This document shows positions 1 to 64,000 of a DNA stretch of 64,000 nucleotides, in pieces. This stretch comes from an uncultured Acidobacteriota bacterium (GTDB lineage: Bacteria > Actinomycetota > Acidimicrobiia > Spongiisociales > ZC4RG35). The stretch covers positions 51,337 to 115,336 of the forward strand of contig CAWGJI010000014.1 in assembly GCA_963822895.1 (NCBI GenBank), read 5' to 3'. Under the pieces are notes generated by a model. The model did no database searches and had not been told where the DNA came from. It saw only the letters and a list, made by a program, of their open reading frames with translations. Position 1 is the first letter of the stretch. Every line of letters begins with the position of its first letter. The translations under genes were made by a program, and so were the position numbers.

Positions 1-272
1 GTGGCTGATGCGACCAGTGGCAGTGTGATCAATTTCAATGGTGATGATGTGGTGTTGTTGCGTAAGGGGGGAGCGGTTGTCGACGTTTTCGGACAGGTGG
101 GGTTTGATCCTGGTTCGGAATGGGCTGGGGGCGGCCAGAACGACACGTTGCGTCGCAAGGAGACTGTCTGTGCTGGTGACACTGATGAGACCGACGCCTT
201 TGACGCTTCGGTCGAATGGGACATGTTCGCCCAGGACACTTTCGACGGTCTAGGCAGCCACACCGCCAACTG
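1..272 (+). repeat. Intragenic direct repeat, copy A (second half of a lamin-tail domain plus linker).
   Basis: It is about 96% identical at the nucleotide level to 519..790, and the last ~150 nt are identical. Confidence 0.85.
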
Positions 273-2940
273 TGGAAGCACTCCTCCCGAGATTGCTTCT
301 GACCTGTTCTTTTCGGAGTATGTGGAGGGTTCTTCGTTCAATAAGGCGGTGGAGATCTACAACGGGACTGGTGGGCCGGTGGATCTGTCTGCTTACAGCT
401 TGGAGTTGTATTCGAATGGGTCGGCGACACTGAGTCAGTCCACGACTTTGTCTGGTTCTTTGGCCGATGGTGATGTTTATGTGATCGCTCATCCCAGTGC
501 CGATCCGACGATCTTGACGGTGGCTGATGCGATCAGTGGCAGTGTGATCAATTTCAATGGTGATGATGCGGTGGTGTTGCGTAAGGGGGGAGCGGTTGTC
601 GACGCATTCGGACAGGTCGGTACTGATCCTGGTTCGGAATGGGCCGGCGGCGGCCAGAACGACACGTTGCGTCGCAAGGAGACTGTCTGTGCTGGTGACA
701 CTGATGAGACCGACGCCTTTGACGCTTCGGTCGAATGGGACATGTTCGCCCAGGACACTTTCGACGGTCTAGGCAGCCACACCGCCAACTGCACCGGGGG
801 TCCGCCTCCGCCACCGGTGTGTGTCGACTCAACATTTGACCTGATCCACGACATCCAGGGGAATGGGCTCGCATCTCCGATCGCGGGGGACACCGGGTCG
901 GTGGAGGCAGTCGTGACCGGCGACTTCCAAAACAACGCAGGGACGGACAACGGTGACCTGGGTGGGTTCTTCATCCAGGAGGAGGACGGCGACGTCGATG
1001 CCGACCCGACGACATCGGAGGGGATCTTCGTCTTCTCCTCCTCACCCGATGTTCAGGTCGGAGACAAGGTCCAGGTCGAGGGCGTGGTCAACGAATTCTT
1101 CGATCTAACTGAGATCAGCCCTGCTTCGAGTGTGATCGTCTGCTCTTCGGGCAACCCACTACCGACGCCCGCCAGCGTCACCCTCCCGGTGACCAGTCTC
1201 GACGATCTGGAGGCTTTCGAGGGAATGGGGGTGGTGCTACCTCAGAACCTGACCATCTCCGAATACTTCAACTTCGACCGATTTGGTGAAATCGTCCTCA
1301 GCACCGACCGTCAGGTCACACCCACTGCCCTGGTCGACCCTGGTCCGGACGCGGTGAGCCTGGCAGAGCAGTATTCGCGAAGCCGGATCACGCTCGATGA
1401 CGGTCGTTCCAGCCAGAATCCTGATCCGGCCATCCATCCGAACGGTGGCATCTTCGATCTTGCCAATCTATTCCGGGGCGGAGACCGGGTGGCCAATGTC
1501 ACAGGGGTCATGGACTATCAATTCGGGCTGTATCGAATCCAGCCAACCGAGGGGGCCGATTACGCCGCGAGCAACCCGCGGCCCACCAGCCCGGCCGACG
1601 TCGGGGGCAACTTGAAAGTGGCTTCGTTCAACGTCCTCAACTACTTCACCACCCTGGACAATGCGGGACCGATCTGCGGGCCGGCCGCCGACCAGGACTG
1701 CCGGGGAGCCGATAACGCAACGGAGCTCACCCGTCAGAGAGACAAGATCGTTGCTGCTATCTCGGAGATCAATGCGGACGTGGTCGGGCTGATCGAGATC
1801 GAGAACCACCCAGCCGACGTGCCCACTGCCGACCTGGTTACCGGGCTAAACGCTGCCCTCGGCGCCGGAACTTATGACTACATAGCTACCGGGGCCATCG
1901 GCACCGATGCCATCAGGGTGGCGATGATCTACAAACCGGCTTCGGTCACCCCTGTAGGTCCCTATGCGATTCTCGATTCGTCAGTCGACAGCCGGTTCCT
2001 CGATGACTACAACCGGCCGGTCCTGGCACAGACCTTCCAGGACAACGAGACGGGCGGCGTCTTCACTCTGGCGGTCAATCACCTCAAGTCCAAAGGGTCC
2101 GACTGCAACGCGGTAGGTGACCCCGACCTGGGCGACGGAGCCGGCAACTGCAATCTGACCCGAACCGCCGCCGCGCAGGCGCTGGTCGATTGGTTGGCCA
2201 CCGACCCCACCGGGAGTAGCGACTCGGACTTCTTGATCATGGGAGACCTCAACTCCTACGACAAGGAGGCTCCGATCGATGCGATCCTGGCCGGTGCCGA
2301 TGATGCGGCCGGAGGGGGTGACGACTACACGGATCTGATCCACGCCTACCTCGGGGAGAACGCCTACTCATATGTGTTCGACGGACAGGTCGGCTATCTC
2401 GATCACGCCCTCGCCGGCTCGGACCTTGTTGGCGAAGTGACCGGGACCACGGTGTGGCATATCAACGCCGACGAGCCGGATCTCATCGACTATGACACAT
2501 CGTTCAAACAGCCGGCACAGGATGCCCTATATGCCCCGGACCCATATCGTGCATCCGACCACGATCCTGTGATCGTCGGGCTGGGAGTTTGTGACGAGAT
2601 CGCCCCAACCATCGAGGTGAGTGTGACTCCGGACAGACTCTGGCCGGCAAACCACAAGTACGTGGATGTGACCGTCAGCGTGACGGCGTCGGACAATTTC
2701 GACTCGACGCCGACTGTGTCCTTGGTGTCTGTGGCGTCAAATGAGCCGGACAACGGGAGCGACGATGGCAACACCGTCAACGACATCGTCAAGGTCAACG
2801 ACTACCAGTTCAAGTTACGAGCGGAACGCTCAGGATCCGGCAGCGGCCGTGTTTACACGATCACCTACAAGGTCGTAGATGATTGCGGCAACAGCACGAT
2901 CGGCACAGCAACCGTGACGGTGCCATTGAACAACCACTGA
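1..2940 (+). CDS. ExeM/NucH-family extracellular endonuclease. The 5' end lies outside the window; it has tandem lamin-tail domains and an endonuclease/exonuclease/phosphatase (EEP) domain.
   Basis: The lamin-tail motif 'SGSVINFNGDD..LRKGGAVVD.FGQVG..SEWAGGGQNDTLRRK' occurs twice. The EEP hallmarks 'LKVASFNVLNYF', 'GLIEIEN' and a C-terminal 'SDHDPVIVGL' are present. The ORF is open at position 1. Confidence 0.8.
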   Translation: MADATSGSVINFNGDDVVLLRKGGAVVDVFGQVGFDPGSEWAGGGQNDTLRRKETVCAGDTDETDAFDASVEWDMFAQDTFDGLGSHTANCGSTPPEIASDLFFSEYVEGSSFNKAVEIYNGTGGPVDLSAYSLELYSNGSATLSQSTTLSGSLADGDVYVIAHPSADPTILTVADAISGSVINFNGDDAVVLRKGGAVVDAFGQVGTDPGSEWAGGGQNDTLRRKETVCAGDTDETDAFDASVEWDMFAQDTFDGLGSHTANCTGGPPPPPVCVDSTFDLIHDIQGNGLASPIAGDTGSVEAVVTGDFQNNAGTDNGDLGGFFIQEEDGDVDADPTTSEGIFVFSSSPDVQVGDKVQVEGVVNEFFDLTEISPASSVIVCSSGNPLPTPASVTLPVTSLDDLEAFEGMGVVLPQNLTISEYFNFDRFGEIVLSTDRQVTPTALVDPGPDAVSLAEQYSRSRITLDDGRSSQNPDPAIHPNGGIFDLANLFRGGDRVANVTGVMDYQFGLYRIQPTEGADYAASNPRPTSPADVGGNLKVASFNVLNYFTTLDNAGPICGPAADQDCRGADNATELTRQRDKIVAAISEINADVVGLIEIENHPADVPTADLVTGLNAALGAGTYDYIATGAIGTDAIRVAMIYKPASVTPVGPYAILDSSVDSRFLDDYNRPVLAQTFQDNETGGVFTLAVNHLKSKGSDCNAVGDPDLGDGAGNCNLTRTAAAQALVDWLATDPTGSSDSDFLIMGDLNSYDKEAPIDAILAGADDAAGGGDDYTDLIHAYLGENAYSYVFDGQVGYLDHALAGSDLVGEVTGTTVWHINADEPDLIDYDTSFKQPAQDALYAPDPYRASDHDPVIVGLGVCDEIAPTIEVSVTPDRLWPANHKYVDVTVSVTASDNFDSTPTVSLVSVASNEPDNGSDDGNTVNDIVKVNDYQFKLRAERSGSGSGRVYTITYKVVDDCGNSTIGTATVTVPLNNH
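519..790 (+). repeat. Intragenic direct repeat, copy B.
   Basis: It is near-identical to 1..272. The track ORFs 38..253 and 557..772 are identical 71-aa artefacts of this repeat. Confidence 0.85.
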
Positions 2941-3053
2941 GCCGAATTCTTCATCGATCGCTGGACTGATTCCAGGGTTCTTCCCCCGTATGTTCGTAAA
3001 GGGGCGGATTCAGGTATCCAAGGCGTCCAATTTCATGGGCGGACGAGCCACTC

Positions 3054-4283
3054 TCAGTTGCTTGGTTGGGGTGAGCATGGGTCAGAGCCTCGAGACAGCC
3101 CCACGACGTCGGGCAGCCAAAACGACACGGTGCCCCCAGGTCCCGGCTCGGCCTGGATGTCTCCTTTGAGTGCCTGGACGTAGCTGCGGGCGATTGCCAG
3201 GCCCAGGCCGGCGCCGCCTCCGCTGCGCCCTCGGCTCGTGTCGTCCCGGGTGAACCGGTCGAACGCCGTGCCCAGGAATTTCGGGGAGAATCCGGGACCC
3301 TCGTCGGCCACCGTGCAACTGGCTCGCGTTCCGTTGCTGACAGCTATCACGACGGTGCCACCGGCCGGGGAGTGCCTGATCGCATTGTCGAGCAGGTTGC
3401 GGACAACCCGCGCTACCGCTTCGGGTGCGCCGGTGGCCAGCACGCGGGATTCGGCATCGAGTTGCACCGACACGTCCCGGGCGGATGCAATGGGGCGAAA
3501 GACCTCGATTGCCTCGTCGACTATCTCGGTGAGGTCGATCGTCTCAGTCGGGAGTGTCAGGTCACCGGAGTCGAGGCGGGCCATCAGGAAGATGTCGTCT
3601 ACCAGACGCCCCAGGGCGTCGACGTCGGCCCCGATCGACTCGAGGTATCGATCAGGGTCAGCCGCCAACCCGTCCTGGAGCGCCTCGATGCCCGCTCGCA
3701 TCGATGCGAGGGGTGTGCGCAGGTCGTGTCCGATGGCGGCGAATAGTGATCGGCGTGCCCGCTCCTCACGAGCCCTTGTTTCCTCGGCTTCCTCCAAGAT
3801 GTTCGCCATCGCATCGACGTTCTGTGCCAGGCGGCCGGCCTCGTCGAGCCGATGGACGCCGGTCCTGGCGCGGAGATCGCCTTCTGCGATAGCCGAGGAG
3901 GTTGTTCCGACGCGGACGAGATCCTCGGTGAGAGGGCCGCTGATGGTCAGACCGAAGGCCAGTGATGCCGCGATACCAAACCCCATCAGAACCCAGAGGA
4001 GGTTGAGGTCGTGAGACGAGATGAACATCTGACTGCCGGCCACCACCAAGGCCAGCATCAGGATGAGCATCGATGTCGCACCGACGACCACCACCGTGAC
4101 CTTGAGAGAGCGTGAGCGTCGTGCGAGGCGGGGTAGCAAGGAGGCGGCGAGAAGGATGCCGGCGGACACAAGCCCAAACAGGACAAGAGCCCCAAGCCGC
4201 TCCTCGTTGCTCGGCCGCATGATCAACTCGAAAATGCCCATGCCCAGGGCGACGAGCACCACGGCTGTGGCCGCCAGCCTCAT
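3054..4283 (-). CDS. Two-component sensor histidine kinase (HAMP, HisKA, HATPase_c).
   Basis: The H-box 'AAIGHDLRTPL' and the G-boxes 'ADEGPGF' and 'GGAGLGLAIA' are present, with two N-terminal TM helices. The start 'MRLAATAV' overlaps the response-regulator stop in an ATGA at ~4280-4283. Confidence 0.85.
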   Translation of the reverse strand: MRLAATAVVLVALGMGIFELIMRPSNEERLGALVLFGLVSAGILLAASLLPRLARRSRSLKVTVVVVGATSMLILMLALVVAGSQMFISSHDLNLLWVLMGFGIAASLAFGLTISGPLTEDLVRVGTTSSAIAEGDLRARTGVHRLDEAGRLAQNVDAMANILEEAEETRAREERARRSLFAAIGHDLRTPLASMRAGIEALQDGLAADPDRYLESIGADVDALGRLVDDIFLMARLDSGDLTLPTETIDLTEIVDEAIEVFRPIASARDVSVQLDAESRVLATGAPEAVARVVRNLLDNAIRHSPAGGTVVIAVSNGTRASCTVADEGPGFSPKFLGTAFDRFTRDDTSRGRSGGGAGLGLAIARSYVQALKGDIQAEPGPGGTVSFWLPDVVGLSRGSDPCSPQPSN

Positions 4284-5032
4284 GGTTCGAAGCGGTAGCC
4301 GACGCCCCACACCGTCACCAGTCGTCTTGGCTGTCTCGGATCGTCTTCGATCTTCTGTCGGACTCGTCGAACGTGGACTGTCACCGTCGACGGGTCCTGC
4401 CATTCGTTGTCCGACTCCCACACGTGGGCCAGGATTTGGCCTCGCGAAAACACCTGGCGTGGCGACGAAGCCAGGAAGAGTAGGAGCTCGAACTCCTTTG
4501 GAGTCATATCGACCGTCCGGCCGTGCACGCGGATCTCGTGTGACGTGGGATCGATCATCAAGTCCTCGAACTCGAGTGGGGACCCTGTCCTCCGCGGTCT
4601 GTCGACTCGTTTGAGGATGGCGCGCACCCGGGTTGCCAACTCGCGTGGAGAGAACGGCTTGACCACGTAGTCGTCTGCTCCCATCTCCAGCCCGAGCACC
4701 CGGTCGGATTCGTCGCCGCGGGCACTGAGAAGGATTACAGGGGTGTCCGCTCGATCACGAACCTTGCTGAGAACGGACAGACCGTCACTTTCAGGGAGCA
4801 TCACGTCGAGGACTATGAGGTCCGGGCTGGTCTCGGTGACCTGCAACAGGGCGGCCGTGCCATCGGCAGCCTCGGTCACTACGAACCCGTCCCGACTCAG
4901 ATAGGCGGCGACCACCTCTCGGACCACCGGCTCGTCATCGACTACCAGCACTCTGCGCCCGGTGTATTCGCTCAGCGACATGTCACGTTTCCGAGCCTGG
5001 CGACCACGGATGGCCGAATTGGGCGTGTCCAT
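4280..5032 (-). CDS. OmpR-family response regulator.
   Basis: The receiver motif 'RVLVVDDEP' and the winged-helix C-terminus 'LVTVWGVGYRF' are present. An alternative start at 'MSLSEYTGRR' is near 4981. Confidence 0.85.
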   Translation of the reverse strand: MDTPNSAIRGRQARKRDMSLSEYTGRRVLVVDDEPVVREVVAAYLSRDGFVVTEAADGTAALLQVTETSPDLIVLDVMLPESDGLSVLSKVRDRADTPVILLSARGDESDRVLGLEMGADDYVVKPFSPRELATRVRAILKRVDRPRRTGSPLEFEDLMIDPTSHEIRVHGRTVDMTPKEFELLLFLASSPRQVFSRGQILAHVWESDNEWQDPSTVTVHVRRVRQKIEDDPRQPRRLVTVWGVGYRFEP

Positions 5033-5157
5033 GGTCCCCAGGTTGGGCGATGAGCCGTAAAGCCGATGTCAACCACTCTTGTCGTGATTCACGTGCCGCA
5101 CGCCATCTGGGGGGAGGAATCAGACGACTCCTTCCCCCAGCGGCGAATCGGTGTCGG

Positions 5158-6264
5158 TTACTTCCCGACAGCCAGACCCTGGGCGTAGCCTGCCAGTCCG
5201 CCCGATGCGAGACCGAGGTCGGTGAGACTGCCGTCATGGCCGACGCGGTACATCTGGATCCCGCCGTCACCGGGATTCAGCGCATAGAGGAACCGGCCAT
5301 CTCTGGTGACCCCCGCATCCAGCGTCGCCGCACCCGTGGCCGCCGTGGCGTCGAGGAGGGTCACAGCACCCTTCCTGTTGTAGCCGTACGACGAGAGGGA
5401 TGGGCTCCCCGGGTTGGTGGTGAAGGCAAGCCCGCGGCCGTCGCTGGCTATCCAGCATGCTGCCGCCTGACCGCTGACGACCGAGCCGCTGATCAGCTGG
5501 AGGGCACCGTCCTTCTTGACGCGATACGAGGACACCGCCCCGTTGCCACCGTTCACCTCGACCACCAGGATTCGGCCCGACTTTTCGGTAGTGAACCCGA
5601 ACGGGGTGGTCCCACTGGAGGGGGTGGTGACCGGATCAGCCGAAGGGATTCCCCACCGTGACAATCGGTAGACAAGAAGCTCGCTGTCGGCCTTGTCGGT
5701 GATGATCACATGGCTTGCGGAGTTGTCGAATCCCACCTGGCCGAAGTCGCCGGCTCCCAGGCTGCGGGTCGAATGCGGGATGGGCGTCAGATGTCCACCG
5801 CGCAGGACGAAGCCAATGATATTGGCCGGCGCTCCGTTGTTGAGCACGTAGACACGGTTGGAGGCGATGGCGACGCTCACCGGATTGGTCCCGCCAGACT
5901 CGACCGTGTCGGTCAGCTTCAATCCGCCGGCCCCTATCCGGAACACGCTGATGTCATTGCTCCCGGCGTTGACCGCCAGCAGCCACTTCCCGTTCCGGGA
6001 CACGACCAGCGAGTTCTGCGAGGCGAGGGGATCGGTACCACCACCGGAGCCGTTTCCACCCGTGGCGACGGTTTCGGCCAAGGTCAACGTGCCGTCGGCC
6101 GCCCGGTCGAAGACAGCCACCTCGTTCCCGGATGGGTCGTTGGTCATGGTGTAGACCTCACCGACATGTCCGTGGGAGGTACTTGCCAACGCGGCCGGTC
6201 CGACGACGGCGATGTTGGCCACCAAGAACAGCAGAGGGACAACGAAACGTACGAATTTCTTCAT
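5158..6264 (-). CDS. Secreted 7-bladed beta-propeller lactonase-family protein.
   Basis: A signal peptide 'MKKFVRFVVPLLFLVANIAVVGPAALA' is followed by repeated GS/NG-rich blades such as 'YVLNNGAPANI'. An RBS-like 'AAGGAAG' lies upstream of the ATG at 6264. Confidence 0.6.
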   Translation of the reverse strand: MKKFVRFVVPLLFLVANIAVVGPAALASTSHGHVGEVYTMTNDPSGNEVAVFDRAADGTLTLAETVATGGNGSGGGTDPLASQNSLVVSRNGKWLLAVNAGSNDISVFRIGAGGLKLTDTVESGGTNPVSVAIASNRVYVLNNGAPANIIGFVLRGGHLTPIPHSTRSLGAGDFGQVGFDNSASHVIITDKADSELLVYRLSRWGIPSADPVTTPSSGTTPFGFTTEKSGRILVVEVNGGNGAVSSYRVKKDGALQLISGSVVSGQAAACWIASDGRGLAFTTNPGSPSLSSYGYNRKGAVTLLDATAATGAATLDAGVTRDGRFLYALNPGDGGIQMYRVGHDGSLTDLGLASGGLAGYAQGLAVGK

Positions 6265-6860
6265 GGATAGCTTCCTTTCCGAGACCTTCCTGTGCTCGAG
6301 CAGTGACCGTCGACCCATCTTGCACGCCTTTCTCTCGAGGTCGGCGAATCCGTGTACCGCCATCTCGATAGGCCTCGACGCGGCACCACCGGAGAACGTA
6401 TGGACCGTTTCTTACAGAGCTATGGACAGGATCTGGCCAATTCCGAAACATTGCGAGTTCGAGCGACTTTGCCGTTATCGAGTGCCCTCACAGGCGCGGA
6501 ATGCATGGCCCTGTTTGGGGACGTGATTCGGAGTTTCGCTCTCCGTGCTCCAGTCACATCAGCTCGGCGCCTGTGCGGAGTCGGCCCACGAGCCGAATGT
6601 GAACGCAGTCCTAAATGGCCGTCGGTCATCTTCGCTAGAGCTGAACGAAGGAGGGGTTCGGGTCCGAGCGTCTTGGGTAGTAAACCGCGTCGCTCCTGAT
6701 AGACCGAAGACGGCTGACCGCGGCATTAGCGGGGGAGCGGTGGGTGAGTCGACGCGACCGGTCCAGACGTCTGGGTGGGGCGGGATTAGTGCGCTCGGGT
6801 TTGTCGGTTATCGAGTGGGGTTGGGTGTGGTAGTCGACATCCCCCGACGTTGTAGGTCGG

Positions 6861-7109
6861 CTAGAGACCTGGACCGAGACCCATACCGGGGACCAGATAC
6901 GACAACACAAGGGCGGCTTGGAAAAGGCCCGCTTCGACGGATTGGAGGTCATATCCCGATTCGAAGGGCGTCGCCAACTGATTGAAAACACCCTCTATCT
7001 GTCCCGGGGTACATGAGACCGTCGCCATTGCGAGGGTCACAATTACAGCAATTGTCGCTTTGCGCATCCGGAACTTGCCTATCTGGTTTGGCTTCTCACC
7101 TTTGTTCAC
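6861..7109 (-). CDS. Small putative lipoprotein.
   Basis: 'MRKATIAVIVTLAMATVSC' is a signal peptide with a lipobox. Its start overlaps the stop of the upstream gene. Confidence 0.3.
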   Translation of the reverse strand: MNKGEKPNQIGKFRMRKATIAVIVTLAMATVSCTPGQIEGVFNQLATPFESGYDLQSVEAGLFQAALVLSYLVPGMGLGPGL

Positions 7110-7840
7110 TGGTTAGACCCCTTGACTTCACCCGTGATGACGCCACCATCGCCCGAGATTACAAGGCAAATCCCTTGACGGATCCCCGTTGCCCACGTCT
7201 CAGCCGTCGGAACGATCCAGCTGAAATCGTACGAGGACTGGTCCGGAGATATACCGACGTATCCCTCAAAGGCGTCGCGGCAAGTGCTGGCGGCGTTGTC
7301 GGCCAGGTACTGATCCCCGGGGAACGGCCCATCGTTGAATGCTGCTGAGTAGGTAACTTCTGCCTGGCGAGGGCCATCACATGAAACCTCGGACCAAGAC
7401 GTGAGCACACCGTTGTCGCCTTCCAGGTCGATACAAGGTCCGGGGGGTGCATCGGAGAACGCGGTCAAGCCCCCGGTGGCCTCCTCGACTTGAGGCAGGA
7501 CCTTGTTACTGATGAACCGCCAGGCGAGGAATCCACCAACTCCGAGGACGACCACTATCAGAGCGCCGACTATCAGGCCACCAGTGAGACACCCGGATTT
7601 CTTCGACTGAACCGGCTGACCCTGGACCACGGGTGGGGTCGCAGCTGCGGATGGCGGTGCCGCCGGAGGCGTCCCTTGACCAGGGAGGACAGGCGGGGTT
7701 GCCATACGCGGAGCCTGACCAGGAACGATAGGGGGAGTAGCAGGCGCCTTTTGATCCACGTCGGGCAGCTTCGTTCCACAGTGCTGGCAAAAGGATCCAG
7801 CTCCAGCCTCACGCCCACACGACTCGCATATCCGTTCCAA
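7106..7840 (-). CDS. Zinc-ribbon / septum-formation-family membrane protein.
   Basis: An N-terminal 'CxxC..CxxC' zinc ribbon is followed by a Pro-rich linker, one TM helix and a C-terminal Cys-containing domain ('PGPCIDLEG...SCDG...STCRDAFEGY...GICLV'). Confidence 0.55.
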   Translation of the reverse strand: MERICESCGREAGAGSFCQHCGTKLPDVDQKAPATPPIVPGQAPRMATPPVLPGQGTPPAAPPSAAATPPVVQGQPVQSKKSGCLTGGLIVGALIVVVLGVGGFLAWRFISNKVLPQVEEATGGLTAFSDAPPGPCIDLEGDNGVLTSWSEVSCDGPRQAEVTYSAAFNDGPFPGDQYLADNAASTCRDAFEGYVGISPDQSSYDFSWIVPTAETWATGIRQGICLVISGDGGVITGEVKGSNQ

Positions 7841-8057
7841 CGAGTCGAGCCTACCCAGCTCGCGTCGAGCGACGCCCGGGATCGAGTGGGAGAGAGGTGT
7901 CGCGAGTCATGTAATTCAGTCGGACTCCAGAACCTTGATGGCGTCCTCGTACATCCCGCCTCCGAACGAAGATCCTCGTCTGCGCTTCATCTCGGCCCAG
8001 ATGGATGCGTCCTGCTCGGTGCGAATTCCATTCAACACGTTGTTGAAGAAGTAGCTC

Positions 8058-8675
8058 TCATGTCCTCGCTCGCACCAAGCTGCCAGCTATCACGGCGGAG
8101 TCGACGAACCCTTCGACTGGCTTGTTGGCCGTAGCCAGGATCACATCACACTCGACCGGCTCGGAGGTCTCCACGTCTGCCGGCCAGGGAATCTGAAGTA
8201 GCCCATTTCTCGTGACGGGTGGGAATGGCTCGGCGCGATTCGTGAAGTTCGCAGCCCACTCCCTGGCTAGGTGTCCCAACGAGTCACGGCTTCGAATCAG
8301 GACGCCAACACACCCCCAACTTGACCCGAGTGCATTTGCGCCGGTGTTTCGGTCTTCCGCTGCCCACAGCGCTTCGGCTTCTCGGACCAGGTCTTGGACA
8401 TCCTCTATTTGGCGAGCGAGAGGTACGAGGGCCCCAACTCCGGTCGCCCCGTCCGCGTCGAGAGTCATGGTGTATGTGTTGTTGCGGCTCTCTGATATGC
8501 GTCCGTAGCGAATTGGAGCTCTGACTGGACGTGCTCTCTGGGAGTCCAAATGAGCATTTCGCCACTCTCCACGGCGGTCATTGTCCCAGATGAGCGAACC
8601 CACGATGAGGACGGCCCCGTCGAGGGTCTGTCTTGGCCCACTCATCGGTGGCATTCTGGCAAGCCGAGGAGCCAC
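8058..8675 (-). CDS. Hypothetical protein, possibly extended or frameshifted at its C-terminus.
   Basis: This 205-aa ORF has a GTG start and no domain I recognise. It is divergent from the redoxin gene. Confidence 0.3.
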   Translation of the reverse strand: MAPRLARMPPMSGPRQTLDGAVLIVGSLIWDNDRRGEWRNAHLDSQRARPVRAPIRYGRISESRNNTYTMTLDADGATGVGALVPLARQIEDVQDLVREAEALWAAEDRNTGANALGSSWGCVGVLIRSRDSLGHLAREWAANFTNRAEPFPPVTRNGLLQIPWPADVETSEPVECDVILATANKPVEGFVDSAVIAGSLVRART

Positions 8676-8688
8676 AGGTCTTCAGTCG

Positions 8689-9270
8689 ATGAGGCCGTCG
8701 TTGCAATGGCAGGAATTCTGGTCATCGGCTGTATGCGTCGCACACGAGACGGGCGAGGGAACGCGTGGCTCTACGCTTTCGGAATGGTCCGAACATCTTG
8801 TAACCGGTGATCGCCTGCCTTCGCTTTACGGAACCGACATGGAGGGCAACGAAGTCGACATCACGGCTTCGGTAGCTGGAAGGTGGGCGGTCGTCCTGTT
8901 CTATCGAGGGGATTGGTGACCGTACTGCCGTCAACAGTTGGTTGACTTTGCGGTTCACGGTGGCCCGCTGAAGGAACTCGGTGTGCGGGTTGCAGCAGCA
9001 TCGGTCGATCCCATCGACAACGTGCGCAGCTTGAAAGAAGGCCTGCGTGTCGGCTTCCCGATGTATGCCGAGGTCGATGCGGCCGCAGTGTCTGCGGCCA
9101 CGGGGGCCCACATGCTCACCGGCAAGAAGACGTACCTCCACGCAACAGGGTTCCTCGTCAACCCCGAGGGGACGATCATCAATGCGGTCTACTCCACGGG
9201 CCCCATCGGCCGGTTCACGGCATCGGAGATCCTCCGCAAGGTCCGCTTCGAGATGGACAAGACGAGCTAG
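8689..9270 (+). CDS. PRX-like2 / AhpC-TSA-family redoxin with an in-frame TGA at the first Cys of CxxC. It is a candidate selenoprotein, or alternatively a nonsense pseudogene.
   Basis: Track ORFs 8581..8919 and 8938..9270 are in the same frame and separated only by TGA 8917-8919. Reading through gives 'VVLFYRGDW-U-PYCRQQL', the PRX_like2 'FYRG.WCP.C' active site. The start codon is uncertain: ATG ~8689 or earlier. Confidence 0.5.
8930..8946 (+). other. Hairpin 10 nt 3' of the in-frame UGA, a possible bacterial SECIS-like element.
   Basis: 'GTCAAC-AGTTG-GTTGAC' forms a perfect 6-bp stem with a 5-nt loop. Flanking 'CCG...CGG' could extend the stem. Confidence 0.3.
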
Positions 9271-9521
9271 AACAGCACCAGGCCCACGCCTCGCAGTACC
9301 GGCGGCCTGCATGGGCTCTCTCGACTTGTTCTTGGTCGGGGTGCTTGATCCTCGTTTGACCCCGGCTGTCCGACCCCCGAAATCCTCAACAGCCACAGGC
9401 GTCTTCTCTCAATCCGCACCTCTTCCGGGTCGCGTCCAATAGGCACTGGACTTTCATTACGGCTGGATCTGGTGGAGCGGACGACGGGTTTCGTACATCT
9501 CCAGGACCTAGCCTCGGGATC

Positions 9522-10988
9522 ATGCGAGTGCTGGTTACTGGCGCAACGGGTTACATCGGTGGAAGGCTGGTACCCAGGCTCGTCGATCGCGGCGTCGACG
9601 TCCGTTGCATGACCCGGGATCCAGCCCGGCTCAACCTGGCCCCTTGGCGCCAGCAGGTGGAGGTGGTCGCCGCGGACGTCAGCGACGAGGCCGCTCTCCA
9701 AGCGGCTCTCCGCGATTGTGACTTCGCCTATTACCTGATCCACGCCTTGGGTGACACCGGTGGGGACTACACGAGTCAGGACCGGTCGGCCGCGGTCAAC
9801 TTTCAGGGCGCGGCTGCCGCCGCCAGGTTGCGACGCATCGTTTACCTGGGCGCGCTCGGTAGCAACGAGGACGACCTCTCCAGGCACCTTCAAAGTCGTC
9901 AGGAGGTGGGGAGAATTCTTGCTGCTGGCACTACTCCGGTTACCGAGTTGCGGGCGGCAGTGATCATCGGGTCGGGGTCGGTGTCCTTCGAGATGATTCG
10001 ACACCTGACTGAATTGCTGCCGGTTCTGTTCCGTCCGCGCTGGGTGCGCACCAAGTGCCAGCCGATAGCCGTGCGCAACGTGCTGGAGATCCTGATCGCG
10101 ATGCTCGATGCTCCTGGAGACGAGGATTACGTCTTCGAGATTGGGGGTCCCGATGTCCTCACCTATGAGGAGATGATGCAGATCTACGCCCAGGTTGCCG
10201 GTCTGACGAAGCGGATTGTGATTCCCTTCCCGTTGTTCAACAGCTGGATTGCGCCGCAGGTGATCGGTCTGGTCACTCCTCTGGTCGCCTCCACGGTCAG
10301 ACCCCTGATCGAAAGCCTTCGCAACGATGTCGTGGTGCGCGAAGAGTCGCCTCCAGGCTTCGAGCCCTCGTCATTGTTTACGTATCGAAAGGGAGTGGAG
10401 CTGGCCCTAAAGCGGATCTCGGAGGAGAACGTCGAGACCCGCTGGTCTGATGCTGTGACCCAGCCTGCGCTGCCGCTTCCCGGCGATCCCGCTTGGTCGG
10501 GAGCTGTCATGAAAGTGGACGAGCGTGTTGCCCGTTCGGCGGCGCCTGTCGATGATGTGTTTTGGGCCGTGACTCGGATCGGCGGTGACGTCGGCTACTA
10601 CGCGATGAATTGGGCCTGGGCCCTGCGAGGCTGGTTCGACAGCCTGATCGGTGGTGTCGGTCTCCGTCGCGGGCGACGGCATCCCGAGGATCTGAGGCCC
10701 GGTGAAGCCCTCGACTTCTTCCGTGTGGCCGAGGTGGATCCGGATCGGCACCGGCTGACACTCCAGGCGGAGATGAAAGTGCCGGGCACCGCCTGGCTGG
10801 GTTGGAGGGTCGAGTCAACCGACAACGGGTCCGTTCTCACCCAGGATGCGCGCTTCGTGCCCAGGGGCTTGCTTGGCCGTCTCTATTGGTGGGTCCTGCT
10901 TCCGTTCCACGCTCCCATCTTCCGCAAGATGGCCCAGCGCATCGCTGCAACGGCGGAGCGCCGAGAGCAGCTGCAGGCCGTGGACTGA
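9522..10988 (+). CDS. NAD(P)H-binding SDR/epimerase-like protein with a C-terminal DUF2867 domain.
   Basis: The Rossmann motif 'VLVTGATGYIGGRLV' is present, and the C-terminal half resembles DUF2867. Confidence 0.7.
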   Translation: MRVLVTGATGYIGGRLVPRLVDRGVDVRCMTRDPARLNLAPWRQQVEVVAADVSDEAALQAALRDCDFAYYLIHALGDTGGDYTSQDRSAAVNFQGAAAAARLRRIVYLGALGSNEDDLSRHLQSRQEVGRILAAGTTPVTELRAAVIIGSGSVSFEMIRHLTELLPVLFRPRWVRTKCQPIAVRNVLEILIAMLDAPGDEDYVFEIGGPDVLTYEEMMQIYAQVAGLTKRIVIPFPLFNSWIAPQVIGLVTPLVASTVRPLIESLRNDVVVREESPPGFEPSSLFTYRKGVELALKRISEENVETRWSDAVTQPALPLPGDPAWSGAVMKVDERVARSAAPVDDVFWAVTRIGGDVGYYAMNWAWALRGWFDSLIGGVGLRRGRRHPEDLRPGEALDFFRVAEVDPDRHRLTLQAEMKVPGTAWLGWRVESTDNGSVLTQDARFVPRGLLGRLYWWVLLPFHAPIFRKMAQRIAATAERREQLQAVD

Positions 10989-11200
10989 ACACCACTGATT
11001 CATCCCTTGTCGCGTCTGGCAGTTCGATCGTGGGGGTCCAGAGCGACAACTCGGAGCCTCATCCCTTACCGGCCCCTCCAACACAACGCGGCCCTGGTGC
11101 ATGGGGTGCCCGAGCGGCCGGGTCATGGCGCTGCGCGCCCGGACCTGGAACCAGCCTTGCCCGATGTGGGTCGACCACTTCAGCAAAGGCCCGATGGCGG

Positions 11201-12613
11201 TCAGTAGGCGCGTGCCGCGTAGGCGATCAGCCCCTTTTCGTCGACCGTCTCGGGGCATGTGCCGTCCGGTCGTGTCAGGCACCGGATCGTGATCGCGGAT
11301 TCGGCCAGGACGGTTTCGCCGTTCTCTCCGACGATGTCATAGGGGAGGCGTGCCCAGCCGGCGGCAGCCGCTTCGCCCACCTCACCGAGGGTGGAGACGT
11401 CGTGGATTCGGGCATCGCGGAATTCGGTTGCCTCGGCGAGCAGCGATGAATGCACCTCGTCGAGCGTCGTGGTCGCGACCGCTCCTGCCTCGGCCACCGG
11501 TGTTGGCAGCTTGGTCAGCGTGTCACGTCTGACGATCGTGACCCGACCCTCGGCCAGTTCACGGGGCCCAACCTCGATGCGGAGGGGAGCACCCTTCAGT
11601 TCCCACTCGACGGTCCGGCGCCCGAAGGACTGTTCAATGCGGTCGTCGAGACGGACGCGGTGCCCCGCAGACTCGAGCTCGTTGACGATTTTCCTGGCGA
11701 CCTCGCCTGCACCGTGCTCGTCGCGCACCACCATCACAACCACCTGGATAGGCGCGATGCTGGGAGGCAGCCTCAGCCCAGCGTCATCGCCATGACACAT
11801 GATGAGACCACCGACCATGCGGGTCGAGGCCCCCCAACTCGTCTGCCATGCGTATTGCTCGGCGCCGGTGTCATCGAGGTACTTGATGTTGAATGCCTTG
11901 GCGAAGTTCTGGCCCAGCTCGTGGCTCGTTCCCATCTGCAGGGCCTTGCTATCGCGCATCATCGCTTCACAGGACGCCGTGTTGATTGCCCCGGCGAAAC
12001 GTTCGCGGGGCGTCTTGATGCCCGCGATGACCGGAATGGCCAGCACGTTCACCATGAACATCCGGTACACCTCGTGCAGGATCTTGAGCATGTAGGCCCG
12101 CGCCTCATCCTCGCTTGCATGGGCGGTGTGGCCCTCCTGCCACAGGAACTCGGTAGTCCGTAGAAAGATCCGGGGCCTCAGCTCCCAGCGCACGACATTC
12201 GCCCACTGGTTGACCAACAAGGGAAGGTCCCGGTAACTCTGAATCCACTTGGAGAAGTAGCTGTTGATGATCGTCTCGCTGGTCGGGCGGACGACAACTG
12301 GCTCTTCGAGATCCCGACCGCCGGCGTGGGTGACGACGGCCAGCTCGGGCGTGAAGCCCTCGACGTGTTCGGCCTCCCTCCTCAGCAGCTCCTCGGGGAT
12401 GAGCAGCGGGAAGTAGGCGTTGTCGGCGCCGGCCGCCTTGATGCGGAGGTCGACCTCGGCCTGCATTCGCTCCCAGATCCCGTAGCCATAAGGCCTGATG
12501 ACCATCGTTCCGCGGACGGGGCCGTTCTCAGCGAGTTCGGCCTTGGCGACGACGTCCTGGTACCAGCGGGGGAAGTCGACCTCTTGGGACGTGAGGACCC
12601 GTGCGCTCGCCAT
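11201..12613 (-). CDS. proS: Proline--tRNA ligase (archaeal/eukaryotic-type ProRS without an editing domain).
   Basis: Class II aaRS motifs are present, with 'FPRWYQDVVAKAEL' and 'IRPYGYGIWE' near the N-terminus. The length is 470 aa. Confidence 0.9.
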   Translation of the reverse strand: MASARVLTSQEVDFPRWYQDVVAKAELAENGPVRGTMVIRPYGYGIWERMQAEVDLRIKAAGADNAYFPLLIPEELLRREAEHVEGFTPELAVVTHAGGRDLEEPVVVRPTSETIINSYFSKWIQSYRDLPLLVNQWANVVRWELRPRIFLRTTEFLWQEGHTAHASEDEARAYMLKILHEVYRMFMVNVLAIPVIAGIKTPRERFAGAINTASCEAMMRDSKALQMGTSHELGQNFAKAFNIKYLDDTGAEQYAWQTSWGASTRMVGGLIMCHGDDAGLRLPPSIAPIQVVVMVVRDEHGAGEVARKIVNELESAGHRVRLDDRIEQSFGRRTVEWELKGAPLRIEVGPRELAEGRVTIVRRDTLTKLPTPVAEAGAVATTTLDEVHSSLLAEATEFRDARIHDVSTLGEVGEAAAAGWARLPYDIVGENGETVLAESAITIRCLTRPDGTCPETVDEKGLIAYAARAY

Positions 12614-12737
12614 TCACGGCGATGGTACCCAGGCGGGTCTGGGCCGCTTACACCCACTCTCACTTGCTTGGCTTCGGTGTCTCAGATTCCGAGCTGAGCT
12701 CTGCTGGTCGGCCTGACGTGATCTGACTGTGAGTCTG

Positions 12738-13055
12738 TCAGTTGAGGCCAAGAACGGTGAGGATTGCCGCGTCAACGCCCCACTGCTCCTCGGAGGTGAG
12801 ATGACCGGCCATGTCACCGAGGCGTCCGACGTCGACTGCACCCATCTGCTCCACGAGGACCCTCGTCTCGGTGCCCTCGATCTCGATTTCGGGTCGGAAT
12901 GAGGCGCTTCTTGCGCTGCTGGACGTGGGCGCGATCAGAACGACGGACCGGGAGAGTAGTGCGTCCGACTGAACGATCACGCCGAAGCGCCTTCCGTGTT
13001 GTTCATGGCCGATGCCCTTGGGAAGCCGGAGCCGGAAGACGTCACCTCGACGCAC
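12738..13055 (-). CDS. MazF/PemK-family endoribonuclease toxin.
   Basis: The motif 'RGDVFRLRLPKGIGHEQHGRRFGVIVQSD...LIAPTSS' is present. The GTG start overlaps the antitoxin stop by ~14 nt. Confidence 0.7.
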   Translation of the reverse strand: MRRGDVFRLRLPKGIGHEQHGRRFGVIVQSDALLSRSVVLIAPTSSSARSASFRPEIEIEGTETRVLVEQMGAVDVGRLGDMAGHLTSEEQWGVDAAILTVLGLN

Positions 13056-13281
13056 GCAGGCTCTCCATGAGTTCGGCAACTGCAAGCATCTCAGCACGGT
13101 CTGTTTCGTCCGCCTCGAGGGCTGCAGCCTCCGCAGCGAGAGCATCCTTGTCTTTCAGCTTCGATGCGGCTTCCACCAAGGCAGAACGGATCGCTTCCGA
13201 TCGTGACTTCCCGGTCGCCTCCAACTGTGCCAGAGCCCTCATCGCTTCGTCGTCGAGTCGAACTGAAACTGGCTGGGCCAT
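13042..13281 (-). CDS. Ribbon-helix-helix (CopG/MazE-like) antitoxin.
   Basis: 'VSVRLDDEAMRALAQLEATGKSRSEAIRSAL' is an RHH motif. The gene sits immediately upstream of the MazF-like gene and co-directional with it. Confidence 0.65.
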   Translation of the reverse strand: MAQPVSVRLDDEAMRALAQLEATGKSRSEAIRSALVEAASKLKDKDALAAEAAALEADETDRAEMLAVAELMESLRASR

Positions 13282-13473
13282 AACTCAAATCGTATCACAT
13301 TCCGTAATACAAAGGAAGATTTGTCGGAAGAGCCGCGAATCGACCCATCGTTTGTTGGCACAGACTGACCAGCCCTTCGTCCGGATCACTGCACCGATTT
13401 CACTGGGCGCCCACTCAGTTCCAAAGGTCCAGGTGGTGATGTGAGAGGAGCTTGCCGAACCCTCTTTGCCTGA

Positions 13474-13710
13474 TCAGTCCGGATCGGCCTGCCCCGAATA
13501 CTCCTCGGCGGCGCGGATCGCCTCCGAGGCTTGCTCTTCTACCCGATGCTCGATACTTGGATCGAATATCTCCTCAAAGGGGCCAGGTGTATACACCCGA
13601 GGCGGTCGTATCGTGTAGAAGATCCACCCTCGCGTCTGGGCCCATAGGGCGAGACCGTGAAGCCCGTACAGCAGGGCGACAACTGCGACAGCGATGAACA
13701 GAAACTTCAT
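13474..13710 (-). CDS. Small membrane protein.
   Basis: The N-terminal TM helix 'MKFLFIAVAVVALLYGLHGLALW' is followed by an acidic tail. Confidence 0.35.
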   Translation of the reverse strand: MKFLFIAVAVVALLYGLHGLALWAQTRGWIFYTIRPPRVYTPGPFEEIFDPSIEHRVEEQASEAIRAAEEYSGQADPD

Positions 13711-13896
13711 CTGTAATCAGGAGCGATTGTCGCAGAGGCACGTGGGAATGAGGGAATTGATCCGGCGACATCCGACTACTACCGCCCATATCTGACAGCC
13801 AGATTGGCAAGGTTCTGACCCTCGTCGCAGCCGGACCGACCCGCCTAATCCTCAACGACCACGGCGCTCTCCACCCCTACGTCCCTATTCCACTGC

Positions 13897-14286
13897 CTAC
13901 TGGATGAGTTCGGCGTTGGCTGATGCGGCTGCCAGGCCGGAGTCAGTCGTGATGATGGTTGCGTGGAGCTGATTGGCGAGCTCGATGTACAGGGCGTCGA
14001 CGAGACGGACGTTGTGATGTAGTGCCCAGGCGCCTTCGAGAAGCGGGGCGAGTAGGTGGCGGTGGAATGGTGCCTGTGCAGTGAGGGATACTCGTTCTTG
14101 CACCTGGAGTTGGCTGAGTTCTCCACCACGTTGCAGACGACCCAGGGCTGACAGGACTTCGGCGTCAAAGTGCGCCGGCACGTTGACCTCGCTGTCTTTA
14201 AGGCGCGTGGCGACGAGCTGGCCCAGTGAAGAAGCGACCAGGTGGTCGACCATCGCTGACGCATCGACTACGAGCTTGTCAGCCAC
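13897..14286 (-). CDS. vapC: PIN-domain toxin, VapC-like, copy 1.
   Basis: 'MADKLVVDASAMVDHLV' begins a PIN fold of 129 aa. It overlaps the upstream RHH gene by 8 nt. Confidence 0.75.
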   Translation of the reverse strand: MADKLVVDASAMVDHLVASSLGQLVATRLKDSEVNVPAHFDAEVLSALGRLQRGGELSQLQVQERVSLTAQAPFHRHLLAPLLEGAWALHHNVRLVDALYIELANQLHATIITTDSGLAAASANAELIQ

Positions 14287-14509
14287 CCTCGAGCTCGTCC
14301 TTGGCCGATTTCACCGCCTCGAGCACTTTGTCGTGGCTGATGCCGGGAGAGGCGAGTTCAGCGACGCGTTGTTGCCATCGTGCAAGGTTCTGTGCTGACA
14401 GCGATGACCGGATCGCTTGCTGTGTGAGGCTCGAGATGTTGAGGCCAGCAGCCTTGGCCTCCTCGGCGAGTTCGTCTGGCAGATAGACGTTGACACGTGA
14501 CATGCGCAT
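14279..14509 (-). CDS. vapB: RHH antitoxin, VapB-like, copy 1.
   Basis: The RHH motif 'MRMSRVNVYLPDELAEEAKAAGLNISSL' is present. The start is ATG ~14509 or ~14503. Confidence 0.7.
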   Translation of the reverse strand: MRMSRVNVYLPDELAEEAKAAGLNISSLTQQAIRSSLSAQNLARWQQRVAELASPGISHDKVLEAVKSAKDELEGG

Positions 14510-14639
14510 AATATACACATCAGGAGCGATCGCGAGCAACGAACCACCAGTCTGAGCTCAGCCGGGGCGCAGTTCAGATCTGAGAAGAGTATTCACATCG
14601 GCACGTGTCGCTCGGCTCAGAACCTCCAGTTTCACTGGG

Positions 14640-16290
14640 GACGGCGGATCCCTATTGCTGACCAGGTGGTCACTCTGCAGCAATGGGCATTGGCGGGGGT
14701 GCCACCCTGGTCGCGAGAATGAGACTCGGAGCTCTCGGTCTCTGACCAAGCTGACGGCTCATGCCGATCGAGACGCACATCGAATGCCGGAGGGAAGCCT
14801 GTTGTCACGCATGCAGAGTCACATGTTGATTTCTTTATGAGCCGTTCCGCCAATGCTCTTCCAGTCGGAATCGTCGGCGGGGGCATTCTCGGGCTGGCAG
14901 TCGGCCGCGAGCTCACGAAACGCAATCCGGGCGTCGAGGTCATTGTGTTCGAGAAAGAGGGCCAGCTGGCGGTCCACCAGACCGGGCACAACTCGGGTGT
15001 CGTCCATGCGGGCATCTACTACAAGCCTGGTTCCCTCAAGGCTCAGCTCTGCGCGCGGGGGAGGACCCTGCTGCGCGAGTACTGCGCCGAGCACCAGCTT
15101 CCATACGACCAATGCGGGAAGCTGGTCGTGGCCGTCGACCCATCCGAGATGGGCCGGCTGGAGAACCTGGAGAAGACTGCCTCCGAGAACGGTGTGCCCG
15201 GTCTCAGGCGGGTCGATGGCGGCGAGATCGCCGAGATCGAGCCACACGCTGCAGGGCTGGCCGCGCTTCATTCTCCGACCACGGCCATCACCGACTATGT
15301 CGCAATCGCACGATCGTATGCACGCGACATCGAGGAGGCAGGGGGGCGGATCCTGCTCTCGTCCGAGGTGACAGGCATCGAGCGCCGGGTCGGGTCGATC
15401 GAGGTGCGGACCGAACGAGATGCACGCAAGGTGGGTCGGCTGGTGGTCTGCGCCGGTCTCCAGTCAGACCGGGTCGCCGAGCCGGTGGACGGCGAGAGCG
15501 CCCCACGAATCGTCCCCTTCCGCGGGGAGTACATGAAGGTGGTCGACTCCAAGCGCGACCTGGTGCGAGGGTTGATCTATCCGGTACCCGATCCTCGCTA
15601 CCCGTTCCTGGGTGTTCATTTCACCTCAATGGTTTCCGGCGACCTCGAGGTAGGCCCCAATGCCGTGCTTGCCCTGAAACGGGAGGGCTATCGCAGACGG
15701 GACGTGAATCTCGCCGATGTCGGCAGCATCGTCTCCTGGCCGGGGTTCTGGCGCATGGCCGCATCGAATTGGCGAGCAGGCATCGAAGAAGTCTGGGGCT
15801 CGATCTCCAAACGCGCCTACATGAAGAAGGCCAGCCGGTATGTGCCCGACATCGGCCCAGAAGATGTGGTCAGGGCGAGAGCCGGGGTGCGGGCCCAAGC
15901 GCTCGATCGGGACGGGTCGTTGGTCGACGATTTCAGGATCTTCGAGAGTGACGGGGTGCTCACGGTCCGCAATGCCCCCTCGCCTGGGGCCACGTCGAGT
16001 CTCGCCATCGCCGAGTACATCGTCGATCAGATGAAGACTTCCGGTGAGCGCCATTGATGGCGCCGGAAATGTCACAGCTGGAGCCGGCATACCCTCGATC
16101 GATGGTCTTGACCCGCCAGGTGTTGGCCGATATCGACGACGGATGTTTCGATGTGGACCCGAGTCTCGAGTGGACGCGCCGCGTGCGTCCTGGGCTCCGT
16201 TTGACCCTTGTTTGACGCCGCCAAGCGGACTCAGCGGAATCCACAACCACCACACGCCTCCCCGGCCCAAACACGTCCTGGTCCACTACT
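14640..16290 (+). repeat. lhgO segment, copy 1 of a dispersed ~1.65-kb duplication.
   Basis: It is about 97% identical to 36720..38335 and carries a ~40-bp indel after the stop codon. Confidence 0.8.
14837..16057 (+). CDS. lhgO: L-2-hydroxyglutarate oxidase (FAD-dependent), copy 1.
   Basis: The FAD-binding 'VGIVGGGILGLAVGREL' and the LhgO/YgaF-family length of 406 aa fit this call. Confidence 0.7.
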   Translation: MSRSANALPVGIVGGGILGLAVGRELTKRNPGVEVIVFEKEGQLAVHQTGHNSGVVHAGIYYKPGSLKAQLCARGRTLLREYCAEHQLPYDQCGKLVVAVDPSEMGRLENLEKTASENGVPGLRRVDGGEIAEIEPHAAGLAALHSPTTAITDYVAIARSYARDIEEAGGRILLSSEVTGIERRVGSIEVRTERDARKVGRLVVCAGLQSDRVAEPVDGESAPRIVPFRGEYMKVVDSKRDLVRGLIYPVPDPRYPFLGVHFTSMVSGDLEVGPNAVLALKREGYRRRDVNLADVGSIVSWPGFWRMAASNWRAGIEEVWGSISKRAYMKKASRYVPDIGPEDVVRARAGVRAQALDRDGSLVDDFRIFESDGVLTVRNAPSPGATSSLAIAEYIVDQMKTSGERH

Positions 16291-16675
16291 GGATGAGTTC
16301 GGCGTTGGCTGATGCGGCTGCCAAACCGGAGTCAGTCGTGATGATGGTTGCGTGGAGCTGATTGGCGAGCTCGATGTACAGGGCGTCGACGAGACGGACG
16401 TTGTGATGTAGCGCCCAGGCGCCTTCGAGAAGCGGGGCGAGCAGGTGGCGGTGGAACGGTGCCTGTGCAGTGAGGGATACTCGTTCTTGCACCTCGAGTT
16501 CGCTGAGTCCTCCACCACGTTGCAGACGACCCAGCGCTGACAGGACTTCGGCGTCAAAGTGCGCCGGCACGTTGACCTCGCTGTCTCTGAGGCGTGTGGC
16601 GACGAGCTGACCCAGCGAAGAAGCGACCAGGTAGTCGACCATCGCTGACGCGTCGACTACGAGCTTGTCAGCCAC
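16286..16675 (-). CDS. vapC: PIN-domain toxin, VapC-like, copy 2.
   Basis: It differs from copy 1 at 6 of 129 residues. Confidence 0.75.
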   Translation of the reverse strand: MADKLVVDASAMVDYLVASSLGQLVATRLRDSEVNVPAHFDAEVLSALGRLQRGGGLSELEVQERVSLTAQAPFHRHLLAPLLEGAWALHHNVRLVDALYIELANQLHATIITTDSGLAAASANAELIQ

Positions 16676-16898
16676 CCTCGAGCTCGTCCTTGGCCGATTT
16701 CACCGCCTCGAGGACCTTGTCGTGGCTGATGCCGGGAGAGCTGAGTTCAGCAACGCGTTCTTGCCATCGTGAGAGGTTCTGTGCTGCCAAGGATGATCGA
16801 ATCGCCTGCTGTGTGAGGCTCGAGATGTTGAGGCCAGCCGCCTTGGCCTCCTCGGCGAGTTCGTCTGGCAGATAGATGTTGACACGTGACATGCGCAT
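16668..16898 (-). CDS. vapB: RHH antitoxin, VapB-like, copy 2.
   Basis: The motif 'MRMSRVNIYLPDELAEEAKAAGLNISSL' is present. Confidence 0.7.
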   Translation of the reverse strand: MRMSRVNIYLPDELAEEAKAAGLNISSLTQQAIRSSLAAQNLSRWQERVAELSSPGISHDKVLEAVKSAKDELEGG

Positions 16899-17018
16899 AG
16901 TATACACATAGAGAAAGCGATCACGAGCAACGAACCACGAGTCTGAGCTCAGCCGCAAGCACCTAGTCCGGGTGCACTTCGCTGCCTCAACAGCACCTGG
17001 TTCATTGCCTAGTCGACT

Positions 17019-17618
17019 TCAGGGATCGAGCGATTTGCGCAGCGCACGCACTGCAGCCAGCACCCCCTCGTAGGTTTCCAAGAGTCTTGGCCCCCCGCGC
17101 AACAGAGTTCGCCGATGTATGTCGGCTTCTATCCAATCCCAACTGGCACGGTCGTATGTTGCAAAACACAGTCGCACAGCCTCGACGAACGTGACATCGG
17201 TGCCATCGGTTGCCTGTGTGATCCGATCAACGATCAAAGACTCGAGCGTGATGACTTCGACGGCCTCAGTCTCATTCAGTTTCACGGGAGCCCATTCGCC
17301 ATCGACTACTGATCCTGGAAACTCGACAGGCCAGCGTTCGCCGTCACTGAACGTGTACGCGAAATGGTCGCCCTGGATCTGCTCGAACCCGAGATCCCTC
17401 AGAGCCTGGCGATCCTCCTCATCTAGGTATGCACACATGTCGACGTCGGTCGGTCGATACACGCGGGTGTGCAGGTTGACGGCTGCCCCGCCAACGAGGA
17501 CAGCCGTTCCTTTGAGTGCGTAATCCGCTGCCTTGGCAAGCCAGAGGGATCGGTCGATTTCGTCGCTGTTTCGGTCGGCCTCAGCGAGCGCTCGTCTTGC
17601 TCTCCCTAAGTCTCTCAA
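17019..17618 (-). CDS. Nucleotidyltransferase-fold (Pol-beta-like) protein, a putative toxin or abortive-infection effector.
   Basis: 'GTAVLVGGAAVNLHTRVYRPTDVDMCAY' fits the hG[GS]...DhD nucleotidyltransferase signature. Its start overlaps the upstream HTH gene by 4 nt. Confidence 0.4.
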   Translation of the reverse strand: MRDLGRARRALAEADRNSDEIDRSLWLAKAADYALKGTAVLVGGAAVNLHTRVYRPTDVDMCAYLDEEDRQALRDLGFEQIQGDHFAYTFSDGERWPVEFPGSVVDGEWAPVKLNETEAVEVITLESLIVDRITQATDGTDVTFVEAVRLCFATYDRASWDWIEADIHRRTLLRGGPRLLETYEGVLAAVRALRKSLDP

Positions 17619-17983
17619 CGTCGCGTGGCGAGCGACTCACGCTCAATCTGTGTATCAAGACCGAGCATTTCCTTGCGCTCAAGTCGAGCCACAGGGTCAG
17701 AAGGCCCGATACCCGTACGCGCAAGCATGTCAGCAGAGCGCTGCGCCCACACCTTGATCTCACTCAGTGAGGTCTCATTCCGCCGAGGGGACTCGAGGTC
17801 GCTGAGGCTTCCTCCGTAGCACGACAGAAGCTCGAGGATTGTCGAGATTCGAGGGTCGGCTTTGCCCGTTTCGATATTGCATATCTGAGACCGGCTGATT
17901 CCAGTTGTCTTGAAGACATCAGTGATAGACATGCGATTCAGCTCTCGCATCTGTCGCAACTTGTAGGTGTTGAGAGATGTCAT
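17615..17983 (-). CDS. XRE-family helix-turn-helix regulator, a putative antitoxin/repressor.
   Basis: The HTH_3 motif 'MSITDVFKTTGISRSQICNIETGKADPRISTILEL' is present. Confidence 0.7.
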   Translation of the reverse strand: MTSLNTYKLRQMRELNRMSITDVFKTTGISRSQICNIETGKADPRISTILELLSCYGGSLSDLESPRRNETSLSEIKVWAQRSADMLARTGIGPSDPVARLERKEMLGLDTQIERESLATRR

Positions 17984-17987
17984 GCCT

Positions 17988-18027
17988 GTTAGTTAATACA
18001 CTAACGCTCGTTAGTCAATACACTAAC
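17988..18027. promoter_or_regulatory. Tandem palindromic operator at the 5' end of the XRE gene.
   Basis: 'GTTAGTTAATACACTAAC' and 'GTTAGTCAATACACTAAC' are two 18-bp copies, each with inverted arms GTTAG/CTAAC. They lie in an AT-rich patch directly abutting the ATG at 17983. Confidence 0.6.
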
Positions 18028-18061
18028 AGTCCCGACCCCGATGCATCACCGGCAAGAACTC

Positions 18062-19141
18062 CTAGGCGGGCTGTGCGAACTCGCTCCGGGCGGATTCAGC
18101 AAGCCGCAGGCCGTGCCCGAAGGCCTCCGGTAACAAGGCATGCCCGTCACGGAATTGGATCGGGGTCTCCAGGAGGTCGTTGTATGAGAGGAAGGAATAC
18201 TCCAGCCAGCTGACTTCGGGGAGGGCGGCGGCGATGTGCACTCCGATCTCGAAGTCACTGTTCCCCAACGAAACCGGGATGCCGTGCTCAGCAGCGAGCC
18301 ATCCGATCTTCATGGCGTCGTTGATCGAACCGTGGATATTGAGGACGTCGACGGCCCGGTTTTCGATCAGCTGGCGCTTCCCGGATAGGTCCAAGTACTC
18401 CCCGCTGTTGATGAGAGTGAATGGCACGGCTTTGGAGATGGTCCTGAGCCCGACGAAGTCATCTCGCAGACACGGATCCTCGATCCAATACAGGGGGATG
18501 CCGGACTCGTGATATGCGTGCAGTCTGCGGATCGCCTCTTTGGGTGACCACGCCTCATTGGCGTCGGCCATCAGCTGAGACTCGGGGCCTACGGCCTCCT
18601 GGACCAGTCGGAGTCGCCGGATATCCCAGGCCAGATCCGGGTGCCCGACCTTGACTTTGAAGGCCGAGAAGCCGGCATCACGGGCTTTCGAGTAGAAAGC
18701 CGACACCTCTTCATCCGTCATGTGGTATTCCAGACCGCTTGCATAGGCGGGGACCTTGTCGCGCTTGCCTCCGAGCAGCCGATAGAGGGGTAGTTCGAGG
18801 ATTTGGCCCTGCAGATCCCAGACAGCCTGTTCGACGCTCGGGTAGAAGACCGATTGCTTCACGTTTCCACCGCGTGGACGTTCGAGTCTGTTGGCCCAAG
18901 AGAATGGATCGGAGCCGATCAGCTCCTCGGCGATCTCTCGTTGAAACCGAACTTCGAGCTCCATCAGTGATGGAAGCGGATCGGTGACTGTGTGAAAGAA
19001 GCCCGTTCCGATGCGCCCGGCGTCGTCTTCGAGCTCGAGGACACCCAAGGACAGATGTGTGGCTGAAATCTGCGAATCACCGATTGTTCGGTCGAGTTCC
19101 ACCGCAAACCGGGTCAGCGTGTATTTCTCGATGCGGTGCAA
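18062..19141 (-). CDS. Enolase-superfamily dehydratase (mandelate racemase / muconate lactonising enzyme family).
   Basis: It is 359 aa long and carries the conserved KxK, Mg-ligand Asp/Glu and His-Asp pattern of this family. Confidence 0.7.
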   Translation of the reverse strand: MHRIEKYTLTRFAVELDRTIGDSQISATHLSLGVLELEDDAGRIGTGFFHTVTDPLPSLMELEVRFQREIAEELIGSDPFSWANRLERPRGGNVKQSVFYPSVEQAVWDLQGQILELPLYRLLGGKRDKVPAYASGLEYHMTDEEVSAFYSKARDAGFSAFKVKVGHPDLAWDIRRLRLVQEAVGPESQLMADANEAWSPKEAIRRLHAYHESGIPLYWIEDPCLRDDFVGLRTISKAVPFTLINSGEYLDLSGKRQLIENRAVDVLNIHGSINDAMKIGWLAAEHGIPVSLGNSDFEIGVHIAAALPEVSWLEYSFLSYNDLLETPIQFRDGHALLPEAFGHGLRLAESARSEFAQPA

Positions 19142-19311
19142 GAGCGCGGTCGTCCTTTCTGGAGTTGGTCGTGATGCGTCAAGGAGAGCGCCTTGACAAG
19201 GGTAACAGGCATCACTACGGTGGTACTAGTTACGGTACTAGTTCCATACATCCCAAACTGTAGCACGGCTTGCCTGGCGTGACTATGGAGGAGCAGTCGG
19301 AGAGAGACGGC

Positions 19312-20352
19312 ATGGTGAGAAAGCCGACGATCAGAGATGTGGCCAAAGAAGCAGGCGTCTCTGTCGCGACGGTCTCCAGAGTCATCAACGACAAGCCTGA
19401 TGCGGCCGACGGGACGCGGAAGAAGGTCGAGGAGGCGATCACCAGACTGGGCTATGCGAGGAGCAGCCAGTGGGAGCAGCTGACCACGGGCAAAAGCCGG
19501 GCGATCTCGCTTCACTTCCCGTACGCCGACGGCAACGCAAGCCATGTGTATCTCGACTTCATCACCGGAGCGACCGCCGCTTGCGAGGAGCGCGACTATC
19601 GGCTTCACCTGATCACCCGCCCCATCGAGGAAGCAGACCTCCTGGACCTGTATCGGTCCAAGAAGAGCGATGGCTCGATCCTCATGAAGGTGCAACTGAA
19701 CGACTGGCGCGTCGATCTCCTTCGTCAAGCGGGGCTCCCCTTCGTCATGATCGGCCACACCGAGGAAAGCGCCGGAGCGAGCTTCATCGACTACGACTTC
19801 GAAGCCGCCATGCACATGGGGATGAACCACCTGTATGCCCTGGGGCACCGCAACATCGGCTACGTCTCGGCGATGCCGTCCCAACACAGTCAGCACGGCC
19901 CCACCGTTCGGGCACTTCGTGCCTACAAGGCGGCGTGCGAGAGGATGTCACTGCCCTTGCTCAGCTATGAGACCGACCAGAGCCTGAGGAACATCCGACT
20001 TCTCACGGTCAGCATGCTCAACGAGCACCCCGAGCTCACGGCTCTGATGACCATGAGGGAGATGGTCGAGGCTGCGCTTTATGGCGCCGTTCACGACGCG
20101 GGCCGTCGCATACCCGATGACATCTCGGTGCTTGGGCTCGCCAGCCCGCAAGGCCCCGAGCTGACGAGCCCGGCTCTCACTGCCCTCGATTTTCCCGCAT
20201 GGTCGATGGCATACGAGGCCGGCAGCATGCTCATCGACCAGTTGGAAGGGGTCGACTCAACGGTCAGAGAGATCCTCAGAGAGCCGACTTTGACCGTTCG
20301 CGACAGCACCGCTCCGGTTCAACGGTCGGAACGTCACGAGTTGTCCCCATGA
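19312..20352 (+). CDS. LacI-family transcriptional regulator.
   Basis: The HTH 'TIRDVAKEAGVSVATVSRVIN' and a periplasmic-binding-fold C-terminus are present. The alternative start is 19270. Confidence 0.85.
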   Translation: MVRKPTIRDVAKEAGVSVATVSRVINDKPDAADGTRKKVEEAITRLGYARSSQWEQLTTGKSRAISLHFPYADGNASHVYLDFITGATAACEERDYRLHLITRPIEEADLLDLYRSKKSDGSILMKVQLNDWRVDLLRQAGLPFVMIGHTEESAGASFIDYDFEAAMHMGMNHLYALGHRNIGYVSAMPSQHSQHGPTVRALRAYKAACERMSLPLLSYETDQSLRNIRLLTVSMLNEHPELTALMTMREMVEAALYGAVHDAGRRIPDDISVLGLASPQGPELTSPALTALDFPAWSMAYEAGSMLIDQLEGVDSTVREILREPTLTVRDSTAPVQRSERHELSP

Positions 20353-20524
20353 AGAAAGGAAGCCGCCAATCGATTCGACCCATCGACAGGGGAAGGACGC
20401 CCCTGTTCGACCAAGCGAAATCTCGAGAGCGTCTGGCCTGGGCGAGCGGCACGGTCCGGGGCCGGCCCGTCTGAGCCAGAAGCATGACCAGAGAGACCAC
20501 TAACCAAGCAAACAGGGAGGAGAG

Positions 20525-21916
20525 ATGATGAAGTTTCGACATGGAAGGTACTTGCGTTCCTTCCTGATTGTGGCGCTCGGGCTCGTGCTCGTTGCCGGAT
20601 GCGCCTCGGGCTCGAATGAGCCGGGGAGCTCGACAACTCAGGCGACCGAGGCCACGACGACCACTGCGGCAACCGGGTCGACAGAGACCACTGCCAGCCA
20701 GCTCGAGCCGGTCACGATCACCTATCTGGCCAGCCAGAACTGGGTGCTCGACTCTGAGAAGGAACTTGCACAGCAGTTCGAGGACGAGACCGGCATACAT
20801 GTCGACTATCAGATCATTCCTGCCGATCAGTACTTCAGTGTCCTCCAGACCAAGCTCGAAGCGGGCGGCGAGGGCATCGACATCTTCGGCGGCCAGAGTG
20901 GGAAGACCGACATCCAGCTCCAGCTGGGAGTGGAAGAGAATGCCGTCCCTCTCACGGACCAAGAGTGGGTGCAGCGGATGGATCCACTGTCCACCGAGCA
21001 GGTCAGTCTCGATGGGGTGGTCTACGGCCTCACCATATGGGACACCGTCGGTGGCTCTTGGGTCGTGGTCTACAACAAGCAGATCTTCGCCGACAACGGG
21101 ATCGAGATCCCGAGCACCTACGACGAGTTCGCAGCCGTGTGTGACACGCTCCTCGGTGCGGGGATCACCCCGATCTATGAGCCGATCGCCGACGGTTGGC
21201 ACCACGTGCTCTGGTTCGCAGAGATGGGCCCGAACTACGCGGCCAACTCGCCGGACCTCTACGAGCGGCTGAACGCCAACGAGACGACCATGGCCGAGGA
21301 CCCAACCATGCAGCAGGATCTCAGCCAGCTGAGTGATCTCTACACGAATGGGTGCTTTGGCGACAACGCGTTCTCGGACGAATTCGCCAACACCGAGGCC
21401 ATGATGGCCAGTGGTGATTACGCCATGACGGTCAACCGCTTCGGCTTGCCGGCTCAGATCGAGGCGGCCTATCCCGAGGCGTCAGCAGACAATTACGGGT
21501 TCTTCTTGATCCCGCTCGCTGACAACCAGATCTGGAACGTGAACCCGGCAGCGCCCACCAAGTTCATCTACTCGGGCTCGGAGCACATCGATGCGGCCAA
21601 GGCCTACTTCGAGTTCCTGACCCGGCCGGAGAACCTGCAGTACACCCTCGACAACGAGGAGCAATTCGCACTGCTCGACTTCGACGGGGTGAGCTTCGAA
21701 TTGTCGGCTGAGCAGCAGGCGTTCGTCGATGCCTATCCAGACCAAGGCACCGTGCTCCAGACGGCAGTCAACTACGTCAACCCGCAGTGGATCGACATGG
21801 GCCAGGACATAGGGGCCATGCTCACTGGTGCCGAAACGCCGGAGCAGGTGTTGGAGACGATCGACGGTCGTCGCACCGACATGGCCAAAGCCGCCGGAGA
21901 CCCTGGATGGGAATGA
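20525..21916 (+). CDS. ABC sugar-transporter substrate-binding lipoprotein (SBP family 1).
   Basis: The signal and lipobox 'LVLVAGCASG' are followed by a Thr-rich linker. Confidence 0.8.
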   Translation: MMKFRHGRYLRSFLIVALGLVLVAGCASGSNEPGSSTTQATEATTTTAATGSTETTASQLEPVTITYLASQNWVLDSEKELAQQFEDETGIHVDYQIIPADQYFSVLQTKLEAGGEGIDIFGGQSGKTDIQLQLGVEENAVPLTDQEWVQRMDPLSTEQVSLDGVVYGLTIWDTVGGSWVVVYNKQIFADNGIEIPSTYDEFAAVCDTLLGAGITPIYEPIADGWHHVLWFAEMGPNYAANSPDLYERLNANETTMAEDPTMQQDLSQLSDLYTNGCFGDNAFSDEFANTEAMMASGDYAMTVNRFGLPAQIEAAYPEASADNYGFFLIPLADNQIWNVNPAAPTKFIYSGSEHIDAAKAYFEFLTRPENLQYTLDNEEQFALLDFDGVSFELSAEQQAFVDAYPDQGTVLQTAVNYVNPQWIDMGQDIGAMLTGAETPEQVLETIDGRRTDMAKAAGDPGWE

Positions 21917-21956
21917 GGCCACGACCCAGAAGTGGCGTCTGACCATCGCCTGAAGT

Positions 21957-21999
21957 GTATGCGGGACCTACCCGGTTCCTCCAGGGTAGGCCCGCATAC
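21957..21999 (+). promoter_or_regulatory. Long intercistronic stem-loop between the SBP gene and the permease gene.
   Basis: 'GTATGCGGGaCCTACCC-ggttcctcca-GGGTAGGCCCGCATAC' pairs about 16 bp with one bulge. Confidence 0.5.
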
Positions 22000-22126
22000 C
22001 GGACCCTCGGGTTGGGCAGACACCGGTCTTCTCGGTCCGGGGATGTCGCCCTGCGACCTTCGTGCCCAATCCACTGCATAGATTGAAAGCCCGACTCATG
22101 ACTGCTGATCGTCTTGTGGCGGGAAG

Positions 22127-23032
22127 ATGAGAGCCTTCTCTCGAAAGCCAGGTAGCCCGGTGAGTAAGTCGTATCCGTCTTACTTCTCCCTGGGCGCCCT
22201 GGTCCTCTACACGGCGTTCATCGTGGTCCCGAGTTTGATGGGCTTCTACTACTCGTTCACGAGTTGGAATCGGTTCTCGACCGACGTCAACTTCGTCGGC
22301 CTCGAGAACTTCAAAACGATCTTCGTCTCCAACTCGACGCTGTTCCACGCAATAACCAACACGGTGATCTTCACGGTCGTGACCATCGTCACAAAGACAG
22401 TCCTCGGGCTCTTGCTGGCATTGCTGGTATCGAAAGGGATCAGACGCCTTTCAACATTCCACCGAGCCGTCATCTACCTGCCTGCCGTGTTGCCGATGAT
22501 CGTCGTCGGAATCGTCTTCAAGTCGATCCTGAATCCGTCCACGGGGGTGCTCAACGAGTTCCTGAGGCCGATCGGACTCGATGCGTTGGCCTTGAAGTGG
22601 CTCACGGACCCGAACATCGCCTTGTATTCGATCGCTGCAGTGGATACCTGGAAGGGTGTCGGCTTCATCATGGTCCTGCTATTGGCTGGGATTCAGTCGA
22701 TCCCACGGGAGTATTACGAGGCTGCTCAGATCGACGGGGCCGGTCCCTTCAACGAGCTGAGGTCGATAACACTTCCCCTCCTGATGCCCGTCTTGACGGT
22801 GACGACCGTGCTGAACCTGCTGTACGGGCTCAAGGTGTTCGACAGTGTTTGGGTCCTCACCAACGGCGGGCCCGGGTATGCGACCGAGACCGTCTACACC
22901 ATCGTGTTCAAGGAATTCGCCCGAGGCCACTATGCGGTCAGCACCGCCCTCTCCACCGTCCTCTTCGTGATCATGACAACCGCCGGGGTGTTCCTGATCC
23001 GAAAGATGAACAGACAGGTGGACTACCTGTGA
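22127..23032 (+). CDS. Carbohydrate ABC-transporter permease (MalF-like).
   Basis: It has 6 TM helices and an EAA-like motif. Confidence 0.8.
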   Translation: MRAFSRKPGSPVSKSYPSYFSLGALVLYTAFIVVPSLMGFYYSFTSWNRFSTDVNFVGLENFKTIFVSNSTLFHAITNTVIFTVVTIVTKTVLGLLLALLVSKGIRRLSTFHRAVIYLPAVLPMIVVGIVFKSILNPSTGVLNEFLRPIGLDALALKWLTDPNIALYSIAAVDTWKGVGFIMVLLLAGIQSIPREYYEAAQIDGAGPFNELRSITLPLLMPVLTVTTVLNLLYGLKVFDSVWVLTNGGPGYATETVYTIVFKEFARGHYAVSTALSTVLFVIMTTAGVFLIRKMNRQVDYL

Positions 23033-23078
23033 GCTCCCACGTCCTGAGTGCTCGGCCGATGGAAAGGGGTCGCTGATC

Positions 23079-23918
23079 GTGGCAACCGGCATCCGCGGTA
23101 TCCGACGATTCCTCAAGGGGGGAGTGAATCACACGATCGCGGCGGTGGTGAGCCTGATCATGTTGATTCCCATCTATCTCGTCTTGGTCAATTCCTTCAA
23201 GGACGGCATACAGTCCAGGTCGATGGGGGTCGACCTCCCCACCAGCTGGCAATTCGACAACTACCTCACCGTCATCGACGAAGGCAAGCTCGGCCAGGCC
23301 TTCGCCAACAGCCTGATCTACACGGTGCTGGCGACCGTCCTCTGTGTCCTCTGCGCCACCGCAGCCGCCTTCGTTCTGTCCAGGAACCGGAGCAGGATGA
23401 ACCGGTTCTGGTACTTCTTCCTGGTGGTCGGGATCGCGATCCCGCTCAACTATGTGACGATGACCAAGGTCATGCAGGTGACCCATCTCGTCAACAGTCA
23501 GCTCGGGATGATTCTCCTGTACGCCGCGTTCAAGATCCCCTTTGCCGTGTTCGTCGTGTACGCATTCGTTCACACCGTCCCGAGAGAGATCGACGAGGCC
23601 GGGATCATCGACGGTTGCTCGCCACGTCAGCTCTTCTGGTCGATAATGATGCCCCTCTTGCGGCCGGCCTGGATAACGGTCGGGGTCTTGACGTTTCTCG
23701 ACCTGTGGAGTGAGTTCATCATGCCCCTCTACTTCCTGAGCAGCTCCGACAAATGGCCGATGACGCTGGCGGTGTACAACTTCTTTGGCATATACGAGGC
23801 GAACTGGAATCTGGTTTCGGCCGACGTCGTATTGACGATTCTTCCCGTGGTCTTCGTATTCGTCTACGGCCAGCGGTATATCATGTCGGGTATCACGACC
23901 GGTGCGGTCAAGGGATAG
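23079..23918 (+). CDS. Carbohydrate ABC-transporter permease (MalG-like).
   Basis: It has 6 TM helices and 'EIDEAGIIDGCS'. Confidence 0.8.
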   Translation: MATGIRGIRRFLKGGVNHTIAAVVSLIMLIPIYLVLVNSFKDGIQSRSMGVDLPTSWQFDNYLTVIDEGKLGQAFANSLIYTVLATVLCVLCATAAAFVLSRNRSRMNRFWYFFLVVGIAIPLNYVTMTKVMQVTHLVNSQLGMILLYAAFKIPFAVFVVYAFVHTVPREIDEAGIIDGCSPRQLFWSIMMPLLRPAWITVGVLTFLDLWSEFIMPLYFLSSSDKWPMTLAVYNFFGIYEANWNLVSADVVLTILPVVFVFVYGQRYIMSGITTGAVKG

Positions 23919-24896
23919 CCCCATCAGACACAAGCCGCTCGGTAACACAGGTCTGGACGTCTCGGAACTGAGTTTCGGCGGTTCCGCACTCGGTGACTCC
24001 TACGGCGACGTCGAAGCCGACGTCGGCCATCGAAGCCGTTCGATACGCCATCGACAACGGCATCAACTTCATCGACACCTCACCGTTCTACGGAGACACC
24101 CTCTCGGAACGGCGGCTCGGCGAGGCGCTACAGGACGGGTTTCGGGACCGTGCCATCCTGGCCACCAAGGCGGGTCGTTACGGCAGCGGCTCCGGCAGCT
24201 TCGACTACAGCCATGACCGGATCATGAGATCGTGGGAGGAGAGCTCCAGACACCTCGGAACCGACTACATCGACCTCTATCAGCTACACGATGTCGAGTT
24301 CGTGCCGCAAGAAGAGATCGTGGAGCACGCCTGGCCCGCAATGGTCCGATTGAGAGCAGAGGGCCTGGTCGGTCACATAGGAATCACCGGCTATCCGTTG
24401 CAACATCTCGCCCGTCTCGCCCGAGATCTCGACCCAACCCCGGAGACCATCCTCACCTACTGCCATTGCGATCTGCTGAACACGACGTTCCAAGATGTTC
24501 TCCTCCCTACCACCGATGGCTCTGGGAATTGGCGTTGTCAACGGATCCGTCACGCACATGGGAGTCCTGACCGAGGCAGGCGCCCCAGACTGGCATCCCG
24601 CCCCGCCCGAGGTCCATGAGATCGGGCGGAAGGTCGTCGAACACGTCCGAGCCCATCGCTCCAGTGTCACCGATGTGGCATTGCTCTTCGCCATGGCCCA
24701 TGAAGGTATTGCAACGACGTGTGTCGGCATGAGATCGGTCGACGAGGTCAAACAGAACCTCGACCTGCTGGGCCGGCAGCTCGATCCGGACCTCCTGGAT
24801 GCGATCGAGGAGCTGGTGGCCCCGGTCCGGAACCTCAACTGGGCACAGGGGATTTCTGAGTACAACGATCCTGGATCGGTCCCGGCCAGGCGATAG
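23902..24896 (+). pseudogene. Aldo/keto reductase split across three reading frames by two apparent +1 frameshifts.
   Basis: Track ORFs 23902 (frame 1), 23993 (frame 2) and 24495 (frame 0) together make one AKR. They read 'LGNTGLDVSELSFGGSALG' → 'AIEAVRYAIDNGINFIDTS' → 'GIGVVNGS'. Confidence 0.6.
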
Positions 24897-24960
24897 CTGC
24901 ATCCTCCCGGGCCGTTGACCACAGCGATGTGGTGGAAAAGACCCGGCGACCTGGGCCCGG

Positions 24961-25836
24961 CTAGCTGGAACCCGGCTCGTCGTCGCCTAGATATGTGGTG
25001 ACGGCATTGAGACCCAGAATCGAGTCGATGCCGTCACCGGCCAACTCGGTCAGAGTCTCCACGGCGACGTGGAACACCTCCTCATAGCTGGCGGCCAGCG
25101 TGCACACCGGCCAATCGGATCCGAACATCAGACGTTCGGGCCCGAACGTCTCCACCACAGTCCCGACATACGGTCTCAGGTCACCCGGCGTCCATGACGT
25201 CCAGCTGGCCTCGGTGACGAGCCCGGATATTTTGCACATTACGTTCGGCAGCTTTGCGATCTCGGACATGAGGGAGACCCAGGGCTCGGTCTGTCCTGTT
25301 TCGATGGGAGGCTTTGCCATGTGATCAACCACGAATCTGAGACCCGGGAACCGCCGCGCCACCTCGGTGGCCGCCGGCAACTCGCGAGATCTGACCAGGA
25401 GGTCGTATGACAGACCCGCTTGCTCCACGGCGGCCAGTCCCCGGGCCACCTCGTCACGAAGAAGCCATTCGGGGTCAGGCTCGTCATGGACCGGGTGGCG
25501 GATACCAACCAGCTTGTCGCCGTCCTGCCTCTCCAGGATCTCACCGATCGTTTCGGAGACGCGAGCTTCTGTGAGGTCGACCCAACCGACGACGCCTGCG
25601 ATCCAGCTGGTTTGGGCGGCCGTCTCCAAAAGGTTGGCTGTCTCGTTGAGCTCCGTCCGAGCCTGGACGACGATGGTGGCCGTGACGCCCGTGGCTCTGA
25701 GATGAGGCTCGAGGTCGGCGGTCCCATAGGGTCTGCTCAAGGCCAGGTGGTCTCCTGTCATCCAGGGGTAGTCGGCGATTTCGGGGTCCCACAGATGGTG
25801 GTGGGCGTCGACAATCGGAGGCGAAACAGCCCTCAT
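24961..25836 (-). CDS. Amidohydrolase-2-family sugar lactonase.
   Basis: 'IVDAHHHLWDP' is the Amidohydro_2 signature. The gene is in an operon with a sugar-acid dehydratase. Confidence 0.65.
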   Translation of the reverse strand: MRAVSPPIVDAHHHLWDPEIADYPWMTGDHLALSRPYGTADLEPHLRATGVTATIVVQARTELNETANLLETAAQTSWIAGVVGWVDLTEARVSETIGEILERQDGDKLVGIRHPVHDEPDPEWLLRDEVARGLAAVEQAGLSYDLLVRSRELPAATEVARRFPGLRFVVDHMAKPPIETGQTEPWVSLMSEIAKLPNVMCKISGLVTEASWTSWTPGDLRPYVGTVVETFGPERLMFGSDWPVCTLAASYEEVFHVAVETLTELAGDGIDSILGLNAVTTYLGDDEPGSS

Positions 25837-26855
25837 GCGGTCGAGCCAACCGACTCCCGGTCCGTCGCAACTCCTTCCTCGATCACCAGGCCATGGTCCT
25901 CAGGGATGAGAGCTCCTCGAGCGTGAAGGTCAACGAAGAAGCGAACCGTGGCGTCGATGCCCTCGCGGAGCGGGGTCACCGATGGAGGCCCGAGGAGTTC
26001 CAGACCGCTCGTGTCGACGTCGTCCGGGAACGGAATCGGGTCCTCGCCGGCGAATACCCCTTCGCCCGATGGCCCGAGGATCTCACCGAGAATGGAGACG
26101 AGTTCGGGGATGGTGGCATGAACGCCGTTGAGGTTGAAGACGAGAGCACCCTCGATCGGGGTCTCGACGGCCGTGAGGAGCGCCCGAGCGACGTCGGCGG
26201 CGTAGTGGAAGAGCGTGCTGCCCCCGAATCCGATCTCGTATCGACACCCCAACACGGCGGCGAGCATCGCCCGTGTCGGTGAGCTGGTGAGCCCGCGGTC
26301 CCGGCCCGGCCCGTAGACGGTCATGGGTCTGATCCCGATGCTGGGGAGGTCGAAATCATGCCAGTACGCCCGAGCGGTGCCTTCATTGGCGAGCTTGTAG
26401 ACGCCGTAATGACTGGTCGGTCGGGGGACAGCATGCGCCTCGATGCGACCGCCTGGCTGATCGAACACTGCGATCGAGCTGGTATAGACCAGCTTGGTGA
26501 TGCCGAGGCGACGTGCCGCTTCGAATAGGTTGACGGTCCCCACCACATTGACCCGGGCGCCTCCTGGTGGGTCCGCCCGACAGAAGGGCAGCTGCAGGGC
26601 GGCGAGGTGGATGATCCGATCGACGTCGTTGTCGACCATGGCAGCCTCCAGGGCGGCGAGGTCCGTTATGTCGGCGGCGACCAGGCGAACTCCCTCCATC
26701 AGCTCTGACGAAGTCAGCAGACGCAAACGTCTGGTATCTCCCGATGGATCGAGGGCAACGACAGGCGTCCCAGCCTCGAGGAGCTGGCGCACGGTCCATG
26801 AACCGATGCAACCGAGGGCCCCGGTCACCAGGACCGAACCTTCGGCGCCGGTCAC
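25833..26855 (-). CDS. NAD-dependent epimerase/dehydratase-family protein.
   Basis: The Rossmann motif 'VLVTGALGCIGSW' and the YxxxK motif are present. Confidence 0.7.
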   Translation of the reverse strand: MTGAEGSVLVTGALGCIGSWTVRQLLEAGTPVVALDPSGDTRRLRLLTSSELMEGVRLVAADITDLAALEAAMVDNDVDRIIHLAALQLPFCRADPPGGARVNVVGTVNLFEAARRLGITKLVYTSSIAVFDQPGGRIEAHAVPRPTSHYGVYKLANEGTARAYWHDFDLPSIGIRPMTVYGPGRDRGLTSSPTRAMLAAVLGCRYEIGFGGSTLFHYAADVARALLTAVETPIEGALVFNLNGVHATIPELVSILGEILGPSGEGVFAGEDPIPFPDDVDTSGLELLGPPSVTPLREGIDATVRFFVDLHARGALIPEDHGLVIEEGVATDRESVGSTA

Positions 26856-28190
26856 TCAGACACCGTCGACCAGCGCTCCCGCCCACTCGCGACCCAACGG
26901 ATATGAGAACGCGTCGAGAGTCGAGGACAGCATCGTGATGCTCGTGCCCGGGGCGGTTGGTGCCTGGTAGTGGCCGTCACGGACGATGGCCGGATCGACG
27001 AAGTGCTCGTGGAGATGGTCGACGTATTCGGTGACACGGTTCTCCGTCGTGGTGCTCACGGCGAGGTAGTCGAAGATCGACAGATGCTGAACGTACTCGC
27101 AAAGCCCGACGCCACCGGCATGGGGACATACGGCCACGCCGAACTTGGCCGCCATGAGCTGGACCGCCAAAGCTTCGTTGATGCCGCCGAGCCGGCACGG
27201 GTCGATCTGTGCGAACCGGATTGCGTTGCTCTGAAAGAGCTGTTTGAACATCACCCGGTTGTGGCAATGCTCGCCGCTGGCGACGCCAATCCCCATCGGC
27301 TCCAGGGCGCGGGCGATCCGAGCATGGCCCAGGACATCGTCAGGGCTGGTCGGCTCCTCGATCCACCAAGGCCTGAACTCGGCGAGCTCAGTCACCCAGT
27401 CGATCGCCTGATCGACGTCCCAGACTTGATTGGCATCGAGCATGAGCACGCCCTCCTCCCCGATCTCCTCCCGGACGATCGCCGTCCGACGGAGATCCTC
27501 TCCCAGGTCGCGGCCGACCTTGAGCTTGAAGTGGCGCCAACCGTTGGCGATCCCTTCGCGGCACAACTCTCGCACGCGGTCGTCGGAGTAGCCGATCCAG
27601 CCCACCGACGTCGTGTAGGCCGGGTAACCGACCGAGAGGATGGATTCCAAGCGGTCCTCCCTACCGGTTTGCCCCGCCTGGAGGATTTCGAGTGCCTCCT
27701 TCGGAGTGAGGGCATCGCTGATGTACCGGAAGGGGATGCAGCGCACCAGCTCCTCGGGAGACATGTCGGCGAGAAGCATCCACAGCGGCTTCTTCTCGGT
27801 CTTGGCGAAAAGGTCCCAGACCGCATTGACGACCGCCGCCGTCGCCAGGTGGATGACACCTTTCTCGGGGCCGACCCAGCGCAGCTGACCGTCCTCGACG
27901 AGGGAGGTCCAGAATTTCCCCAGGTCCGCCGTAATCGACTCGAGATCGCGGCCCACGACGAGCGGGGCCAACGCCTCGATCGCGGCTACGCAAAGCTCGT
28001 TGCCACGGCCAGTGGTGAACGTCATCCCGTGACCGGAGAGCGCGGCATCATCGGTGTCGAGTACCAGATAGGCCGCTGAGTAGTCGGGCGCGTCGGTCAT
28101 TGCGTCCGAGCCGTCGAGGTTGCGCGACGTGGGAAATCGAATGTCAAAGGTGGCGATATCGACAATCTTCATTACAGCTCCAATCCGCAA
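26856..28190 (-). CDS. L-fuconate-dehydratase-like enolase-superfamily dehydratase.
   Basis: It is 444 aa long. The N-terminus 'DIRFPTSRNLDGSDAMTDAPDYSAAYLVL' is typical of the FucD subgroup. Confidence 0.6.
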   Translation of the reverse strand: MRIGAVMKIVDIATFDIRFPTSRNLDGSDAMTDAPDYSAAYLVLDTDDAALSGHGMTFTTGRGNELCVAAIEALAPLVVGRDLESITADLGKFWTSLVEDGQLRWVGPEKGVIHLATAAVVNAVWDLFAKTEKKPLWMLLADMSPEELVRCIPFRYISDALTPKEALEILQAGQTGREDRLESILSVGYPAYTTSVGWIGYSDDRVRELCREGIANGWRHFKLKVGRDLGEDLRRTAIVREEIGEEGVLMLDANQVWDVDQAIDWVTELAEFRPWWIEEPTSPDDVLGHARIARALEPMGIGVASGEHCHNRVMFKQLFQSNAIRFAQIDPCRLGGINEALAVQLMAAKFGVAVCPHAGGVGLCEYVQHLSIFDYLAVSTTTENRVTEYVDHLHEHFVDPAIVRDGHYQAPTAPGTSITMLSSTLDAFSYPLGREWAGALVDGV

Positions 28191-28247
28191 GGGTGGCCGG
28201 GCCGACGGTGTAGCCCCGCGGCCCGGCCTGCCCCTTGGTGCGGTCTG

Positions 28248-29255
28248 TTACGCGAAGTCGGCGACGTTGTCGGGCGTCACCACCGCAGTGCCCGTGTCGA
28301 CGTTCGGCTCGACAGGATTGCCCAGGACGGCCTGGTAGAGAGTCTCCATGCCCAACTCACCCATCTTCGGTGGGAACTGGGCGATCGAGGCGTCCTCTCT
28401 GCCTTCCTGAATCGCGGTCACCTCATCGGGTAGCGCGTCGAAACCGACGACGACGATGTCCTCAGGTGCGATGCCCGCGTTGTCGATGGCCTCCATTGCG
28501 CCGAGGATCGGTGGGCCACATGCGCCGTAGATCGCATCTACGTCCGGGTTGGCGGTGAGGAGATCCTCAGCAGCCGAGACGCCCATGACTTGATCGCAGT
28601 CGGTCGGAGCCTGGCCGACAATGGTGATGTCGGCATCGCCCAGACCCTCGATCATCCCGTTGACACGGTCGTCGAGCGCAGGCACGCCAACTCGGCCTTC
28701 GAGGACAGCCAGTGTCGAGCCAGGCGCGAGGTTCTCCGCCAACCATTCACCAGCCAGCACGCCACCCTGGTAGTTGTTCGTTGCGACAACGGCAGTCTTC
28801 CCCGCCCAGTCGGGGAGGTCGTTGTCGATGAGGATGACCTCGACCCCTGCCTCGACCGCAGCATCCAATGCCGGGATGACGGCCTCACCGGTCGGTGTGA
28901 TGGCGATACCGTCCACACCCTGAGTCACCATCGACTCGATCAGGGCGATTTCTCCCTCGTCGTCGGAAGCCGACTCACCCATGCCCGTGATAAGCTCGAC
29001 ATCAGGGTGCTGGCTCGCCCATTCCTTTGCGGCATCCTCGATCACGAAGAAGAAGTCGACGGGGAACTTGGTGATCAGCCCCAGCTTGTACGTGTCGCCT
29101 GCGGGTTCGGTGTCCGAGACCGTGGTAGTAGTCACGGTTTCGGATGGTTCGGTTGCAGTAGTCGATGTTTCGTCGGTGCCTGCGCCGCCGCAGGCGACCG
29201 CAAGCATCGCGATAACGACGCTGACCAGCAGCCAACGCCCTTTTGTCCATTTCAT
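28248..29255 (-). CDS. Sugar ABC-transporter substrate-binding lipoprotein (ribose/xylose-type periplasmic binding fold).
   Basis: The signal and lipobox 'AVACGG' are followed by a Thr-rich linker. Confidence 0.8.
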   Translation of the reverse strand: MKWTKGRWLLVSVVIAMLAVACGGAGTDETSTTATEPSETVTTTTVSDTEPAGDTYKLGLITKFPVDFFFVIEDAAKEWASQHPDVELITGMGESASDDEGEIALIESMVTQGVDGIAITPTGEAVIPALDAAVEAGVEVILIDNDLPDWAGKTAVVATNNYQGGVLAGEWLAENLAPGSTLAVLEGRVGVPALDDRVNGMIEGLGDADITIVGQAPTDCDQVMGVSAAEDLLTANPDVDAIYGACGPPILGAMEAIDNAGIAPEDIVVVGFDALPDEVTAIQEGREDASIAQFPPKMGELGMETLYQAVLGNPVEPNVDTGTAVVTPDNVADFA

Positions 29256-29348
29256 CTCTGGTTGTTCCTCTCTGATAGGCCTGTTTCGGCATCTGCTTGC
29301 GCACCCGGCGAGCTTCGATGCCCGCGGGCTCGTCCCAACTTCACCTCC

Positions 29349-30107
29349 TCAGCTATCACCTCCCACGATCATCGAGACGATCTCATCGCGTGAGCTCTCG
29401 CTCGGGAGGACTTCGCCCACCTTGTGGCCCCGTCTCATGACCATCGCCCGGTCGGCGACCTCCATGACGTGATCCATGGCGTGGGAGATCACGACGACGG
29501 CTTTGCCATCGTCTCGGAGACGGTGGATCAGGTCGAGGACCCTGCGCGCTTCGCGGACACCCAGAGCCGCGGTGGGCTCGTCGAGAATCACCAGACGTGC
29601 GGCAAAGGCGGTAGCCCTCGCCACGGCGACGGCCTGACGTTGGCCCCCGGACATCAGACCCACGGGCGCTTCCAGGTCGGGAAGGGTGACCTGGAGTCTG
29701 TCGAGAACGTCCCTCGTCGCCAAGGCCATGCTCTTGGTCCGCAGCAGACGCATCCCCATCGGAAGCCAGCTGGGTCCGGCTGTTTCCCTGCCGGCATAGA
29801 AGTTCGCCGACGGGCTCAGGTTGTCGAAGAGAGCCAGGTCTTGATAGACGGTCTCGATCCCCAAGGCCCTGGCGTCGGATGGGTCGTGGAGATGAACCTC
29901 GCTTCCATCGACTTCGATCGTGCCTGAGTCGAGCTGATGGACTCCACTCATGCATTTGATCAGCGTCGATTTTCCTGCCCCGTTGTCACCGAGAATCGCC
30001 AAGACTTCCCCGGCACGAACATCCACGTTCACGTCGTCGAGGGCCAGGACCCCGCCGAAGCGCTTCGTCCCACCTCGGACGGCAAGCGTTGGGGTTCCTG
30101 CGCTCAC
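29349..30107 (-). CDS. ABC-transporter ATP-binding protein.
   Basis: The Walker A 'GDNGAGKST', the signature 'LSGGQRQ' and the Walker B 'ILDEPT' are present. The GTG start overlaps the permease stop in a GTGA. Confidence 0.75.
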   Translation of the reverse strand: MSAGTPTLAVRGGTKRFGGVLALDDVNVDVRAGEVLAILGDNGAGKSTLIKCMSGVHQLDSGTIEVDGSEVHLHDPSDARALGIETVYQDLALFDNLSPSANFYAGRETAGPSWLPMGMRLLRTKSMALATRDVLDRLQVTLPDLEAPVGLMSGGQRQAVAVARATAFAARLVILDEPTAALGVREARRVLDLIHRLRDDGKAVVVISHAMDHVMEVADRAMVMRRGHKVGEVLPSESSRDEIVSMIVGGDS

Positions 30108-31208
30108 GTTCGGGCCGCCTGCATCAGGCGGAGCCGGTCTTCGAGTCGTCCCCGGAGCACGTCCGATTCGACGGCGACCAGGATCACCACACCCAGGACG
30201 ATCAATTGGAAGAAGGCATCGAGGTTGGCCAGGTTCATGGCGTTGCGGATGACTCCGATCATGATCGCCCCGACGATCGCATGGCCCACCTTTCCCCGAC
30301 CGCCGAGGAAGCTCGCCCCGCCAATGATGACAGCAGCGATGGCATCGAGCTCCGCGAGATTCCCGAATGTTGGGGCCCCTGCGTTGGTCCGCCCTGCGGT
30401 CAGGATCCCTGCGATGCCGGCGGCCAGCCCACTGAATGCATAAACCGAGATGAGGATCGCCGAGGTTGGTATCGCCGTCCGCCTTGCCGCCTCCGGGTTG
30501 CCCCCAACCGCATAGATCCACCGTCCCCACACGACCCGGTGCAGGAGCATCCAGACCGCGAACACGACCGCTACGACCACGAAAGTGGAGATGGGAAGCC
30601 AGCCGAGAATGGAGTCGCCTCCCACGGATCGGATGATCGGCGGCATGCCCTGGATGGGTCGGCCGTCCGATAGCCAGAGGGCGAGCCCCCTTGCCAAAGT
30701 GAGCGTTGCAAGCGTGACGATGAAGGGATGAGGTATCTGACCTTTCACGAAGAGCACGCCGTTGAACAGGCCGACCACGAGACCAGTCCCGAGCATGAGG
30801 GCGATGACCAGGATGCTCGGAGCCCCCTGCCTGGAAGACCACCGCTCCGACGACAGTCGCCAGGGCCAGGACGGAGCCGACAGACAGGTCGATGCCCCGA
30901 GTGATGATGACGAGCAGCTGACCCAGGGAGAGCACTGAGATGACGGCGGTCTGGGCGAGGACGTTCCCGATGTTGCGGGTGGTGAGGAAGACCGGGACCA
31001 GGAGCGATATCACGACGATCAGGGCAATGAGAATGAGGAGTGGGCCCGCCCGGAGCATGAGGAGAGCGACTTTTAGGGACCCCTCCAGTGACGGAGCCTG
31101 CTCGTCGCCCCGCCCGGTCGCTTCGCTGCCGGTCCTCGTTTCGGCAGACCGGGGGTCTGCCGTCTCGTTCAGGTCGGAGTCCCTTGAGCTCGTCACTGAA
31201 TCTGACAA
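30104..31208 (-). pseudogene. Ribose-type ABC permease disrupted by a +1 frameshift in a C5/G5 homopolymer.
   Basis: The N-terminal half lies in the frame of the 29349..31208 track ORF and the C-terminal half in the 30104..30796 frame. Removing one C from the C5 run at ~30823-30827 restores '...FQAGAPSILVIALMLGTG'. Confidence 0.6.
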
Positions 31209-31318
31209 CCTATCTGCCTCCTCTTGCGGCGAGTGATCGGGTGTATGTGTCCGATATTGGCCCGCTCGGCCCTCATTTGGCTACAATAGGATCTCAAACA
31301 TAGGATGTCTAGTGGAAT

Positions 31319-32027
31319 GTGAGGAGACTGGTGTCGGCTCCGTTGACTGAAGCGGCGATACGTCAGATCCGCGAGTTGATTGCCAGCGGCCAACTCCTCC
31401 CCGGTTCGAAACTCGCCCCCGAGGCGGAGCTCGCTCTGAGTCTCGGTGCATCCCGGAACACCGTCAGGGAGGCCGTCCGCGGGCTCGTGATGGCGGGAGT
31501 CCTCGATGTTCGTCGTGGTGATGGGACCTATGTGACCAGTCTGCGCCCCGAGCAGTTGCTGGAGGGGATAGGTGCGGCGGCAGAGCTCATGTCCGAGGAC
31601 TTCTCCCTGGAATTGGTCCAAGTGCGCCGAATACTCGAGCCGGCGGCGACGGCATTGGCCGCGATGAGGATCGACGAGAGAGGCAATCGCAGAGCTGCAG
31701 ACGTTGCTCGACCGGATGCGCACAGCCGAGACCGAGGAGGCGCTGGTGCAGATGGACTCCGACTTCCATGCCGTGGTCGCCGCGGCCTCGGGGAACGTCA
31801 CACTCGCTTCCATGCTCGGTGGCGTCTCGATTCGGACGACTCGATCGCGAATATGGCGCGGCATCATCGAGGATGACGCCAAGGCTCAGACGATCGCACA
31901 ACACGCTGAGATCCTCCGCGCCCTACACGAGCGCGATCCGATCCTCGGAGAGGCCGCCGCTCTGGTTCACGTCGCGACGACCGAGGCCTCGGTGCGGCGA
32001 ATGATCGACGCATCGGGTAAGGGATGA
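31319..32027 (+). pseudogene. GntR/FadR-family regulator split by a +1 frameshift.
   Basis: The HTH half is in 31319..31876 and the FCD half in 31704..32027 in a different frame. Deleting one nt near 31680 restores 'RIDERAIAELQTLLDRM'. Confidence 0.6.
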
Positions 32028-32103
32028 TTGGCCCGCCCGGTCCGCTCCGGCCGTGTAGCGCCTGAGAAAGGGCTGTTCGCTGCCACCGGCGTGGTTACCG
32101 CGC

Positions 32104-32868
32104 TCAGCGTCCCATCCATCCGCCGTCGACGATCAGGACGGTGCCATGAACGTAATCAGACGCCGAGGAGGCGAGGAAGACGGCGGCACCGGTCATATCG
32201 TCGGCGGTTCCCCAGCGGCCCGCGGGAATCCGCTCCAGGATCGCCGCCGATCTGACGGGGTCGTTGCGCAGGGCTTCGGTGTTGTCGGTCTCCATGTAGC
32301 CCGGGGCGATGGCGTTCACATTCACCCCATGGGACGCCCACTCGTTGGCGAGGGCTCTGGTGAGCCCGGCGATGCCGCTCTTCGAGGCCGTGTATCCCGG
32401 CACGGTGATGCCACCCTGGAAGCTGAGTAGCGAGGCGGTGAAGATGATTTTCCCGGACTGCCGTTCGACCATCTGCCGGCCGAGCTCGCGGGCGAGGATG
32501 AAAGGCGCGCTCAGGTTCACCTCGATTACATGATCCCACTCGTCGTCGCCGTGCTCGGTCGCGGGCCGTCGGATGATCGTGCCGGCGTTGCTCACCAGGA
32601 TGTCGATCGCCTGCCCCGCTTCGCCGAGCCATTCGATGAGGTTGTAGAGCGACTCGCGGTCGGAGAGGTCGCATCTCCGTCCGATGAAGGTTGATCCTTC
32701 GGCCTCCACTCGCTCCTGCACTTCCGAGCCTGTCTCTTCCTGGCCGGCAGAGACGGCTATCACGTCAGCACCGGCCCTGGCGAGCCCGACAGCCATCGCT
32801 TTGCCAAGGCCTCGTCGAGCACCTGTCACGAGGGCCGTCTTGCCACTCAGATCGATTACATAGGCCAA
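32104..32868 (-). CDS. SDR-family oxidoreductase, KduD-like.
   Basis: 'TALVTGARRGLG' and 'YTASKSGIAGLTRALA' are SDR motifs. Confidence 0.75.
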   Translation of the reverse strand: MAYVIDLSGKTALVTGARRGLGKAMAVGLARAGADVIAVSAGQEETGSEVQERVEAEGSTFIGRRCDLSDRESLYNLIEWLGEAGQAIDILVSNAGTIIRRPATEHGDDEWDHVIEVNLSAPFILARELGRQMVERQSGKIIFTASLLSFQGGITVPGYTASKSGIAGLTRALANEWASHGVNVNAIAPGYMETDNTEALRNDPVRSAAILERIPAGRWGTADDMTGAAVFLASSASDYVHGTVLIVDGGWMGR

Positions 32869-32878
32869 TCGAGCCTCC

Positions 32879-33631
32879 CTACTTCGCCAGGTAGGAGGTG
32901 ACGCTTGCCAGGTCGGCGACCAGACGTTCCTCGAGCTGGGGCGTGAGTCGATCCTTGAACAGGGTGGTGCTCACCGCGTACCGGGGCTCGTCCCCCTGAG
33001 TCTTGACCGCCACAGCCAGGCAGACCACGTTGGGTGCCGCCTCCTCGTTGTCGATCGCATGACCGCGTTCGCGGATGTTTGCCAGGTCCTCTGATAGCGA
33101 CGCCAGGGTGGCGTGGGAGCGATCTGTGAGACGGCGGAGCGGCTCGGTGAGAGTCGCCGCCAGCTCATCGGGGTCGAGCATGGCGAGCATCGCCTTTCCG
33201 ATCGCCGTCGACGATGCGGGAAGCCGCTTCCCGACGCCGGACGTGAGCGCAATCGGCTGGACACCGTCGTGGCGAGCGAGGAACAAGACGTCTTCTTCTT
33301 CGAGGATGGCGAGTTGGGAAGTCTCGCTCGATAGGGCATCGAGCGTTGGGACGAAGTCGCGAAAGCGTTGGACTGCATCGTCGCTGCGGAGAAACACCGA
33401 GGCGAGCTCTACCACGGTAGGGCCGATCGAGAATCCGGCGCCCGTGCGGCGGGCCAGCCCGGTTTCGACCAGGGCGGCGAGGATGTTGGTGACCGACGAG
33501 TGGGGTATGCCGGTGGCACGAGCGATCTCCGAGATCCTCGGGTAGGAGTCGGGCTGGCTCGAGATGACGTCGAGGACGGCCGCGGCACGAACGACGGCGG
33601 GAGCGGGCGTGCCCGGTGCAGCAGAACTCAT
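32879..33631 (-). CDS. IclR-family transcriptional regulator (KdgR-like).
   Basis: An N-terminal winged HTH is followed by an IclR effector domain. Its ATG at 33631 sits in an ATGA with an out-of-frame TGA. Confidence 0.7.
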   Translation of the reverse strand: MSSAAPGTPAPAVVRAAAVLDVISSQPDSYPRISEIARATGIPHSSVTNILAALVETGLARRTGAGFSIGPTVVELASVFLRSDDAVQRFRDFVPTLDALSSETSQLAILEEEDVLFLARHDGVQPIALTSGVGKRLPASSTAIGKAMLAMLDPDELAATLTEPLRRLTDRSHATLASLSEDLANIRERGHAIDNEEAAPNVVCLAVAVKTQGDEPRYAVSTTLFKDRLTPQLEERLVADLASVTSYLAK

Positions 33632-34660
33632 CGCGAGTCCACCAAGGAGCTTGACGATCTCCTCCCCTGAACCGAGGCGCTCGATTGCCTTCGGCATGTC
33701 CTCAAGCGGCACGACGTCGGTGATCAGCGAGTCGACGGGTATCACGCCCGTGGCGATCAGACCGACCGCATCCTCGAAATCGCGGCGCTCGTAGACCCTG
33801 GCCCCGCGTAACTCGAGTTCCTTCCAAAAGACGGCCATGAAGTCGACAGGAGGCGGTTGGGTGTGGATCGCCACGATGACGCCGCGGCCGCGCACGGCCA
33901 ACACATCGGTGAGCGCACGAACCCCGGACAACGAGCCCGAGACCTCAAAAGCCTTGTCGGCGCCTCTCCCGCCGGTCCACTCGTGGACTGTCTCGGCCAG
34001 GGTGTCGACGGTTGGATCGACGGTACGCAATCCCAGCTTGCCGGCGAGTCCGCGACGAAACGCCGACACTTCGGAGAGGAGGACATCGGCGCCGGCATTC
34101 GTGGCCACGAGTGAGATGAGTAGGCCGATCGGCCCGCCGCCGATCACGACGACCTGATCCGACGCTTTCACTTCACCACGACGAACATCATGCACCGCAA
34201 CGGCAGTCGGCTCGGTGAGGCTCGCCGCTTCGAGAGGCACATCGTCGGGGAGGCGGACGAGTAGTCGGGCTGGGACGTTCCAGTGTTGTTGAAGGGATCC
34301 TGGAGAGTCGATCCCGACGAAGTCGAGGTTGTGGCAGACGTGGTTGTGCCCGACGTCACACGCCGGGCAGTCGTCACACCAATCGAGCGGCATCACCGTT
34401 ACGTGATCGCCGCTGCGCCAATCGGCGACGTTCGATCCGACCGAATCGATCGTCCCCGACATCTCGTGTCCTATCGGCCACGGTGAGGTGACTCGTTGAT
34501 CCATGGCGCCGTGCGCGATCTTGAGGTCGGTGCCGCAGATCCCGGTGAAGGCCACGGCGATCCTGACCTCATCTGGGCCAGGCTCGATCGGCTCATACGA
34601 TCGCGGCTGGAAAATCCCATTGCCGTGATAGTCGATTGCAAGAGAACGCCATGGCCGAGT
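33632..34660 (-). CDS. Zinc-dependent alcohol dehydrogenase (medium-chain family). It has no in-frame stop before the IclR gene and no canonical start in frame.
   Basis: 'GICGTDLKIAHG' and 'GGGPIGL' are medium-chain ADH motifs. The 743-aa track ORF fuses this gene to the IclR gene. An ATG-GCG start exists only in the +1 frame. Confidence 0.5.
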
Positions 34661-34717
34661 GCCAGTATACTGCAGGATTAACAGTATATTGTCACCATAG
34701 AGTCGCCAAGGACTGCA

Positions 34718-35389
34718 ATGGCCCGTCACACGAAGACCCAAGTGCTCGACACGGTCGCCCGGGAGGGTGTCATCCCGGTGTTCCACCATCCGGACGTTGG
34801 GACCGTGATCGAAGTGGCCAACACACTGGTGGGAGGCGGACTCACCACGCTGGAATTCACCAACCGCGGCGATGGCGCCATCAGCGTGCTCGGCGAGCTG
34901 ATCGCATGGGCGCAAAGAGAGCGCCCCGAGTTGATCGTTGGCGCCGGCTCGATCGTCGACGGAGCATCGGCAGCCCATGTTCTCGATCTCGGTGCCAGCT
35001 TTGTCTTCGCCCCGAGCTTCTCTGAGGATGTAGCCGATGCCTGCAATGTGCGCAATGTGCCTTACGTCCCCGGATGTGGCACCGTCACCGAGATTCTCCG
35101 TGCGTACCAAGCCGGATGTGATCTGGTCAAGCTGTTCCCGGCCGATTCAATCGGCGGCCCCAACTTCCTCAGGGCGGTGCGGGCCCCGTGTCCTTGGGTC
35201 CGTGCGATACCGACCGGCGGGGTCGAGCCAACGGCTGTCTCACTGCGCCCTTGGTACGAAGCCGGTGCTCCGGCGGTGGGTATCGGGTCGAAGCTGCTTT
35301 CGAAGGATCTGATTGGTGACCGTGACTTCGAGGGTCTTCAGAAGCGGGTCGCCGCCACGGTGAGCGCGGTGGCCGAGGCCAGGAGCTGA
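34718..35389 (+). CDS. eda: KDPG/KHG aldolase.
   Basis: 'EGVIPVFHH...LTTLEFTNR...GAGSIV' is the Eda-family signature. Confidence 0.8.
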   Translation: MARHTKTQVLDTVAREGVIPVFHHPDVGTVIEVANTLVGGGLTTLEFTNRGDGAISVLGELIAWAQRERPELIVGAGSIVDGASAAHVLDLGASFVFAPSFSEDVADACNVRNVPYVPGCGTVTEILRAYQAGCDLVKLFPADSIGGPNFLRAVRAPCPWVRAIPTGGVEPTAVSLRPWYEAGAPAVGIGSKLLSKDLIGDRDFEGLQKRVAATVSAVAEARS

Positions 35390-35438
35390 GCGATGGCCCT
35401 CAGCATCAAGTCACGCCGACTCCGCTCGATGGGACTGC

Positions 35439-36491
35439 GTGAGCGTTGGCGAAGTGATGCTCCGCCTCGATCCGGAGTGGGGGCGGGTACGGACGGCCCG
35501 ACATTTCAGGGTCACCGAAGGCGGAGGGGAATACAACGTCTCTCGTGCCCTTCGCAAGGTCTTCGGCATGAGGACGGCAGTGGTCACGGCACTGGTCGAC
35601 AACGAGGTCGGTCATCTCGTGGAGGACCTGATGATGACTGGTGGAGTCGACCTACGTCACGTCAAGTGGGTTCCTCATGACGGGATCGGGCTCGAGTCGC
35701 GGGTGGGACTCAACTTCACCGAGAAGGGTTTCGGTATCCGTCCCGCACTTGGTGTGTCCGACCGGGCCAACACCGCCGTCTCGCAACTCGTGCCGGGCGA
35801 CATCGACTGGAACCAACTCTTTGACGTGGAGGGAGTGCGTTGGCTTCACACAGGCGGCATCTTCGCTGCCTTGTCCGAGACGACTGCGGAGGTCGCCCTC
35901 GAAGCCATGCAAGCTGCGCACGCTGCCGGCACGGTTGTCTCTTACGACCTCAACTATCGACCGTCGCTGTGGAAGCCTCGAGGTGGCCGAGCCCGTGCCA
36001 TCGAAGTGAACCGCATGCTGGCTCCACACGTCGACGTCATGATCGGCAACGAGGAGGATTTCACGGCAGCGCTCGGATTCGAAGTGCCGGAGCTCGACGA
36101 GGAGATCACCAGTCTCGACCCCTCGGCGTTCAAGGCGATGATCGGGGACGTCATCGCCCGGTTTCCCAATCTGGAGATGGTCGCCACGACCATGCGAAAC
36201 GCGAAGTCAGCCGGTTTCAACGACTGGGGCGCAATCCTCTATGCAGACGGAATGTTCCATGAGTCCCGTCTTCGTCCCGACCTGGAGATATTCGACCGGG
36301 TCGGCGGTGGCGACGGTTTCGCCAGCGGCATGATCTGGGCGCTTCTCGACGGTCGCCACGTTTCCGAAGCGGTCGAAGTCGGGGCTGCCCATGGCGCGTT
36401 GACCATGACGACACCGGGCGACACGTCGATGGTGACCGTGGATGAGGTGATGAGGGCGGTCACCGCCCACGGCGCTCGGGTGGTGCGATGA
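35439..36491 (+). CDS. kdgK: PfkB-family sugar kinase (2-dehydro-3-deoxygluconokinase-like).
   Basis: The PfkB motifs 'GGGEYNV' and 'DRVGGGDGFASG' are present, with a GTG start. Confidence 0.75.
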   Translation: MSVGEVMLRLDPEWGRVRTARHFRVTEGGGEYNVSRALRKVFGMRTAVVTALVDNEVGHLVEDLMMTGGVDLRHVKWVPHDGIGLESRVGLNFTEKGFGIRPALGVSDRANTAVSQLVPGDIDWNQLFDVEGVRWLHTGGIFAALSETTAEVALEAMQAAHAAGTVVSYDLNYRPSLWKPRGGRARAIEVNRMLAPHVDVMIGNEEDFTAALGFEVPELDEEITSLDPSAFKAMIGDVIARFPNLEMVATTMRNAKSAGFNDWGAILYADGMFHESRLRPDLEIFDRVGGGDGFASGMIWALLDGRHVSEAVEVGAAHGALTMTTPGDTSMVTVDEVMRAVTAHGARVVR

Positions 36492-36719
36492 AACCCGCCA
36501 CCCATTCGCAGGTGGGGATGCCACCTCGCCGCCTGGCCGAACGCCGCCTCCCCAACGATGCCCGGTGCAACCTCGTCCGAGGCTCGGGCCAGAGAGCCCT
36601 ACACGCTGTACAGCTGGAGTGGTGCCTGACCGTGACTTGTCACCTAACTACCTAACGGCCCGAATCCCCAACAACCACGGTCTTCACAAGGCAGCACGCC
36701 CTGATTCGTTGAGGGGGGA

Positions 36720-38335
36720 CCGCTGTCGCTGACGAGGTGGTCACGCTGTGGCAACAGCATTGGCGGGGGTGCCACTCTGGTCGCGAGAATGAGACTCGGA
36801 GCTCTCGGTCCCTGACCAAGCTGAAGGCTCATGCCGATCGAGACGCAAATCGAATGCCGGAGGGAAGCCTGTTGTCACGCATGCAGAGTCACATGTTGAT
36901 TTCTTCATGAGCCGTCCCGCCAATGCTCTTTCAGTGGGAATCATCGGCGGGGGCATTCTCGGGCTGGCAGTCGGCCGCGAGCTCACGAAACGCAATCCGG
37001 GCATCGAGGTCGTCGTCTTCGAAAAAGAGAGACGGCTGGCGGTCCACCAGACCGGGCACAATTCCGGTGTCGTCCACGCCGGCATCTACTACAAGCCTGG
37101 TTCCCTCAAGGCTCAGCTCTGCGCGCGGGGGAGGACCCTGCTCCGCGAATACTGCGCCGAGCACCAGCTTCCATACGACCAATGCGGGAAGCTGGTCGTG
37201 GCCGTCGACCCATCCGAGATGGGCCGGCTGGAGAACCTGGAGAAGACTGCCTCCGAGAACGGTGTGCCCGGTCTCAGGCGGGTCGATGGCGGCGAGATCG
37301 CCGAGATCGAGCCACACGCTGCAGGGCTGGCCGCGCTTCATTCTCCGACCACGGCCATCACCGACTATGTCGCAATCGCACGATCGTATGCACGCGACAT
37401 CGAGGAGGCAGGGGGGCGGATCCTGCTTTCGTCCCAGGTGACAGGCATCGAGCGCCGGGTCGGGTCGATCGAGGTGCGGACCGAACGAGATGCGCGCAAG
37501 GTGGGTCGGCTGGTGGTCTGCGCGGGTCTCCAGTCAGACCGGGTCGCCGAGCCGGTGGACGGCGAGAGCGCCCCACGAATTGTCCCTTTCCGAGGGGAGT
37601 ACATGAAGGTGGTCGACTCCAAGCGCGACCTGGTGCGAGGATTGATCTATCCAGTACCCGATCCTCGCTACCCGTTCTTGGGCGTTCATTTCACCTCCAT
37701 GGTTTCCGGCGACCTGGAGGTCGGCCCCAATGCCGTGCTTGCGCTGAAACGCGAGGGCTATCGCAGACGGGACGTGAATCTCGCAGATGTTGGCAGCATC
37801 GTCTCTTGGCCGGGGTTTTGGCGTATGGCTGCATCGAATTGGCGAGCAGGCATCGAAGAAGTCTGGGGCTCGATCTCCAAACGCGCCTACATGAAGAAGG
37901 CCAGTCGCTATGTGCCCGAGATCGGCCCAGACGATGTGGTCAGGGCGAGAGCCGGGGTGCGGGCCCAAGCGCTCGATCGGGACGGGTCGTTGGTCGACGA
38001 TTTCAGGATCTTCGAGAGCGATGGGGTGCTCACGATCCGCAATGCCCCATCGCCGGGGGCCACATCGAGTCTCGCCATCGCCGAGTACATCGTCAATCAG
38101 ATGAAAGACTTCCGGTGAGCGCCATCGATGGTCTTGGCCCCCCGGGTGGTGGGCGATACCGACGACGGATATTTCGATGTGGACACGAGTCTCGAAAGGG
38201 CGGCACTCGTGGCGTCCTGACTACGGAGTCGATTTGAAATCGTCGCCGGTTTGACCGTTGTTTGACGCCGCCAACCGGACTCAGCGGAATCCACAACAAC
38301 CACAGCAGCCCCCGGCCCAACATGTCCTAGTTCGT
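36720..38335 (+). repeat. lhgO segment, copy 2.
   Basis: It is homologous to 14640..16290. Confidence 0.8.
36907..38118 (+). CDS. lhgO: L-2-hydroxyglutarate oxidase, copy 2.
   Basis: It is a 403-aa near-identical paralogue of 14837..16057. Confidence 0.7.
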   Translation: MSRPANALSVGIIGGGILGLAVGRELTKRNPGIEVVVFEKERRLAVHQTGHNSGVVHAGIYYKPGSLKAQLCARGRTLLREYCAEHQLPYDQCGKLVVAVDPSEMGRLENLEKTASENGVPGLRRVDGGEIAEIEPHAAGLAALHSPTTAITDYVAIARSYARDIEEAGGRILLSSQVTGIERRVGSIEVRTERDARKVGRLVVCAGLQSDRVAEPVDGESAPRIVPFRGEYMKVVDSKRDLVRGLIYPVPDPRYPFLGVHFTSMVSGDLEVGPNAVLALKREGYRRRDVNLADVGSIVSWPGFWRMAASNWRAGIEEVWGSISKRAYMKKASRYVPEIGPDDVVRARAGVRAQALDRDGSLVDDFRIFESDGVLTIRNAPSPGATSSLAIAEYIVNQMKDFR

Positions 38336-38342
38336 CGGCGCG

Positions 38343-39668
38343 TTACGCCCGGATGGCGACCAGATCCTGGCCGGGTCGGACGGTCAGACGTCGAGTCACG
38401 AGAAAGGTCGTCCTTGGGCCGATGCCACGGAGGTCTACGGTTCCTCTCGGTTCGTAGGCGAAGTCCCCTCGGGTCAGGGCTCGGGTCTCCTCGCTGACCT
38501 GGATTCGTCCCGGGACTCCCGACGATTCGAGCCGGGCGGCGATGTTGACCGTCGTTCCCCAGACGTCATATGCGAATTTGCGGGTGCCGATCACGCCCCC
38601 GGCCACAGGGCCAGAGTGAACCCCGATCCGTAGTGCCAGCCCGGGGAAGTGCTCGGTCGAGCCCGTGCAAGTCTGCATGGCCACGGCCAGGTCGACTACG
38701 CGGGTTGCATGATCGGGAAGCGGGTCGGGGAGACCTCCCACTGCCATGTATGCGTCGCCGATCGTTTTGATCTTCTCCAGGCCCCGCTCGGCGACGAGGT
38801 CGTCGAACATTGTGAAGAGCCCGTTCAACATGGTGATGACGTCGTCGGCGGCCATCTCGGAGGTCATCGCCGTGAAGCCGACGATGTCGGCAAACAAGAT
38901 GGTGGCGTTGGGAAAATCGTCGGCGATTGGGTTCTCGCCCGCTCGCAGACGTTTCGACACCGCCGCCGGCAGTACGTTGAGAAGGAGACGCTCGGACTCG
39001 GAGCGTTCTACTTCGATGGCTGCGCTCTGCTCTTCGATCACAAGCCGCTGATGCCATACCCGGCGTCGGTTTCGCTCGATGAGACGGAGACCGATGAGAC
39101 TGCCGATCGAAGCTGCTGCGAGGAAGAAGGCATCCAGCACGAGACCCTCCGGCACGTCATATGTTGCCCAGACCACGACGAACCCGACGGCGATCACAGC
39201 CGTGCGCACGAAGGCATAGATGAACCGGGTGCGAGAAACGAACCCGAACACGTACAGCAGCATGATCCCGGATACCGCAAACCCATGGAGTGCGTCGCCG
39301 GCGGCGGCGAGGAGGAGGATCACGAGCCCATTGGCCGACGTGAGCAGGGATGCCAAGCCATGCTGGCGGTTCATGGTCTTCGCCCACGGCGCGACGACGA
39401 AGCAGACCAAGCCGACTACAGCCATCGCTCCACCGACCAGGGCGGAGAGTCCGGCAGAGATATCTGTTCCGTGGGGGATGAGGATGGCCGCCAACACCCA
39501 AAGCAAGACCGTTGCGCCGGTGATGATGCGATAGCCCCCAAGACCCGTCTCGCCCTCCTCGCGCTGAAACTCCTCCTCCAACACGGGATCTTCGAATCTG
39601 AGGCTGAAAGACGCGAGCGTCCCCCGCTCGCTGATGTCAGGCATCGGTGAAGGATACGACGCGACCAC
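38343..39668 (-). CDS. Membrane-anchored class III adenylate/guanylate cyclase.
   Basis: Six N-terminal TM helices are followed by a cyclase homology domain ('ILFADIVGFT...KTIGDAYMAVGG'). Confidence 0.85.
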   Translation of the reverse strand: MVASYPSPMPDISERGTLASFSLRFEDPVLEEEFQREEGETGLGGYRIITGATVLLWVLAAILIPHGTDISAGLSALVGGAMAVVGLVCFVVAPWAKTMNRQHGLASLLTSANGLVILLLAAAGDALHGFAVSGIMLLYVFGFVSRTRFIYAFVRTAVIAVGFVVVWATYDVPEGLVLDAFFLAAASIGSLIGLRLIERNRRRVWHQRLVIEEQSAAIEVERSESERLLLNVLPAAVSKRLRAGENPIADDFPNATILFADIVGFTAMTSEMAADDVITMLNGLFTMFDDLVAERGLEKIKTIGDAYMAVGGLPDPLPDHATRVVDLAVAMQTCTGSTEHFPGLALRIGVHSGPVAGGVIGTRKFAYDVWGTTVNIAARLESSGVPGRIQVSEETRALTRGDFAYEPRGTVDLRGIGPRTTFLVTRRLTVRPGQDLVAIRA

Positions 39669-39717
39669 CCGGATTGGCTCGTCCCTTTCGGGATCGTGCC
39701 GCCATCGTCAGCCCTGG

Positions 39718-39756
39718 TTGACGTAAGTTACGTTTTCAGTTAACGTAGCTTACGTT
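39718..39756. promoter_or_regulatory. PadR promoter with two palindromic operators.
   Basis: The two sites are 'ACGTAAgTTACGT' and 'TAACGTAgctTACGTTA'. 'TTGACG-N17-TAACGT' is a possible −35/−10 pair. The second site ends at the ATG at 39757, so the transcript is probably leaderless. Confidence 0.5.
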
Positions 39757-40224
39757 ATGGCTCGGGTTTTCAGACGAGGTGAGCTGAAGGAGGCGATCGT
39801 GGTCGTGTTGGCCAAGATCGGCGAGGCTCATGGGTACGCCATCATGGGCGAACTCGAAGCCCGGGTCGATGGCGGTTGGAAAGCGAGCCCGGGAGCGATC
39901 TACCCGGCCCTGATGGCCCTGGTCGAATCGGGCCATGTGAGCTTCGAGGATCGCGACGACTTGCGCATCTATGCACTGACCGATGTCGGACGCAAGGCCG
40001 CCGCTTCTTCGAGCTGGGGGAACCGTTGGAGCGCCCTCACTGCCAAAGCCGAGAGGGCAGACGACCGTGTTGCGGTTGGTTCCCTGCTCGACGAATTCGC
40101 TTCGACATCTCCGCTTCGGCGTCGTCTCGCCGGTTCGGAACAGCAACGAGAAATCGAGTCCATTCTCGAAAAGGCTCATGCCGAGATCGAGGAAACACTC
40201 GAGGAAGGAAACGAAGATGGATGA
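39757..40224 (+). CDS. PadR-family transcriptional regulator.
   Basis: The PadR wHTH 'AIVVVLAKIGEAHGYAIMGELE...GAIYPALMALVESG' is present. Confidence 0.85.
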   Translation: MARVFRRGELKEAIVVVLAKIGEAHGYAIMGELEARVDGGWKASPGAIYPALMALVESGHVSFEDRDDLRIYALTDVGRKAAASSSWGNRWSALTAKAERADDRVAVGSLLDEFASTSPLRRRLAGSEQQREIESILEKAHAEIEETLEEGNEDG

Positions 40225-40492
40225 GTTCGGAGAAATGGCGGCGCGGGAACGAGAGGCCAGGCGGATAGCCCGTCGGCAGTGGTTCTGGCTTCACTTCGCG
40301 GTGTTCGCGACGACCCAGGCGTTCTTGATCATCATCTGGGCGCTGAGCTCAGCCACCTACCCGTGGTTCATATTCCCGCTATTCGGCTGGGGGATTCTGA
40401 TCGCCGCCCACGCTGTCTTCGCCTTCGTGGTCAAGTCACCGGAGGAGATCATGGTCGAGCGTGAGGCAAGGGGACCAGGTGAACCACGGTGA
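40219..40492 (+). CDS. 2TM-domain small membrane protein.
   Basis: The motif 'RRQWFWLHFAVFATTQAFLIIIW...WFIFPLFGWGILIAAHA' is present. Its start overlaps the PadR stop. Confidence 0.65.
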
Positions 40493-41310
40493 CCTGGCTC
40501 CTCGAGGCCTATACGGACCGCCGAACGTATGGAGCGCTCGGCTATCTCCTGTTGGGCCTCCCGTTGGGCATATTCGGTTTCATCGTCATCATGACCGGGC
40601 TCTCTCTCGGCTTGGGACTGCTACTGACACTGCTCGGGATCCCGATCCTCGTTCTCACCTTGCTCTTCGCCCGTGGGCTCGCTGGGCTCCACCGCCAGAT
40701 TGCATGGTCGATGCTGGAGGCACCTCTGCCACGTAGACCAGCTCAACTCATCGAAGCCCCCGGCGTCTTCTGGCAGCGTCTACGCGACCTGATCACCAGC
40801 CCAAAGACCTGGCGCGAGGTCGCCTTTGCGTTGGCGACCCTCCCGATGGGTATCGTCGGGTTCACCCTCGTCGTGACCCTGGTCGCACTGATGTTCGGTG
40901 GTATCGCCCAGCCCATCGCCACCGCCACCGGGGTTCAGACTCAGATCGGCACCTGGACCATCGACACAATCCCAGAATCACTCGTGTACTTGCCGCTTAG
41001 TCTCTTGTTTCTCTTGGTTGGTCCGAGGATCTTGCTCGGACTGGGAACCGTTGCCGGGCGAATCACCGCTTGGTTTCTAGGCCACATTGGGCTCGAAGAC
41101 CTGAAGAGAGCCGTCACGCAGTCGCTCGCTCAGGATGGTGAGTTGGGCGGCGTTGCGATCCTCGATCAGCTTCAGTTGAGGTTCGGGCGCGGAGCCCGGC
41201 TCAGCCCGACACGGGTTCAGGCAGCACTCATCGCCCTCGAGTCGACCGGAAAGGTCACCGCCCGGACCGGTCCCACCGGCGTGGTGTATCGGCTCAGCGA
41301 AAGAACGTGA
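40489..41310 (+). CDS. Putative sensor-domain (PF13796-like) membrane protein.
   Basis: Multiple TM segments are present. Its GTG start forms a GTGA overlap with the 2TM gene. Confidence 0.5.
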   Translation: MTWLLEAYTDRRTYGALGYLLLGLPLGIFGFIVIMTGLSLGLGLLLTLLGIPILVLTLLFARGLAGLHRQIAWSMLEAPLPRRPAQLIEAPGVFWQRLRDLITSPKTWREVAFALATLPMGIVGFTLVVTLVALMFGGIAQPIATATGVQTQIGTWTIDTIPESLVYLPLSLLFLLVGPRILLGLGTVAGRITAWFLGHIGLEDLKRAVTQSLAQDGELGGVAILDQLQLRFGRGARLSPTRVQAALIALESTGKVTARTGPTGVVYRLSERT

Positions 41311-41439
41311 CCGGAGGGTGCCGTCCCGGCGACATGCAGAGTGGCGACGTCGAAGTCAATGCCGACCCGCACGCCCTCCAACCTGTCACCCAGGGACCTG
41401 ACGCCCTTGATGAGAAGTCAGGCAGGACCACCGCTCGCA

Positions 41440-41583
41440 CTACTGCCGGTCGTGCGGCGGCCGACCCAGAAAGTCCCGTATGTCACCCAGTGATCTAACG
41501 CCCTTGATGAGAAACCAGATAATGATGATCGTGGCGATCACGCCAAGTCCTGCGGCGACGATTCCGATGATTTGCACGTCCAT
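41440..41583 (-). CDS. Small hydrophobic protein of 47 aa.
   Basis: 'MDVQIIGIVAAGLGVIATIIIIWFLIKGVRSLGD...' has one TM helix. An RBS 'GAGAGG' lies upstream. Confidence 0.3.
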   Translation of the reverse strand: MDVQIIGIVAAGLGVIATIIIIWFLIKGVRSLGDIRDFLGRPPHDRQ

Positions 41584-41645
41584 GGCGTTCCTCTCTTCCG
41601 ATTCTGCCAGTTGTGAAATCTATTAGTTATGATAGTCAGAACTAG

Positions 41646-41651
41646 TATAAT
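41646..41651 (+). promoter_or_regulatory. Consensus −10 hexamer TATAAT, 9 nt upstream of the GntR start.
   Basis: It lies in an AT-rich divergent region. The spacing implies a leaderless transcript starting at the ATG at 41661. Confidence 0.4.
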
Positions 41652-41660
41652 ACGAGTACC

Positions 41661-42014
41661 ATGGATGTCCAACTGCAACTCGATCGGGACTTCGCGGATC
41701 GCCCTCTGCATGAACGGATTGCTGCCACAATCCGCAAGGCTGTTTCCGACAATGACCTTGCGGCGGGCGCACGGCTTCCGTCGGCGAGCGACCTGGCAGA
41801 TTGGTTCGAGGTCAACGTGAATACGGTGCTGCGGGCCTATCGCCAGTTGGCGAGCGAGAAACTGATCGACCTGCGTCCCGGTCGAGGAGCGACGGTTACG
41901 GGCGAGCCGGCTCTGACTCGGCTGCTCGATCTGGCGGACGAGTTGCTCGATGAGGCTGCCCGACTGGGAATCACCCGGGGCGAACTCGCACGGATACTTG
42001 CGCAGCGATCCTGA
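41661..42014 (+). CDS. Short GntR-family HTH regulator.
   Basis: 'LPSASDLADWFEVNVNTVLRAYRQLASEKLI' is a GntR HTH motif. Confidence 0.75.
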   Translation: MDVQLQLDRDFADRPLHERIAATIRKAVSDNDLAAGARLPSASDLADWFEVNVNTVLRAYRQLASEKLIDLRPGRGATVTGEPALTRLLDLADELLDEAARLGITRGELARILAQRS

Positions 42015-42156
42015 CGATATTCGACGCAGTCAGCCCGACTCGCGCGATTCGCAACACGCCACCAGATAACAACAGCGATCGCGCCGGAGAAGATCGCCTG
42101 GCGAACCATCCTTCGTGAATCGGGCCGAAAAGTCTCCGATCCGACGCCGGGCTTCG

Positions 42157-44904
42157 TCAGCTGAGCGAGTCGATGAGATCCTTGGCCACGGAACGATATG
42201 CCATCGTCGAGGCATCGGCCATGGCTCGCTCGTAATCCCCTTGTTCCATCGAGTCGTGCAGGGCCTCGAGCTGTTCTGAGGCCACAGCGGCGATCGAGGT
42301 GTTCTCGGTGAACATTTGACGATTGCTCGCCGGGTCTGCGATCACCGTGGCAAGAATCTGCGCGGCTTCACTCGATCTCTCGGTGGCCGAGAACACCATG
42401 GCGATCTTCACCAGCGTCAGAAGCATCTCCAGCACCATGCCGGTCCGTTCTGTCACACGAAGGCTCTCAACGAATGCCGCCTCGGCTGCAGGCAGGTCGC
42501 CTGTCGCGAGATTGGCTTCTCCCAAACCCATCAGCGATACCTGCATGGCCCTCGGGAAACCGATGCGAGTGGCCTTATCGGCCGACTTCGTGAAGAGGTC
42601 GATGGCGTGATCGAGACCTCCCGACGCTGTGGCCATCCTGCCGCGGTGCCCCAGATTCCAGGTCATGTAGTAGAGGTCGTCCAGCGGCTCGAGGACCTCC
42701 CGGCTCTCGTCGAGGAGCCGCTTGGCCAATTCGGGCTCGCCCGTCATGAGGGCGATGAAGGCTCGAAGGTTCTTGATCCCGGCGGCCCAGAAGCGACCCT
42801 CGGCCCAATCGGCCTCCGATTCCGCCTTCGCTATGGCCAAATCGACGGTCTCCGCTCCCTCGGTGAGTCGTCCCAGATACAGCTGTGTCTGCGCCTTCAG
42901 CATGCCAACGAAGAACAGCGGCACAGGATCACCAGTGACACTCAAATCGTCGAAGGCGCTTGCGACCGTCGAGGCACCTGCCTCGACTTGACCGAGCATC
43001 GATGTAAAGACCCCATGCATGGCGACAACCCAGGCCCGAGACACTCCCAGCTCAGGGCTCGTGTTGTCCCCTATGACCTCGAGAGCCTCCCGGAACAGTG
43101 TCAATCCTGCCTGGTTCCAGCCGCGGCTCTCGTGGATCAGCCACAGCCCCACGACCATCTTCGGAATCCCGGTTGCGTTGCCGGTAGCGACCTGATGGCG
43201 CCACGCCGGCCTGATGTTGTCGAGGTCGTATTCGATTGTCCTGAGGGCGCTGATCTCGTCACCCCGAGCGAACGATTCGACGGCGCTTTCGCAGAGGTCG
43301 CTGTAGTAGTCGGCATGCGCCTCGCGAACGACGCGGTCGCGATCCGGGAGGCGGGCCAACTCCGTCTCGGCATATTGGCGTAGGAGCTCATGAATCCCGT
43401 ACCTGCCGCTGTCCGGGTTCGGCACCACCAGGGTCTTGTTGGCAAGGTTGGCGAGGTCCCGTAGAGAGGCTCCTGCAATCGCTTCAGCCGCATCCCGGGT
43501 GAAACCGCCCCGGAACACCGACAGGGCCGAAAACGCATCCTTCTCAGCGCTGTCGAGGAGACCCCAGCTGTAGTCGAACACAGCCCGGATGCTGCGGTGC
43601 CGATCCGGGACGTCTCCCAGAGTGGTTTCGAGGAAGTCGAGGCTCTTGGCGATCTCGACTGCGATGTCGGGAATCGAGAGCATGTCCACCCAGGCCGCTG
43701 CCAGCAGGATCCCCAAGGGCATCCCACCGGTGAGACGAAGGATCTCGGCGAGAGCCTCCAGATCCTCGGTCTTGAGTGTCAGCCCGGGATTGGAACGATG
43801 CGCTGCATCGAGGAACAAGCGCACCCCGCTGGTCCGCAGGGCTGCCTCGGGCGTATCCCAGCTACTGCCCAGCCCTACGAGTGGCATGATCGCTTCGCCG
43901 GTCAGATTCAGCTTGGAACGCGAGGTAGCGATCACTTTCACTTTCGGGGCAGCTCGAAGAATCTCCGAGACGATCCGTGCTCCGTCGCTCAAGTGCTCGA
44001 AGTTGTCGAACACCAGCAATTGGTGTCTCGGACCGAGGTACTCCAGTAACTGGGTTTGTGGGTCCCGGTCAGAGGAATAGGCAACGCCAACCTCCTCGGC
44101 CACTGTCTGCAGGATGTCGCCATTCGTCGCGAGATCGGCCAGACCAATGAAGAACACCCCGTCGGGGTACTCGCCGGCAAGGTCGGCCGCTGCCTGAATC
44201 GCCAACCGGGTCTTGCCCGTGCCTCCGGGGGCCAGGAGGGTCAGCAGCCGGGTCTCACCCAACAATCTCTTGAGATCAGCCAGTTCGGCGTCTCTGCCGA
44301 TCAGCTCGGTCAGCTGTTCCGGCAGATTGTTGGCGACCGCGTCGAGCGAGTTCAGCGGTGGAAAGGAGCCCTCCAGGCCGCTGACGTTCAACTGGAACAC
44401 GCGCTCGGGCCGGGTCAGATCCTTCAGCCGATGAGCACCGAGATCGGTGGCCGTCACTCCGGCGGGCAAGTGATCCTGCACCAGTTCGAATGTCGAGCCC
44501 GAGCACAGTGTCTGGCCACCATGGGCGATCGCCCGCAGTCTTGCCGCCCGATTGACGGCCGGGCCGTAGTAGTCCCCGAGCACCAGATCCGCTGACCCGG
44601 TATGCAACGACGCCCGCACTCGCAACGGCCTCGGCGTGGGCCAATCCAATTCGACCAGCCGACGTTGTATCTCCATCGAGCCACTCACGGCGTCGATTGC
44701 CGACCGAAAGACCACAAACTGACTGTCGCCTTCACCACGTGGCTTCACCGGCACTCCGCCGAAGGCTTCGACCGACGCGCTGATCGCTTCGTCATGGAGA
44801 CGCAGCGCCGCCATCATCGAATCGGGCGCTTCTTCCCACAGTCGCGTGCTGCCTTCTACATCGGTGAATAGAAAGGTGACAACACCATCAGGGAGTTTCT
44901 CCAT
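42157..44904 (-). CDS. STAND-type signalling protein: class III cyclase domain + AAA/NB-ARC ATPase + TPR repeats.
   Basis: N-terminal 'VVTFLFTDVEGSTRLW...' is a cyclase homology domain. The Walker A is 'LLAPGGTGKTRLA', and the C-terminal half is long and helical. The length is 915 aa. Confidence 0.8.
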   Translation of the reverse strand: MEKLPDGVVTFLFTDVEGSTRLWEEAPDSMMAALRLHDEAISASVEAFGGVPVKPRGEGDSQFVVFRSAIDAVSGSMEIQRRLVELDWPTPRPLRVRASLHTGSADLVLGDYYGPAVNRAARLRAIAHGGQTLCSGSTFELVQDHLPAGVTATDLGAHRLKDLTRPERVFQLNVSGLEGSFPPLNSLDAVANNLPEQLTELIGRDAELADLKRLLGETRLLTLLAPGGTGKTRLAIQAAADLAGEYPDGVFFIGLADLATNGDILQTVAEEVGVAYSSDRDPQTQLLEYLGPRHQLLVFDNFEHLSDGARIVSEILRAAPKVKVIATSRSKLNLTGEAIMPLVGLGSSWDTPEAALRTSGVRLFLDAAHRSNPGLTLKTEDLEALAEILRLTGGMPLGILLAAAWVDMLSIPDIAVEIAKSLDFLETTLGDVPDRHRSIRAVFDYSWGLLDSAEKDAFSALSVFRGGFTRDAAEAIAGASLRDLANLANKTLVVPNPDSGRYGIHELLRQYAETELARLPDRDRVVREAHADYYSDLCESAVESFARGDEISALRTIEYDLDNIRPAWRHQVATGNATGIPKMVVGLWLIHESRGWNQAGLTLFREALEVIGDNTSPELGVSRAWVVAMHGVFTSMLGQVEAGASTVASAFDDLSVTGDPVPLFFVGMLKAQTQLYLGRLTEGAETVDLAIAKAESEADWAEGRFWAAGIKNLRAFIALMTGEPELAKRLLDESREVLEPLDDLYYMTWNLGHRGRMATASGGLDHAIDLFTKSADKATRIGFPRAMQVSLMGLGEANLATGDLPAAEAAFVESLRVTERTGMVLEMLLTLVKIAMVFSATERSSEAAQILATVIADPASNRQMFTENTSIAAVASEQLEALHDSMEQGDYERAMADASTMAYRSVAKDLIDSLS

Positions 44905-44994
44905 CAGGGCGGAGCCTAGAGGTGGAGTGCCAATGATCGGCCGTAATCGGCCGCCTCTGTTCGCCCAGATGTCGCCTGCTCTGCCCTATGCCAC

Positions 44995-45750
44995 CTAGTT
45001 CGTCATCCGGCTCTGATCACCGCAGGTGCCCACCAGCGTCCCGGGCGCCGAGTCACCGGTCACCGCGTCGTCGAAGACGCCCTCGGCAGTGACCTCGTAG
45101 CCGTCGAGGACGATGCCCTGGTCGGCAACCATCTTCCACGAGACCGCCGGGCTCTCGAAGTCATCGATGTCATCGACGAAGACCTCATGGGTGAGACCCT
45201 CACCCTCGAGACGTCCTTGCCCTGAATCGTCCTCGATGTTGGCCTGCAGCTGGATCCTGGTCCCGTCGATCTCCCCAAAGGTGTTGGTGGAGAGGCTGAA
45301 GGTGTCGCTCTGCGTCGCTTCCAGTCCCACGGCGCATAGGAAGTTGTCGAACTCCCAGGTCATGTCACCGATGGTGAGGGTTACGTTCCCGGGGTTGAGA
45401 CGCGAGGAGATCGCGGTCTGCATCTCTTCAGTGAGGTTGGCTGCGGTCGGGTTGTTTTGAGCAGCCTCGAAGTCCACCGTGCGCAGGTCGATGTTCTGCC
45501 AATCGATAGTGGTCAGATCCACGGTCGCCCAGTCGATGTCCGAGCCATCCACGATGCCGCTCGATCCCGACTTGGTCGGCTCGGTCACTTCATCCCCGCC
45601 GGCAGCGGTTGTGCTTGTCACCTCACCGACGGTCTCAGTGACCGGCTCCGCAGGCTGGGTTGTGTCGGCTTCCGTCTGACCCGATGCGCATGCACCGATG
45701 AGTAGCGACATCGCCAATGCGATCGATGTTTTCGAGAGTCGTGCCGACAT
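44995..45750 (-). CDS. Acidic hypothetical lipoprotein.
   Basis: The signal and lipobox 'SIALAMSLLIGACASG' are followed by a Thr/Asp-rich mature region. Confidence 0.5.
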   Translation of the reverse strand: MSARLSKTSIALAMSLLIGACASGQTEADTTQPAEPVTETVGEVTSTTAAGGDEVTEPTKSGSSGIVDGSDIDWATVDLTTIDWQNIDLRTVDFEAAQNNPTAANLTEEMQTAISSRLNPGNVTLTIGDMTWEFDNFLCAVGLEATQSDTFSLSTNTFGEIDGTRIQLQANIEDDSGQGRLEGEGLTHEVFVDDIDDFESPAVSWKMVADQGIVLDGYEVTAEGVFDDAVTGDSAPGTLVGTCGDQSRMTN

Positions 45751-45879
45751 ATGAGAGCCTCCAATCTCGTCGGGGCGTGCGGGGGGCACCCTAGCCAGGC
45801 GCGTTTGGAAGCCGACGGGGCGGGTTCGTTGCTCGCGTGGTCACGACACGTAGTGATCGTATGACTGACTGTAGGTTCG

Positions 45880-47217
45880 ATGCCGATGACTTCGATTCCC
45901 AACACCACCCGGTATGCGGACAAGGGTGGGGTGCACATCGCCTATCAGACCGTGGGGGAAGGACCGGATCTGATCTTCTCGTCGGGAATCTTCTCCAACC
46001 TCGATGTCATGTGGGAGGAGCCACGTTTCGCTCATTTCCTGAATCGGCTCGCCGCATTCTCTCGTGTCACCGTGTTCGACATGCGTGGGGTCGGCCTGTC
46101 AGACCGGGGAGTCGAGCCACCGATCATCGAACGCCAACGCGACGACATCGGAGCGGTGATGGATGCGGTTGGAGTTGAGAGCGCCATCGTCTTCGGTGTG
46201 GCGAGGGCAGCGAGTATGTCGATGATGTTTGCCGCCACACATCCCGAGCGCACCGAGGCTCTCGTCCTCTACGCCCCGTCGGTGAAGCGGGTCGCCACCG
46301 AGGAATTCCCGGAGGCGTTGAGCCCTGATCTCCAGGAGGAGTTCGCCAGCCGATTCGTCAGCGAGATGGGGACCGGTAAGAACGTGTCGATTCAAGCCCC
46401 GTCCCTGGCCGGCGACGAGCGTTTCGTCAAGTGGTGGGCTCGGTTTGAGCGGCTGGTGGCGACCCCAAGCCGCTACCGGGAACTGGCCCAGATCCTGACT
46501 GATCTCGACGTTCGACCGGTGCTGCCCGCCATTCATGTCCCGACCCTGGTCTTGCAACGGAGTGAAGACCTGATCGTTCCTGCCAGCCAAGGGCGTTACG
46601 CCGCCGAGCACATCGCCGACGCTCGATACGTCGAGTTGCCTGGCGAGGATCATCTGCCCATCGCAGGGAACGCGGACGCCGTCTTGGACGAGATCGAAGA
46701 GTTCATCACGGGCTCTAGGCCGGCTCCCAAGACGAACCGGAGGCTCACCACCGTTCTGTTCACCGACATCGTGGACTCCACCGTGCATCAGGCCTTGGTC
46801 GGCGATCGGGAGTGGAAGCAGTTGGTCGAGACACACAACCAAATCGTCCGCCGACACCTGTCCCGGTTGGGCGGCAACGAACAGGACACCGCCGGTGACG
46901 GCTTCTACGCGGTCTTCGACGGCCCGGCGCGCGCCATCGAGTGTGCTCACTCGGTCATCACCGATCTCGAGCCGCTCGGACTAGAGGTCAGGGCCGGGGT
47001 GCACACCGGGGAGTGCGAGATCGCCGACGGCAAGTGCGCCGGCCTCGCTGTGTCGATCGGGGCCAGGGTGATGGGCCTGGCGGGACCGTCGGAGATCCTG
47101 GTCTCCCAGACCGTCAGGGACCTGACCGTCGGTGGCGACCTGAGACTCGAGCCCGCCGGCGAGCACGAGCTGAAGGGAATACCGGACCGCTGGCGGCTGT
47201 ATCGGGTCGTGGAGTAG
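45880..47217 (+). CDS. Alpha/beta-hydrolase fused to a class III adenylate/guanylate cyclase domain.
   Basis: The N-terminal abhydrolase fold is followed by C-terminal 'LTTVLFTDIVDSTVHQ...GDGFYAVFDGPARAIECA'. Confidence 0.75.
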   Translation: MPMTSIPNTTRYADKGGVHIAYQTVGEGPDLIFSSGIFSNLDVMWEEPRFAHFLNRLAAFSRVTVFDMRGVGLSDRGVEPPIIERQRDDIGAVMDAVGVESAIVFGVARAASMSMMFAATHPERTEALVLYAPSVKRVATEEFPEALSPDLQEEFASRFVSEMGTGKNVSIQAPSLAGDERFVKWWARFERLVATPSRYRELAQILTDLDVRPVLPAIHVPTLVLQRSEDLIVPASQGRYAAEHIADARYVELPGEDHLPIAGNADAVLDEIEEFITGSRPAPKTNRRLTTVLFTDIVDSTVHQALVGDREWKQLVETHNQIVRRHLSRLGGNEQDTAGDGFYAVFDGPARAIECAHSVITDLEPLGLEVRAGVHTGECEIADGKCAGLAVSIGARVMGLAGPSEILVSQTVRDLTVGGDLRLEPAGEHELKGIPDRWRLYRVVE

Positions 47218-47301
47218 GTCGGGCGAACCGACTATCGCTTTGGCGGGCCGGTCGTCTAAATCGGCTTTGGGATCAGTGGTCGCCTTGTAAAGCTGGTAGC
47301 C

Positions 47302-47853
47302 ATGGACCTCCCAGTCATCATGGTCGAAGGCGACAGCGATAGAGCAGCGCTCGAAGCGGCTGCAGACGTGCTCGGCTTGGACCGGTCCTCCATATCGATC
47401 TTGGTGATGAATGGCGCCACCAACGTGGTCAGGCTGCTTGGCGAGATGGTCGCAACCGGCGTACGGGTGGCCGGTCTGTATGACGTTGGTGAAGAGGCCC
47501 ACATCGTGCGAGCCATGTCCGCGGCCGGTATGACGGATGGTCACGATCCGACCGCTCTGAAGAGGCTCGGATTCTTCGAGTGCGATTACGACCTGGAGTG
47601 GGAGCTGATCCGGGCGCTGGGAGCCGCTCGCGTCATCGACGTGATCGAGACACAGGGCGACGACCTGCGGCGTTTTCGCCGGCTGCAACAGATGCCCGAG
47701 TGGCGTGGGCAGAAGGTCGAGGACCAATTGCGAAGGTGGTTCGGCAGCGGTAGTCGTCGCAAGGTCAGGTATGCCGCACTCCTCGTCCGGGCGATGGACG
47801 CCGTTGAGATCCCGCGACCGCTCCGCCAGGTATTGGACTACGCCCTCGGGTGA
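47302..47853 (+). CDS. TOPRIM/OLD-family-like nuclease-domain protein. It is standalone, with no adjacent ABC-ATPase partner.
   Basis: 'VIMVEGDSDRAALE' is a TOPRIM acidic motif. The later 'CDYDLEWELIRALG' resembles the OLD-family/DUF4276 C-terminal region. Confidence 0.4.
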   Translation: MDLPVIMVEGDSDRAALEAAADVLGLDRSSISILVMNGATNVVRLLGEMVATGVRVAGLYDVGEEAHIVRAMSAAGMTDGHDPTALKRLGFFECDYDLEWELIRALGAARVIDVIETQGDDLRRFRRLQQMPEWRGQKVEDQLRRWFGSGSRRKVRYAALLVRAMDAVEIPRPLRQVLDYALG

Positions 47854-47884
47854 CGGCGATGGAGCACCGTCCTACGCTCGATTG

Positions 47885-50438
<2,554 letters not shown>

Positions 50439-50454
50439 TGCTCTCGGCTCCTTC

Positions 50455-50640
50455 TGATTGTGGTTTGCGCCCTGGTGTTCACGCTTCGGGGCTGACGCTC
50501 GTTCATGTAGGCGGCGGCAGTGTCGACATGACGGTATCCAACCTCCAGTGCTTCGCTCACCGCCTTTACCGTCTCGTCAGTGCGGCGTCTGGAATACGCC
50601 GTACCCCAATGCCGGGATCTCGACTCCGTTGTTCAATCGA
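50455..50640 (-). pseudogene. Truncated, frameshifted remnant of an aldo/keto reductase (2,5-DKG-reductase-like N-terminus).
   Basis: Joining frames on the minus strand gives 'MQFPTL|LNNGVEIPALGYGVFQTP|DETVKAVSEALEVGYRHVDTAAAYMNE'. It needs two frame corrections and ends ~50 nt before the DUF2255 start. It is too short to be listed in the ORF track. Confidence 0.45.
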
Positions 50641-50769
50641 GAGTGGGGAATTGCATCGGACTCCTCCTGTGGCCTTTCTCATCGCGTTTGTGAACCGCCC
50701 TGCGTCCACTGTGTCGAATTCCCCGGAAGCCATTAGTCAAGCAAGGTCGTCCCTTGCCAGAATCGGTCG

Positions 50770-51516
50770 ATGGATGCAGGTGCCTACCTGGAGCGGATCG
50801 GGATCCGAGGTCCGGTCGAGCCCGACCTGGCCAATCTCGAAAGACTGCAACGTCTCCACATGACCGCAGTCCCGTTCGAGAATCTCGATGTGTTCTATCG
50901 CCGTGGTGTGCAGACCTCCGACGGGTGGTCGGTGCCAAAGATCGTCGAGCGAGGCCGTGGAGGATGGTGTTTCGAGCTCAACGGTGCCTTCGCCGCCCTT
51001 CTATCCGAGTTTGGCTATGCGGTCAAACGATTGGCAGCCACCGTCCTCTACCCACCGATCTCTCCAATGCCCACCCATCTCACGCTGGAGGTCCAACTGG
51101 ACCGGCCCTACCTCGTCGATGTCGGTTTCGGAGATTCCTTCATCCGGCCGCTTCCCCTCGACTCGGAAGGACCACACGACGGTGGGACCGGGGACTTCGG
51201 GTTCGTGTTCGAAGGCGAGCACACGACGCTCGTCAGTTTCGAGCCGGGGGGAGTCGTGGAGCCGCACTATCGGTTCGGCACGAGTGCGGCCGAGCCCTCG
51301 GACTTCGACGAGGCATCGACGTGGCTGCAGACCGCCCCGGATCTGTCCTGGACGAGGTCACGATTCGCCACCAGGCTGATCGACGGGGGCCCTGACCGGG
51401 TGACCCTCCTCGACGACCGACTGAAGTTCAGACGGGATGGAGATTGGTCGGAGCGAGAGGTGGATGAGAGTGAGTGGGCGATCCTGCTGGATCAGTGGTT
51501 CGGGATGACGCCATGA
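50770..51516 (+). CDS. nat: Arylamine N-acetyltransferase.
   Basis: 'GGWCFELNGAF' contains the catalytic Cys, and 'TAVPFENLDV' is also present. Confidence 0.8.
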   Translation: MDAGAYLERIGIRGPVEPDLANLERLQRLHMTAVPFENLDVFYRRGVQTSDGWSVPKIVERGRGGWCFELNGAFAALLSEFGYAVKRLAATVLYPPISPMPTHLTLEVQLDRPYLVDVGFGDSFIRPLPLDSEGPHDGGTGDFGFVFEGEHTTLVSFEPGGVVEPHYRFGTSAAEPSDFDEASTWLQTAPDLSWTRSRFATRLIDGGPDRVTLLDDRLKFRRDGDWSEREVDESEWAILLDQWFGMTP

Positions 51517-51538
51517 CGGCGGACTCTTCTGTTCACGG

Positions 51539-52864
51539 ATGGGTTTCAGTCGTGGTTTCGGCCATGCCAATCTGGTTCGTCATATCGCGGCGACGAGGAG
51601 CCAACCACTGATGGGCTTGAACGAGGACTCGGGAGAAGCCGATCCACCATCCCAGATGAAGGTCCGTCAGCTTCCCCGCAATGTCAAGGCCGTCAGTCTG
51701 ACCAGCTTTCTCATGGACGTCTCGAGCGAGATGGTGATCAACATCCTCCCCCTCTTCCTCTCCAATGTGTTGGGAGTCCGGACCGCTCTCATCGGTGTGA
51801 TCGAAGGGACGGCGGAGGCGGTGGCCAGTCTCCTCAAGGTGTTCTCCGGGTGGCTCTCGGATCGCCTTGGTTCCCGAAAGTGGCTGGCCGTCCTCGGGTA
51901 CGGCTTCTCGGCGCTGAGCAAGCCCTTCTTCTACTTCGCACACTCGTGGGAGGTCGTGGCGGGTGCCCGCTGGGCCGACCGGGTTGGCAAGGGAATCCGG
52001 ACCGCACCACGTGATGCCCTGGTCGCCGACTCGATCGACGAGAAGAATCGGGGGCTGGCCTTCGGGTTCCACCGGGCCGCCGACACCGCCGGTGCGATGC
52101 TCGGGCTGCTGATTGCCTTGGGGATCGTCTGGATGGCACAGGGCAACGGGATCGATCTGGGGGAGAGGACCTTTCAGATCATCGTTTTGGTCAGCATCCC
52201 TCCGGCGATCCTGGCGGTGGTGGCGTTGGCCTGGCTGGCACACGACGTGCCTCGCACCGGGGAGGCAGGGGAGCGCCCCCGATTCGCCCTAAGGCCGTTG
52301 GGCCGACCCTTCATCATGTTCCTGCTGATCGTCGGCGTTTTCGACCTGGGCAACTCATCGGACGCCTTCCTGGTCTTGCGCGCCCAGGAGCGTGGGCTCA
52401 GCGTGGTCGGGGTCCTGGCCATGCTCGCCACCTTCAACCTGATCTATGCGCTGATCTCGACACCGGCCGGTTCGTGGTCGGACCGGATCGGACGACGCAA
52501 GATCATCATCGGGGGATGGATCGCCTACGCCATCATCTACTTCGGCTTCGGGCTCGCCCAAACAGCGTGGCAGATCTGGATGCTCTACGCCGTGTACGGG
52601 CTGTACTACGGCCTGGCGTACGGGACGGCCAAGGCGCTGGTGGCCGACCTGGTCCCGGCTCATCTACGTGGCACCGCCTACGGCACCTACAACGCCACCC
52701 TGGGCATCCTCGACTTCCCCGCCTCTGCCATCGCCGGTGTCCTCTGGCAGGGAGTGGGTAGCTGGCGGGGCTTTGGCCCATCCGCACCATTCATATTCGG
52801 CGGAACACTGGCGTTGCTCGCCGCCTTGATGCTGGGCATCAGCGACATCGGACGTGGGCACTGA
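51539..52864 (+). CDS. MFS transporter.
   Basis: It has 12 predicted TM helices. The true start may be an internal Met near 51611–51656. Confidence 0.75.
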   Translation: MGFSRGFGHANLVRHIAATRSQPLMGLNEDSGEADPPSQMKVRQLPRNVKAVSLTSFLMDVSSEMVINILPLFLSNVLGVRTALIGVIEGTAEAVASLLKVFSGWLSDRLGSRKWLAVLGYGFSALSKPFFYFAHSWEVVAGARWADRVGKGIRTAPRDALVADSIDEKNRGLAFGFHRAADTAGAMLGLLIALGIVWMAQGNGIDLGERTFQIIVLVSIPPAILAVVALAWLAHDVPRTGEAGERPRFALRPLGRPFIMFLLIVGVFDLGNSSDAFLVLRAQERGLSVVGVLAMLATFNLIYALISTPAGSWSDRIGRRKIIIGGWIAYAIIYFGFGLAQTAWQIWMLYAVYGLYYGLAYGTAKALVADLVPAHLRGTAYGTYNATLGILDFPASAIAGVLWQGVGSWRGFGPSAPFIFGGTLALLAALMLGISDIGRGH

Positions 52865-52939
52865 AGGCGACTCGACATGAGAGTCATGGAGCTCGAGCCT
52901 GAGGCCTGCTTGGGCTCGGGTTCGCCATAGAGTGAAGCC

Positions 52940-53440
52940 ATGCCCGTCTTCAAGTCCGTCGTCATCGGGGCCGCCGCCGGAGCTGCCGGCACTCTTGGTA
53001 TGGACCTGCTCTGGTATGGCCGCTTCAAGCGCGGCGGCGGCTCGGAGCCATTCATCGATTGGGAGACGTCGAAGGGTCTCGAAGGCTATGAGGAAGCTCC
53101 CGCCCCTGCCCGGACGGCCAAAGCCGTTGCCGACCTTGCCGGACTCGACCTGCCGGAGTCGTCGGCGCGGACGACCAACAACGTGGTCCACTGGATCACC
53201 GGGATCGGGTGGGGCAAGGCCCACGGCGTCGCAGCCAGCGTTCTTGGCACGGCAAACCCGCTACTCGGGCTCGGAACCGCTGTTGTCGCCTGGGCAACCA
53301 GTTACGTGGTGCTGCCCCGATTGGGTGTCTACAAGCCGATCACCGAATACGACGGAGAAGTCCTGTGGCAGGACCTGAGCGCCCACCTCGTCTTCGGTCT
53401 GACGCTCGGGGTCTTCTACCGGATGTTCGCCAAGCGCTGA
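52940..53440 (+). CDS. Hypothetical membrane protein.
   Basis: Hydrophobic segments with Gly/Ala-rich helices are present. Confidence 0.4.
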   Translation: MPVFKSVVIGAAAGAAGTLGMDLLWYGRFKRGGGSEPFIDWETSKGLEGYEEAPAPARTAKAVADLAGLDLPESSARTTNNVVHWITGIGWGKAHGVAASVLGTANPLLGLGTAVVAWATSYVVLPRLGVYKPITEYDGEVLWQDLSAHLVFGLTLGVFYRMFAKR

Positions 53441-53609
53441 TAGCCCTCCGTCAGGGGCCGACGGAGCTCGACCCCCGACGTCTCTCCAATGCGCCGGGAC
53501 TCCCCGGCACTTTCACATGCCCGGCACGAGGGCGAATCCGACTCATGCATCGAGGATGTCGGGAAACGGCGCCGGCCGGGCATATACCCTTCGAGTGGAC
53601 AGGAGATTC

Positions 53610-54164
53610 ATGGCACGCGACGAGGAGTGGTTTGTCGGTCTCTTTCGCCGCCACTTCGTACCGCTGAACGCCTATTGCGTCCGTCGGGTCGGGGCCGTCG
53701 ACGCCAGCGATGCCGTCTCTCGCGTTTTTGCCATCGCCTGGGATCGGCGGGACAGCATGCCCCGTGGGGCAGACGAGCGGTCGTGGTTGTTCGGCGTCGC
53801 TCGCAACGTTCTCCGTCACCATTGGCGAAGCACGGCACGATCGCGACGACTCGTCGAGAAGGTGTCTGCTCTGCGTCCCACCCCGTACGCCGACGTCGAG
53901 ACGATCGTGGTTGAGCGTGCCGAGCATGAGAACGTTCGCAGGGCGCTGAGTCGGTTAACGGAATCCGACCAGGAGATCTTGATGCTGGCGGCCTGGGAAG
54001 GGCTGAGTCAGCGGAAGATCGCCGAGACGACAGGGCTTTCGCTGGCCGCCGTGGAGAAGCGCCTGGCCCGAGCAAAGGCCCGTCTCGCTCATCAATACGA
54101 GGCGACCGAAGCGAGTCGTCTTCTCTCTCCAATGCGAAGACAGAAGGGAGGTCGTGACCGATGA
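53610..54164 (+). CDS. ECF (sigma-70 family) sigma factor.
   Basis: Region 2 'FAIAWDRR' and region 4 'LSQRKIAETTGLSLAAVEKRLARA' are present. The RBS AGGAG sits at ~53601. Confidence 0.8.
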   Translation: MARDEEWFVGLFRRHFVPLNAYCVRRVGAVDASDAVSRVFAIAWDRRDSMPRGADERSWLFGVARNVLRHHWRSTARSRRLVEKVSALRPTPYADVETIVVERAEHENVRRALSRLTESDQEILMLAAWEGLSQRKIAETTGLSLAAVEKRLARAKARLAHQYEATEASRLLSPMRRQKGGRDR

Positions 54165-54976
54165 CACCCAGTGACGCCTACTCACTTCTAGTGGAGGCGA
54201 ATCCCGTGCCCGACCCATTCGGGTATTTCGAGGACCTCGCCCAAGGGTCACCGGTCATTGAGCCTCATGAACTGAGGAGAGAAGCAATGCAATCGATCGA
54301 CATCGAGCCCAAGACGATGGATGAGCGTGCGCAACGCAACCGGTGGATCGCCATAGCAATCGTCGCCCTGATCGCTGTGCTGGCGACTGTCGCCATTGTC
54401 ATAGACCGCGCCCCGGTGGCGGACAACCCCACCGACGCGGAGTTAGCTATCGCACGCACCCAGGACTTTCTAAATGCTCGAGATGCCACCGACCTCCAGA
54501 CCGCCGCCGGGTCGGATTTCCTGGTCGGTTCCGCCGTGATGACTGAGTGGGAGTGGTGGTCCGCTTTCGCCCGGGCCGGCTACCGCGGCGAAGTCAGTCC
54601 GTGTAGGACAACCGGAGGGTCTCCGGCGATCTCCGTCGTTTGCTCACTCAACCCAGCCGACCCAGTCATGCTGGCGCTGGGCGTAGACGAAATGGAGCTC
54701 GAGTTTCAGTTCTTCCCCGACGCCGGGGCGGCCGGCCAACTAAAGGCACCTGGGTACATCGACTATCGAGCCAACGGTATCGCAGAGGCGTACGGGACGT
54801 ACATGTCTGCCTATCAGCCGGGCATTTATGCCGAATCGTGTTCGCCGGGGGCATACGAAACCGAATCGATTCTCTCGAGCGATGGCATTGCATTCACCCC
54901 GGAGTGCGCGCAGGCACTGATCCCGTATCTGGACGAGATCGCTAGCTGGATCGATGATGGTCGACCCATGCCCTGA
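54161..54976 (+). CDS. Putative single-pass membrane anti-sigma factor.
   Basis: It forms an ATGA overlap with the sigma gene and has the TM helix 'WIAIAIVALIAVLATVAIVI'. Confidence 0.5.
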   Translation: MTPSDAYSLLVEANPVPDPFGYFEDLAQGSPVIEPHELRREAMQSIDIEPKTMDERAQRNRWIAIAIVALIAVLATVAIVIDRAPVADNPTDAELAIARTQDFLNARDATDLQTAAGSDFLVGSAVMTEWEWWSAFARAGYRGEVSPCRTTGGSPAISVVCSLNPADPVMLALGVDEMELEFQFFPDAGAAGQLKAPGYIDYRANGIAEAYGTYMSAYQPGIYAESCSPGAYETESILSSDGIAFTPECAQALIPYLDEIASWIDDGRPMP

Positions 54977-55366
54977 CCTGGCTGAGGCCGGAGACGCTTT
55001 GTGAGCTAGCTAGAGGGCAGTCGAATCTCACGTGGACGGTTTGTTGGTATTTCGGTCGTTGGGACCGCTTGAGAGTCACCCCGCCCTCGCAGGCGACGGA
55101 TTGATTGGGTACTCACCGTCGCCGTCCTGCTCGCCACAGCCCGGTATTGGCTGGATGCACGCCTGAGGAGATCCAACAGTCGATTGGAGCACTCACCATC
55201 AGCTTTGAGCAGGGAGGGGTGGAGAGTGGGCTTTCCACGGCCATGTTCATCGGTGAGCAGAACGCTCTGGTCATCGGAATGAGACTCGGCTCACTGGCGA
55301 CCTGACCATCTCGGCAACGCCTACCAGCCATGCGACGTCAGACGGAGATGCATAGGACGGGCACCG

Positions 55367-57136
55367 CTAATCGGCGAACACCTGCACCTCGTGGAGGATG
55401 ACCCAGCCGTCCATCCTGGTGGTTTCAACCCGCACGTAGCGAACCCCGGCCACAGGTTCGAATGCGATGGTGAGCCAGTCGCCCTGCGAGGCGTCGGCCG
55501 ACACCTCTCCGGCCAGTTCTCCCTTGCCGGTCTCACCGTCAGCGCGCAGATAGACCCGATGGGTCTGTGGTCCGGGTGGCGACACGTGCCCGATCAGGAT
55601 TTCAACCCGGCCCACAGTCGTGTTCTGACCCAGGTCGACCTCGATCCACTGTGGTGGCTCCTCGGCTGCGCTCCACCAGGTGGCGTCGCTCCCGTCGACG
55701 GCCCGGGCCGCCGAGTATTCCTCGTTCTCCTCCGCCGAAGCAGTCACCGGTTGGTCGAGGGCGAGATTGGCCGAGGCATATGGCCCGGGGTCGCAGGGGT
55801 CGGGACGAACTTCCGGTGACAGCGCCCGGGCCAGCACGGCGCCATGGGAGTCGGCGGTGACGACCTCATCGTCCTTGTCCGCACCCCAGAACCAGACGAG
55901 CCATCCCCCAAAGCCGAGGTCGCACGAGTTGGCCTGCCAACGCGCAACATTGGCTGCGGCCTCCTCGGGATCGGGGAAGGCCTGCTCGAAGGAGCCGAAC
56001 TCACCCAGCAGAAGCGGATAACCGAGCGGGTCACCCGTCAGCCGATATGCCGCTCCGATCGAGCTCCAGGTGCCGCCCAGCCCGTTGTAGGCGTGGAGGT
56101 CGACGAAGTCGAGGCTCGACTTCTGGAGGATCTCATCGGGAACCACCCACCGGTTGTCTCCCGACACCCGCCCCGCATCAGGGTCCTCTGGCGAGAAGAA
56201 TCCCATCGTGATGAGGGCGCCGTCATCGATCGCTCGGATGGCGTCACCGACTGTGGTGACATACGCCCGGAGGTTGTTGACCACCATCTCGGCGACGGCG
56301 TCGTCGTCGGCAAGATCGTAAGTGACCCCATCCGCAGTCGTCACCGATCCTTCTTCGAGGGGGATCGGGGGAACGTCACGAAGGACGAACTGCTCGTTCG
56401 CCAACTCCCAGCCGAGGAGATGATGGGTGGGGGCGCCTCGTTGTTCGATACCTTCGAGCAGGTCGGTCCAGTACTCCACTGCGATCGCATGCCCCTCCGA
56501 GCTGAGATAAAGAGAGTTGCGATAGCCGCCGAATGGCGTGCAGCAGGGAAGACGCTCGCTGTATCCGGGATCGGGCACGTCGTTGCTCGTGGGCATCGCT
56601 ACCAAACCGTGTTGCTCCAGCCGAATCAGGAGATCGGTCAGGTTGTCCAAATAGTCATCACGTATGCCGGACGAAGTGCTCGTGCACGACATGCACATGT
56701 CGAGGAAGAACCGCACTGTGTTGAACCCGAGGCCCGAGATCGCATCCAGCTGACTCTCCACCCAGTCTGGGTCGTACCTCTCGAACATCCGGTCACCTCC
56801 GCCTCCGCCCAGTTTCATGAGGAGATTGACCCCTCGTGGGACGAAGACGTCGCCGGTTCGGGTGTCGATGAACTGGTCGCCCGAGATTGCGATCCAGCGG
56901 TCTTGGGTTTCGGGGATGGCGAGACTGGTGGTGGTAGTAGTCGGAGACGTGGTCGTCGTGACCGTGGAGTCGCTGCCGGAGTCGATGGTCGTGACGGGGG
57001 TGGTGGTCGACGACGGGGAGGATGTGGTGGTGCATGCGGCGATCACGAGCATCAGAGCGACGCCCTCGATCACCACACCACGGACATGACCCCTCACCGG
57101 AGGTGAAGCTACACACTCCCGCCCTGCCGGCACCAA
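55367..57136 (-). CDS. Secreted GH5 glycoside hydrolase with a C-terminal F5/8 type C (CBM32) domain.
   Basis: A Thr/Ser-rich linker is followed by the GH5 (β/α)8 domain. The C-terminal 'SAARAVDGSDATWWS...WIEVDLG...VRVETTRM' is the discoidin/CBM32 signature. A lipobox-like 'LVIAAC' is near the N-terminus. Confidence 0.75.
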   Translation of the reverse strand: MVPAGRECVASPPVRGHVRGVVIEGVALMLVIAACTTTSSPSSTTTPVTTIDSGSDSTVTTTTSPTTTTTSLAIPETQDRWIAISGDQFIDTRTGDVFVPRGVNLLMKLGGGGGDRMFERYDPDWVESQLDAISGLGFNTVRFFLDMCMSCTSTSSGIRDDYLDNLTDLLIRLEQHGLVAMPTSNDVPDPGYSERLPCCTPFGGYRNSLYLSSEGHAIAVEYWTDLLEGIEQRGAPTHHLLGWELANEQFVLRDVPPIPLEEGSVTTADGVTYDLADDDAVAEMVVNNLRAYVTTVGDAIRAIDDGALITMGFFSPEDPDAGRVSGDNRWVVPDEILQKSSLDFVDLHAYNGLGGTWSSIGAAYRLTGDPLGYPLLLGEFGSFEQAFPDPEEAAANVARWQANSCDLGFGGWLVWFWGADKDDEVVTADSHGAVLARALSPEVRPDPCDPGPYASANLALDQPVTASAEENEEYSAARAVDGSDATWWSAAEEPPQWIEVDLGQNTTVGRVEILIGHVSPPGPQTHRVYLRADGETGKGELAGEVSADASQGDWLTIAFEPVAGVRYVRVETTRMDGWVILHEVQVFAD

Positions 57137-57218
57137 TCATTCAGTCCGGGCACAAGACGGGCATTTAGACCCTTGCGACCGCGATTGAGGGATGGAACTC
57201 TGGGACAGGAGGTAAGAA

Positions 57219-58025
57219 ATGAAGAGCTTTTCGGAAAAGGTCGTGGTGGTCACCGGAGGTGGCAACGGGATCGGACGTCAGGTGGTCCTGGAGTTGCTCC
57301 GTCGTGGCGCCCGGGTCGCCGCCGTGGACGTTCGCGAAGAGAGCCTGAAGGGAACCGTCGAGCTTGCCGCCGCCGGGGATCGTCTCGCCACCTTCGTGGT
57401 CGACATCACGGATAGGTCGGCAACAGCGGCACTTCCCGAACAGGTCTTGGCCGCCCATGGGGCAGTCGACGCCCTGATCAACGTCGCCGGGATCATCCAA
57501 CCGTTCGTCCGATTCAACGACCTGGACTACGACGTGATCGAGCGGGTGATGAACGTCAACTTCTACGGCACCGTCAACATGGTCAAGGCCTTCCTCCCTC
57601 ATCTACTCACACGACCCGTGGCCCATGTCGCCAATGTGTCGAGCATGGGAGGCTTCCTCCCGGTCCCCGGCCAGACGATCTACGGGGCGAGCAAGGCAGC
57701 GGTCAAGCTGATGACTGAGGGTCTCTATGCCGAGTTGATCGACACGAGGGTCGGAGTCTCGGTGATCATGCCCGGCGCCGTTGCCACCGAGATCACCGCC
57801 AACTCCGGAGTCGAGATACCCGGTGGTGTGACCTCCGCCGAGGAGTCCGAAATGAGGACGACATCCCCCGAGGACGCGGCCCGGATCATCCTCGACGGCA
57901 TCGAGTCGGACAAGTTCCACATCTTTGTGGGGCGTGACTCGCTGACGATGAACATCTTCACCCGTGTGGCTCCAAGACGGGCGACCAATCTCATCTATCG
58001 TCAGATGAAGAGTCTCCTCAGCTGA
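57219..58025 (+). CDS. SDR-family oxidoreductase.
   Basis: 'VVVVTGGGNGIGRQ' and 'YGASKAAVK' are SDR motifs. Confidence 0.85.
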   Translation: MKSFSEKVVVVTGGGNGIGRQVVLELLRRGARVAAVDVREESLKGTVELAAAGDRLATFVVDITDRSATAALPEQVLAAHGAVDALINVAGIIQPFVRFNDLDYDVIERVMNVNFYGTVNMVKAFLPHLLTRPVAHVANVSSMGGFLPVPGQTIYGASKAAVKLMTEGLYAELIDTRVGVSVIMPGAVATEITANSGVEIPGGVTSAEESEMRTTSPEDAARIILDGIESDKFHIFVGRDSLTMNIFTRVAPRRATNLIYRQMKSLLS

Positions 58026-58047
58026 TATCTTGGATCGAGGTTGGGAC

Positions 58048-59223
58048 TCAGATGATCCGTCCGGCGTGCTCCATCAGTGGCTCTCCGGAGAGAATCCTGT
58101 CCGGTCCGAGACGCCGCAGGTCGAGGCTCGGGATGCTCTCGGTGACCAGCTCGGCGAGATACCTTCCGACGGCATGGCACTGTTGGAAGCCGTGGCCGCT
58201 GAATCCGGTCGCCAGGAACAACCCTCCGATATCCGGCCATTCACCGATGATCGCGTTGGCGTCCAACCGGTTCTGGGCATAGAGCCCCGCCCAGGAGCGG
58301 ACGACTTCGAGACGGTCGAAGGCGGGGAGGTTCGAGGCGAGCTCTGGCCAGATGACGTCATAGAACTTGGATCGCGGTGCAGGCGTGAAATCAAATCCAA
58401 CCGGGTCGTCATCGGTAGACCATGCGATCAGGAAGGTCCTGTCATGCTCGGGGATGATGTAGACGCCGGAGGGCAGGAAGACGCTGGGAAGCGACCCGCT
58501 GCCTTCCACCTCTCCGGCGACGACGTAGACAGTTCGCATCACCGGATCCACCGGAATCGACACGCCGGCCGTGGCCAGGAGGTCGGCTGACCAGGCCCCG
58601 GCGGCGACCACCATGACATCCGCCTCGATCAACGAGCCATCGCCCAGTCGAGCTCCTGTGACTCGACCGTTTGCCAATGCCAAGGATTCCACCGTCCCAT
58701 TTACGGGATGGGCGCCACGGGAGATGGCCATGCGCCGGTATCCCTCGACAACGGCGTTGGGATCGACCGAGCCGTCCCGCGGGCCGAACGTGCCACCGAT
58801 CAGATGATCCGAGGCAAGGGCCGGATGTCGGGCTCCGATGGCCGCCATGTCGAGCCACACCGCATCGCATCCAAGACGCTGCTGAGTAGCGAGACCAGCC
58901 ATCGCATCGGCCTTGCCGGGCTCGTCGACGAGGAAGAGGTTCCCTTGCCTGCGCATCTGCGGCTCCGGCACGTGGCCATCGACCGTCATCTCCTCGGCGA
59001 AGGTGTCGAGACACTCCATCGCATAGATCGATATGGCGACGTTCTCTTCGAGGTTGAACTGGATGCGGACATTGCCGTCGGACAACATCGTCGACGAGTA
59101 CCGAAGGGTGGGGTCCCTCTCGATCACCGTCACCTCGAGGGCGGGGTCGAGTGTGAGCAAATGATGGGCCGTGGCCCATCCCGTGGCAGCACCCCCGATG
59201 ATGACGATCCTGTTCACATCCAC
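58048..59223 (-). CDS. FAD-dependent oxidoreductase (DAO family).
   Basis: 'IVIIGGAATGWATAHHL' is the FAD-binding motif. Confidence 0.8.
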   Translation of the reverse strand: MDVNRIVIIGGAATGWATAHHLLTLDPALEVTVIERDPTLRYSSTMLSDGNVRIQFNLEENVAISIYAMECLDTFAEEMTVDGHVPEPQMRRQGNLFLVDEPGKADAMAGLATQQRLGCDAVWLDMAAIGARHPALASDHLIGGTFGPRDGSVDPNAVVEGYRRMAISRGAHPVNGTVESLALANGRVTGARLGDGSLIEADVMVVAAGAWSADLLATAGVSIPVDPVMRTVYVVAGEVEGSGSLPSVFLPSGVYIIPEHDRTFLIAWSTDDDPVGFDFTPAPRSKFYDVIWPELASNLPAFDRLEVVRSWAGLYAQNRLDANAIIGEWPDIGGLFLATGFSGHGFQQCHAVGRYLAELVTESIPSLDLRRLGPDRILSGEPLMEHAGRII

Positions 59224-59440
59224 CGTGTCATGCTGCCGTCGGCCTCACGTTGTTCCTGTCCCTGGTCCTACAGTCGGCTTCGCCGTCCACACCGGGCGCA
59301 TTGTTGCCGGAAAGCGGCTCCTGCAACCTGGTTTTGGCTCAATCGCGATTCGGCTTAGGGTCGAAGGGCAGGCAAATAGACCCTGGCGTGACGCGCAGAG
59401 ATCCTTCCGCACCGGCCGGGATCGGTAAGGCAAGGACTAC

Positions 59441-60172
59441 ATGCAAGTCGCTCAAGGCATCCATAGGGTCACACGGGGCGTGACCAACTTCTATCTGATC
59501 GAAGACTCGGGGAAGGTGGTCCTGGTCGATGCCGGGACTCCCAAGGACTGGGATCTCTTCACCAAGACACTGGACGACCTGTCGCTCGGTCTAAATGACG
59601 TGGAGGCGGTCCTCCTCACACATGCGCACGCCGATCACACGGGTTTCGCCGAAAGAGCCCGGACAACGGCGAACACGGACGTTTGGATCCATGAGGCCGA
59701 CGAGAATTCGGTCACCACGGGAGAGACAGCCAAGCCGGACGGCGGTATGGGCGCCTATCTCTTCAAGCTGCAGATGTACAAGACGATGATGTCGCTCGGC
59801 AGCCGGGGAGCGTCAAAGATCATCCCCGTCCATGAGGTGTCCACCTTCAGCGATGGCGAGACCCTCGACGTGCCGGGCCACCCCAAGATCATCCATGCCC
59901 CGGGCCACACCGCCGGCAGCTGTGCCCTTCTCCTCGAGGGCAGAGACAGCCTCTTCGCAGGAGACGTCCTCTCGACCTGGAATCCACTCACCGGCGGCAT
60001 CGGGCCACAGATCATGCCCGCAGCCATGAATGCCAACAGCGATCAGGCGCTCCAATCGCTCGACAACCTGGATGACATCGAGGCCGGGACGATGCTCCCG
60101 GGCCACGGTGACCCATGGGGAGAGGGCGTCGCCGCGGCCGTCAAGCTGGCGCGGGAGACCGGCCGGACCTAG
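59441..60172 (+). CDS. MBL-fold metallo-hydrolase.
   Basis: 'LLTHAHADHTG' is the MBL zinc-binding motif. Confidence 0.85.
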   Translation: MQVAQGIHRVTRGVTNFYLIEDSGKVVLVDAGTPKDWDLFTKTLDDLSLGLNDVEAVLLTHAHADHTGFAERARTTANTDVWIHEADENSVTTGETAKPDGGMGAYLFKLQMYKTMMSLGSRGASKIIPVHEVSTFSDGETLDVPGHPKIIHAPGHTAGSCALLLEGRDSLFAGDVLSTWNPLTGGIGPQIMPAAMNANSDQALQSLDNLDDIEAGTMLPGHGDPWGEGVAAAVKLARETGRT

Positions 60173-60176
60173 ACGA

Positions 60177-60536
60177 TCAGACCGGCTGTTTCAACAACCG
60201 GTCGCCGATGGCGTAGACCAGGGTGTGATAGACAATCGAGACCGCGGCCAGCGCCAAGCCGAGAAAGTGCTGACCCGACCCGTACCAGGCCACGGCGGCC
60301 AGACCTGAGACGACAAACTCCTGGATGAGGCGGAGCGGCTCGCCGAGCCGACCGGCGCCCCTGAAATCCACCAAACCCCAGAACCCGAAGACGATCACCG
60401 GCGCACCGATCGCCAATACGACCTTCATGACGGTCGAGTCTGGGGTCTGAAACCCCCAGACCGCGAACACGATGACGATTCCCAGTTCCATTAGCGCCCG
60501 CAATCCCACATTGAGCCATCTCAGTTTCTCAATCAT
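60177..60536 (-). CDS. DUF2568/YrdB-like small membrane protein.
   Basis: Three TM helices are predicted, with 'ELGIVIVFAVWGF'. Confidence 0.55.
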   Translation of the reverse strand: MIEKLRWLNVGLRALMELGIVIVFAVWGFQTPDSTVMKVVLAIGAPVIVFGFWGLVDFRGAGRLGEPLRLIQEFVVSGLAAVAWYGSGQHFLGLALAAVSIVYHTLVYAIGDRLLKQPV

Positions 60537-60616
60537 GGTCCGCTCGCCTCGTGATGATGCGCGATGCGGATGCTGTCACAAAAGAGACCGATATTGGGCT
60601 GGCTCGGCGAGTTCGC

Positions 60617-60853
60617 TCAGAGATCCGCCATCCCGGCGCCCTCGAGCGGCTCGACCATCTCCTCGATCACGATGGCTCCGGTGGGACAGGCCGCCGCCAC
60701 TTCACGTAGCGTGTCGTCGTCCACCGTGGTGGGGTCGAGCAGCTCCGGTTTGAGGAAGTCGCCCGTCCGCCACTCGAATGCCGAAGGGGCAAGCACGATG
60801 CAGGTGCCGGCGCCGATACAGCGCCGCCGGTCGATGATCACCCTCACTCCCAT
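60617..60853 (-). CDS. Single-cluster ferredoxin.
   Basis: 'CIGAGTC...CP' is the cluster-binding motif. The length is 78 aa. Confidence 0.7.
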   Translation of the reverse strand: MGVRVIIDRRRCIGAGTCIVLAPSAFEWRTGDFLKPELLDPTTVDDDTLREVAAACPTGAIVIEEMVEPLEGAGMADL

Positions 60854-63800
60854 GTCACACCCGCCTTGATCGCATATTCGATGGCTTCGGTCTGGCTGCC
60901 CACACCGATCTTGGCGTAGAGATGCTCCAGATCCTCGGAGACCGCCGTCTCCTCAGGTGATTTCTGTGGGCCGGAGGAGCCGGATGCGAGATCACGAAGA
61001 ATTCCCAGTTCGTTCTCGCTCAGCTCGACGCCACGGGTCTCGTCGGCGTCGGAGGCCACTGTCGGGTCGAAGCCCACCAACTCGGCGAGCTCCTTGGGTA
61101 TCGGTTGATCGAACCACTTCCCTCGGATCTCGGGGTCGGCTATCGAGGAGTGGAGGAAGCCGAGGCCGCCGAGGATCTCCGCACTCAAGGCGGTGGCCTC
61201 CGGCTCATCATTTGCGATCAAGGTCCGCGCCGCCGCCCAGAGAATGGGTATGTAGATAGACAGGTAGGTCTCACCATCGATATCGAGAGAGGCACGAGAA
61301 TGATCGGCCGCCTTGGCCAGGTCTCCTTCGGCCGCGGCCACCAATGCCAGGGCGGCATGAGCGAGGGGCTCCCACGGCAGCTTGCCGTTCATTCGACCCA
61401 CGATGCGCAAAGTCTCGTTGGCAGCCTCCTTCGCCTTCTCGAGGAGTGCCGCGTCGTTATCACGGGAACCGATTCGGGCACATTCGAGAGCAAGGCGCGA
61501 GTAGGCGGCGCAACGTTCCCCGGGGTTCTTCTGGCCCGATAGCTCGGCGACTCTCTCGAAGTGACGAATCATCGATTCGGCGTCGCCACGAAATGCGGCA
61601 TGGGAGCCACGCCACATCTCGAGGCGCCTCGCCATCGAAGTGCTTGCTACCGACATGGCGGCGTTGGCGGCACGATCCAACCAGGCACCACAGTCATCAT
61701 CAGAGCCCACCATGAGACAGGCCATTGCCGTCCCACCGGCGGCGAGGGACTCCAGCCAACGGTCGCCTAGGGCCCGCGCCGCATCGAAGGCCTCGCGGCC
61801 CCTCTCCAGAGCCATGGCCGGCTGGACGTTCTCCCGCGCATAGCTGTGGATGCTGAACAACATCAGAGCGTCGTCGCGGGCGGCTTGGCTCTCGGTCACC
61901 TCGCCCTTTCTGTTGTGATGAAGCGCCCTGATGTGCTCGATCCTCCCGGCCATCCCACGTGCGGTGGGATCGGTGACATGCGCATATGCCAAAGAGATCA
62001 GCGCCGACATCGCCCCTCGCTTGTCGCCGATCTCCTCGTAGATGTGGAGCGACCGCTCGGCGAGCTCCTTGGTCCTGGCGAACAGCGCGGGGCCCTGATA
62101 GAAGATCTCGATGCGCGAGCTCCCTTCGGCTGCAGCAGAAATGGCGGCATTCTTGACCCGTCCCGACTCGAGCACGGCAAGCTCGCGCAACGAATCGGCC
62201 TCACTCGATCGCATGTCCAATTCCTGGGCTATGGCCAGGGCGCGCTGGAACGGCTCCTCGGCGGCTTCGAAGTCGATCTCGGCGAGCGGCCAATAGCCCT
62301 CGCCGATCGGACATCGGGTGATCGCCTGTCCCAACTCGAGACAAGCGGCGAGCTCCAATTTGAGATCACCTGAGCTCTCAGCCGACTTACGTAGCCCCGT
62401 GGCCAGCTCGACAGCCATGTCGTAGTCGCCGGCGGCCCTGGCTGCGCTCGCTCGCCGCAGTTTCACGTCAGCATCGAGCTCCGGTGAGTTGACGGCCGAG
62501 GTGAGGGCTGCCATCTCGGCCAGGTTGGCGAGGCGCTCCATCCCACGGTCCAGCACGGCGAGGGCGTCGTCCTTGACACGAAGCATCTCGATACGGTCCT
62601 GAGGCTCCGAGGTGGCGGGCAAGGTGCCGTCGATGAGACGAACCGCCTCCTCGGGGGCGGACACATCCATCGCAGCCCGCGCACCTTGCAAGGCGCTCGA
62701 AACCGCCAATTCCTGGTCGCCCGCCTGCAAGGCGTGATAGGCGAGCATCGACAGGTTCTCGGTGCCACCCTCTTCGGCGAGCATCTCGGCGATGGCGCCA
62801 TGTATCGCCCGGACTCTCTGACGGGAGCTGAGGCTGAGAAGTGACGCCCGGATCTGGTCGTGGGAGAACGAGTAGTCGTACCGGGAGCCGCGCGGTTCCT
62901 CCACGATGAGACCCAAATCGATGGCGTCCCTCAGGTCCTCGCCGATCTGCCAGTCCGGCTTGGCCGGCTCATCCAGCACCCGGGCCAGGACGCGGGAGAG
63001 ATCGGCAAGGCGGAAGCGCCGACCGAGAACTCCGGCGTCTGAAAGACGAGACCGGCAGTCCTCCGAGAGCTGGGCGAGTCTCCGTTCGACCAGCGACTGG
63101 ATCGATGAGGGCACCGCCGGCCCGCTGAGCTTGGTCATCGTCCAGGTGCCGTCGATGAGCTGGAGCGCCTCTGCCTCCCGATAGGCCCGCGCCAACTCTT
63201 CGATGAAGAAGGGAACGCCCTCGGAACGGGCATGGAGACTCTCCACCATCGACTCGTCGACCGGGGCGCCGAGAAGGTTCTGAAGGAGCTCCCCTGTCTG
63301 AATCCGGGACAACCGCTGCAATCTGAGCACCTGGGTGACCCGCATCCGATCCAGGTCGGCTATCAGCTTCGAGGCGCCGCCAGAAGAGGAGTCGGAGTAG
63401 GGGCGGAGGCTGATGAGGAGAAAGATCGGACCGGACGCCACTGTCCTCACCAGATAGCGGATGAGCTGGATGCTGTCGTCATCGGCCCACTGGAGATCGT
63501 CGAGCATCAGGGCCAGCGGGCGCTCCCGCGTGAGGGCGAGCATGGTGGTGGCCACCTCGTCGAAGGTCCGAAGCATCTGCTCCTGAGGGGAGAGACCTTC
63601 CATCCTGGAGCCACGACCGGAGATCGCTTCCTGGGCATGGCTGAGCTGTTCGGATGCCATGGCCTCCCGTGCGATCGAGGACATGTGTGGCGATGTGAGC
63701 AGCGAGCGGAAAAGGAGGAAAGGCCCGCGCAGCTCCTCGTCGGCGGTGACGTCGAGGACGAAGAACGGCTGATCCCGGCTCGTCGCCATGTCGGCGGCGG

Positions 63801-63924
63801 CATCGAGCATCCTGGTCTTGCCGATCCCGGCCTCGCCCTCCAGGATCACAGCTCTCAGCCCGCTCGTCGCCGTGGCATCTAGCTGGTCGGCTACCACTTT
63901 CAGCTCCCGCTTCCTGCCCACCAC
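60844..63924 (-). CDS. Large ATP-binding LuxR-family (LAL/MalT-like) regulator: AAA + TPR/helical repeats + C-terminal LuxR HTH.
   Basis: The Walker A 'LEGEAGIGKTRML' and the C-terminal 'LSENELGILRDLASG...EDLEHLYAKIGVGSQTEAIEYAIKAGV' are present. The length is 1026 aa. Confidence 0.8.
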   Translation of the reverse strand: MVGRKRELKVVADQLDATATSGLRAVILEGEAGIGKTRMLDAAADMATSRDQPFFVLDVTADEELRGPFLLFRSLLTSPHMSSIAREAMASEQLSHAQEAISGRGSRMEGLSPQEQMLRTFDEVATTMLALTRERPLALMLDDLQWADDDSIQLIRYLVRTVASGPIFLLISLRPYSDSSSGGASKLIADLDRMRVTQVLRLQRLSRIQTGELLQNLLGAPVDESMVESLHARSEGVPFFIEELARAYREAEALQLIDGTWTMTKLSGPAVPSSIQSLVERRLAQLSEDCRSRLSDAGVLGRRFRLADLSRVLARVLDEPAKPDWQIGEDLRDAIDLGLIVEEPRGSRYDYSFSHDQIRASLLSLSSRQRVRAIHGAIAEMLAEEGGTENLSMLAYHALQAGDQELAVSSALQGARAAMDVSAPEEAVRLIDGTLPATSEPQDRIEMLRVKDDALAVLDRGMERLANLAEMAALTSAVNSPELDADVKLRRASAARAAGDYDMAVELATGLRKSAESSGDLKLELAACLELGQAITRCPIGEGYWPLAEIDFEAAEEPFQRALAIAQELDMRSSEADSLRELAVLESGRVKNAAISAAAEGSSRIEIFYQGPALFARTKELAERSLHIYEEIGDKRGAMSALISLAYAHVTDPTARGMAGRIEHIRALHHNRKGEVTESQAARDDALMLFSIHSYARENVQPAMALERGREAFDAARALGDRWLESLAAGGTAMACLMVGSDDDCGAWLDRAANAAMSVASTSMARRLEMWRGSHAAFRGDAESMIRHFERVAELSGQKNPGERCAAYSRLALECARIGSRDNDAALLEKAKEAANETLRIVGRMNGKLPWEPLAHAALALVAAAEGDLAKAADHSRASLDIDGETYLSIYIPILWAAARTLIANDEPEATALSAEILGGLGFLHSSIADPEIRGKWFDQPIPKELAELVGFDPTVASDADETRGVELSENELGILRDLASGSSGPQKSPEETAVSEDLEHLYAKIGVGSQTEAIEYAIKAGVTWE

Positions 63925-64000
63925 CGGCGCCGTGGTTCGTGGCGACTCGTGATCGAAGGCTGCAGCAGAGGCGGCGCGGGTCTCCCTCGACGGCCTGGCT

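What the first reader, a model, noticed from the sequence alone, without database searches (positions are those of the whole stretch)
8581..9270. In-frame UGA exactly at the first Cys of the CxxC motif in a PRX-like2 redoxin: a candidate selenoprotein
The two track ORFs 8581..8919 and 8938..9270 share one frame and are separated only by TGA 8917-8919. Translating through gives 'VVLFYRGDW-[UGA]-PYCRQQL'. That is the 'FYRG.WCP.C' active site of PRX_like2 (AhpC/TSA-type) thiol-disulfide oxidoreductases, with UGA in the position of the resolving/peroxidatic Cys. Prx-like redoxins with a UxxC motif are a recognised bacterial selenoprotein class. A perfect 6-bp hairpin (GTCAAC-AGUUG-GUUGAC, ~8930-8946) begins 10 nt 3' of the UGA, which is where bacterial SECIS elements sit. 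The alternative reading is a TGC→TGA nonsense pseudogene, which is plausible given the other disrupted genes in this window.
Basis: partly seen in the sequence, partly recalled or inferred. Interest (0 to 1): 0.75.

Follow-up and report, generated by a model that had tools for sequence, protein, structure and literature searches.

The report
Real selenocysteine codon in Prx-like redoxin
The in-frame TGA is a conserved selenocysteine codon with its own RNA hairpin signal, in a known family of peroxiredoxin-like redox proteins, but this copy has one extra base just after its start codon that is either an assembly error or a very recent knock-out.

Summary
TGA 8917-8919 joins two ORFs in one frame, giving ...VVLFYRGDW-U-PYCRQQL..., and a 6-bp hairpin starts 10 nt downstream. 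It is not a nonsense mutation. All 80 related genome loci (35-93% aa identity; Acidimicrobiia, Burkholderiales, Geobacteraceae, Syntrophales) carry TGA at this codon. Rarer homologues carry Cys there. Both halves are under purifying selection (dN/dS 0.02-0.22). The hairpin is 97% paired across 69 distinct sequences, with compensatory changes at 3 of 6 pairs and a fixed AGUU loop. It meets the published bacterial SECIS rules and is absent from 25 Cys-forms. The family is the known "Prx-like thiol:disulfide oxidoreductase" (UxxC) selenoprotein class. Sec aligns with the Thr of the peroxiredoxin TxxC motif, not with the peroxidatic Cys. One new caveat applies. The conserved start is ATG 8784, probably leaderless. 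This copy has an extra T at 8788 that puts that start out of frame. A 98%-identical syntenic relative has the gene intact. Two other genes in the window are also frameshifted, so an assembly indel is somewhat more likely than true decay. Sec machinery could not be checked in this genome. Verdict: a new member of a known kind, of modest interest.

The parts
8772..8777 (+). TACGCT, a -10-like TANNNT hexamer 6 nt before the start codon; putative promoter of a leaderless mRNA (inferred)
   Evidence: TANNNT lies at or near -12 from the start (-12 in most, -13/-14 in a few) in 30 of 81 loci, essentially the window's own Acidimicrobiia clade (window, L001-L029, L033, L084). None of these has a Shine-Dalgarno sequence. 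Poriferisodalis and Burkholderiales relatives have AGGA/GGAGG instead. CTACGCT is invariant in the five closest relatives. The E. coli-type promoter scan found nothing.
8784..8786 (+). Conserved ATG start codon of the gene; out of frame with the body in this copy
   Evidence: Relatives start with M(A/V)EHLVTGD 44-46 codons before the TGA. The DNA alignments show ATG GCC/GTC/GTG GAA CAT.
8788..8788 (+). Extra T (ATGG[T]CCGAA) relative to six relatives; shifts the frame after codon 1-2, so reading from ATG 8784 stops at TGA 8808-8810
   Evidence: The intact allele in L169 gives MAEHLVTGD...GDW-U-PYC...DKTS.
8791..8916 (+). N-terminal coding part (EHLVTGD...FYRGDW) in the frame of the Sec codon
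   Evidence: Identical in protein to L169. dN/dS is 0.02-0.09 against close relatives.
8917..8919 (+). UGA = selenocysteine codon, first position of the U-P-Y-C redox motif
   Evidence: TGA sits at this codon in 80/80 genome loci and in about 35 metagenome loci. Cys-forms have TGC/TGT here.
8926..8928 (+). TGC, the Cys of UxxC; aligns with the peroxidatic Cys of AhpC
   Evidence: phmmer alignment to AhpC: fyRgdwCpyCrqql against fyPadfTfvCptel.
8930..8946 (+). Core SECIS hairpin: 6-bp stem 8930-8935/8941-8946, loop AGUUG 8936-8940
   Evidence: The stem is 97.3% paired in 69 distinct sequences. Compensatory changes occur at 3 of 6 pairs, and loop columns A-G-U-U are invariant. The stem is absent from 25 Cys-forms.
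8920..8961 (+). Extended stem-loop in this copy (lower stem specific to this lineage, not conserved family-wide)
   Evidence: -17 kcal/mol, z -2.84. The lower helix is only 55% paired across the family.
8920..9270 (+). C-terminal coding part, ending with stop TAG 9268-9270
   Evidence: It is 88-96% identical to about 30 C-terminal 'fragments' in the protein database. dN/dS is 0.09-0.22.

Best explanation
Window 8784-9270 (+) is a gene for a roughly 161-residue Prx-fold thiol/selenol-disulfide oxidoreductase. Its active site is U-P-Y-C, and UGA 8917-8919 encodes selenocysteine.

Inferred from the established bacterial pathway: as the ribosome reaches the UGA, the hairpin 8930-8946 is bound by SelB carrying Sec-tRNA(Sec). 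The apical loop begins 16 nt after the UGA and carries G-U at loop positions 2-3. Sec is inserted instead of termination.

Shown here: the UGA, the hairpin and its covariation, and the Cys homologues.

In the protein, Sec sits at the N-cap of helix alpha1 of the thioredoxin-like core, the position of the attacking Cys of a CxxC motif. The Cys three residues on is the partner. The likely chemistry is reversible selenenylsulfide formation, that is disulfide or peroxide reduction by a UxxC centre. It is not canonical peroxiredoxin catalysis, because the Prx Pro, Thr and Arg are replaced by Arg, Sec and His.

In the window's clade the mRNA is probably leaderless and starts at ATG 8784. This copy has one extra T at 8788, so as assembled it cannot be translated from that start. 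I judge this about 55% likely to be an assembly indel, because three genes in the window are frameshifted. I put a real, very recent inactivation at about 35%.
For: TGA sits at the homologous codon in 80/80 loci from GTDB species representatives, spanning Acidimicrobiia, Ca. Poriferisodalis, Burkholderiales, Geobacteraceae, Syntrophales and others at 35-93% identity. Nearly all close database homologues are C-terminal (about 95-112 aa) or N-terminal (44-123 aa, ending ...FYRGDW) fragments, meaning gene callers stop at the same TGA everywhere.

Full-length Cys homologues have WCPYC or WCRYC at the aligned position. dN/dS is 0.02-0.09 upstream and 0.09-0.22 downstream of the TGA.

The hairpin is 97.3% paired. 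Compensatory G-C<->A-U changes occur at pairs 14/30, 17/27 and 18/26, the last in 15 sequences as CAA/GUU(Val) <-> CAG/GCU(Ala). Further variants in metagenomes include CGG/GCC, CUG/GCA and a register-shifted CCAGC-AGUU-GCUGG. 56 of 70 Sec-forms have at least 5 Watson-Crick pairs, against 0 of 25 Cys-forms (Fisher p = 3e-13, not corrected for phylogeny).

The element meets the bSECIS rules in PMC13188914 Fig. 2A: 5-nt loop, 6-bp stem, G[U] at loop positions 2-3, 16 nt spacing, MFE -17 kcal/mol.

TGA is an ordinary stop elsewhere in the window. The 488-aa gene 9522-10988 ends in TGA, and exactly that product is on record.

Fold: an AF2 model of the Cys homologue P0031 has pLDDT 94. Its Cys46 (equivalent to U) lies at the N-cap of helix 47-58, and the top PDB match is Bcp4 3HJP at TM 0.84.

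Family: PF00578 at 1.8e-18. The literature describes Prx-like UxxC selenoproteins (PMC1088965, PMC2398784, PMC1794560, PMC13188914).

The intact allele is in L169, which is 98% identical and syntenic. The gene body differs at 4 of 482 nt.
Against: No selA, selB, selD or tRNA-Sec was found in the window or within 10 kb either side of the gene in 80 relatives. The rest of the source genome could not be read.

No Rfam SECIS model matches, which is expected because bacterial SECIS elements are poorly represented in Rfam.

The peptide RQQL(V/A)D is conserved, so part of the nucleotide conservation is due to the protein. The Cys-form control addresses this but has only 25 sequences.

The lower stem is not conserved.

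This copy's start is frameshifted, so expression in this genome is not assured. There is no experimental evidence of Se incorporation for this subfamily.
Confidence: 0.9

Rival explanations
1. Nonsense pseudogene: a TGC->TGA mutation killed an ordinary CxxC Prx-like gene in this genome.
For: One transition separates TGC from TGA. Other genes in the window are disrupted.
Against: TGA is the state in 80/80 related species and in dozens of metagenome loci. Both halves remain under strong purifying selection. A covarying hairpin that Cys-forms lack follows the TGA. The 98%-identical relative L169 has the same TGA in an otherwise intact ORF.
Confidence: 0.01
2. The family is a selenoprotein family, but this particular copy is truly dead. 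The extra T at 8788 is a real, very recent frameshift, and the adjacent divergently transcribed gene is also hit at 8083.
For: Six relatives lack the extra base. Reading from the conserved start ATG 8784 stops after 8 codons (ORF 8550..8810). Five of the seven indel sites against L169 fall in the roughly 12% of aligned sequence that is intergenic. That pattern looks like real indels filtered by selection rather than uniform error. The extra T is not in a long homopolymer.
Against: The gene body is 99.2% identical to the intact allele, with a single aa change at a variable position and a perfect SECIS, so any inactivation left no trace of decay. All six single-base indels against L169 are 'extra base in the window'. 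At least three genes in 64 kb are frameshifted: 8083, 8788 and the BPD_transp_2 permease near 30.8 kb. This fits systematic assembly error. The closest relatives come from long-read-style assemblies, judging by their contig_N names.
Confidence: 0.35
3. The copy is functional but starts upstream at ATG 8689 (or TTG 8701), giving a protein with a roughly 32-residue N-terminal extension. That ORF is in frame with the body in both the window and L169.
For: ORF 8689..8919 is open, and a gene caller chose it (P0121, P0122). The indels between the window and L169 sum to a multiple of three across this stretch.
Against: The stretch 8660-8784 evolves like non-coding DNA. It has about 8 substitutions and 3-4 single-base indels in 130 nt, against 0 differences in the next 175 nt. 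The 'extension' is only about 78% identical in protein between genomes that are 98% identical in DNA. It is not homologous in L004, L084 or L001-3. The conserved TANNNT at -12 indicates transcription starting at ATG 8784.
Confidence: 0.08
4. UGA is read through or reassigned without selenium, for example near-cognate Trp or Cys insertion, or a genome-wide UGA sense code.
For: One database homologue cluster has Trp (HWWPYC, P0115) at this position.
Against: TGA terminates ordinary genes in the window. The taxa involved use the standard code. A conserved hairpin with G-U in the loop at SECIS spacing has no role in near-cognate read-through. The position is the catalytic Cys of a CxxC motif in homologues, which is the classic Sec/Cys pair.
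Confidence: 0.02

Closest known systems
Prx-like thiol:disulfide oxidoreductase selenoproteins ('Prx-like protein' / 'Prx-like 1', PF00578, UxxC; Kryukov & Gladyshev 2004 as cited in PMC13188914; PMC1088965; PMC2398784; PMC1794560)
   Same: It matches PF00578 and has a thioredoxin-like UxxC in place of the Prx TxxU/TxxC. Cys homologues exist, and a SECIS hairpin lies right after the UGA. UxxU variants occur among relatives (L150, L156), as the review lists for this family. Members occur in Geobacteraceae and Syntrophales (L059, L071), the taxa where the family was first described.
   Different: I could not align it directly to the reference sequence WP_010940744.1. Most members found here are Acidimicrobiia from soil, sediment and sponges, a class whose Sec use is barely documented. 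Their mRNAs appear to be leaderless.
Canonical peroxiredoxins (AhpC, BCP/PrxQ, Prx6) and the Sec-containing Prx/PrxU (TxxU)
   Same: The fold is the same: TM 0.84 to Bcp4 3HJP and E about 1e-8 to AhpC. The second Cys of UxxC aligns with the peroxidatic Cys.
   Different: The catalytic Pro, Thr and Arg are replaced by Arg, Sec and His. In PrxU, Sec is at the peroxidatic position (TxxU), whereas here it is three residues upstream. NCBIfam PrxU scores 29 bits against a cut-off of 270.
CxxC thiol-disulfide oxidoreductases on the same scaffold (ResA/TlpA/CcmG type)
   Same: The CxxC sits at the N-terminus of helix alpha1 of a Prx/Trx-like fold. ResA structures are hit at 7e-7 and 4NMU appears in the fold search.
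   Different: It has no signal peptide or membrane anchor. It is a cytoplasmic-type protein of about 160 aa. NCBIfam ResA scores 23.5 bits against a cut-off of 170.
Bacterial SECIS consensus (bSECISearch model; E. coli fdhF/fdnG type)
   Same: It is a stem-loop inside the coding region immediately 3' of the UGA, with a small apical loop carrying G followed by U. The spacing is 16 nt, within the model's 16-37 nt range (PMC13188914 Fig. 2A).
   Different: The spacing is at the minimum of the allowed range. The conserved part is only a 6-bp stem with a 5-nt loop. The element also dictates the protein sequence, because Val/Ala covaries with the Gln codon.
Peroxiredoxin-like family protein, cd02970, UxxS selenoprotein (listed in PMC13188914)
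   Same: Both belong to the PRX_like2-type AhpC/TSA family and have Sec at the first position of the motif.
   Different: That entry has UxxS. Here the motif is UxxC, with UxxU in a few relatives.

Membership tests
Bacterial selenoprotein gene (Sec-UGA + bSECIS) | In-frame UGA aligned with Cys in homologues (Sec/Cys pair) | tested here: met
   Alignments A1 and A4: W-U-PYC against WCPYC/WCRYC. 25 distinct TGC/TGT forms were found.
Bacterial selenoprotein gene (Sec-UGA + bSECIS) | TGA-containing homologues in other organisms, with conservation on both sides of the TGA | tested here: met
   80/80 loci carry the TGA. dN/dS is 0.02-0.22 on both sides.
Bacterial selenoprotein gene (Sec-UGA + bSECIS) | Apical loop 3-9 nt, upper stem 4-16 bp (PMC13188914 Fig. 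2A) | tested here: met
   Loop AGUUG is 5 nt and the stem is 6 bp. The stem is conserved with covariation.
Bacterial selenoprotein gene (Sec-UGA + bSECIS) | G in the first two loop positions, usually followed by G or U | tested here: met
   Loop columns 20-23 (A-G-U-U) are invariant in 69 sequences. Among the 25 Cys-forms, 9 have an AGUU loop start and 16 have other loops (AGCUG, AACUG, AGCUC, AACUC, AAUUG, AAUUA).
Bacterial selenoprotein gene (Sec-UGA + bSECIS) | 16-37 nt between the UGA and the apical loop | tested here: met
   8920-8935 is 16 nt, the lower limit.
Bacterial selenoprotein gene (Sec-UGA + bSECIS) | MFE <= -7.5 kcal/mol | tested here: met
   -17 kcal/mol for 8920-8961. The bare 17-nt hairpin gives only -5.5.
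Bacterial selenoprotein gene (Sec-UGA + bSECIS) | selA, selB, selC (tRNA-Sec) and selD in the same genome | not testable with these tools
   None were found in the 64-kb window or in the 80 loci (10 kb either side of the gene). The rest of the 734,539-bp source contig or MAG could not be fetched. The only precedent in the class is Actinomarina (bioRxiv 10.64898/2026.04.03.716425).
Bacterial selenoprotein gene (Sec-UGA + bSECIS) | Selenium actually incorporated (75Se labelling or MS) | not testable with these tools
   This needs an experiment.
Prx-like thiol:disulfide oxidoreductase selenoprotein family | AhpC/TSA (PF00578) domain | tested here: met
   E = 1.8e-18, 67 bits against a cut-off of 26.
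Prx-like thiol:disulfide oxidoreductase selenoprotein family | Thioredoxin-like UxxC (or UxxU) motif instead of TxxU/TxxC | tested here: met
   U-P-Y-C. UxxU occurs in L150 and L156. The description is in PMC1088965 and PMC13188914.
Prx-like thiol:disulfide oxidoreductase selenoprotein family | Significant similarity to a reference member (WP_010940744.1, Geobacter sulfurreducens) | not tested
   The reference sequence could not be retrieved. The indirect evidence is that Geobacteraceae and Syntrophales loci L059 and L071 belong to the same alignment.
Peroxiredoxin proper (catalytic Pro/Thr/Cys/Arg) | PxxxTxxC motif | tested here: not met
   The motif is RgdwUpyC against PadfTfvC of AhpC.
Peroxiredoxin proper (catalytic Pro/Thr/Cys/Arg) | Conserved catalytic Arg | tested here: not met
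   It aligns with the nearly invariant His: LHATGF against DRATFV.
Peroxiredoxin proper (catalytic Pro/Thr/Cys/Arg) | Prx/Trx-like fold | tested here: met
   The AF2 model has pLDDT 94, and Foldseek gives TM 0.84 to 3HJP. The model is of the Cys homologue P0031, not the window protein.
PrxU (NF040737) / SelL-related (NF040769) | NCBIfam score above the curated cut-off | tested here: not met
   29 against 270 bits for PrxU, and 17 against 120 bits for SelL-related.

The most novel reading that the evidence does not exclude
In soil, sediment and sponge Acidimicrobiia, this selenoprotein may be close to a universal, Sec-only gene. It would be carried on a leaderless mRNA, with the Sec codon 133 nt from the 5' end. 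It would behave as a single-gene module at a recombination hot spot. Alleles about 10% divergent sit between flanks that are 99.9% identical (L004 against L084), and the gene is the only homologous segment between the window and several relatives. If so, selenoprotein genes are exchanged as units, and Sec use is far more pervasive in this class than has been recorded.
Probability: 0.2. Interest if true: 0.45.

Novelty: new member of a known kind. Interest (0 to 1): 0.3.

Why it matters
Practically, this gene is mis-annotated everywhere. Gene callers split it into two 'hypothetical' or 'AhpC' fragments in at least 80 species genomes. A simple rule would fix those annotations: W-TGA-[PR]-[YF]-C followed by the GUCARC-AGUU-GYUGAC hairpin.

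Biologically, it adds evidence that Acidimicrobiia decode Sec. The gene turns up in soil lineages and in the sponge symbiont Ca. Poriferisodalis.

It is also a clean example of an RNA signal constraining both codon choice and an amino acid. Val/Ala covaries with a synonymous Gln codon, and Cys-forms of the same family serve as a natural control.

It does not open a new mechanism.

Tried and rejected
- **Rfam.** Both the gathering and the permissive search gave no SECIS or tRNA-Sec hit. This is uninformative for bacterial SECIS.
- **Sec machinery.** ARAGORN on the window and 80 loci found no tRNA-Sec. tblastn with E. coli SelA, SelB and SelD found nothing. This only shows the machinery is not adjacent to the gene.
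- **Other Sec candidates in the window.** A GC3-based screen of all TGA-joined ORF pairs was too noisy to use. A CxxU/UxxC motif screen found no other credible candidate.
- **Lower SECIS helix.** Columns 8-12/34-38 are only 55% paired across the family, so I rejected it as a conserved feature.
- **Promoter scan.** The sigma-70 consensus scan found nothing. The leaderless TANNNT signature came from my own comparison.
- **Independent assembly of the start region.** Five exact-sequence look-ups returned 'not on record', as did P0121.
- **Linking Sec machinery to a genome that carries the gene.** The genome scan and the contig look-ups were exhausted, and a SelD search seeded from E. coli would not reach Acidimicrobiia within the 120 rows listed. 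I did not attempt it.
- **Upstream ATG 8689 as the true start.** Rejected as unlikely, because that stretch evolves like non-coding DNA.
- **Repeats at 14.8 and 36.9 kb as IS copies.** Rejected. They are paralogous DAO oxidoreductase genes.
Full report
**1. The observation**

The sequence is as described. ORFs 8581..8919 and 8938..9270 share a frame. The only interruption is TGA 8917-8919. Read-through gives ...GRWAVVLFYRGDW*PYCRQQLVDFAVHGG.... A perfect 6-bp hairpin starts 10 nt after the TGA: GUCAAC 8930-8935, loop AGUUG 8936-8940, GUUGAC 8941-8946.

With Cys in place of the stop, the protein matches Pfam AhpC-TSA (1.8e-18) and Redoxin (1.1e-11). No NCBIfam equivalog reaches its cut-off.

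The hairpin alone is not statistically impressive, at -5.5 kcal/mol and z -2.1. The extended stem-loop 8920-8961 gives -17 kcal/mol and z -2.84.

**2. Is the TGA a lesion or a codon?**

A protein search with the read-through sequence returned a striking pattern. Almost every homologue from 50 to 96% identity is a C-terminal fragment of about 95-112 aa covering the last two thirds of the query. Full-length proteins of 158-172 aa appear only at 37-48% identity. Those full-length proteins carry WCPYC or WCRYC at the aligned position.

I then fetched 80 loci from species-representative genomes. They come from Acidimicrobiia/Acidimicrobiales MAGs, Ca. Poriferisodalis, Burkholderiales, Geobacteraceae, Syntrophales and others. 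All 80 have TGA at exactly this codon, in the context [FLVIMY]YRG.W-TGA-[PR][YF]C. A search with the N-terminal part found the matching N-terminal fragments, all ending ...FYRGDW.

Against close relatives, dN/dS is 0.02-0.09 upstream and 0.09-0.22 downstream of the TGA. Both halves are therefore maintained as protein in one frame.

TGA is an ordinary stop elsewhere in the window. The 488-aa gene 9522-10988 ends in TGA, and exactly that product is on record from an independent assembly.

The nonsense-pseudogene reading is refuted.

**3. The hairpin**

In 69 distinct sequences aligned from the TGA, the 6-bp stem is 97.3% paired. Three of its six pairs show changes on both sides:
- G-C <-> A-U at the closing pair (CGU..GAC against CAU/AAU..GAU).
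- A-U <-> G-C at pair 17/27.
- A-U <-> G-C at pair 18/26 in 15 sequences.

The last change couples a synonymous Gln codon (CAA/CAG) to an amino-acid change (GUU Val / GCU Ala). The RNA structure therefore dictates a residue.

Loop columns A-G-U-U are invariant. Leu at this position is always UUG or UUA in the 69 genome-derived Sec-forms, even in 62% GC genomes. A few divergent metagenome Sec-forms depart from this.

Metagenome Sec-forms add more compensatory variants: CGG/GCC, CUG/GCA, and a register-shifted CCAGC-AGUU-GCUGG. One subgroup (KQQLTAF) has its hairpin further 3'.

As a control I collected 25 distinct Cys-forms. They encode the same CRQQLxDF peptide but use mixed Leu codons, have L/I/V/T/S/M after the Leu, and never reach 5 Watson-Crick pairs. 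By contrast 56 of 70 Sec-forms do (p = 3e-13). The sequences are not phylogenetically independent, so the p-value is only indicative.

The element meets the published bSECIS constraints: loop 3-9 nt, stem 4-16 bp, G[G|U] early in the loop, 16-37 nt from the UGA, MFE <= -7.5 kcal/mol (PMC13188914, Fig. 2A). The spacing is at the minimum, 16 nt.

The lower helix seen in this copy is not conserved, at 55% paired.

**4. What the protein is**

phmmer against PDB aligns fyRgdwUpyCrqql with AhpC fyPadfTfvCptel. Sec therefore corresponds to the Thr of the Prx PxxxTxxC motif, and the following Cys corresponds to the peroxidatic Cys. The Prx Pro is Arg here, and the catalytic Arg is a nearly invariant His (LHATGF). 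CxxC oxidoreductases of the ResA type are also hit, at 7e-7.

An AlphaFold model of the Cys homologue P0031 (pLDDT 94) places Cys46, the equivalent of U, at the N-cap of helix 47-58. The best PDB match is Bcp4 3HJP at TM 0.84.

The protein is therefore a Prx-fold scaffold with a thioredoxin-type UxxC centre. The inferred chemistry is selenolate attack followed by a selenenylsulfide with Cys+3.

**5. Comparison with what is known**

The literature describes exactly this class. [quoted passage not shown] PMC2398784 lists 'Prx-like 1, pfam00578, UxxC' with 225 GOS sequences. PMC13188914 lists 'Prx-like thiol:disulfide oxidoreductase', PF00578, UxxC/UxxU. PMC1794560 records it in Geobacter, Syntrophus and Desulfotalea.

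My relatives include Geobacteraceae and Syntrophales loci, and two UxxU forms (L150, L156).

Sec machinery in class Acidimicrobiia has a recent precedent in Actinomarina (bioRxiv 10.64898/2026.04.03.716425).

The finding is a new member of a known kind, and it is unannotated because gene callers split it.

**6.

In relatives the gene starts at an ATG 44-46 codons before the TGA, giving M(A/V)EHLVTGD. In the window's Acidimicrobiia clade, a TANNNT hexamer sits at or near -12 from that ATG, with no Shine-Dalgarno sequence. Other clades have SD sequences instead. This is the signature of leaderless actinobacterial mRNAs, which is an inference.

The window has this ATG at 8784 and the hexamer at 8772-8777. 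It reads ATGG[T]CCGAACAT where six relatives read ATGGCCGAACAT, ATGGTCGAACAT or ATGGTGGAACAT. The extra T at 8788 puts the start out of frame, and reading from ATG 8784 stops at 8808-8810.

L169 is a syntenic contig 98% identical to the window over about 7.5 kb. It has the intact gene, MAEHLVTGD...GDW-U-PYC...DKTS. Its body differs from the window's at 4 of 482 nt, with 1 aa change.

The in-frame upstream ATG 8689 chosen by a gene caller (P0121) is unlikely to be real. That stretch diverges like non-coding DNA.

**7. Error or decay?**

Against L169, all six single-base indels are extra bases in the window. One of them, C at 8083, frameshifts the neighbouring 242-aa gene on the minus strand. 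A BPD_transp_2 permease near 30.8 kb is also split between two frames.

Three frameshifts in 64 kb, with otherwise pristine gene bodies, fit assembly indels somewhat better than decay. I put these at about 55% and 35%. The concentration of indels in intergenic DNA argues the other way. Only the reads can settle it.

**8. What could not be done**

No tRNA-Sec, selA, selB or selD lies in the window or in the 10 kb flanks either side of the gene in 80 relatives. No other credible Sec candidate exists in the window.

**9. Verdict**

The UGA is a selenocysteine codon of a known selenoprotein family (confidence about 0.9). Whether this copy is expressed is open. Interest is modest at 0.3.

Noticed in passing
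window 7916-8675 (-), indel at 8083: The neighbouring gene on the minus strand is frameshifted by an extra C at 8083. L169 encodes an intact 242-aa product. The window splits it into 8058..8675 and 7916..8038. It has no Pfam match.
   Followed up: partly
window 30104-31208 (-): A BPD_transp_2 ABC permease gene is split between two frames near 30.8 kb. Profile positions 2-53 lie in one frame and 63-268 in another. The 619-aa 'ORF' 29349..31208 is a chimera of the permease start, out-of-frame sequence and the downstream ABC ATPase.
   Followed up: partly
window 32879-35110 (-): A single 743-aa ORF carries a Zn-alcohol-dehydrogenase domain (residues 178-485) followed by a complete IclR regulator (505-735). 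This looks like two genes run together, possibly through another indel or a lost stop.
   Followed up: no
window 8660-8790: The intergenic stretch between the two divergent genes is a divergence hot spot against L169. It has about 8 substitutions and 3-4 single-base indels in 130 nt, where the genomes are otherwise 98% identical and the next 175 nt are identical.
   Followed up: partly
window 9306-11165: The 488-aa epimerase/DUF2867 gene (9522-10988) is present here but absent from the syntenic relative L169, where the class II aminoacyl-tRNA synthetase gene follows the Prx-like gene directly.
   Followed up: partly
L004 1-10511 vs L084 1433-10310: Two contigs are 99.87% identical over 8.2 kb upstream of the Prx-like gene but only 90% identical within it, and they differ downstream. 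The window shares only the gene plus about 60 nt either side with L001-L004 and L084. The gene sits at a variable-region boundary or is exchanged as a unit.
   Followed up: partly
P0115 (protein cluster, 16 members): A full-length homologue has Trp at the Sec/Cys position (VVLFYRGHWWPYC). TGG is one step from TGA. Its significance is unknown.
   Followed up: no
L150 and L156 (metagenome loci): These are UxxU forms, with two in-frame TGAs (TGA CCN TAT TGA) at the redox motif.
   Followed up: no
L122, L125, L126: A Sec subgroup with the peptide KQQLTAF lacks the hairpin at +13. Instead it has a strong 6-7 bp hairpin about 36 nt after the TGA, so SECIS placement varies within one family.
   Followed up: partly
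L019, L021: These loci are labelled Chthoniobacterales and Verrucomicrobiales, yet they carry gene and upstream sequences nearly identical to the Acidimicrobiales loci L020 and L022. They are probably mis-binned contigs.
   Followed up: no
window 14837-16057 and 36907-38118; 13897-14196 and 16286-16585: Two paralogous FAD-dependent oxidoreductase (DAO) genes share 94% identity over the repeat found. A 300-nt direct repeat (97%) flanks the first copy.
   Followed up: partly
window 1-791: A tandem direct repeat (272 nt, 96%, period 519) lies inside the large partial ORF 1..2940.
   Followed up: no
window 47302-47853 (+): A 183-aa ORF carries only an OLD-like TOPRIM domain, with no ATPase part. 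It follows an alpha/beta-hydrolase-adenylate cyclase gene and may be a truncated nuclease gene.
   Followed up: no

Follow-up and report, generated by a model that had tools for sequence, protein, structure and literature searches.

Two copies of a vapBC cassette were probably placed separately beside lhgO-1 in an uncultured Acidimicrobiia genome

The window, by which we mean the whole 64,000-nt stretch of DNA that was analyzed, belongs to an uncultured Acidimicrobiia genome and contains, at 12.7 to 18.0 kb, a small variable spot rich in toxin−antitoxin (TA) genes downstream of proS. Two vapBC operons lie there on either side of an lhgO gene, a further lhgO copy is present at 36.7 to 38.3 kb, and copies of an ~85-nt repeat, here called e, adjoin both kinds of unit. 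The features are as follows.

9343–9427 (+): e0, between an AhpC/TSA-like ORF and a DUF2867/NmrA gene (nhmmer E 6e-15)
12738–13281 (−): mazEF-like TA pair, toxin and antitoxin
12738–13145 (−): PemK/MazF toxin of that pair (PF02452, 1.4e-16), likely start near 13055
13042–13281 (−): RHH antitoxin of that pair (PF01402, 1.4e-6)
13474–13710 (−): small ORF of 78 aa with a hydrophobic N terminus and no family match
13813–13892 (+): e1 (nhmmer E 3e-11), 3′ end (…TTCCACT) adjoining the vapBC-1 cassette
13897–14575 (−): vapBC-1 cassette, comprising vapC-1, vapB-1, and an upstream region of ~65 nt
13897–14286 (−): vapC-1, PIN protein of 129 aa
14279–14509 (−): vapB-1, RHH/CcdA-like protein of 76 aa
14640–16286 (+): lhgO-1 repeat unit, with ~190 nt of upstream region, the coding sequence 14837–16057 (406 aa), and a 3′ tail closing in e2
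16199–16286 (+): e2, the 3′ end of the lhgO-1 unit (nhmmer E 9e-21)
16286–17007 (−): vapBC-2 cassette, comprising vapC-2, vapB-2, and an upstream region to about 17007
16286–16675 (−): vapC-2
16668–16898 (−): vapB-2
17019–17618 (−): orf199, 199 aa, nucleotidyltransferase fold
17615–17983 (−): XRE-HTH gene (Pfam HTH_3), overlapping orf199 by 4 nt
36624–36709 (+): e4, directly left of the lhgO-2 unit (nhmmer E 2e-15)
36710–38335 (+): lhgO-2 repeat unit, with the coding sequence 36907–38118 (403 aa) and a 3′ tail closing in e3
38249–38335 (+): e3, ending the lhgO-2 tail 8 nt short of the stop of an adenylate/guanylate cyclase gene

A preliminary description of this DNA had called a PIN toxin, an RHH/CcdA antitoxin, and LhgO, and these calls were correct. 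VapC-1 and VapC-2 match the PIN family PF01850 above its gathering score (E 4e-9 and 2e-9, residues 6 to 121 of 129), and residues D8, E43, D97, and D115, which we take to be the active-site acidic residues of the PIN domain, are invariant in 9 of 9 aligned sequences. The vapB gene (76 aa) lies directly upstream of vapC with an 8-nt overlap; its product matches CcdA (PF07362) at 2e-8 and RHH_5 weakly, and the region upstream of vapBC-1 holds the palindrome CTGAGCTCAG. A promoter and terminator scan of 13.4 to 17.2 kb gave nothing above chance. In toxin length, the four acidic residues, the upstream antitoxin, the gene overlap, and the upstream palindrome, the operon resembles type II VapBC systems, and NCBI names the homologues VapC family toxin; it differs from them in that no NCBIfam model matches either VapB or VapC, and toxin activity is predicted here from sequence. 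Several paralogous copies per genome are also found in the vapBC sets of Mycobacterium tuberculosis; those paralogues are old and divergent, whereas the two copies in the window are 95 to 96% identical at the protein level. The two LhgO proteins score 552.3 (LhgO-1) and 552.9 bits (LhgO-2) against the equivalog NF008726 (cutoff 299) over profile positions 3 to 389 of 389.

Both repeat families were recovered by self-BLAST of the window and by a repeat finder, and judged from these alignments their lengths and identities are far beyond chance. The vapBC copies (13897–14564 and 16286–16955) are 94.2% identical over 671 columns, with 35 mismatches and 3 gaps, and a weaker similarity continues past a 14-nt indel to about 14575 and 16968. 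Positions 17008–17027 are filler between the vapBC-2 cassette and the orf199 breakpoint. Five residues, not the six counted earlier, separate VapC-1 from VapC-2, and VapB-1 and VapB-2 also differ at 5. With dN/dS values of 0.15 for vapC and 0.17 for vapB, positive selection on VapBC was rejected and accelerated divergence left no sign, and selection lends no support to the earlier suggestion that the pairs are diverging in specificity. A third VapC paralogue is encoded elsewhere on the source contig, as a 90% VapC cluster includes three sequences from this one 734,539-bp contig.

The second lhgO copy, already noted in the preliminary description, was confirmed, but its identity to lhgO-1 is about 94 to 95% instead of ~97%: 14657–16060 and 36728–38131 are 95.4% identical over 1405 columns, and the 3′ tails (16098–16279 and 38124–38328) are 85 to 89% identical with 45-nt and 22-nt indels between them. 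Both genes are under purifying selection (dN/dS 0.10). The lhgO-1 unit is found in a related strain (locus L090, see below), and the lhgO-2 unit is kept at 98.8 to 98.9% in strain L081. The two appear to be older dispersed paralogues of an ~1.6-kb unit bounded by e. A four-way comparison shows that in the 3′ half lhgO-1 differs from the L090 copy at 0 to 1 positions per 150 nt and from lhgO-2 at 6 to 9, while in the 5′ half (alignment columns 300 to 749) it lies nearer lhgO-2, with 0 to 6 differences per 150 nt. L090 lhgO also retains both indel segments, one of which is missing in lhgO-1 and the other in lhgO-2. By its pattern of similarity, lhgO-1 seems to be a recombinant mosaic that arose through gene conversion or through recombination between strains. 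The shared ~1.6-kb unit, regulatory flanks included, and the mosaic lhgO-1 resemble gene conversion of paralogues, but the mosaic also fits homologous recombination between strains or assembly effects.

The e repeat is a previously unreported dispersed element in the window, with five same-strand copies within 29 kb against 0 expected by chance. Its core, AATCCNCAACNACCAC, is matched exactly in e1 and e4 and with 1 mismatch in e0. Each vapBC cassette in the window adjoins an e copy, and at the second joint the last bases of e2 overlap the vapC-2 stop codon, with only 2 nt (CT) common to e2 and vapC-2. A short junction motif, ACGTCC..T.C, had been proposed to recur at the repeat ends; the motif was confirmed, though as the 3′ terminus of e. 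The composition of e is C-rich and G-poor. The copies share no consistent reading frame, with indels in their alignment, and no significant or conserved secondary structure (folding against shuffles, z −1.4 to +1.3; 4 weak pairs in the consensus). Rfam gave no match to e at the gathering threshold across the whole window, and the 16-nt core met only chance matches in viral contigs, none scoring above 18 bits with the e HMM. A suspected e remnant at 14576–14642 was dropped; the HMM detected none there. Random illegitimate insertion leaves unexplained why both cassettes abut the same e end.

The two vapBC sites were compared with two contigs, L090 and L211, of a single related-strain MAG (GCA_049799655.1). 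On L090 the order is proS, mazEF, small ORF, lhgO-1, and e, with vapBC on neither side; it is collinear with window positions 12337–13759 (95.5%) and 14684–16287 (93.9%). The 78-aa ORF is the last common gene ahead of the vapBC-1 segment, and 173 nt of unrelated sequence replaces window positions 13760–14683. Beyond the e end, L090 continues into a zinc-ADH gene that the window lacks. L211 is 99.75% identical to window positions 17028–20249 (orf199 to lacI) and has DUF1003/EAL genes where the window has vapBC-2. Because the strain is near-identical to the window on both sides, in the 3′ half of lhgO-1 and again to the right of vapBC-2, the latter appears as a strain-specific segment of ~0.74 kb lying exactly between breakpoints 16287 and 17028. 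A clean empty-site allele was found at neither vapBC site in this strain, the second site holding other genes over at least 2.9 kb; the absence of vapBC from it may reflect loss there, and polarity is not fixed.

Other genomes carry vapBC without lhgO. Over 672 bp, the copy of the more distant L082 (contig_22023) matches vapBC-2 at 99.1%, with 0 differences at alignment columns 200 to 599, although, all compared sequences being metagenome assemblies, polishing with reads of a paralogue or of a co-occurring strain could inflate this identity or mimic mosaicism. Other segments and genes that the L082 genome shares with the window are only 79 to 86% identical. The L083 copy, 91 to 92% identical, has an MFS gene on one side and a rhodanese gene on the other. 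All four vapBC copies compared as DNA stop at the vapC stop codon and carry the upstream palindrome, and their promoter-side ends fall less than ~50 nt apart. When JGI metagenomes were scanned with the VapC alignment, six short contigs encoded relatives at 70 to 77% amino acid identity but gave no information on context; viral contigs yielded no VapC relative, and plasmids yielded no DNA match to the cassette and VapC homologues only at 45 to 50% amino acid identity. Lone copies in other contexts, the third copy, and the related strain free of vapBC suggest that vapBC is an autonomous cassette of ~0.7 kb (~0.68 to 0.72 kb), exchanged between genomes. For lhgO, a scan of GTDB species with LhgO-1 gave 80 loci, with a top amino acid identity of 83%; none is syntenic with either lhgO locus of the window, and in none of these 80 loci from other species (0/80) does a window-type vapBC stand beside lhgO.

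On this evidence, the two vapBC cassette copies were probably placed separately beside lhgO-1 and were not made together with lhgO, while the lhgO pair would stem from an older duplication. Each cassette, which ends at the vapC stop codon, would bring vapB and vapC together with a promoter/operator region of its own and would be exchanged among co-occurring Acidimicrobiia genomes, being present here in at least three copies. From what is known of the family, VapC would be a PIN-domain RNase with its four acidic residues intact, VapB would neutralize it and probably repress the operon at CTGAGCTCAG, and the pair may persist by addiction as a selfish module. Placement would most likely have proceeded through illegitimate or short-homology recombination, and the cassette may then have spread via homologous recombination of its flanks. 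The lhgO-1 repeat does end at 16286, where the vapBC-2 repeat ends at the vapC-2 stop codon, as reported previously; the repeat ends would coincide because the lhgO unit closes with e2 and the cassette begins there.

A different possibility is that recombination favors the 3′ end of e, where vapBC and lhgO modules would be inserted or exchanged through short homology with an e-like cassette end or by a recombinase encoded elsewhere. Consistent with such targeting, both vapBC copies begin 0 to 4 nt from the same e end (…TCCACT), e4 and e3 bracket lhgO-2, the same e end precedes three different sequences (in the lhgO-1, lhgO-2, and L090 contexts), and the ~20 nt past the vapC stop in L082 resemble it (CGACCTAGTCC vs. 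CGTCCTGGTCC). We nevertheless hold this to be unlikely: no e is detectable beside vapBC in L082 or L083 (p 0.13 to 0.99), and the e0–e1 span encloses the essential proS, so that e copies do not generally delimit mobile cassettes. Moreover, e shows neither a conserved hairpin nor an attC-like fold, the scanned window ORFs contain no integrase domain, and the pattern comprises two junctions only, while a transcript-end element (a Rho site, for instance) would account just as well for the composition of e. There is at best a slim chance that in these Acidimicrobiia e marks insertion or swap sites of small modules (vapBC, lhgO) that were joined at one e end without an integron, IS, or phage.

The preliminary description had instead proposed a tandem duplication of an ~2.4-kb [vapBC + lhgO] unit, with the second lhgO lost so that the order vapBC–lhgO–vapBC remained and the 36.7-kb lhgO dispersed separately. 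This order, the shared orientation of both vapBC copies, the similar divergence of the repeat pairs (94% and 95%), and the exact stop of the lhgO-1 repeat where the vapBC-2 repeat starts would all agree with it. The arrangement in the related strain speaks against such a unit, since lhgO-1 occupies the same locus there without vapBC, and identity is ~99.8% on the two sides of vapBC-2. The cassette also occurs alone elsewhere with the same end at the vapC stop, in one case at 99.1% in a genome otherwise ~79 to 86% identical, and again on the same contig. Furthermore, the lhgO unit ends at the identical nucleotide before vapBC-2, the cyclase gene, and the ADH gene; with three right-hand contexts, the coincidence of ends therefore requires no duplication joint. 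No trace of a second lhgO remains to the right of vapBC-2, positions 14576–14640 have no counterpart there, and from 17028 rightward the sequence is orthologous to L211. We consider this duplication improbable, and the idea of a TA pair duplicated along with a metabolic gene is not borne out, as vapBC and lhgO are unlinked in L090, L082, L083, and the 80 lhgO loci. Least probable of all is an assembly artifact, in which false paralogues or mosaics would come from strain variants of a single vapBC and/or a single lhgO locus that were joined end to end or wrongly polished: the window comes from a 734-kb metagenome contig, co-occurring strains of 95 to 99.8% identity exist, short-read MAG contigs break at repeats (L081 begins at window position 36757; L090 and L211 are 4 to 5 kb), and the joints of lhgO-1 with vapBC-1 and vapBC-2 are spanned by the source contig alone, but the flanks differ on both sides of every copy, the independent MAG contigs L090 and L081 confirm the contexts of lhgO-1 and lhgO-2, a near-identical vapBC-2 allele lies on another contig, and the copy differences, unlike error-driven ones, are mostly synonymous (dN/dS 0.10 to 0.17) and leave all ORFs intact.

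Separately placed cassettes accord with TA loci as portrayed by Makarova et al. 2009 (PMC2701414) and Chopra et al. 2013 (PMC3879964), namely selfish mobile modules of two genes that spread through horizontal transfer. Like these, vapBC here is a minimal operon-sized unit in unrelated chromosomal contexts, far more alike between genomes than their background, strain-variable, and situated at synteny breakpoints; it differs in its uniform ends (the vapC stop, and a promoter side within ~50 nt) and in that no plasmid, phage, integron, or transposon carrier was detected. An identity as IS, transposon, or MITE was rejected: around the cassettes only short, chance-level inverted matches were seen, the junction sequences hold no target-site duplication, and Pfam scans of ~50 window ORFs gave no transposase, integrase, or recombinase domain. 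Integron cassettes are likewise small promoter-bearing TA units with precise ends and an adjoining ~85-nt repeat in one orientation. However, e lacks the imperfect-palindrome attC structure and R″/R′ cores and also flanks essential genes, the copies in other genomes lack e, and no integrase is encoded in the scanned ORFs; an attC-like reading of e was rejected, with no hairpin better than shuffles.

The behavior of vapBC is ordinary for such cassettes and leaves current views of TA biology unchanged. The locus does offer a clean natural example of an operon-sized vapBC moving between uncultured, co-occurring Acidimicrobiia with no recognizable vehicle, in one case placed exactly at a synteny breakpoint of near-identical strains, and its lhgO paralogues exemplify reshuffling by recombination. 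For annotation, it illustrates that multi-copy TA cassettes around ordinary genes mimic segmental duplication until strains are compared. Loss or amplification of lhgO-1 could also be brought about by the direct vapBC repeats, which lie 2.4 kb from each other.

Further TA genes surround these units. The mazEF-like pair is kept in L090. On the other side, the AF2 model of orf199 (pLDDT 93.6) has MenT1 toxin (Rv0078A) and nucleotidyltransferases as its top Foldseek matches, with TM-scores of only 0.40 to 0.55, and orf199 has no Pfam or PADLOC match. Its partner is a small XRE protein and not an AbiEi/MenA-type antitoxin, but the modeled nucleotidyltransferase fold, a G-G…D-x-D motif, and the overlapping HTH gene upstream point to a probable MenAT/AbiE-like TA pair.

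Self-comparison of the window reproduced the direct repeats reported in the preliminary description. Two VapBC toxin-antitoxin (TA) cassettes, vapBC-1 (13897-14564) and vapBC-2 (16286-16955), flank lhgO-1 and are 94.2% identical, while lhgO-1 (14657-16060) shares 95.4% identity with its paralogue lhgO-2 (36728-38131); identity falls to 85-89% in the lhgO tails (16098-16279 vs 38124-38328), which contain indels of 45 and 22 nt. The repeat ends do coincide, the lhgO-1 repeat stopping at 16286, the final base of the vapC-2 stop codon. The lhgO copies, first put at ~97% identity, measured 94-95%, and five residues, not six, differ between the VapC copies; VapB-1 and VapB-2 also differ at five. The gene calls were borne out: both 129-aa proteins (VapC-1, VapC-2) are PIN domains, both 76-aa proteins encoded upstream of vapC match CcdA/RHH models, and both oxidases match the LhgO equivalog (552 bits vs a cutoff of 299). 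The observation is thus confirmed, while its interpretation as a tandem [vapBC+lhgO] unit is unsupported. Probably, two copies of a horizontally exchanged vapBC cassette were placed separately on the two sides of lhgO-1, an older paralogue, at a variable site rich in TA genes.

The vapBC cassette also occurs by itself. Three of the seven members of the VapC 90% cluster come from the source contig, the third lying outside the window and being 98% identical to VapC-1. Two long contigs of one metagenome assembly (ERZ25039549), L082 (contig 22023, a more distant genome) and L083, each carry the vapBC module alone, with an Rrf2 regulator gene on one side and unknown genes on the other in L082 and between MFS and rhodanese genes in L083. 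The L082 cassette is 99.1% identical to vapBC-2, with zero differences in alignment columns 200-599, and the remaining segments shared by L082 and the window are 79-86% identical. In all four copies the cassette ends at the vapC stop codon and the palindrome CTGAGCTCAG lies within ~70 nt upstream of vapB; vapBC-2 and L083 have ~50 nt of further upstream homology in common. The cassettes showed neither terminal inverted repeats nor target duplications, and the plasmid and viral collections held no match; these properties agree with the long-standing description of TA loci as two-gene modules that are mobile and selfish (PMC2701414, PMC3879964).

The motif ‘ACGTCC..T.C’, which had been assigned to the repeat junctions, does recur, but it forms the 3′ terminus of a dispersed repeat of ~85 nt, here called e. 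The following copies were located with nhmmer (E-values 3e-11 to 3e-21).

Copies of the e repeat in the window
9343-9427, + strand, e0
13813-13892, + strand, e1
16199-16286, + strand, e2, tail of the lhgO-1 unit
36624-36709, + strand, e4, precedes lhgO-2
38249-38335, + strand, e3, tail of the lhgO-2 unit

A 16-nt core, AATCCNCAACNACCAC, occurs 5 times vs 0 expected by chance, and the 5′ end of e bears two TTGAC-like half-sites 11 nt apart. Searches of e for an Rfam match, conserved structure or a reading frame found none. On the + strand, e is strongly C-rich and G-poor, which might suit a Rho-dependent transcript end. A weak possible further copy lies at 42016-42056. Both vapBC copies start 0-4 nt from the 3′ end of an e copy, as would be expected if e directed the insertion of modules. 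Because no e is detectable beside vapBC in L082 or L083, we do not take this adjacency as evidence of a targeting system, and e-directed insertion is unlikely.

Three short-read MAG contigs represent the close relatives. L081 (JBAPRW010000090.1, from GCA_049281315.1) matches window 36757-47224 at 98.8% identity, with lhgO-2 present and the right flank shared. L090 (from GCA_049799655.1) is collinear with the proS-mazEF-small ORF segment at 95.5%, and its small ORF is followed directly by a 406-aa lhgO, the lhgO-1 ortholog, with vapBC absent both before and after it; beyond the e end stands a zinc-ADH gene absent from the window. Across the 3′ half of lhgO-1, each 150-nt interval shows 0-1 differences between L090 and the window. 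L211, from the same MAG, matches 17028-20249 (a 199-aa gene, XRE, an enolase-family gene and lacI) at 99.75% and then runs into DUF1003 and EAL genes. Given the L211 match and the near-identity of L090 in the 3′ half of lhgO-1, breakpoints 16287 and 17028 exactly bound vapBC-2 plus 20 nt of filler, and the outer side of each is ~99.8% identical to a strain carrying other genes there. A tandem duplication of [vapBC+lhgO] followed by truncation would account for direct repeats with coinciding ends, but it does not predict this pattern and is distinctly improbable; the pattern is what a cassette coming and going independently would be predicted to leave. An assembly artefact, by which the repeats themselves would be spurious, is very improbable.

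Both vapBC copies look functional and conserved. The dN/dS is 0.15 for vapC (dS 0.12) and 0.17 for vapB (dS 0.21), and the PIN acidic residues of VapC are invariant in the alignment; these ratios give no sign of the accelerated change implied by paralogues diverging in specificity. TA-like pairs are dense at 12.7-18.0 kb.

TA-like pairs at 12.7-18.0 kb
12738-13281, mazEF-like pair
13897-14564 and 16286-16955, vapBC-1 and vapBC-2
17019-17983, − strand, XRE-HTH gene and 199-aa gene, 4-nt overlap

The 199-aa protein has no match in Pfam or PADLOC. It is confidently modelled (pLDDT 93.6) as a nucleotidyltransferase fold, the closest structure being the MenT1 toxin of M. tuberculosis. All ~246 homologues (E <= 1e-5) lack a name or are labelled ‘hypothetical’, and the small number assigned to a taxon come from Acidimicrobiia or Actinomycetota MAGs. 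The pair, with a GC content of 57% vs 62% for the window, is probably an uncharacterized MenAT/AbiE-like TA family. Among ~50 window ORFs, Pfam identified ordinary chromosomal genes (proS, sugar ABC transporters, LacI, enolase-superfamily enzymes, cyclases, sigma factor) and no recombinase or transposase domains. Records of the window proteins trace to a single metagenome contig of 734,539 bp, and the top LhgO match among GTDB species representatives (83% aa) is in an Acidimicrobiia MAG.

The L090 lhgO holds both indel segments, one of which is missing from lhgO-1 and the other from lhgO-2, so all three derive from one ~1.6-kb unit, whose end point is the same to the nucleotide in each of three distinct right-hand contexts. 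Site patterns pair lhgO-1 with L090 and lhgO-2 with L081 in the 3′ half, where most of the 55 sites of this kind are located; over the 5′ half lhgO-1 is nearer lhgO-2, without a single difference in alignment columns 450-599. These patterns show lhgO-1 to be a mosaic and point to gene conversion or inter-strain recombination, with the caveat of assembly mis-polishing. Judged by a dN/dS of 0.10 (dS 0.14 overall, 0.20 in the 3′ half), both lhgO copies are maintained. Their stops differ via a 1-nt indel (C termini …QMKTSGERH vs …QMKDFR), and the tails 16054-16198 and 38119-38248 show reciprocal 45-nt/22-nt deletions vs the L090 ortholog. L081 begins at window 36757, the exact start of the three-way lhgO homology, an indication that two lhgO copies exist in this strain as well and broke its assembly; beyond its position 10477 (window 47224) the gene contents diverge. 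L082 5043-7753 matches window 39718-41315, 52962-53444, and 36124-36382, with PadR-2TM-Sensor, a 147-aa gene and a pfkB-kinase gene fragment side by side and the lhgO-2 and cyclase genes missing; therefore the lhgO-2 neighborhood is also a variable region.

Two further features were seen in the window. An AhpC/TSA-like (peroxiredoxin/redoxin) ORF at 8690-9270 (+) has a single in-frame TGA (8917-8919) at the exact place of the first Cys of a W-C-P-Y-C redox motif (…FYRGDW*PYCRQQ…). Read with Cys there, it weakly matches AhpC, PrxQ, and PrxU models; a hairpin (−21 kcal/mol, z −1.2) starts ~10 nt downstream of the TGA, and no SECIS family match was found. The ORF is a candidate for a selenocysteine (UxxC) protein, or else a pseudogene. 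The first ORF, with lamin-tail and endonuclease/exonuclease/phosphatase domains, contains a 272-nt direct repeat (1-272 and 520-791; 96% identity, 519-nt period) suggestive of a recent domain duplication within the ORF.

Follow-up and report, generated by a model that had tools for sequence, protein, structure and literature searches.

A candidate toxin–antitoxin module of an XRE-family protein and a MenT-like nucleotidyltransferase in Acidimicrobiia

Nucleotidyltransferase toxins of the MenT/AbiEii type inhibit translation; as a class they have been understood only recently, and the antitoxins that accompany them vary widely. MenT1 (195 aa) is accompanied by MenA1, a protein of 68 aa without a DNA-binding domain, and the partners of MenT proteins in general are diverse (PMC10435456, PMC11375011). 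MenT1 carries the motif T39-R40-D41-x-D43 (PMC10435456), and the target of MenT1, MenT3 and MenT4 is the 3′ end of tRNA (PMC10435456, PMC7450476); auto-phosphorylation of MenT1 and MenT3 is induced by the antitoxin (PMC11375011). As pointed out by Makarova et al., genomics alone cannot tell such modules from resistance determinants (PMC2701414). The literature that we searched contained no description of a toxin–antitoxin pair made of an XRE protein and a nucleotidyltransferase and no mention of DUF6036, and it mentioned DUF2204 solely in connection with an unrelated protein, DolP. Here we analyzed a two-gene locus in a window of 64 kb (the whole stretch of DNA under analysis), which we consider rather likely to be a mobile operon of an XRE antitoxin and a MenT-like nucleotidyltransferase toxin, with predicted DNA binding, toxicity and substrate.

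Gene layout and predicted promoter of the operon

Both genes were called as ORFs on the minus strand. The first encodes an XRE protein of 122 aa from an ATG start (pos. 17615–17983), and the second encodes the proposed toxin, a nucleotidyltransferase of 199 aa, from a TTG start (pos. 17019–17618). The two share the four nucleotides TTGA (pos. 17615–17618, minus strand), which contain the TGA stop codon of the XRE gene and the TTG start codon of the nucleotidyltransferase gene; an NTGA overlap (ATGA, GTGA or TTGA) was kept at this junction in approximately 19 of 22 loci, and we propose that it couples translation of the two genes. The N-terminal part of the XRE protein (residues 1–63; pos. 17795–17983, minus strand) comprises the HTH_3 domain, matched at residues 9–63 with E=1e-9, and the fold of the protein matches those of ImmR, C.AhdI, SinR and HipB. 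The remaining 59 aa (residues 64–122 plus the stop codon; pos. 17615–17794, minus strand) form an extension consisting of a linker and three helices (residues 73–90, 97–106 and 112–121), without a recognisable ligand pocket. This extension carries the strongly conserved motif G-[LI]-G-P-S-D-P-x-x-R-L-x-R-K ... E-R-x-A-L-A-T-R; S95, R100, L101 and E114 were nearly invariant down to approximately 30% identity, and the GPSDP..RL.RK part was recovered only beside this nucleotidyltransferase family. We infer that the extension is a candidate domain for binding and neutralizing the nucleotidyltransferase.

Upstream of the XRE gene, two palindromes of 18 bp lie in tandem (pos. 17988–18027). The distal palindrome, GTTAGTGTATTGACTAAC (pos. 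18010–18027, minus strand), includes a −35-like TTGACT (pos. 18013–18018), and the proximal palindrome, GTTAGTGTATTAACTAAC (pos. 17988–18005, minus strand), has TTAACT at the −10 position (pos. 17991–17996) and stops 4 nt short of the XRE ATG. The two are identical at 17 of 18 positions, with a period of 22 nt from start to start; the pattern GTTAG-N8-CTAAC with at most one mismatch was present at two places in the 64-kb window, both of them at the module, compared with 0.25 occurrences expected. Local G+C was 0.50–0.51 at pos. 17800–18100, compared with approximately 0.60 around it. These data bear out a preliminary description of the locus, which had reported a 122-aa protein with an XRE helix-turn-helix, rather than a COG5340/winged-helix regulator, and a C-terminal extension of about 55 aa, a 4-nt overlap of its stop codon with the start of the 199-aa gene, and two 18-bp palindromes set against the XRE start in an AT-rich patch.

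When the 60 nt preceding the XRE gene were aligned for 22 loci, two 18-bp sites, separated by 4–5 nt, were seen in every locus. The half-sites GTTA (positions 1–4) and TAAC (positions 15–18) were kept in 17–22 of the 22 loci at both sites. Positions 10–15 read TTGACT in the distal site, with TTG in 20 loci and TTGAC in 15, and TAnnnT in the proximal site in 21 of the 22 loci; each operator in this alignment thus encloses one promoter hexamer. The spacer between −35 and −10 was 16–17 nt across loci (16 nt in the window), and the distance from the proximal site to the start codon was usually 3–4 nt, i.e., 6–7 nt past the −10 (7 nt in the window). The window was the sole locus in which the proximal site almost copies the distal one, and its −10 (TTAACT) departs from TAnnnT. 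A simple promoter/terminator scan found no site in the window because this hexamer lacks the required consensus, and the promoter was visible solely through the comparison of the 22 loci.

The centres of the two sites are 22–23 bp apart, or about two helical turns, so that two dimers would bind from the same side of the helix, and the −10 ends approximately 7 nt before the ATG, which implies that the operon transcript would be leaderless or nearly leaderless. Leaderless mRNAs are common in Actinobacteria. The promoter–operator geometry implies an autorepressed promoter to which the XRE protein would bind, in line with the layout of an autorepressed module proposed earlier, since both operator sites were kept in all 22 loci with the promoter hexamers inside them. 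Predicted palindromic operators that overlap the operon's own promoter, as in these 22 loci, are also a general feature of type II toxin–antitoxin systems.

Conservation and distribution of the gene pair

A collection of 5.8 billion proteins contained 246 relatives of the nucleotidyltransferase, almost entirely from Acidimicrobiia or Actinomycetota metagenome bins; all were annotated as "hypothetical", and none carried a Pfam domain. Most of the related sequences come from metagenome-assembled genomes (MAGs) or short contigs. A locus scan with one genome per species gave 25 loci. Two Chloroflexota loci (L025 and L026) were left out, with 35% identity over approximately 100 residues and a different nucleotidyltransferase of 257 aa without an XRE partner. 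The XRE gene lay immediately upstream in all 21 loci that had upstream DNA (tblastn; residues 1–121 covered, including the extension), and flank similarity (E<1e-10) was found in just 11 of 231 locus pairs, several of the shared pieces being other toxin–antitoxin genes. Two MAGs contained two copies each (L012 with L022, and L016 with L024). In locus L035, MazEF and an integrase were neighbours of the module. Pairwise identities of the XRE protein and the nucleotidyltransferase co-varied (r=0.80; 16 loci), as did those of the enzyme with the HTH domain (0.70) and with the XRE C-terminal part (0.71) taken separately; the co-divergence lends indirect support to a putative direct complex of the two proteins. 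Two loci, L022 and L023, had a disrupted nucleotidyltransferase gene and an intact XRE gene; both come from long-read assemblies, and the disruptions may be errors, not toxin decay.

When 1.84 billion cluster representatives were searched with a profile of the family, 259 clusters were reached. Among six distant relatives of the nucleotidyltransferase whose loci were checked, five had an XRE gene directly upstream (P0127, P0133, P0142, P0173 and P0212; 26–38% identity; the XRE gene call of P0173 was truncated), and the sixth, the DUF6036-matching P0184, had a 151-aa partner without a Pfam match. The co-occurrence of the pair in other genomes, for which the preliminary description had suggested looking, therefore extends beyond the 21 informative loci to distant relatives. 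Conversely, XRE homologues that kept the C-terminal motif (32–35% identity) were followed by an ORF of the nucleotidyltransferase family in two of three cases; the third was an orphan followed by an ORF of 54 aa. Two further relatives, P0181 and P0246, were single-chain fusions of an HTH domain and a nucleotidyltransferase without the XRE C-terminal domain. These fusions confirm a functional link between the two activities; they are also an uncommon arrangement for a toxin–antitoxin pair, and fit simple sequestration less well.

In the window, the neighbours of the module are an enolase-superfamily gene, two VapBC (RHH+PIN) pairs, a DAO oxidoreductase and a LacI regulator. In agreement with the preliminary description, these belong to families other than HEPN, and no HEPN gene was found in the related loci either. 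Rfam and tRNA scans revealed no RNA gene around the module. The nucleotidyltransferase had no match in plasmid or phage collections (tblastn) or in an IMG/VR scan, so that a plasmid or phage origin is not supported. The conserved operon, with a small HTH gene first, overlapping genes and a variable context, has the organization generally seen in type II toxin–antitoxin systems, and the pair is a conserved, horizontally mobile unit, mainly in uncultured Acidimicrobiia.

Predicted active site, predicted fold and family of the nucleotidyltransferase

The 199-aa protein contains the Pol-beta nucleotidyltransferase signature "VGGAAVNLHTRVYRPTDVDM", in which hG[GS]...DxD corresponds to V42-G43-G44 ... 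D58-V59-D60. Among 35 close and 75 distant relatives, these residues and E99 showed little or no variation, and G43, G44, D58, D60, E99, P101, D131 and R132 were each at least 90% conserved across the 75 distant relatives; the catalytic apparatus looks intact, and we regard the enzyme as active-looking, with G43-G44, D58, D60 and E99 as its predicted catalytic residues. The Pol-beta-like signature noted earlier in this protein is accordingly upheld by conservation of both glycines and both aspartates.

The core shared with the wider superfamily consists of VGG-A...Y-x-T-x-D-x-D, GF, VEFP and ED-L-x-x-DR. Within it, the subfamily reads Y-R-P-T-D-V-D, compared with Y-x-T-x-D-x-D in the wider group, a pattern that agrees with T39-R40-D41-x-D43 of MenT1 (PMC10435456): in the subfamily, the invariant P56 stands two residues before the first Asp and T57 (at least 90% conserved) directly before D58, whereas 39 of 75 wider-superfamily members have Thr at −2 to the first Asp. 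R84, which 57 of the 75 wider-group sequences retain, is replaced by D84 in the subfamily, and D127, retained by 71 of the 75, by S127, so that the chemistry may differ. In the sequence alignment, the first helix after the sheet has a conserved E126-x-L-x-x-D131-R132 and no conserved Lys.

An AlphaFold2 model of the nucleotidyltransferase (pLDDT 94, pTM 0.88) predicted two N-terminal helices, a nucleotidyltransferase alpha/beta core and a four-helix C-terminal domain, i.e., the bi-lobed MenT fold. The core elements were a strand at residues 40–42, a helix at 43–51, the strand bearing the DxD (59–62) and the strand bearing E99 (95–102). The closest structural match was MenT1, with 18% identity in the structural alignment, followed by the fungal nucleotidyltransferase-like 5UVD (score 11.9), TglT/MenT3 (10.3) and ANT(2″) (10.1), and at lower scores by LnuA (9.3), TM1012 (9.2), JHP933 (9.2) and MenT4 (8.5); Foldseek was in accord. 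A confident housekeeping fold had been named earlier as the outcome that would speak against a toxin, and the confident model instead had the toxins MenT1 and MenT3 as its top matches.

Comparison of the sequence with Pfam, NCBIfam, PADLOC, PHROGs and PDB sequences revealed nothing above threshold. The top Pfam match was DUF6036, with 14.9 bits (E=0.024) against a cut-off of 23.6 bits. Among the 75 distant relatives, 31 matched DUF6036, 22 DUF2204, 8 NTP_transf_5 and 2 AbiEii; these counts indicate that the family is a divergent branch of the uncharacterised DUF6036/DUF2204 group, and the 31 profile-detected relatives support homology to DUF6036 indirectly. The earlier statement that the module could not be placed in a described family is thereby refined: the nucleotidyltransferase belongs at the edge of DUF6036/DUF2204.

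Proposed function, alternatives and comparison with known systems

We favour the toxin–antitoxin reading because the HTH gene comes first, the genes appear coupled, the fold is toxin-like, the operators lie on the operon's own promoter, and the unit is mobile, present in multiple copies and found beside other toxin–antitoxin genes. In the proposed mechanism, a housekeeping-type promoter, with its −35 in the distal and its −10 in the proximal GTTA-N10-TAAC palindrome, would start transcription until XRE dimers bind both palindromes and occlude both hexamers, repressing the operon. Translation of the nucleotidyltransferase would be coupled to that of the XRE gene via the TTGA overlap and, by analogy with MenT1, MenT3 and MenT4, the enzyme may halt growth through the addition of nucleotides to the 3′ ends of tRNA or to other RNA; RNA, probably the 3′ ends of tRNA, is the target that we propose from this analogy. 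The three-helix extension of the XRE protein would bind the nucleotidyltransferase and either block its active site or, in the manner of MenA1, trigger its auto-modification. We counted against this reading the absence of an AbiEii/DUF1814 profile match, the Pro at the phospho-acceptor position, D84 and S127, the fusions without the XRE C-terminal domain, the empty plasmid, phage and IMG/VR searches, and the off-consensus −10 of the window.

The best-surviving alternative, which we nevertheless judge unlikely, is a non-toxic enzyme that modifies a small molecule, e.g., by adenylylation as in ANT(2″) or Lnu, with the XRE protein as its repressor and the C-terminal domain as the sensor of an inducer. 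It keeps some standing because ANT(2″) and LnuA come almost as near structurally, but the top structural matches are toxins, MenT1 and then MenT3, and the sequence matched no profile of the resistance nucleotidyltransferase families ANT(2″) and Lnu. The repressor-first order with a 4-nt overlap, the paralogues and the VapBC and MazEF neighbours are, moreover, typical toxin–antitoxin traits; the divergence of the XRE C-terminal domain tracks that of the enzyme (r=0.71), and this domain consists of three short helices lacking an evident pocket for a ligand; and the plasmid collection, although rich in resistance genes, gave no match to the nucleotidyltransferase.

A second alternative, to which we assign a somewhat lower probability, is a regulatory or defence switch that responds to a signal such as phage. 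Here the enzyme would nucleotidylate or phosphorylate the Ser of the XRE G-P-S-D-P motif, as in MntA-HepT, or would modify its own T57 upon binding of the XRE C-terminal domain, in the manner of the type VII control of MenT1 and MenT3. The near invariance of S95 down to approximately 30% identity, the conservation of T57 beside the catalytic D58, and the antitoxin-induced auto-phosphorylation known for MenT1 and MenT3 (PMC11375011) are consistent with such a switch, and the HTH–nucleotidyltransferase fusions show that both activities are workable within one chain. The argument is one of residue conservation, however; the Thr is off the MenT phospho-acceptor position, no defence-system profile matched the nucleotidyltransferase, and no association with phage or prophage contigs was seen. 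Covalent control by modification of T57 or of the partner's Ser, triggered by binding of the XRE C-terminal helices and in place of sequestration, is a slim prospect; if true, a single enzyme would set both its own activity and the grip of the repressor on its operators, and the module would add to type VII-like control a new branch, coupled to an XRE protein and with an active site (D84, S127) unlike that of MenT.

A fortuitous adjacency of unrelated genes, with repeats that are merely a promoter, draws on the −35/−10 hexamers, which explain part of the repeat conservation, and on the empty promoter scan of the window, but it is refuted, and its probability is negligible, given the pairing in 21 of 21 loci despite non-syntenic flanks, the conserved NTGA overlap, the GTTA/TAAC half-sites kept outside the hexamers at both sites (17–22 of 22 loci), and the co-divergence of both proteins.

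If the XRE-antitoxin/nucleotidyltransferase-toxin reading is correct, it adds a compact branch of approximately 260 unannotated protein clusters to the MenT/AbiEii-type toxins, in which the antitoxin would be an XRE repressor equipped with a C-terminal domain dedicated to it. It would also provide part of the DUF6036/DUF2204 superfamily with a function, and Acidimicrobiia, to our knowledge a lineage with almost no genetics, with a testable toxin–antitoxin system. The regulatory design is unusually legible, with two operators, each around one promoter hexamer, ahead of what would be a leaderless transcript. To a specialist, the module is plausible rather than startling, and its value lies in the naming of a sizeable unannotated family and in the promoter–operator design.

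Among described systems, MenAT1 (Rv0078B/Rv0078A) is similar in size, its toxin having 195 aa compared with 199 aa here; the shortness of the protein relative to AbiEii/DUF1814, which the preliminary description had offered as a distinguishing point, does not hold because MenT1 is likewise short. MenAT and AbiE systems in general share with the module the motifs hGG and DxD together with a third carboxylate, placed on the strand that comes next, and a two-gene operon with a small partner gene upstream. Unlike AbiEii/MenT proteins (DUF1814, PF08843), the nucleotidyltransferase had no match to their profile even at E≤1, and PF08843 matched only 2 of 75 distant superfamily relatives (best E 3.5e-5). 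The Ser/Thr phospho-acceptor of MenT proteins (T39 in MenT1, S78 in MenT3) lies at −2, where P56 is found here. The C-terminal motifs III and IV of MenT1 contain a catalytic Lys and Asp, K137 and D152; in the sequence alignment, the motif IV Lys of DUF1814 was not identified here. The partner also differs, being an XRE HTH_3 protein that has a C-terminal domain of its own, and not a MenA1 or a COG5340 winged-helix protein as in MenA3 or AbiEi, the partner in the type IV system AbiE. Membership of DUF1814 therefore fails on three counts: sequence profile, phospho-acceptor position and partner type.

The likeness to DUF6036 (PF19502) and DUF2204 (PF09970) lies in the common core and in the matches to both families among members of the approximately 260 clusters that the family profile reaches; the differences are a score below the gathering threshold of DUF6036, the subfamily replacements R84→D and D127→S, and a Thr shifted by one. 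MNT-HEPN modules (MntA/HepT) resemble the pair as small mobile two-gene modules with a minimal Pol-beta-type nucleotidyltransferase, but in these the nucleotidyltransferase is the antitoxin and has no four-helix C-terminal domain, and the module has no HTH repressor; this assignment was rejected because no HEPN gene lies nearby. In type II systems with XRE antitoxins (HipB, HigA and Xre-RES), the downstream gene encodes a kinase, RNase or RES enzyme, and here a nucleotidyltransferase. Most likely, the module represents an undescribed toxin–antitoxin family, a variation on systems of the MenAT/AbiE kind with an XRE antitoxin.

Operator sites and an inverted repeat at the module

Comparison of the two palindromic operators upstream of the XRE gene revealed 17/18 identity between the proximal (17988-18005) and distal (18010-18027) sites in the window, whereas alignment of the 21 other loci showed a systematic difference between the two sites, the distal reading ..GTATTGACTAAC and the proximal ..GAATAnnCTAAC. 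Because its proximal operator nearly copies the distal one, the window lacks the TAnnnT -10 hexamer of the other loci; homogenisation of both sites is possibly the source of this loss. In addition, a 24-nt inverted repeat with 88% complementary arms, one lying within the nucleotidyltransferase gene (17246-17269) and one within the upstream enolase-superfamily gene (18444-18467), is probably a chance match.

Toxin-antitoxin genes beside the module

Two VapBC-type pairs, each consisting of a CcdA-like RHH antitoxin and a PIN toxin, are located at 13897-14564 and 16286-16955. Repeat comparison within the window revealed that they are direct repeats of ~670 bp with 95-97% identity, and a DAO-family FAD oxidoreductase gene lies between them on the plus strand (14837-16057). 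Both pairs and the XRE-nucleotidyltransferase module make up a small toxin-antitoxin cluster.

Broken, fused and distant copies

In two related loci, the XRE gene is intact and the nucleotidyltransferase gene is disrupted, by one frameshift in L022 (5001-5565) and by a partial internal duplication and frameshifts in L023 (5001-5978); both loci are from long-read MFD MAGs, and these breaks may be assembly errors. At another locus, L037 (3001-4205), an XRE homologue keeping the conserved C-terminal motif is joined by a GTGA overlap to a downstream ORF of only 54 aa, which is followed by a response regulator. The L037 XRE looks like an orphan whose nucleotidyltransferase was lost.

A distant copy of the module at L035/L036 (1079-4756) consists of the XRE protein P0294 and a nucleotidyltransferase-family ORF. 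Its position between a phage-integrase gene on one side and a MazE/PemK pair on the other suggests that this copy is carried on an integrative island. Another locus, L030 (2564-4121 and 4124-5059), includes the distant relative P0184 (291 aa), which matches DUF6036; the gene upstream of it encodes a 151-aa partner that had no match in Pfam. P0184 has as a neighbour a Fic-domain gene, itself preceded by a 66-aa ORF, and these last two may represent another toxin-antitoxin-like pair.

Two further relatives, P0181 (204 aa) and P0246 (151 aa, partial sequence), are natural single chains in which an XRE HTH domain is joined to the nucleotidyltransferase core. Both chains carry the HTH where the enzyme otherwise has its two N-terminal helices, and both lack the C-terminal domain of the XRE protein.

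Follow-up and report, generated by a model that had tools for sequence, protein, structure and literature searches.

The window analysed here is a 64,000-nt stretch of a 734,539-bp MAG contig of an uncultured Acidobacteriota bacterium, which carries no annotation in NCBI or ENA. It contains an island of sugar-acid utilisation genes, several of which are interrupted by frameshifts. Is this organism losing a catabolic pathway, or does the interruption come from the way its sequence was determined? The island contains the following genes:

23902..24896, + strand: aldo/keto reductase (AKR), spread over three frames (Pfam fragments)
24961-25836, - strand: Amidohydro_2 lactonase-like protein, intact
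25833-26855, - strand: NAD epimerase/dehydratase family protein, intact
26856-28172, - strand: L-fuconate-dehydratase-like protein of the enolase superfamily, intact
28248-29255, - strand: sugar-binding protein, intact
29349-30107, - strand: ABC ATPase, intact
30104..31208, - strand: ribose-type ABC permease, in two frames
31331..32027, + strand: GntR/FadR-type regulator (GntR HTH and FCD domain), in two frames
32104-32868, - strand: SDR, KduD-like, intact
32879-33631, - strand: IclR regulator, intact
33628..34652, - strand: Zn-dependent alcohol dehydrogenase (ADH), in three frames
34718..35389, + strand: KDPG/KHG aldolase, intact
35393..36491, + strand: KDG-kinase-like PfkB protein, with its first 8 codons or so out of frame

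Homologues of the AKR go under the name L-galactose dehydrogenase at JGI.

Frameshifts in the island

According to the original prediction, the AKR, the permease, the GntR regulator and the ADH are broken. Pfam fragments and DNA alignments agree: each of these genes is split over different frames, and the shift is always +1. We have placed the lesions by DNA alignment to close relatives, with a precision of 1-2 nt. The comparators are six independent assemblies with 91-99% nucleotide identity: two JGI contigs (L081, L082), two contigs from NCBI MAGs (L084, L105), a Logan contig (L106) and an ENA contig (L085). The sites are:

24027, + strand: first AKR frameshift, an extra C (GGCC against GGC); window GTCGG[C]CATCG, L084 GTCGG-CATCG
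24517, + strand: second AKR frameshift, an extra T, not in a homopolymer; window CACCGA[T]GGCTCTG, L084 CACCGA-GGCTCTG
30818, - strand: permease frameshift, an extra base (C on the + strand); window GATGCT[C]GGAGCCCCC, L081/L082 GATGCT-GGAGCCCCC
31678..31679, + strand: GntR frameshift, one extra base; window GACGA-GA-GAGG, relative GACGA-C-GAGG; tblastn junction at 31678/31680
33647, - strand: 3' insertion in the ADH, five codons ahead of the stop; window CCAAG[G]AGC, L105/L106 CCAAG-AGC
34648, - strand: codon-2 insertion in the ADH (ATGG[C]GTT on the coding strand); window GAAC[G]CCATGG, L105/L106 GAAC-CCATGG
35417 (35416/35417), + strand: 5' frameshift of the KDG kinase, an extra C (CACGC[C]GAC) at about codon 8; against L105, L106 and L081/L082

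These positions agree with those predicted from the window, at about 24010-24030, 24500-24530, 31680, 33650 and 34650. The AKR runs through three frames with two shifts, as had been proposed: ORF 23993-24619 covers positions 15-149 of the Aldo_ket_red profile, and ORF 24495-24896 covers positions 182-290. The regulator has its GntR HTH encoded by ORF 31319-31876 and positions 33-124 of its FCD domain by ORF 31704-32027; its single shift, expected near 31680, falls at 31678 in the alignment to relatives. In the permease, positions 2-53 of BPD_transp_2 correspond to the 31208 frame and positions 55-268 to the 30796 frame. This gene has the one shift attributed to it, an extra C at 30818. Its suggested location in a C5/G5 run at about 30823-30827 does not stand: intact relatives share the C5 run, which rules out homopolymer slippage there.

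Three different frames are needed to read the ADH, one each for its start codon, body and stop codon. Its start and its stop had both been suspected of lying off the frame of the body, and an insertion is present at each end (34648 and 33647). The insertion at 33647 abolishes the ATGA overlap between the ADH stop and the IclR start and joins both reading frames; with the ADH stop in another frame, ADH_N, ADH_zinc_N, HTH_IclR and IclR_C all appear in one 743-aa ORF. A real ADH-IclR fusion protein has been ruled out, since relatives have separate genes of 340 and 250 aa with the ATGA overlap. An alternative in-frame start avoiding the 5' shift has also been ruled out: downstream of the start of the divergent aldolase, the frame of the body has no ATG, GTG or TTG. 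In the relatives, the ADH begins with the same ATG and lacks the extra base, and the corrected C-terminus reads ...IVKLLVDSR*.

The kinase shift is a seventh coding insertion, outside the list of the original prediction and just past the range it covered. An in-frame GTG at 35439 could alternatively give a 350-aa product.

Comparison with related assemblies

The affected genes are whole in the relatives, and every site there lacks one base present in the window. Comparison with orthologous loci had been proposed as a check: the lesions are absent from all six comparators, including haplotypes which are 98-99% identical. The relatives covering a site all read in one frame, for the permease (15 of 15), the GntR regulator (15 of 15), the ADH (6 of 6) and the kinase (7 of 7). 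The 24 AKR homologues with at least 64% identity have 311-361 aa. L084 has 97.9% nucleotide identity to the window overall, and its intact AKR orthologue has 94.8% protein identity. Against L105 and L106 (98.5% nucleotide identity), all six indels in 4.2 kb are insertions in the window, three of them coding and three intergenic.

For 30818 and 31678, no independent assembly of the same haplotype was found, the nearest there having 91% nucleotide identity. The best results when this haplotype was sought were 76% in a genome-contig scan and 92% at the amino acid level (GntR) in a metagenome scan. L087 (GCA_036374335.1) was considered as an arbiter and dropped, since it only has proS in common with the window.

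These comparisons could be read the other way round: the window would be correct, and deletion errors in the relatives would create apparent insertions. In fact, L085 ('contig_22022') may be a long-read assembly, and L001, a MAG with a 1.14-Mb contig, has a split IclR. Nevertheless, at least four unrelated pipelines (JGI, NCBI MAGs, Logan and ENA) agree at every site, and the genes of the relatives, unlike those of the window, are full-length and colinear with Pfam domains and distant homologues. Such errors in the relatives are hardly conceivable as an explanation, which for the island sites is effectively refuted.

Corrected genes and selection

Each lesion is a +1 insertion specific to the window, and its removal gives a normal gene. 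The prediction that every correction consists of removing one inserted nucleotide holds at all seven island sites. Removal of seven bases (24027, 24517, 30818, 31678, 33647, 34648 and 35417) gives five full-length ORFs of 330 (AKR), 367 (permease), 231 (GntR), 340 (ADH) and 365 aa (kinase), with no internal stops and no gaps relative to the relatives. Their length matches that of the relatives' gene in four of the five cases.

The strain might have abandoned its sugar-acid pathway very recently, so that genuine frameshifts are accumulating in pseudogenes. Some features fit this possibility: the island has more lesions per kb than most of the window, and two genes have two hits each, as expected of genes which are already dead. 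The island is also divergent and strain-variable, as identity to L084 and conspecific MAGs falls from 100% to about 92% on entry into it. Nevertheless, no relative shares the lesions, even at 98-99% identity. The dN/dS values of the broken genes (0.040-0.157) are not raised when compared with those of their intact neighbours (0.043-0.240). We have seen no relaxed selection, nonsense substitutions or further damage in the broken genes once corrected. A clear case is the ADH, which has only seven substitutions relative to L105 (one nonsynonymous, six synonymous) and yet two frameshifts. In addition, eight genes in the same operons are free of lesions. Five of these, on the - strand between 24961 and 30107, give full-length, gap-free alignments to L081, with dN/dS values of 0.04-0.24.

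Insertions outside the island genes

Insertions of the same type are also found in other parts of the window:

7919..8645, - strand: 242-aa hypothetical protein, one extra base at about 8083
8757..8788, + strand: 5' part of a peroxiredoxin-like gene, insertions at 8757, 8770 and 8788
32875: intergenic single-base insertion, against L105/L106
34696 and 34705: two intergenic single-base insertions in the ADH-aldolase promoter region, against L105/L106

Another spacer insertion is found at 50583. For the hypothetical protein, frame -3 of the window matches an L085 protein over residues 1-189 (97%), and frame -1 over residues 188-242 (98%). The peroxiredoxin-like gene has three insertions within 31 nt, net +3, and its reading runs through all three frames; such a group is implausible as a set of independent mutations. 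These genes are unrelated to the island and lie 16 kb from it. The original prediction implied that the lesions are specific to the sugar-acid island, which is not the case: insertions fall in at least two patches, the island itself and a second one at about 6.5-8.8 kb. Spacers carry identical lesions too, as do the unrelated genes at 8.1-8.8 kb; this also argues against recent pseudogenisation, which we consider unlikely.

Further frame-switch candidates from a codon-usage Viterbi scan (3054/4280, 13897/14286, 16286/16668, 39757/40217/40489, 47302/47705 and 49058/50052) were rejected, since these are simply neighbouring genes, such as toxin-antitoxin pairs and PadR/2TM/sensor.

Spectrum and distribution of the insertions

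The coding indels detected in the window are eleven 1-nt insertions and no deletions (p~0.001). Comparison with the closest relatives (at least 97.9% nucleotide identity) gives 18 one-base indels, of which 16 are a surplus base on the side of the window (p=0.0013). Real indel spectra also include deletions and longer events, so the exclusive presence of 1-nt insertions is a further point against pseudogenisation.

The density of insertions is about 0.2 per kb in the window overall, and about 0.6 per kb in the bad patches. The 12.6-kb island has seven insertions, against 2.7 expected at the window-wide rate (P=0.02), while the region 38290-60123 has none, against 4.7 expected (P=0.009). Clustering of this kind (seven in the island, none at 38-60 kb) is also expected under decay.

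About half of the insertions turn one base into two, the remainder are not in homopolymers, and none is found in a long homopolymer. Such sites are not typical of Nanopore consensus error and speak against the classic homopolymer kind, but they are compatible with random insertions. No common motif, such as a methylation motif, was seen by eye at the insertion sites.

All shifts have the same (+1) direction, which might suggest functional recoding: programmed +1 ribosomal frameshifting or transcriptional slippage would then give full-length proteins. The seven sites have no common slippery motif or context, the shift sites are missing from all orthologues, and matching insertions are found in non-coding DNA. 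Recoding is therefore extremely improbable.

The possibility that both alleles had been written into the consensus at strain SNP sites was rejected, as the ±15 nt flanks are identical to the 98.5% haplotype at four of six sites. The idea arose from comparison with a 91% relative, in which several insertions fall at third codon positions. What remains of it is a regional link between insertions and microdiversity.

Origin of the frameshifts

The original prediction left a choice between pseudogenisation of the island and insertion-type sequencing error over a local stretch. We favour sequencing error, extended to patches beyond the island; lesions which are not shared and selection which is not relaxed argue against pseudogenisation. 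Judging from the sequence comparisons described above, the frameshifts appear to be insertion-type consensus errors of the source assembly and not pathway decay, with a probability of roughly 0.88. The source assembly was probably built from long reads, a platform suggested solely by the size of its contig. It is documented that consensus indels in long reads produce false pseudogenes, and that collapsed allelic variants add INDEL errors (PMC9262707; PMC8445201).

Under consensus error, the extra bases would have been created in sequencing or in the consensus, not in the cell. Within patches of the contig, a spurious base would appear every 1-2 kb or so, in genes and spacers alike, and this patchiness may reflect local low coverage or strain microdiversity. 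Gene callers would then report a split AKR, permease, GntR regulator, ADH and kinase, together with the ADH-IclR fusion. The organism itself most likely has an intact L-fuconate/L-galactonate-type module and an intact KDG module, both under purifying selection.

It is also conceivable that the extra bases are real. The lineage would then have a strongly insertion-biased process, which adds +1 insertions outside homopolymers in a patchy way along the chromosome, and which has recently inactivated five sugar-acid genes and others before any other decay could set in. We consider this quite improbable.

An annotation that accepts the frameshifts as they stand would record this MAG as having no functional L-fucose/L-galactose-type sugar-acid pathway or KDG module, and would credit it with a spurious ADH-IclR fusion protein. 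The whole 734-kb contig should be flagged for patchy insertion errors. As a result of such errors, pseudogene counts, gene-length statistics and claims of gene loss require frameshift-aware calling or polishing first.

Comparison with known systems

Programmed +1 frameshifting of the prfB type resembles the window in the direction of the shift. It differs in that the window affects several unrelated genes, with no conserved site, common motif or conservation among orthologues.

Pathway decay by accumulation of frameshifts is a feature of reductive evolution in host-restricted bacteria, for example Mycobacterium leprae and Salmonella Typhi. The window is similar in that one catabolic neighbourhood has several interrupted genes, some with more than one lesion. 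On the other hand, it presents no relaxed selection, nonsense mutations, deletions or lesions common to relatives; its lesions are fully polarised in direction and extend to spacers and unrelated genes.

The closest likeness is to the false pseudogenes of long-read (PacBio/Nanopore) assemblies. We infer that the window belongs to this class, although its errors are insertions only and mostly outside homopolymers, while the Nanopore literature stresses homopolymer indels. In both cases, single-base indels break conserved genes, and their removal restores the ORFs (PMC9262707; PMC8445201). The hits are independent of gene function and extend to non-coding DNA, the MAG contig is very long, and the hits are patchy, in places where conspecific genomes diverge.

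Gene content of the island

The window has a G+C content of about 62%, and exact-sequence look-ups assign several of its proteins to an unannotated contig of 734,539 bp (NCBI and ENA), with near-identical cluster mates named as 'Acidimicrobiia bacterium' MAG proteins. Judged by what is established for the KDG route and for the non-phosphorylative route of L-fucose and L-galactose, the genes at 23.9–36.5 kb form an ordinary sugar-acid catabolic neighbourhood. The nearest homologues of the aldo/keto reductase (AKR) carry the JGI label L-galactose dehydrogenase.

Genes of the sugar-acid island
23902-24896 (+), aldo/keto reductase
24961-25836 (-), Amidohydro_2 lactonase-like protein
25833-26855 (-), NAD epimerase/dehydratase-family protein
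26856-28172 (-), enolase-superfamily L-fuconate-dehydratase-like protein
28248-29255 (-), ribose-type ABC system, binding protein
29349-30107 (-), ribose-type ABC system, ATPase
30104-31208 (-), ribose-type ABC system, permease
31331-32027 (+), GntR/FCD regulator, divergent
32104-32868 (-), KduD-like SDR
32879-33631 (-), IclR regulator
33628-34652 (-), Zn-dependent alcohol dehydrogenase (ADH)
34718-35389 (+), KDPG aldolase
35393-36491 (+), PfkB KDG-kinase-like protein

The region that separates the divergent ADH-IclR-SDR and aldolase-kinase operons contains a perfect inverted repeat, TATACTG-N9-CAGTATA (34666-34688), which could plausibly serve the KdgR-like IclR regulator as its operator. Next to this repeat are two of the spurious intergenic bases, 34696 and 34705. 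The syntenic IclR orthologue of another MAG (MFD02242.bin.2.132, a 1.14-Mb contig, L001 15120-15873) is split across two frames, with residues 1-76 in frame 3 and 60-250 in frame 1.

Frame breaks and comparison with relatives

According to the original prediction, the AKR, permease, GntR and ADH genes are split by frameshifts. Pfam domains cross frames in these genes: the AKR profile is divided between two successive ORFs (positions 15-149 and 182-290), BPD_transp_2 of the permease is divided between two frames (positions 2-53 and 55-268), the GntR HTH is separated from FCD positions 33-124, and the ADH and IclR domains are all merged in a single 743-aa ORF. In a Viterbi segmentation by codon usage, trained on the long ORFs of the window, the frame changes within one strand at 24025/26, 24519/20, 30813/14 and 31677/78. 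The description of these genes as split is therefore correct. The remaining switches in the scan correspond to ordinary neighbouring genes (response regulator and histidine kinase, PIN/antitoxin pairs, PadR/2TM/sensor).

Relatives compared with the island (window range, nucleotide identity)
L081 and L082, JGI metagenome contigs: 24879-36491, 91.3%
L084, NCBI MAG GCA_049799655.1: 20236-25131, 97.9%
L105, same MAG as L084: 32352-36513, 98.5%
L106, Logan assembly of SRR28041608: 33467-36153, 98.6%

The orthologous loci of relatives, whose comparison had been proposed with the prediction, have all the affected genes intact. In L081 and L082 the permease has 367 aa, GntR 229, IclR 250, ADH 340 and the kinase 365, and an ATGA overlap joins ADH to IclR. 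The AKR is unbroken in L084, ADH and kinase in L105 and L106, and IclR also in L105. At each break, exactly one base of the window has no counterpart in its relatives.

Extra bases in the island
24027, C, AKR, against L084
24517, T, AKR, against L084
30818, C, permease, against L081/L082
31678/9, one base, GntR, against L081/L082
33647, G, ADH, against L105/L106
34648, G, ADH, against L105/L106
35416/7, C, KDG kinase, against L081/L082 and L105/L106

The last one, absent from the prediction, throws kinase codons 1 to about 8 out of frame; once corrected, residues 1-365 align even to 83% relatives. The permease shift had been attributed to a C5 run, but this run is equally long in intact relatives and the extra base is five positions off. 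Including distant relatives, drawn from genome and metagenome scans, a single frame crosses the site in 15/15 cases for the permease, 15/15 for GntR, 6/6 for both ADH sites and 7/7 for the kinase.

Restoration, selection and indel polarity

The breaks had been ascribed either to genuine pseudogenisation or to local insertion-type sequencing error. Deletion of the seven bases gives ORFs of 330, 367, 231, 340 and 365 aa (AKR, permease, GntR, ADH, kinase), with no internal stops and no gaps against relatives. Their dN/dS values (0.157, 0.066, 0.040, 0.147 and 0.065, respectively, against L081 or L084) are like those of eight intact neighbours (0.043 to 0.240). Compared with the 98.5% haplotype, ADH has six synonymous differences and one nonsynonymous, against two frameshifts. 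This is very unlikely as natural evolution, since substitutions are naturally far commoner than indels.

Each of the 11 coding indels that disrupt a frame in the window is an insertion of one base. Of the 18 one-base indels that separate the window from its closest relatives (L084, L085, L088, L089 and L105), 16 give the window the extra base (p=0.0013). The 4.2 kb aligned to L105 and L106 contain six indels; every one is an insertion in the window, and three (32875, 34696, 34705) are in intergenic DNA. Relative to L081 and L086, which are more distant, intergenic indels go both ways, as should be expected of real divergence: the one-sidedness belongs to the window-specific excess.

The same lesions are found outside the island. 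An extra base at 8083, compared with L085 (an ENA contig, 98%), splits a 242-aa hypothetical protein (7919-8645, -), whose part downstream is still 98% identical in another frame. A peroxiredoxin-like gene has, in its 5' part, three extra bases in 31 nt (8757, 8770, 8788) against L085; there the reading passes through all three frames and then returns. Three real insertions cannot credibly have arisen independently in such a stretch, and local noise in the consensus accounts for them easily. The lesions are unconnected to gene function; they also affect unrelated genes. Further intergenic extra bases are found at 6507 and 8668.

Distribution along the window

Close relatives are comparable over about 51 kb. 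Coding insertions are significantly non-uniform: four are concentrated at 8083-8788 and seven at 24027-35417. Coding indels are absent from the segments 17028-24026 and 38290-60123, of which 10.8 kb are 99.3% identical to L088 and show one intergenic insertion (50583). Both patches coincide with falling identity to conspecific MAGs: that of L084 drops from 100% (20-21.5 kb) to 92% (24.5 kb), and that of L085 to 95-97% near 6.5 and 8.5 kb. Local strain heterogeneity or low coverage may have degraded the consensus in both. A narrower mechanism, in which the consensus would include both alleles of a SNP, lacks support: flanks are identical to the 98.5% haplotype at 4/6 sites.

At 20000-25000, identity to GCA_049799655.1 falls smoothly while that to a Logan contig (L083) rises from 97.7% to 99.2%. 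Such mosaic identity suggests either that co-occurring strains have recombined or that the consensus is chimeric at the island edge.

Other features of the window

The peroxiredoxin-like gene (AhpC/TSA, 8689-9270, +) may encode a selenoprotein, with a candidate SECIS of bacterial type. It has an in-frame TGA at 8917-8919, in the context FYRGDW-[TGA]-PYC (UxxC instead of CxxC), across which the Pfam AhpC-TSA match extends; L085 keeps this TGA and the frame downstream. The TGA is also the first codon of a stable hairpin of -25.9 kcal/mol (z=-2.4), which has GUCAAC/GUUGAC as its apical stem. Neither tRNA-Sec nor sel genes are found within the window.

A FAD-dependent oxidoreductase (Pfam DAO, about 405 aa) has two copies, 14837-16057 (+) and 36907-38118 (+), both matching one gene of L086 (92.6-93.3% nt). 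The second copy is in a segment (about 36513-38341) present in L086 and missing from L105, whose guanylate-cyclase gene directly follows the kinase; this is a presence/absence polymorphism. The first copy lies between the PIN toxins of a toxin-antitoxin cluster (12738-16958), which may be an inserted segment because synteny with L089 (99.75%) stops at 17028.

Toxin-antitoxin cluster
12738-13145, MazF/PemK toxin
13897-14286, PIN-domain toxin 1
16286-16675, PIN-domain toxin 2, similar to toxin 1
16668-16958, CcdA/RHH-like antitoxin of the second PIN toxin

Error or decay

Restoration, selection, spectrum and polarity, independence of gene function, and context are five independent lines which point the same way: the frameshifts are probably consensus artefacts, with a probability of about 0.88. 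Some doubt is left because the insertions are outside the classic homopolymer type. Pathway decay is unsupported: the genes are restored without stops, selection on them resembles that on their neighbours, and unrelated genes carry lesions too. Insertion-type error is strongly supported, but extends beyond the island (8083-8788 is also affected). As biology, the frameshifts are not a real feature; the value of the result is a warning about the source assembly. The length of the source contig in this MAG, 734 kb, suggests that it was assembled from long reads. False pseudogenes arising from consensus indels are well documented (PMC9262707), and the collapsing of allelic variants leads to additional INDEL errors (PMC8445201).
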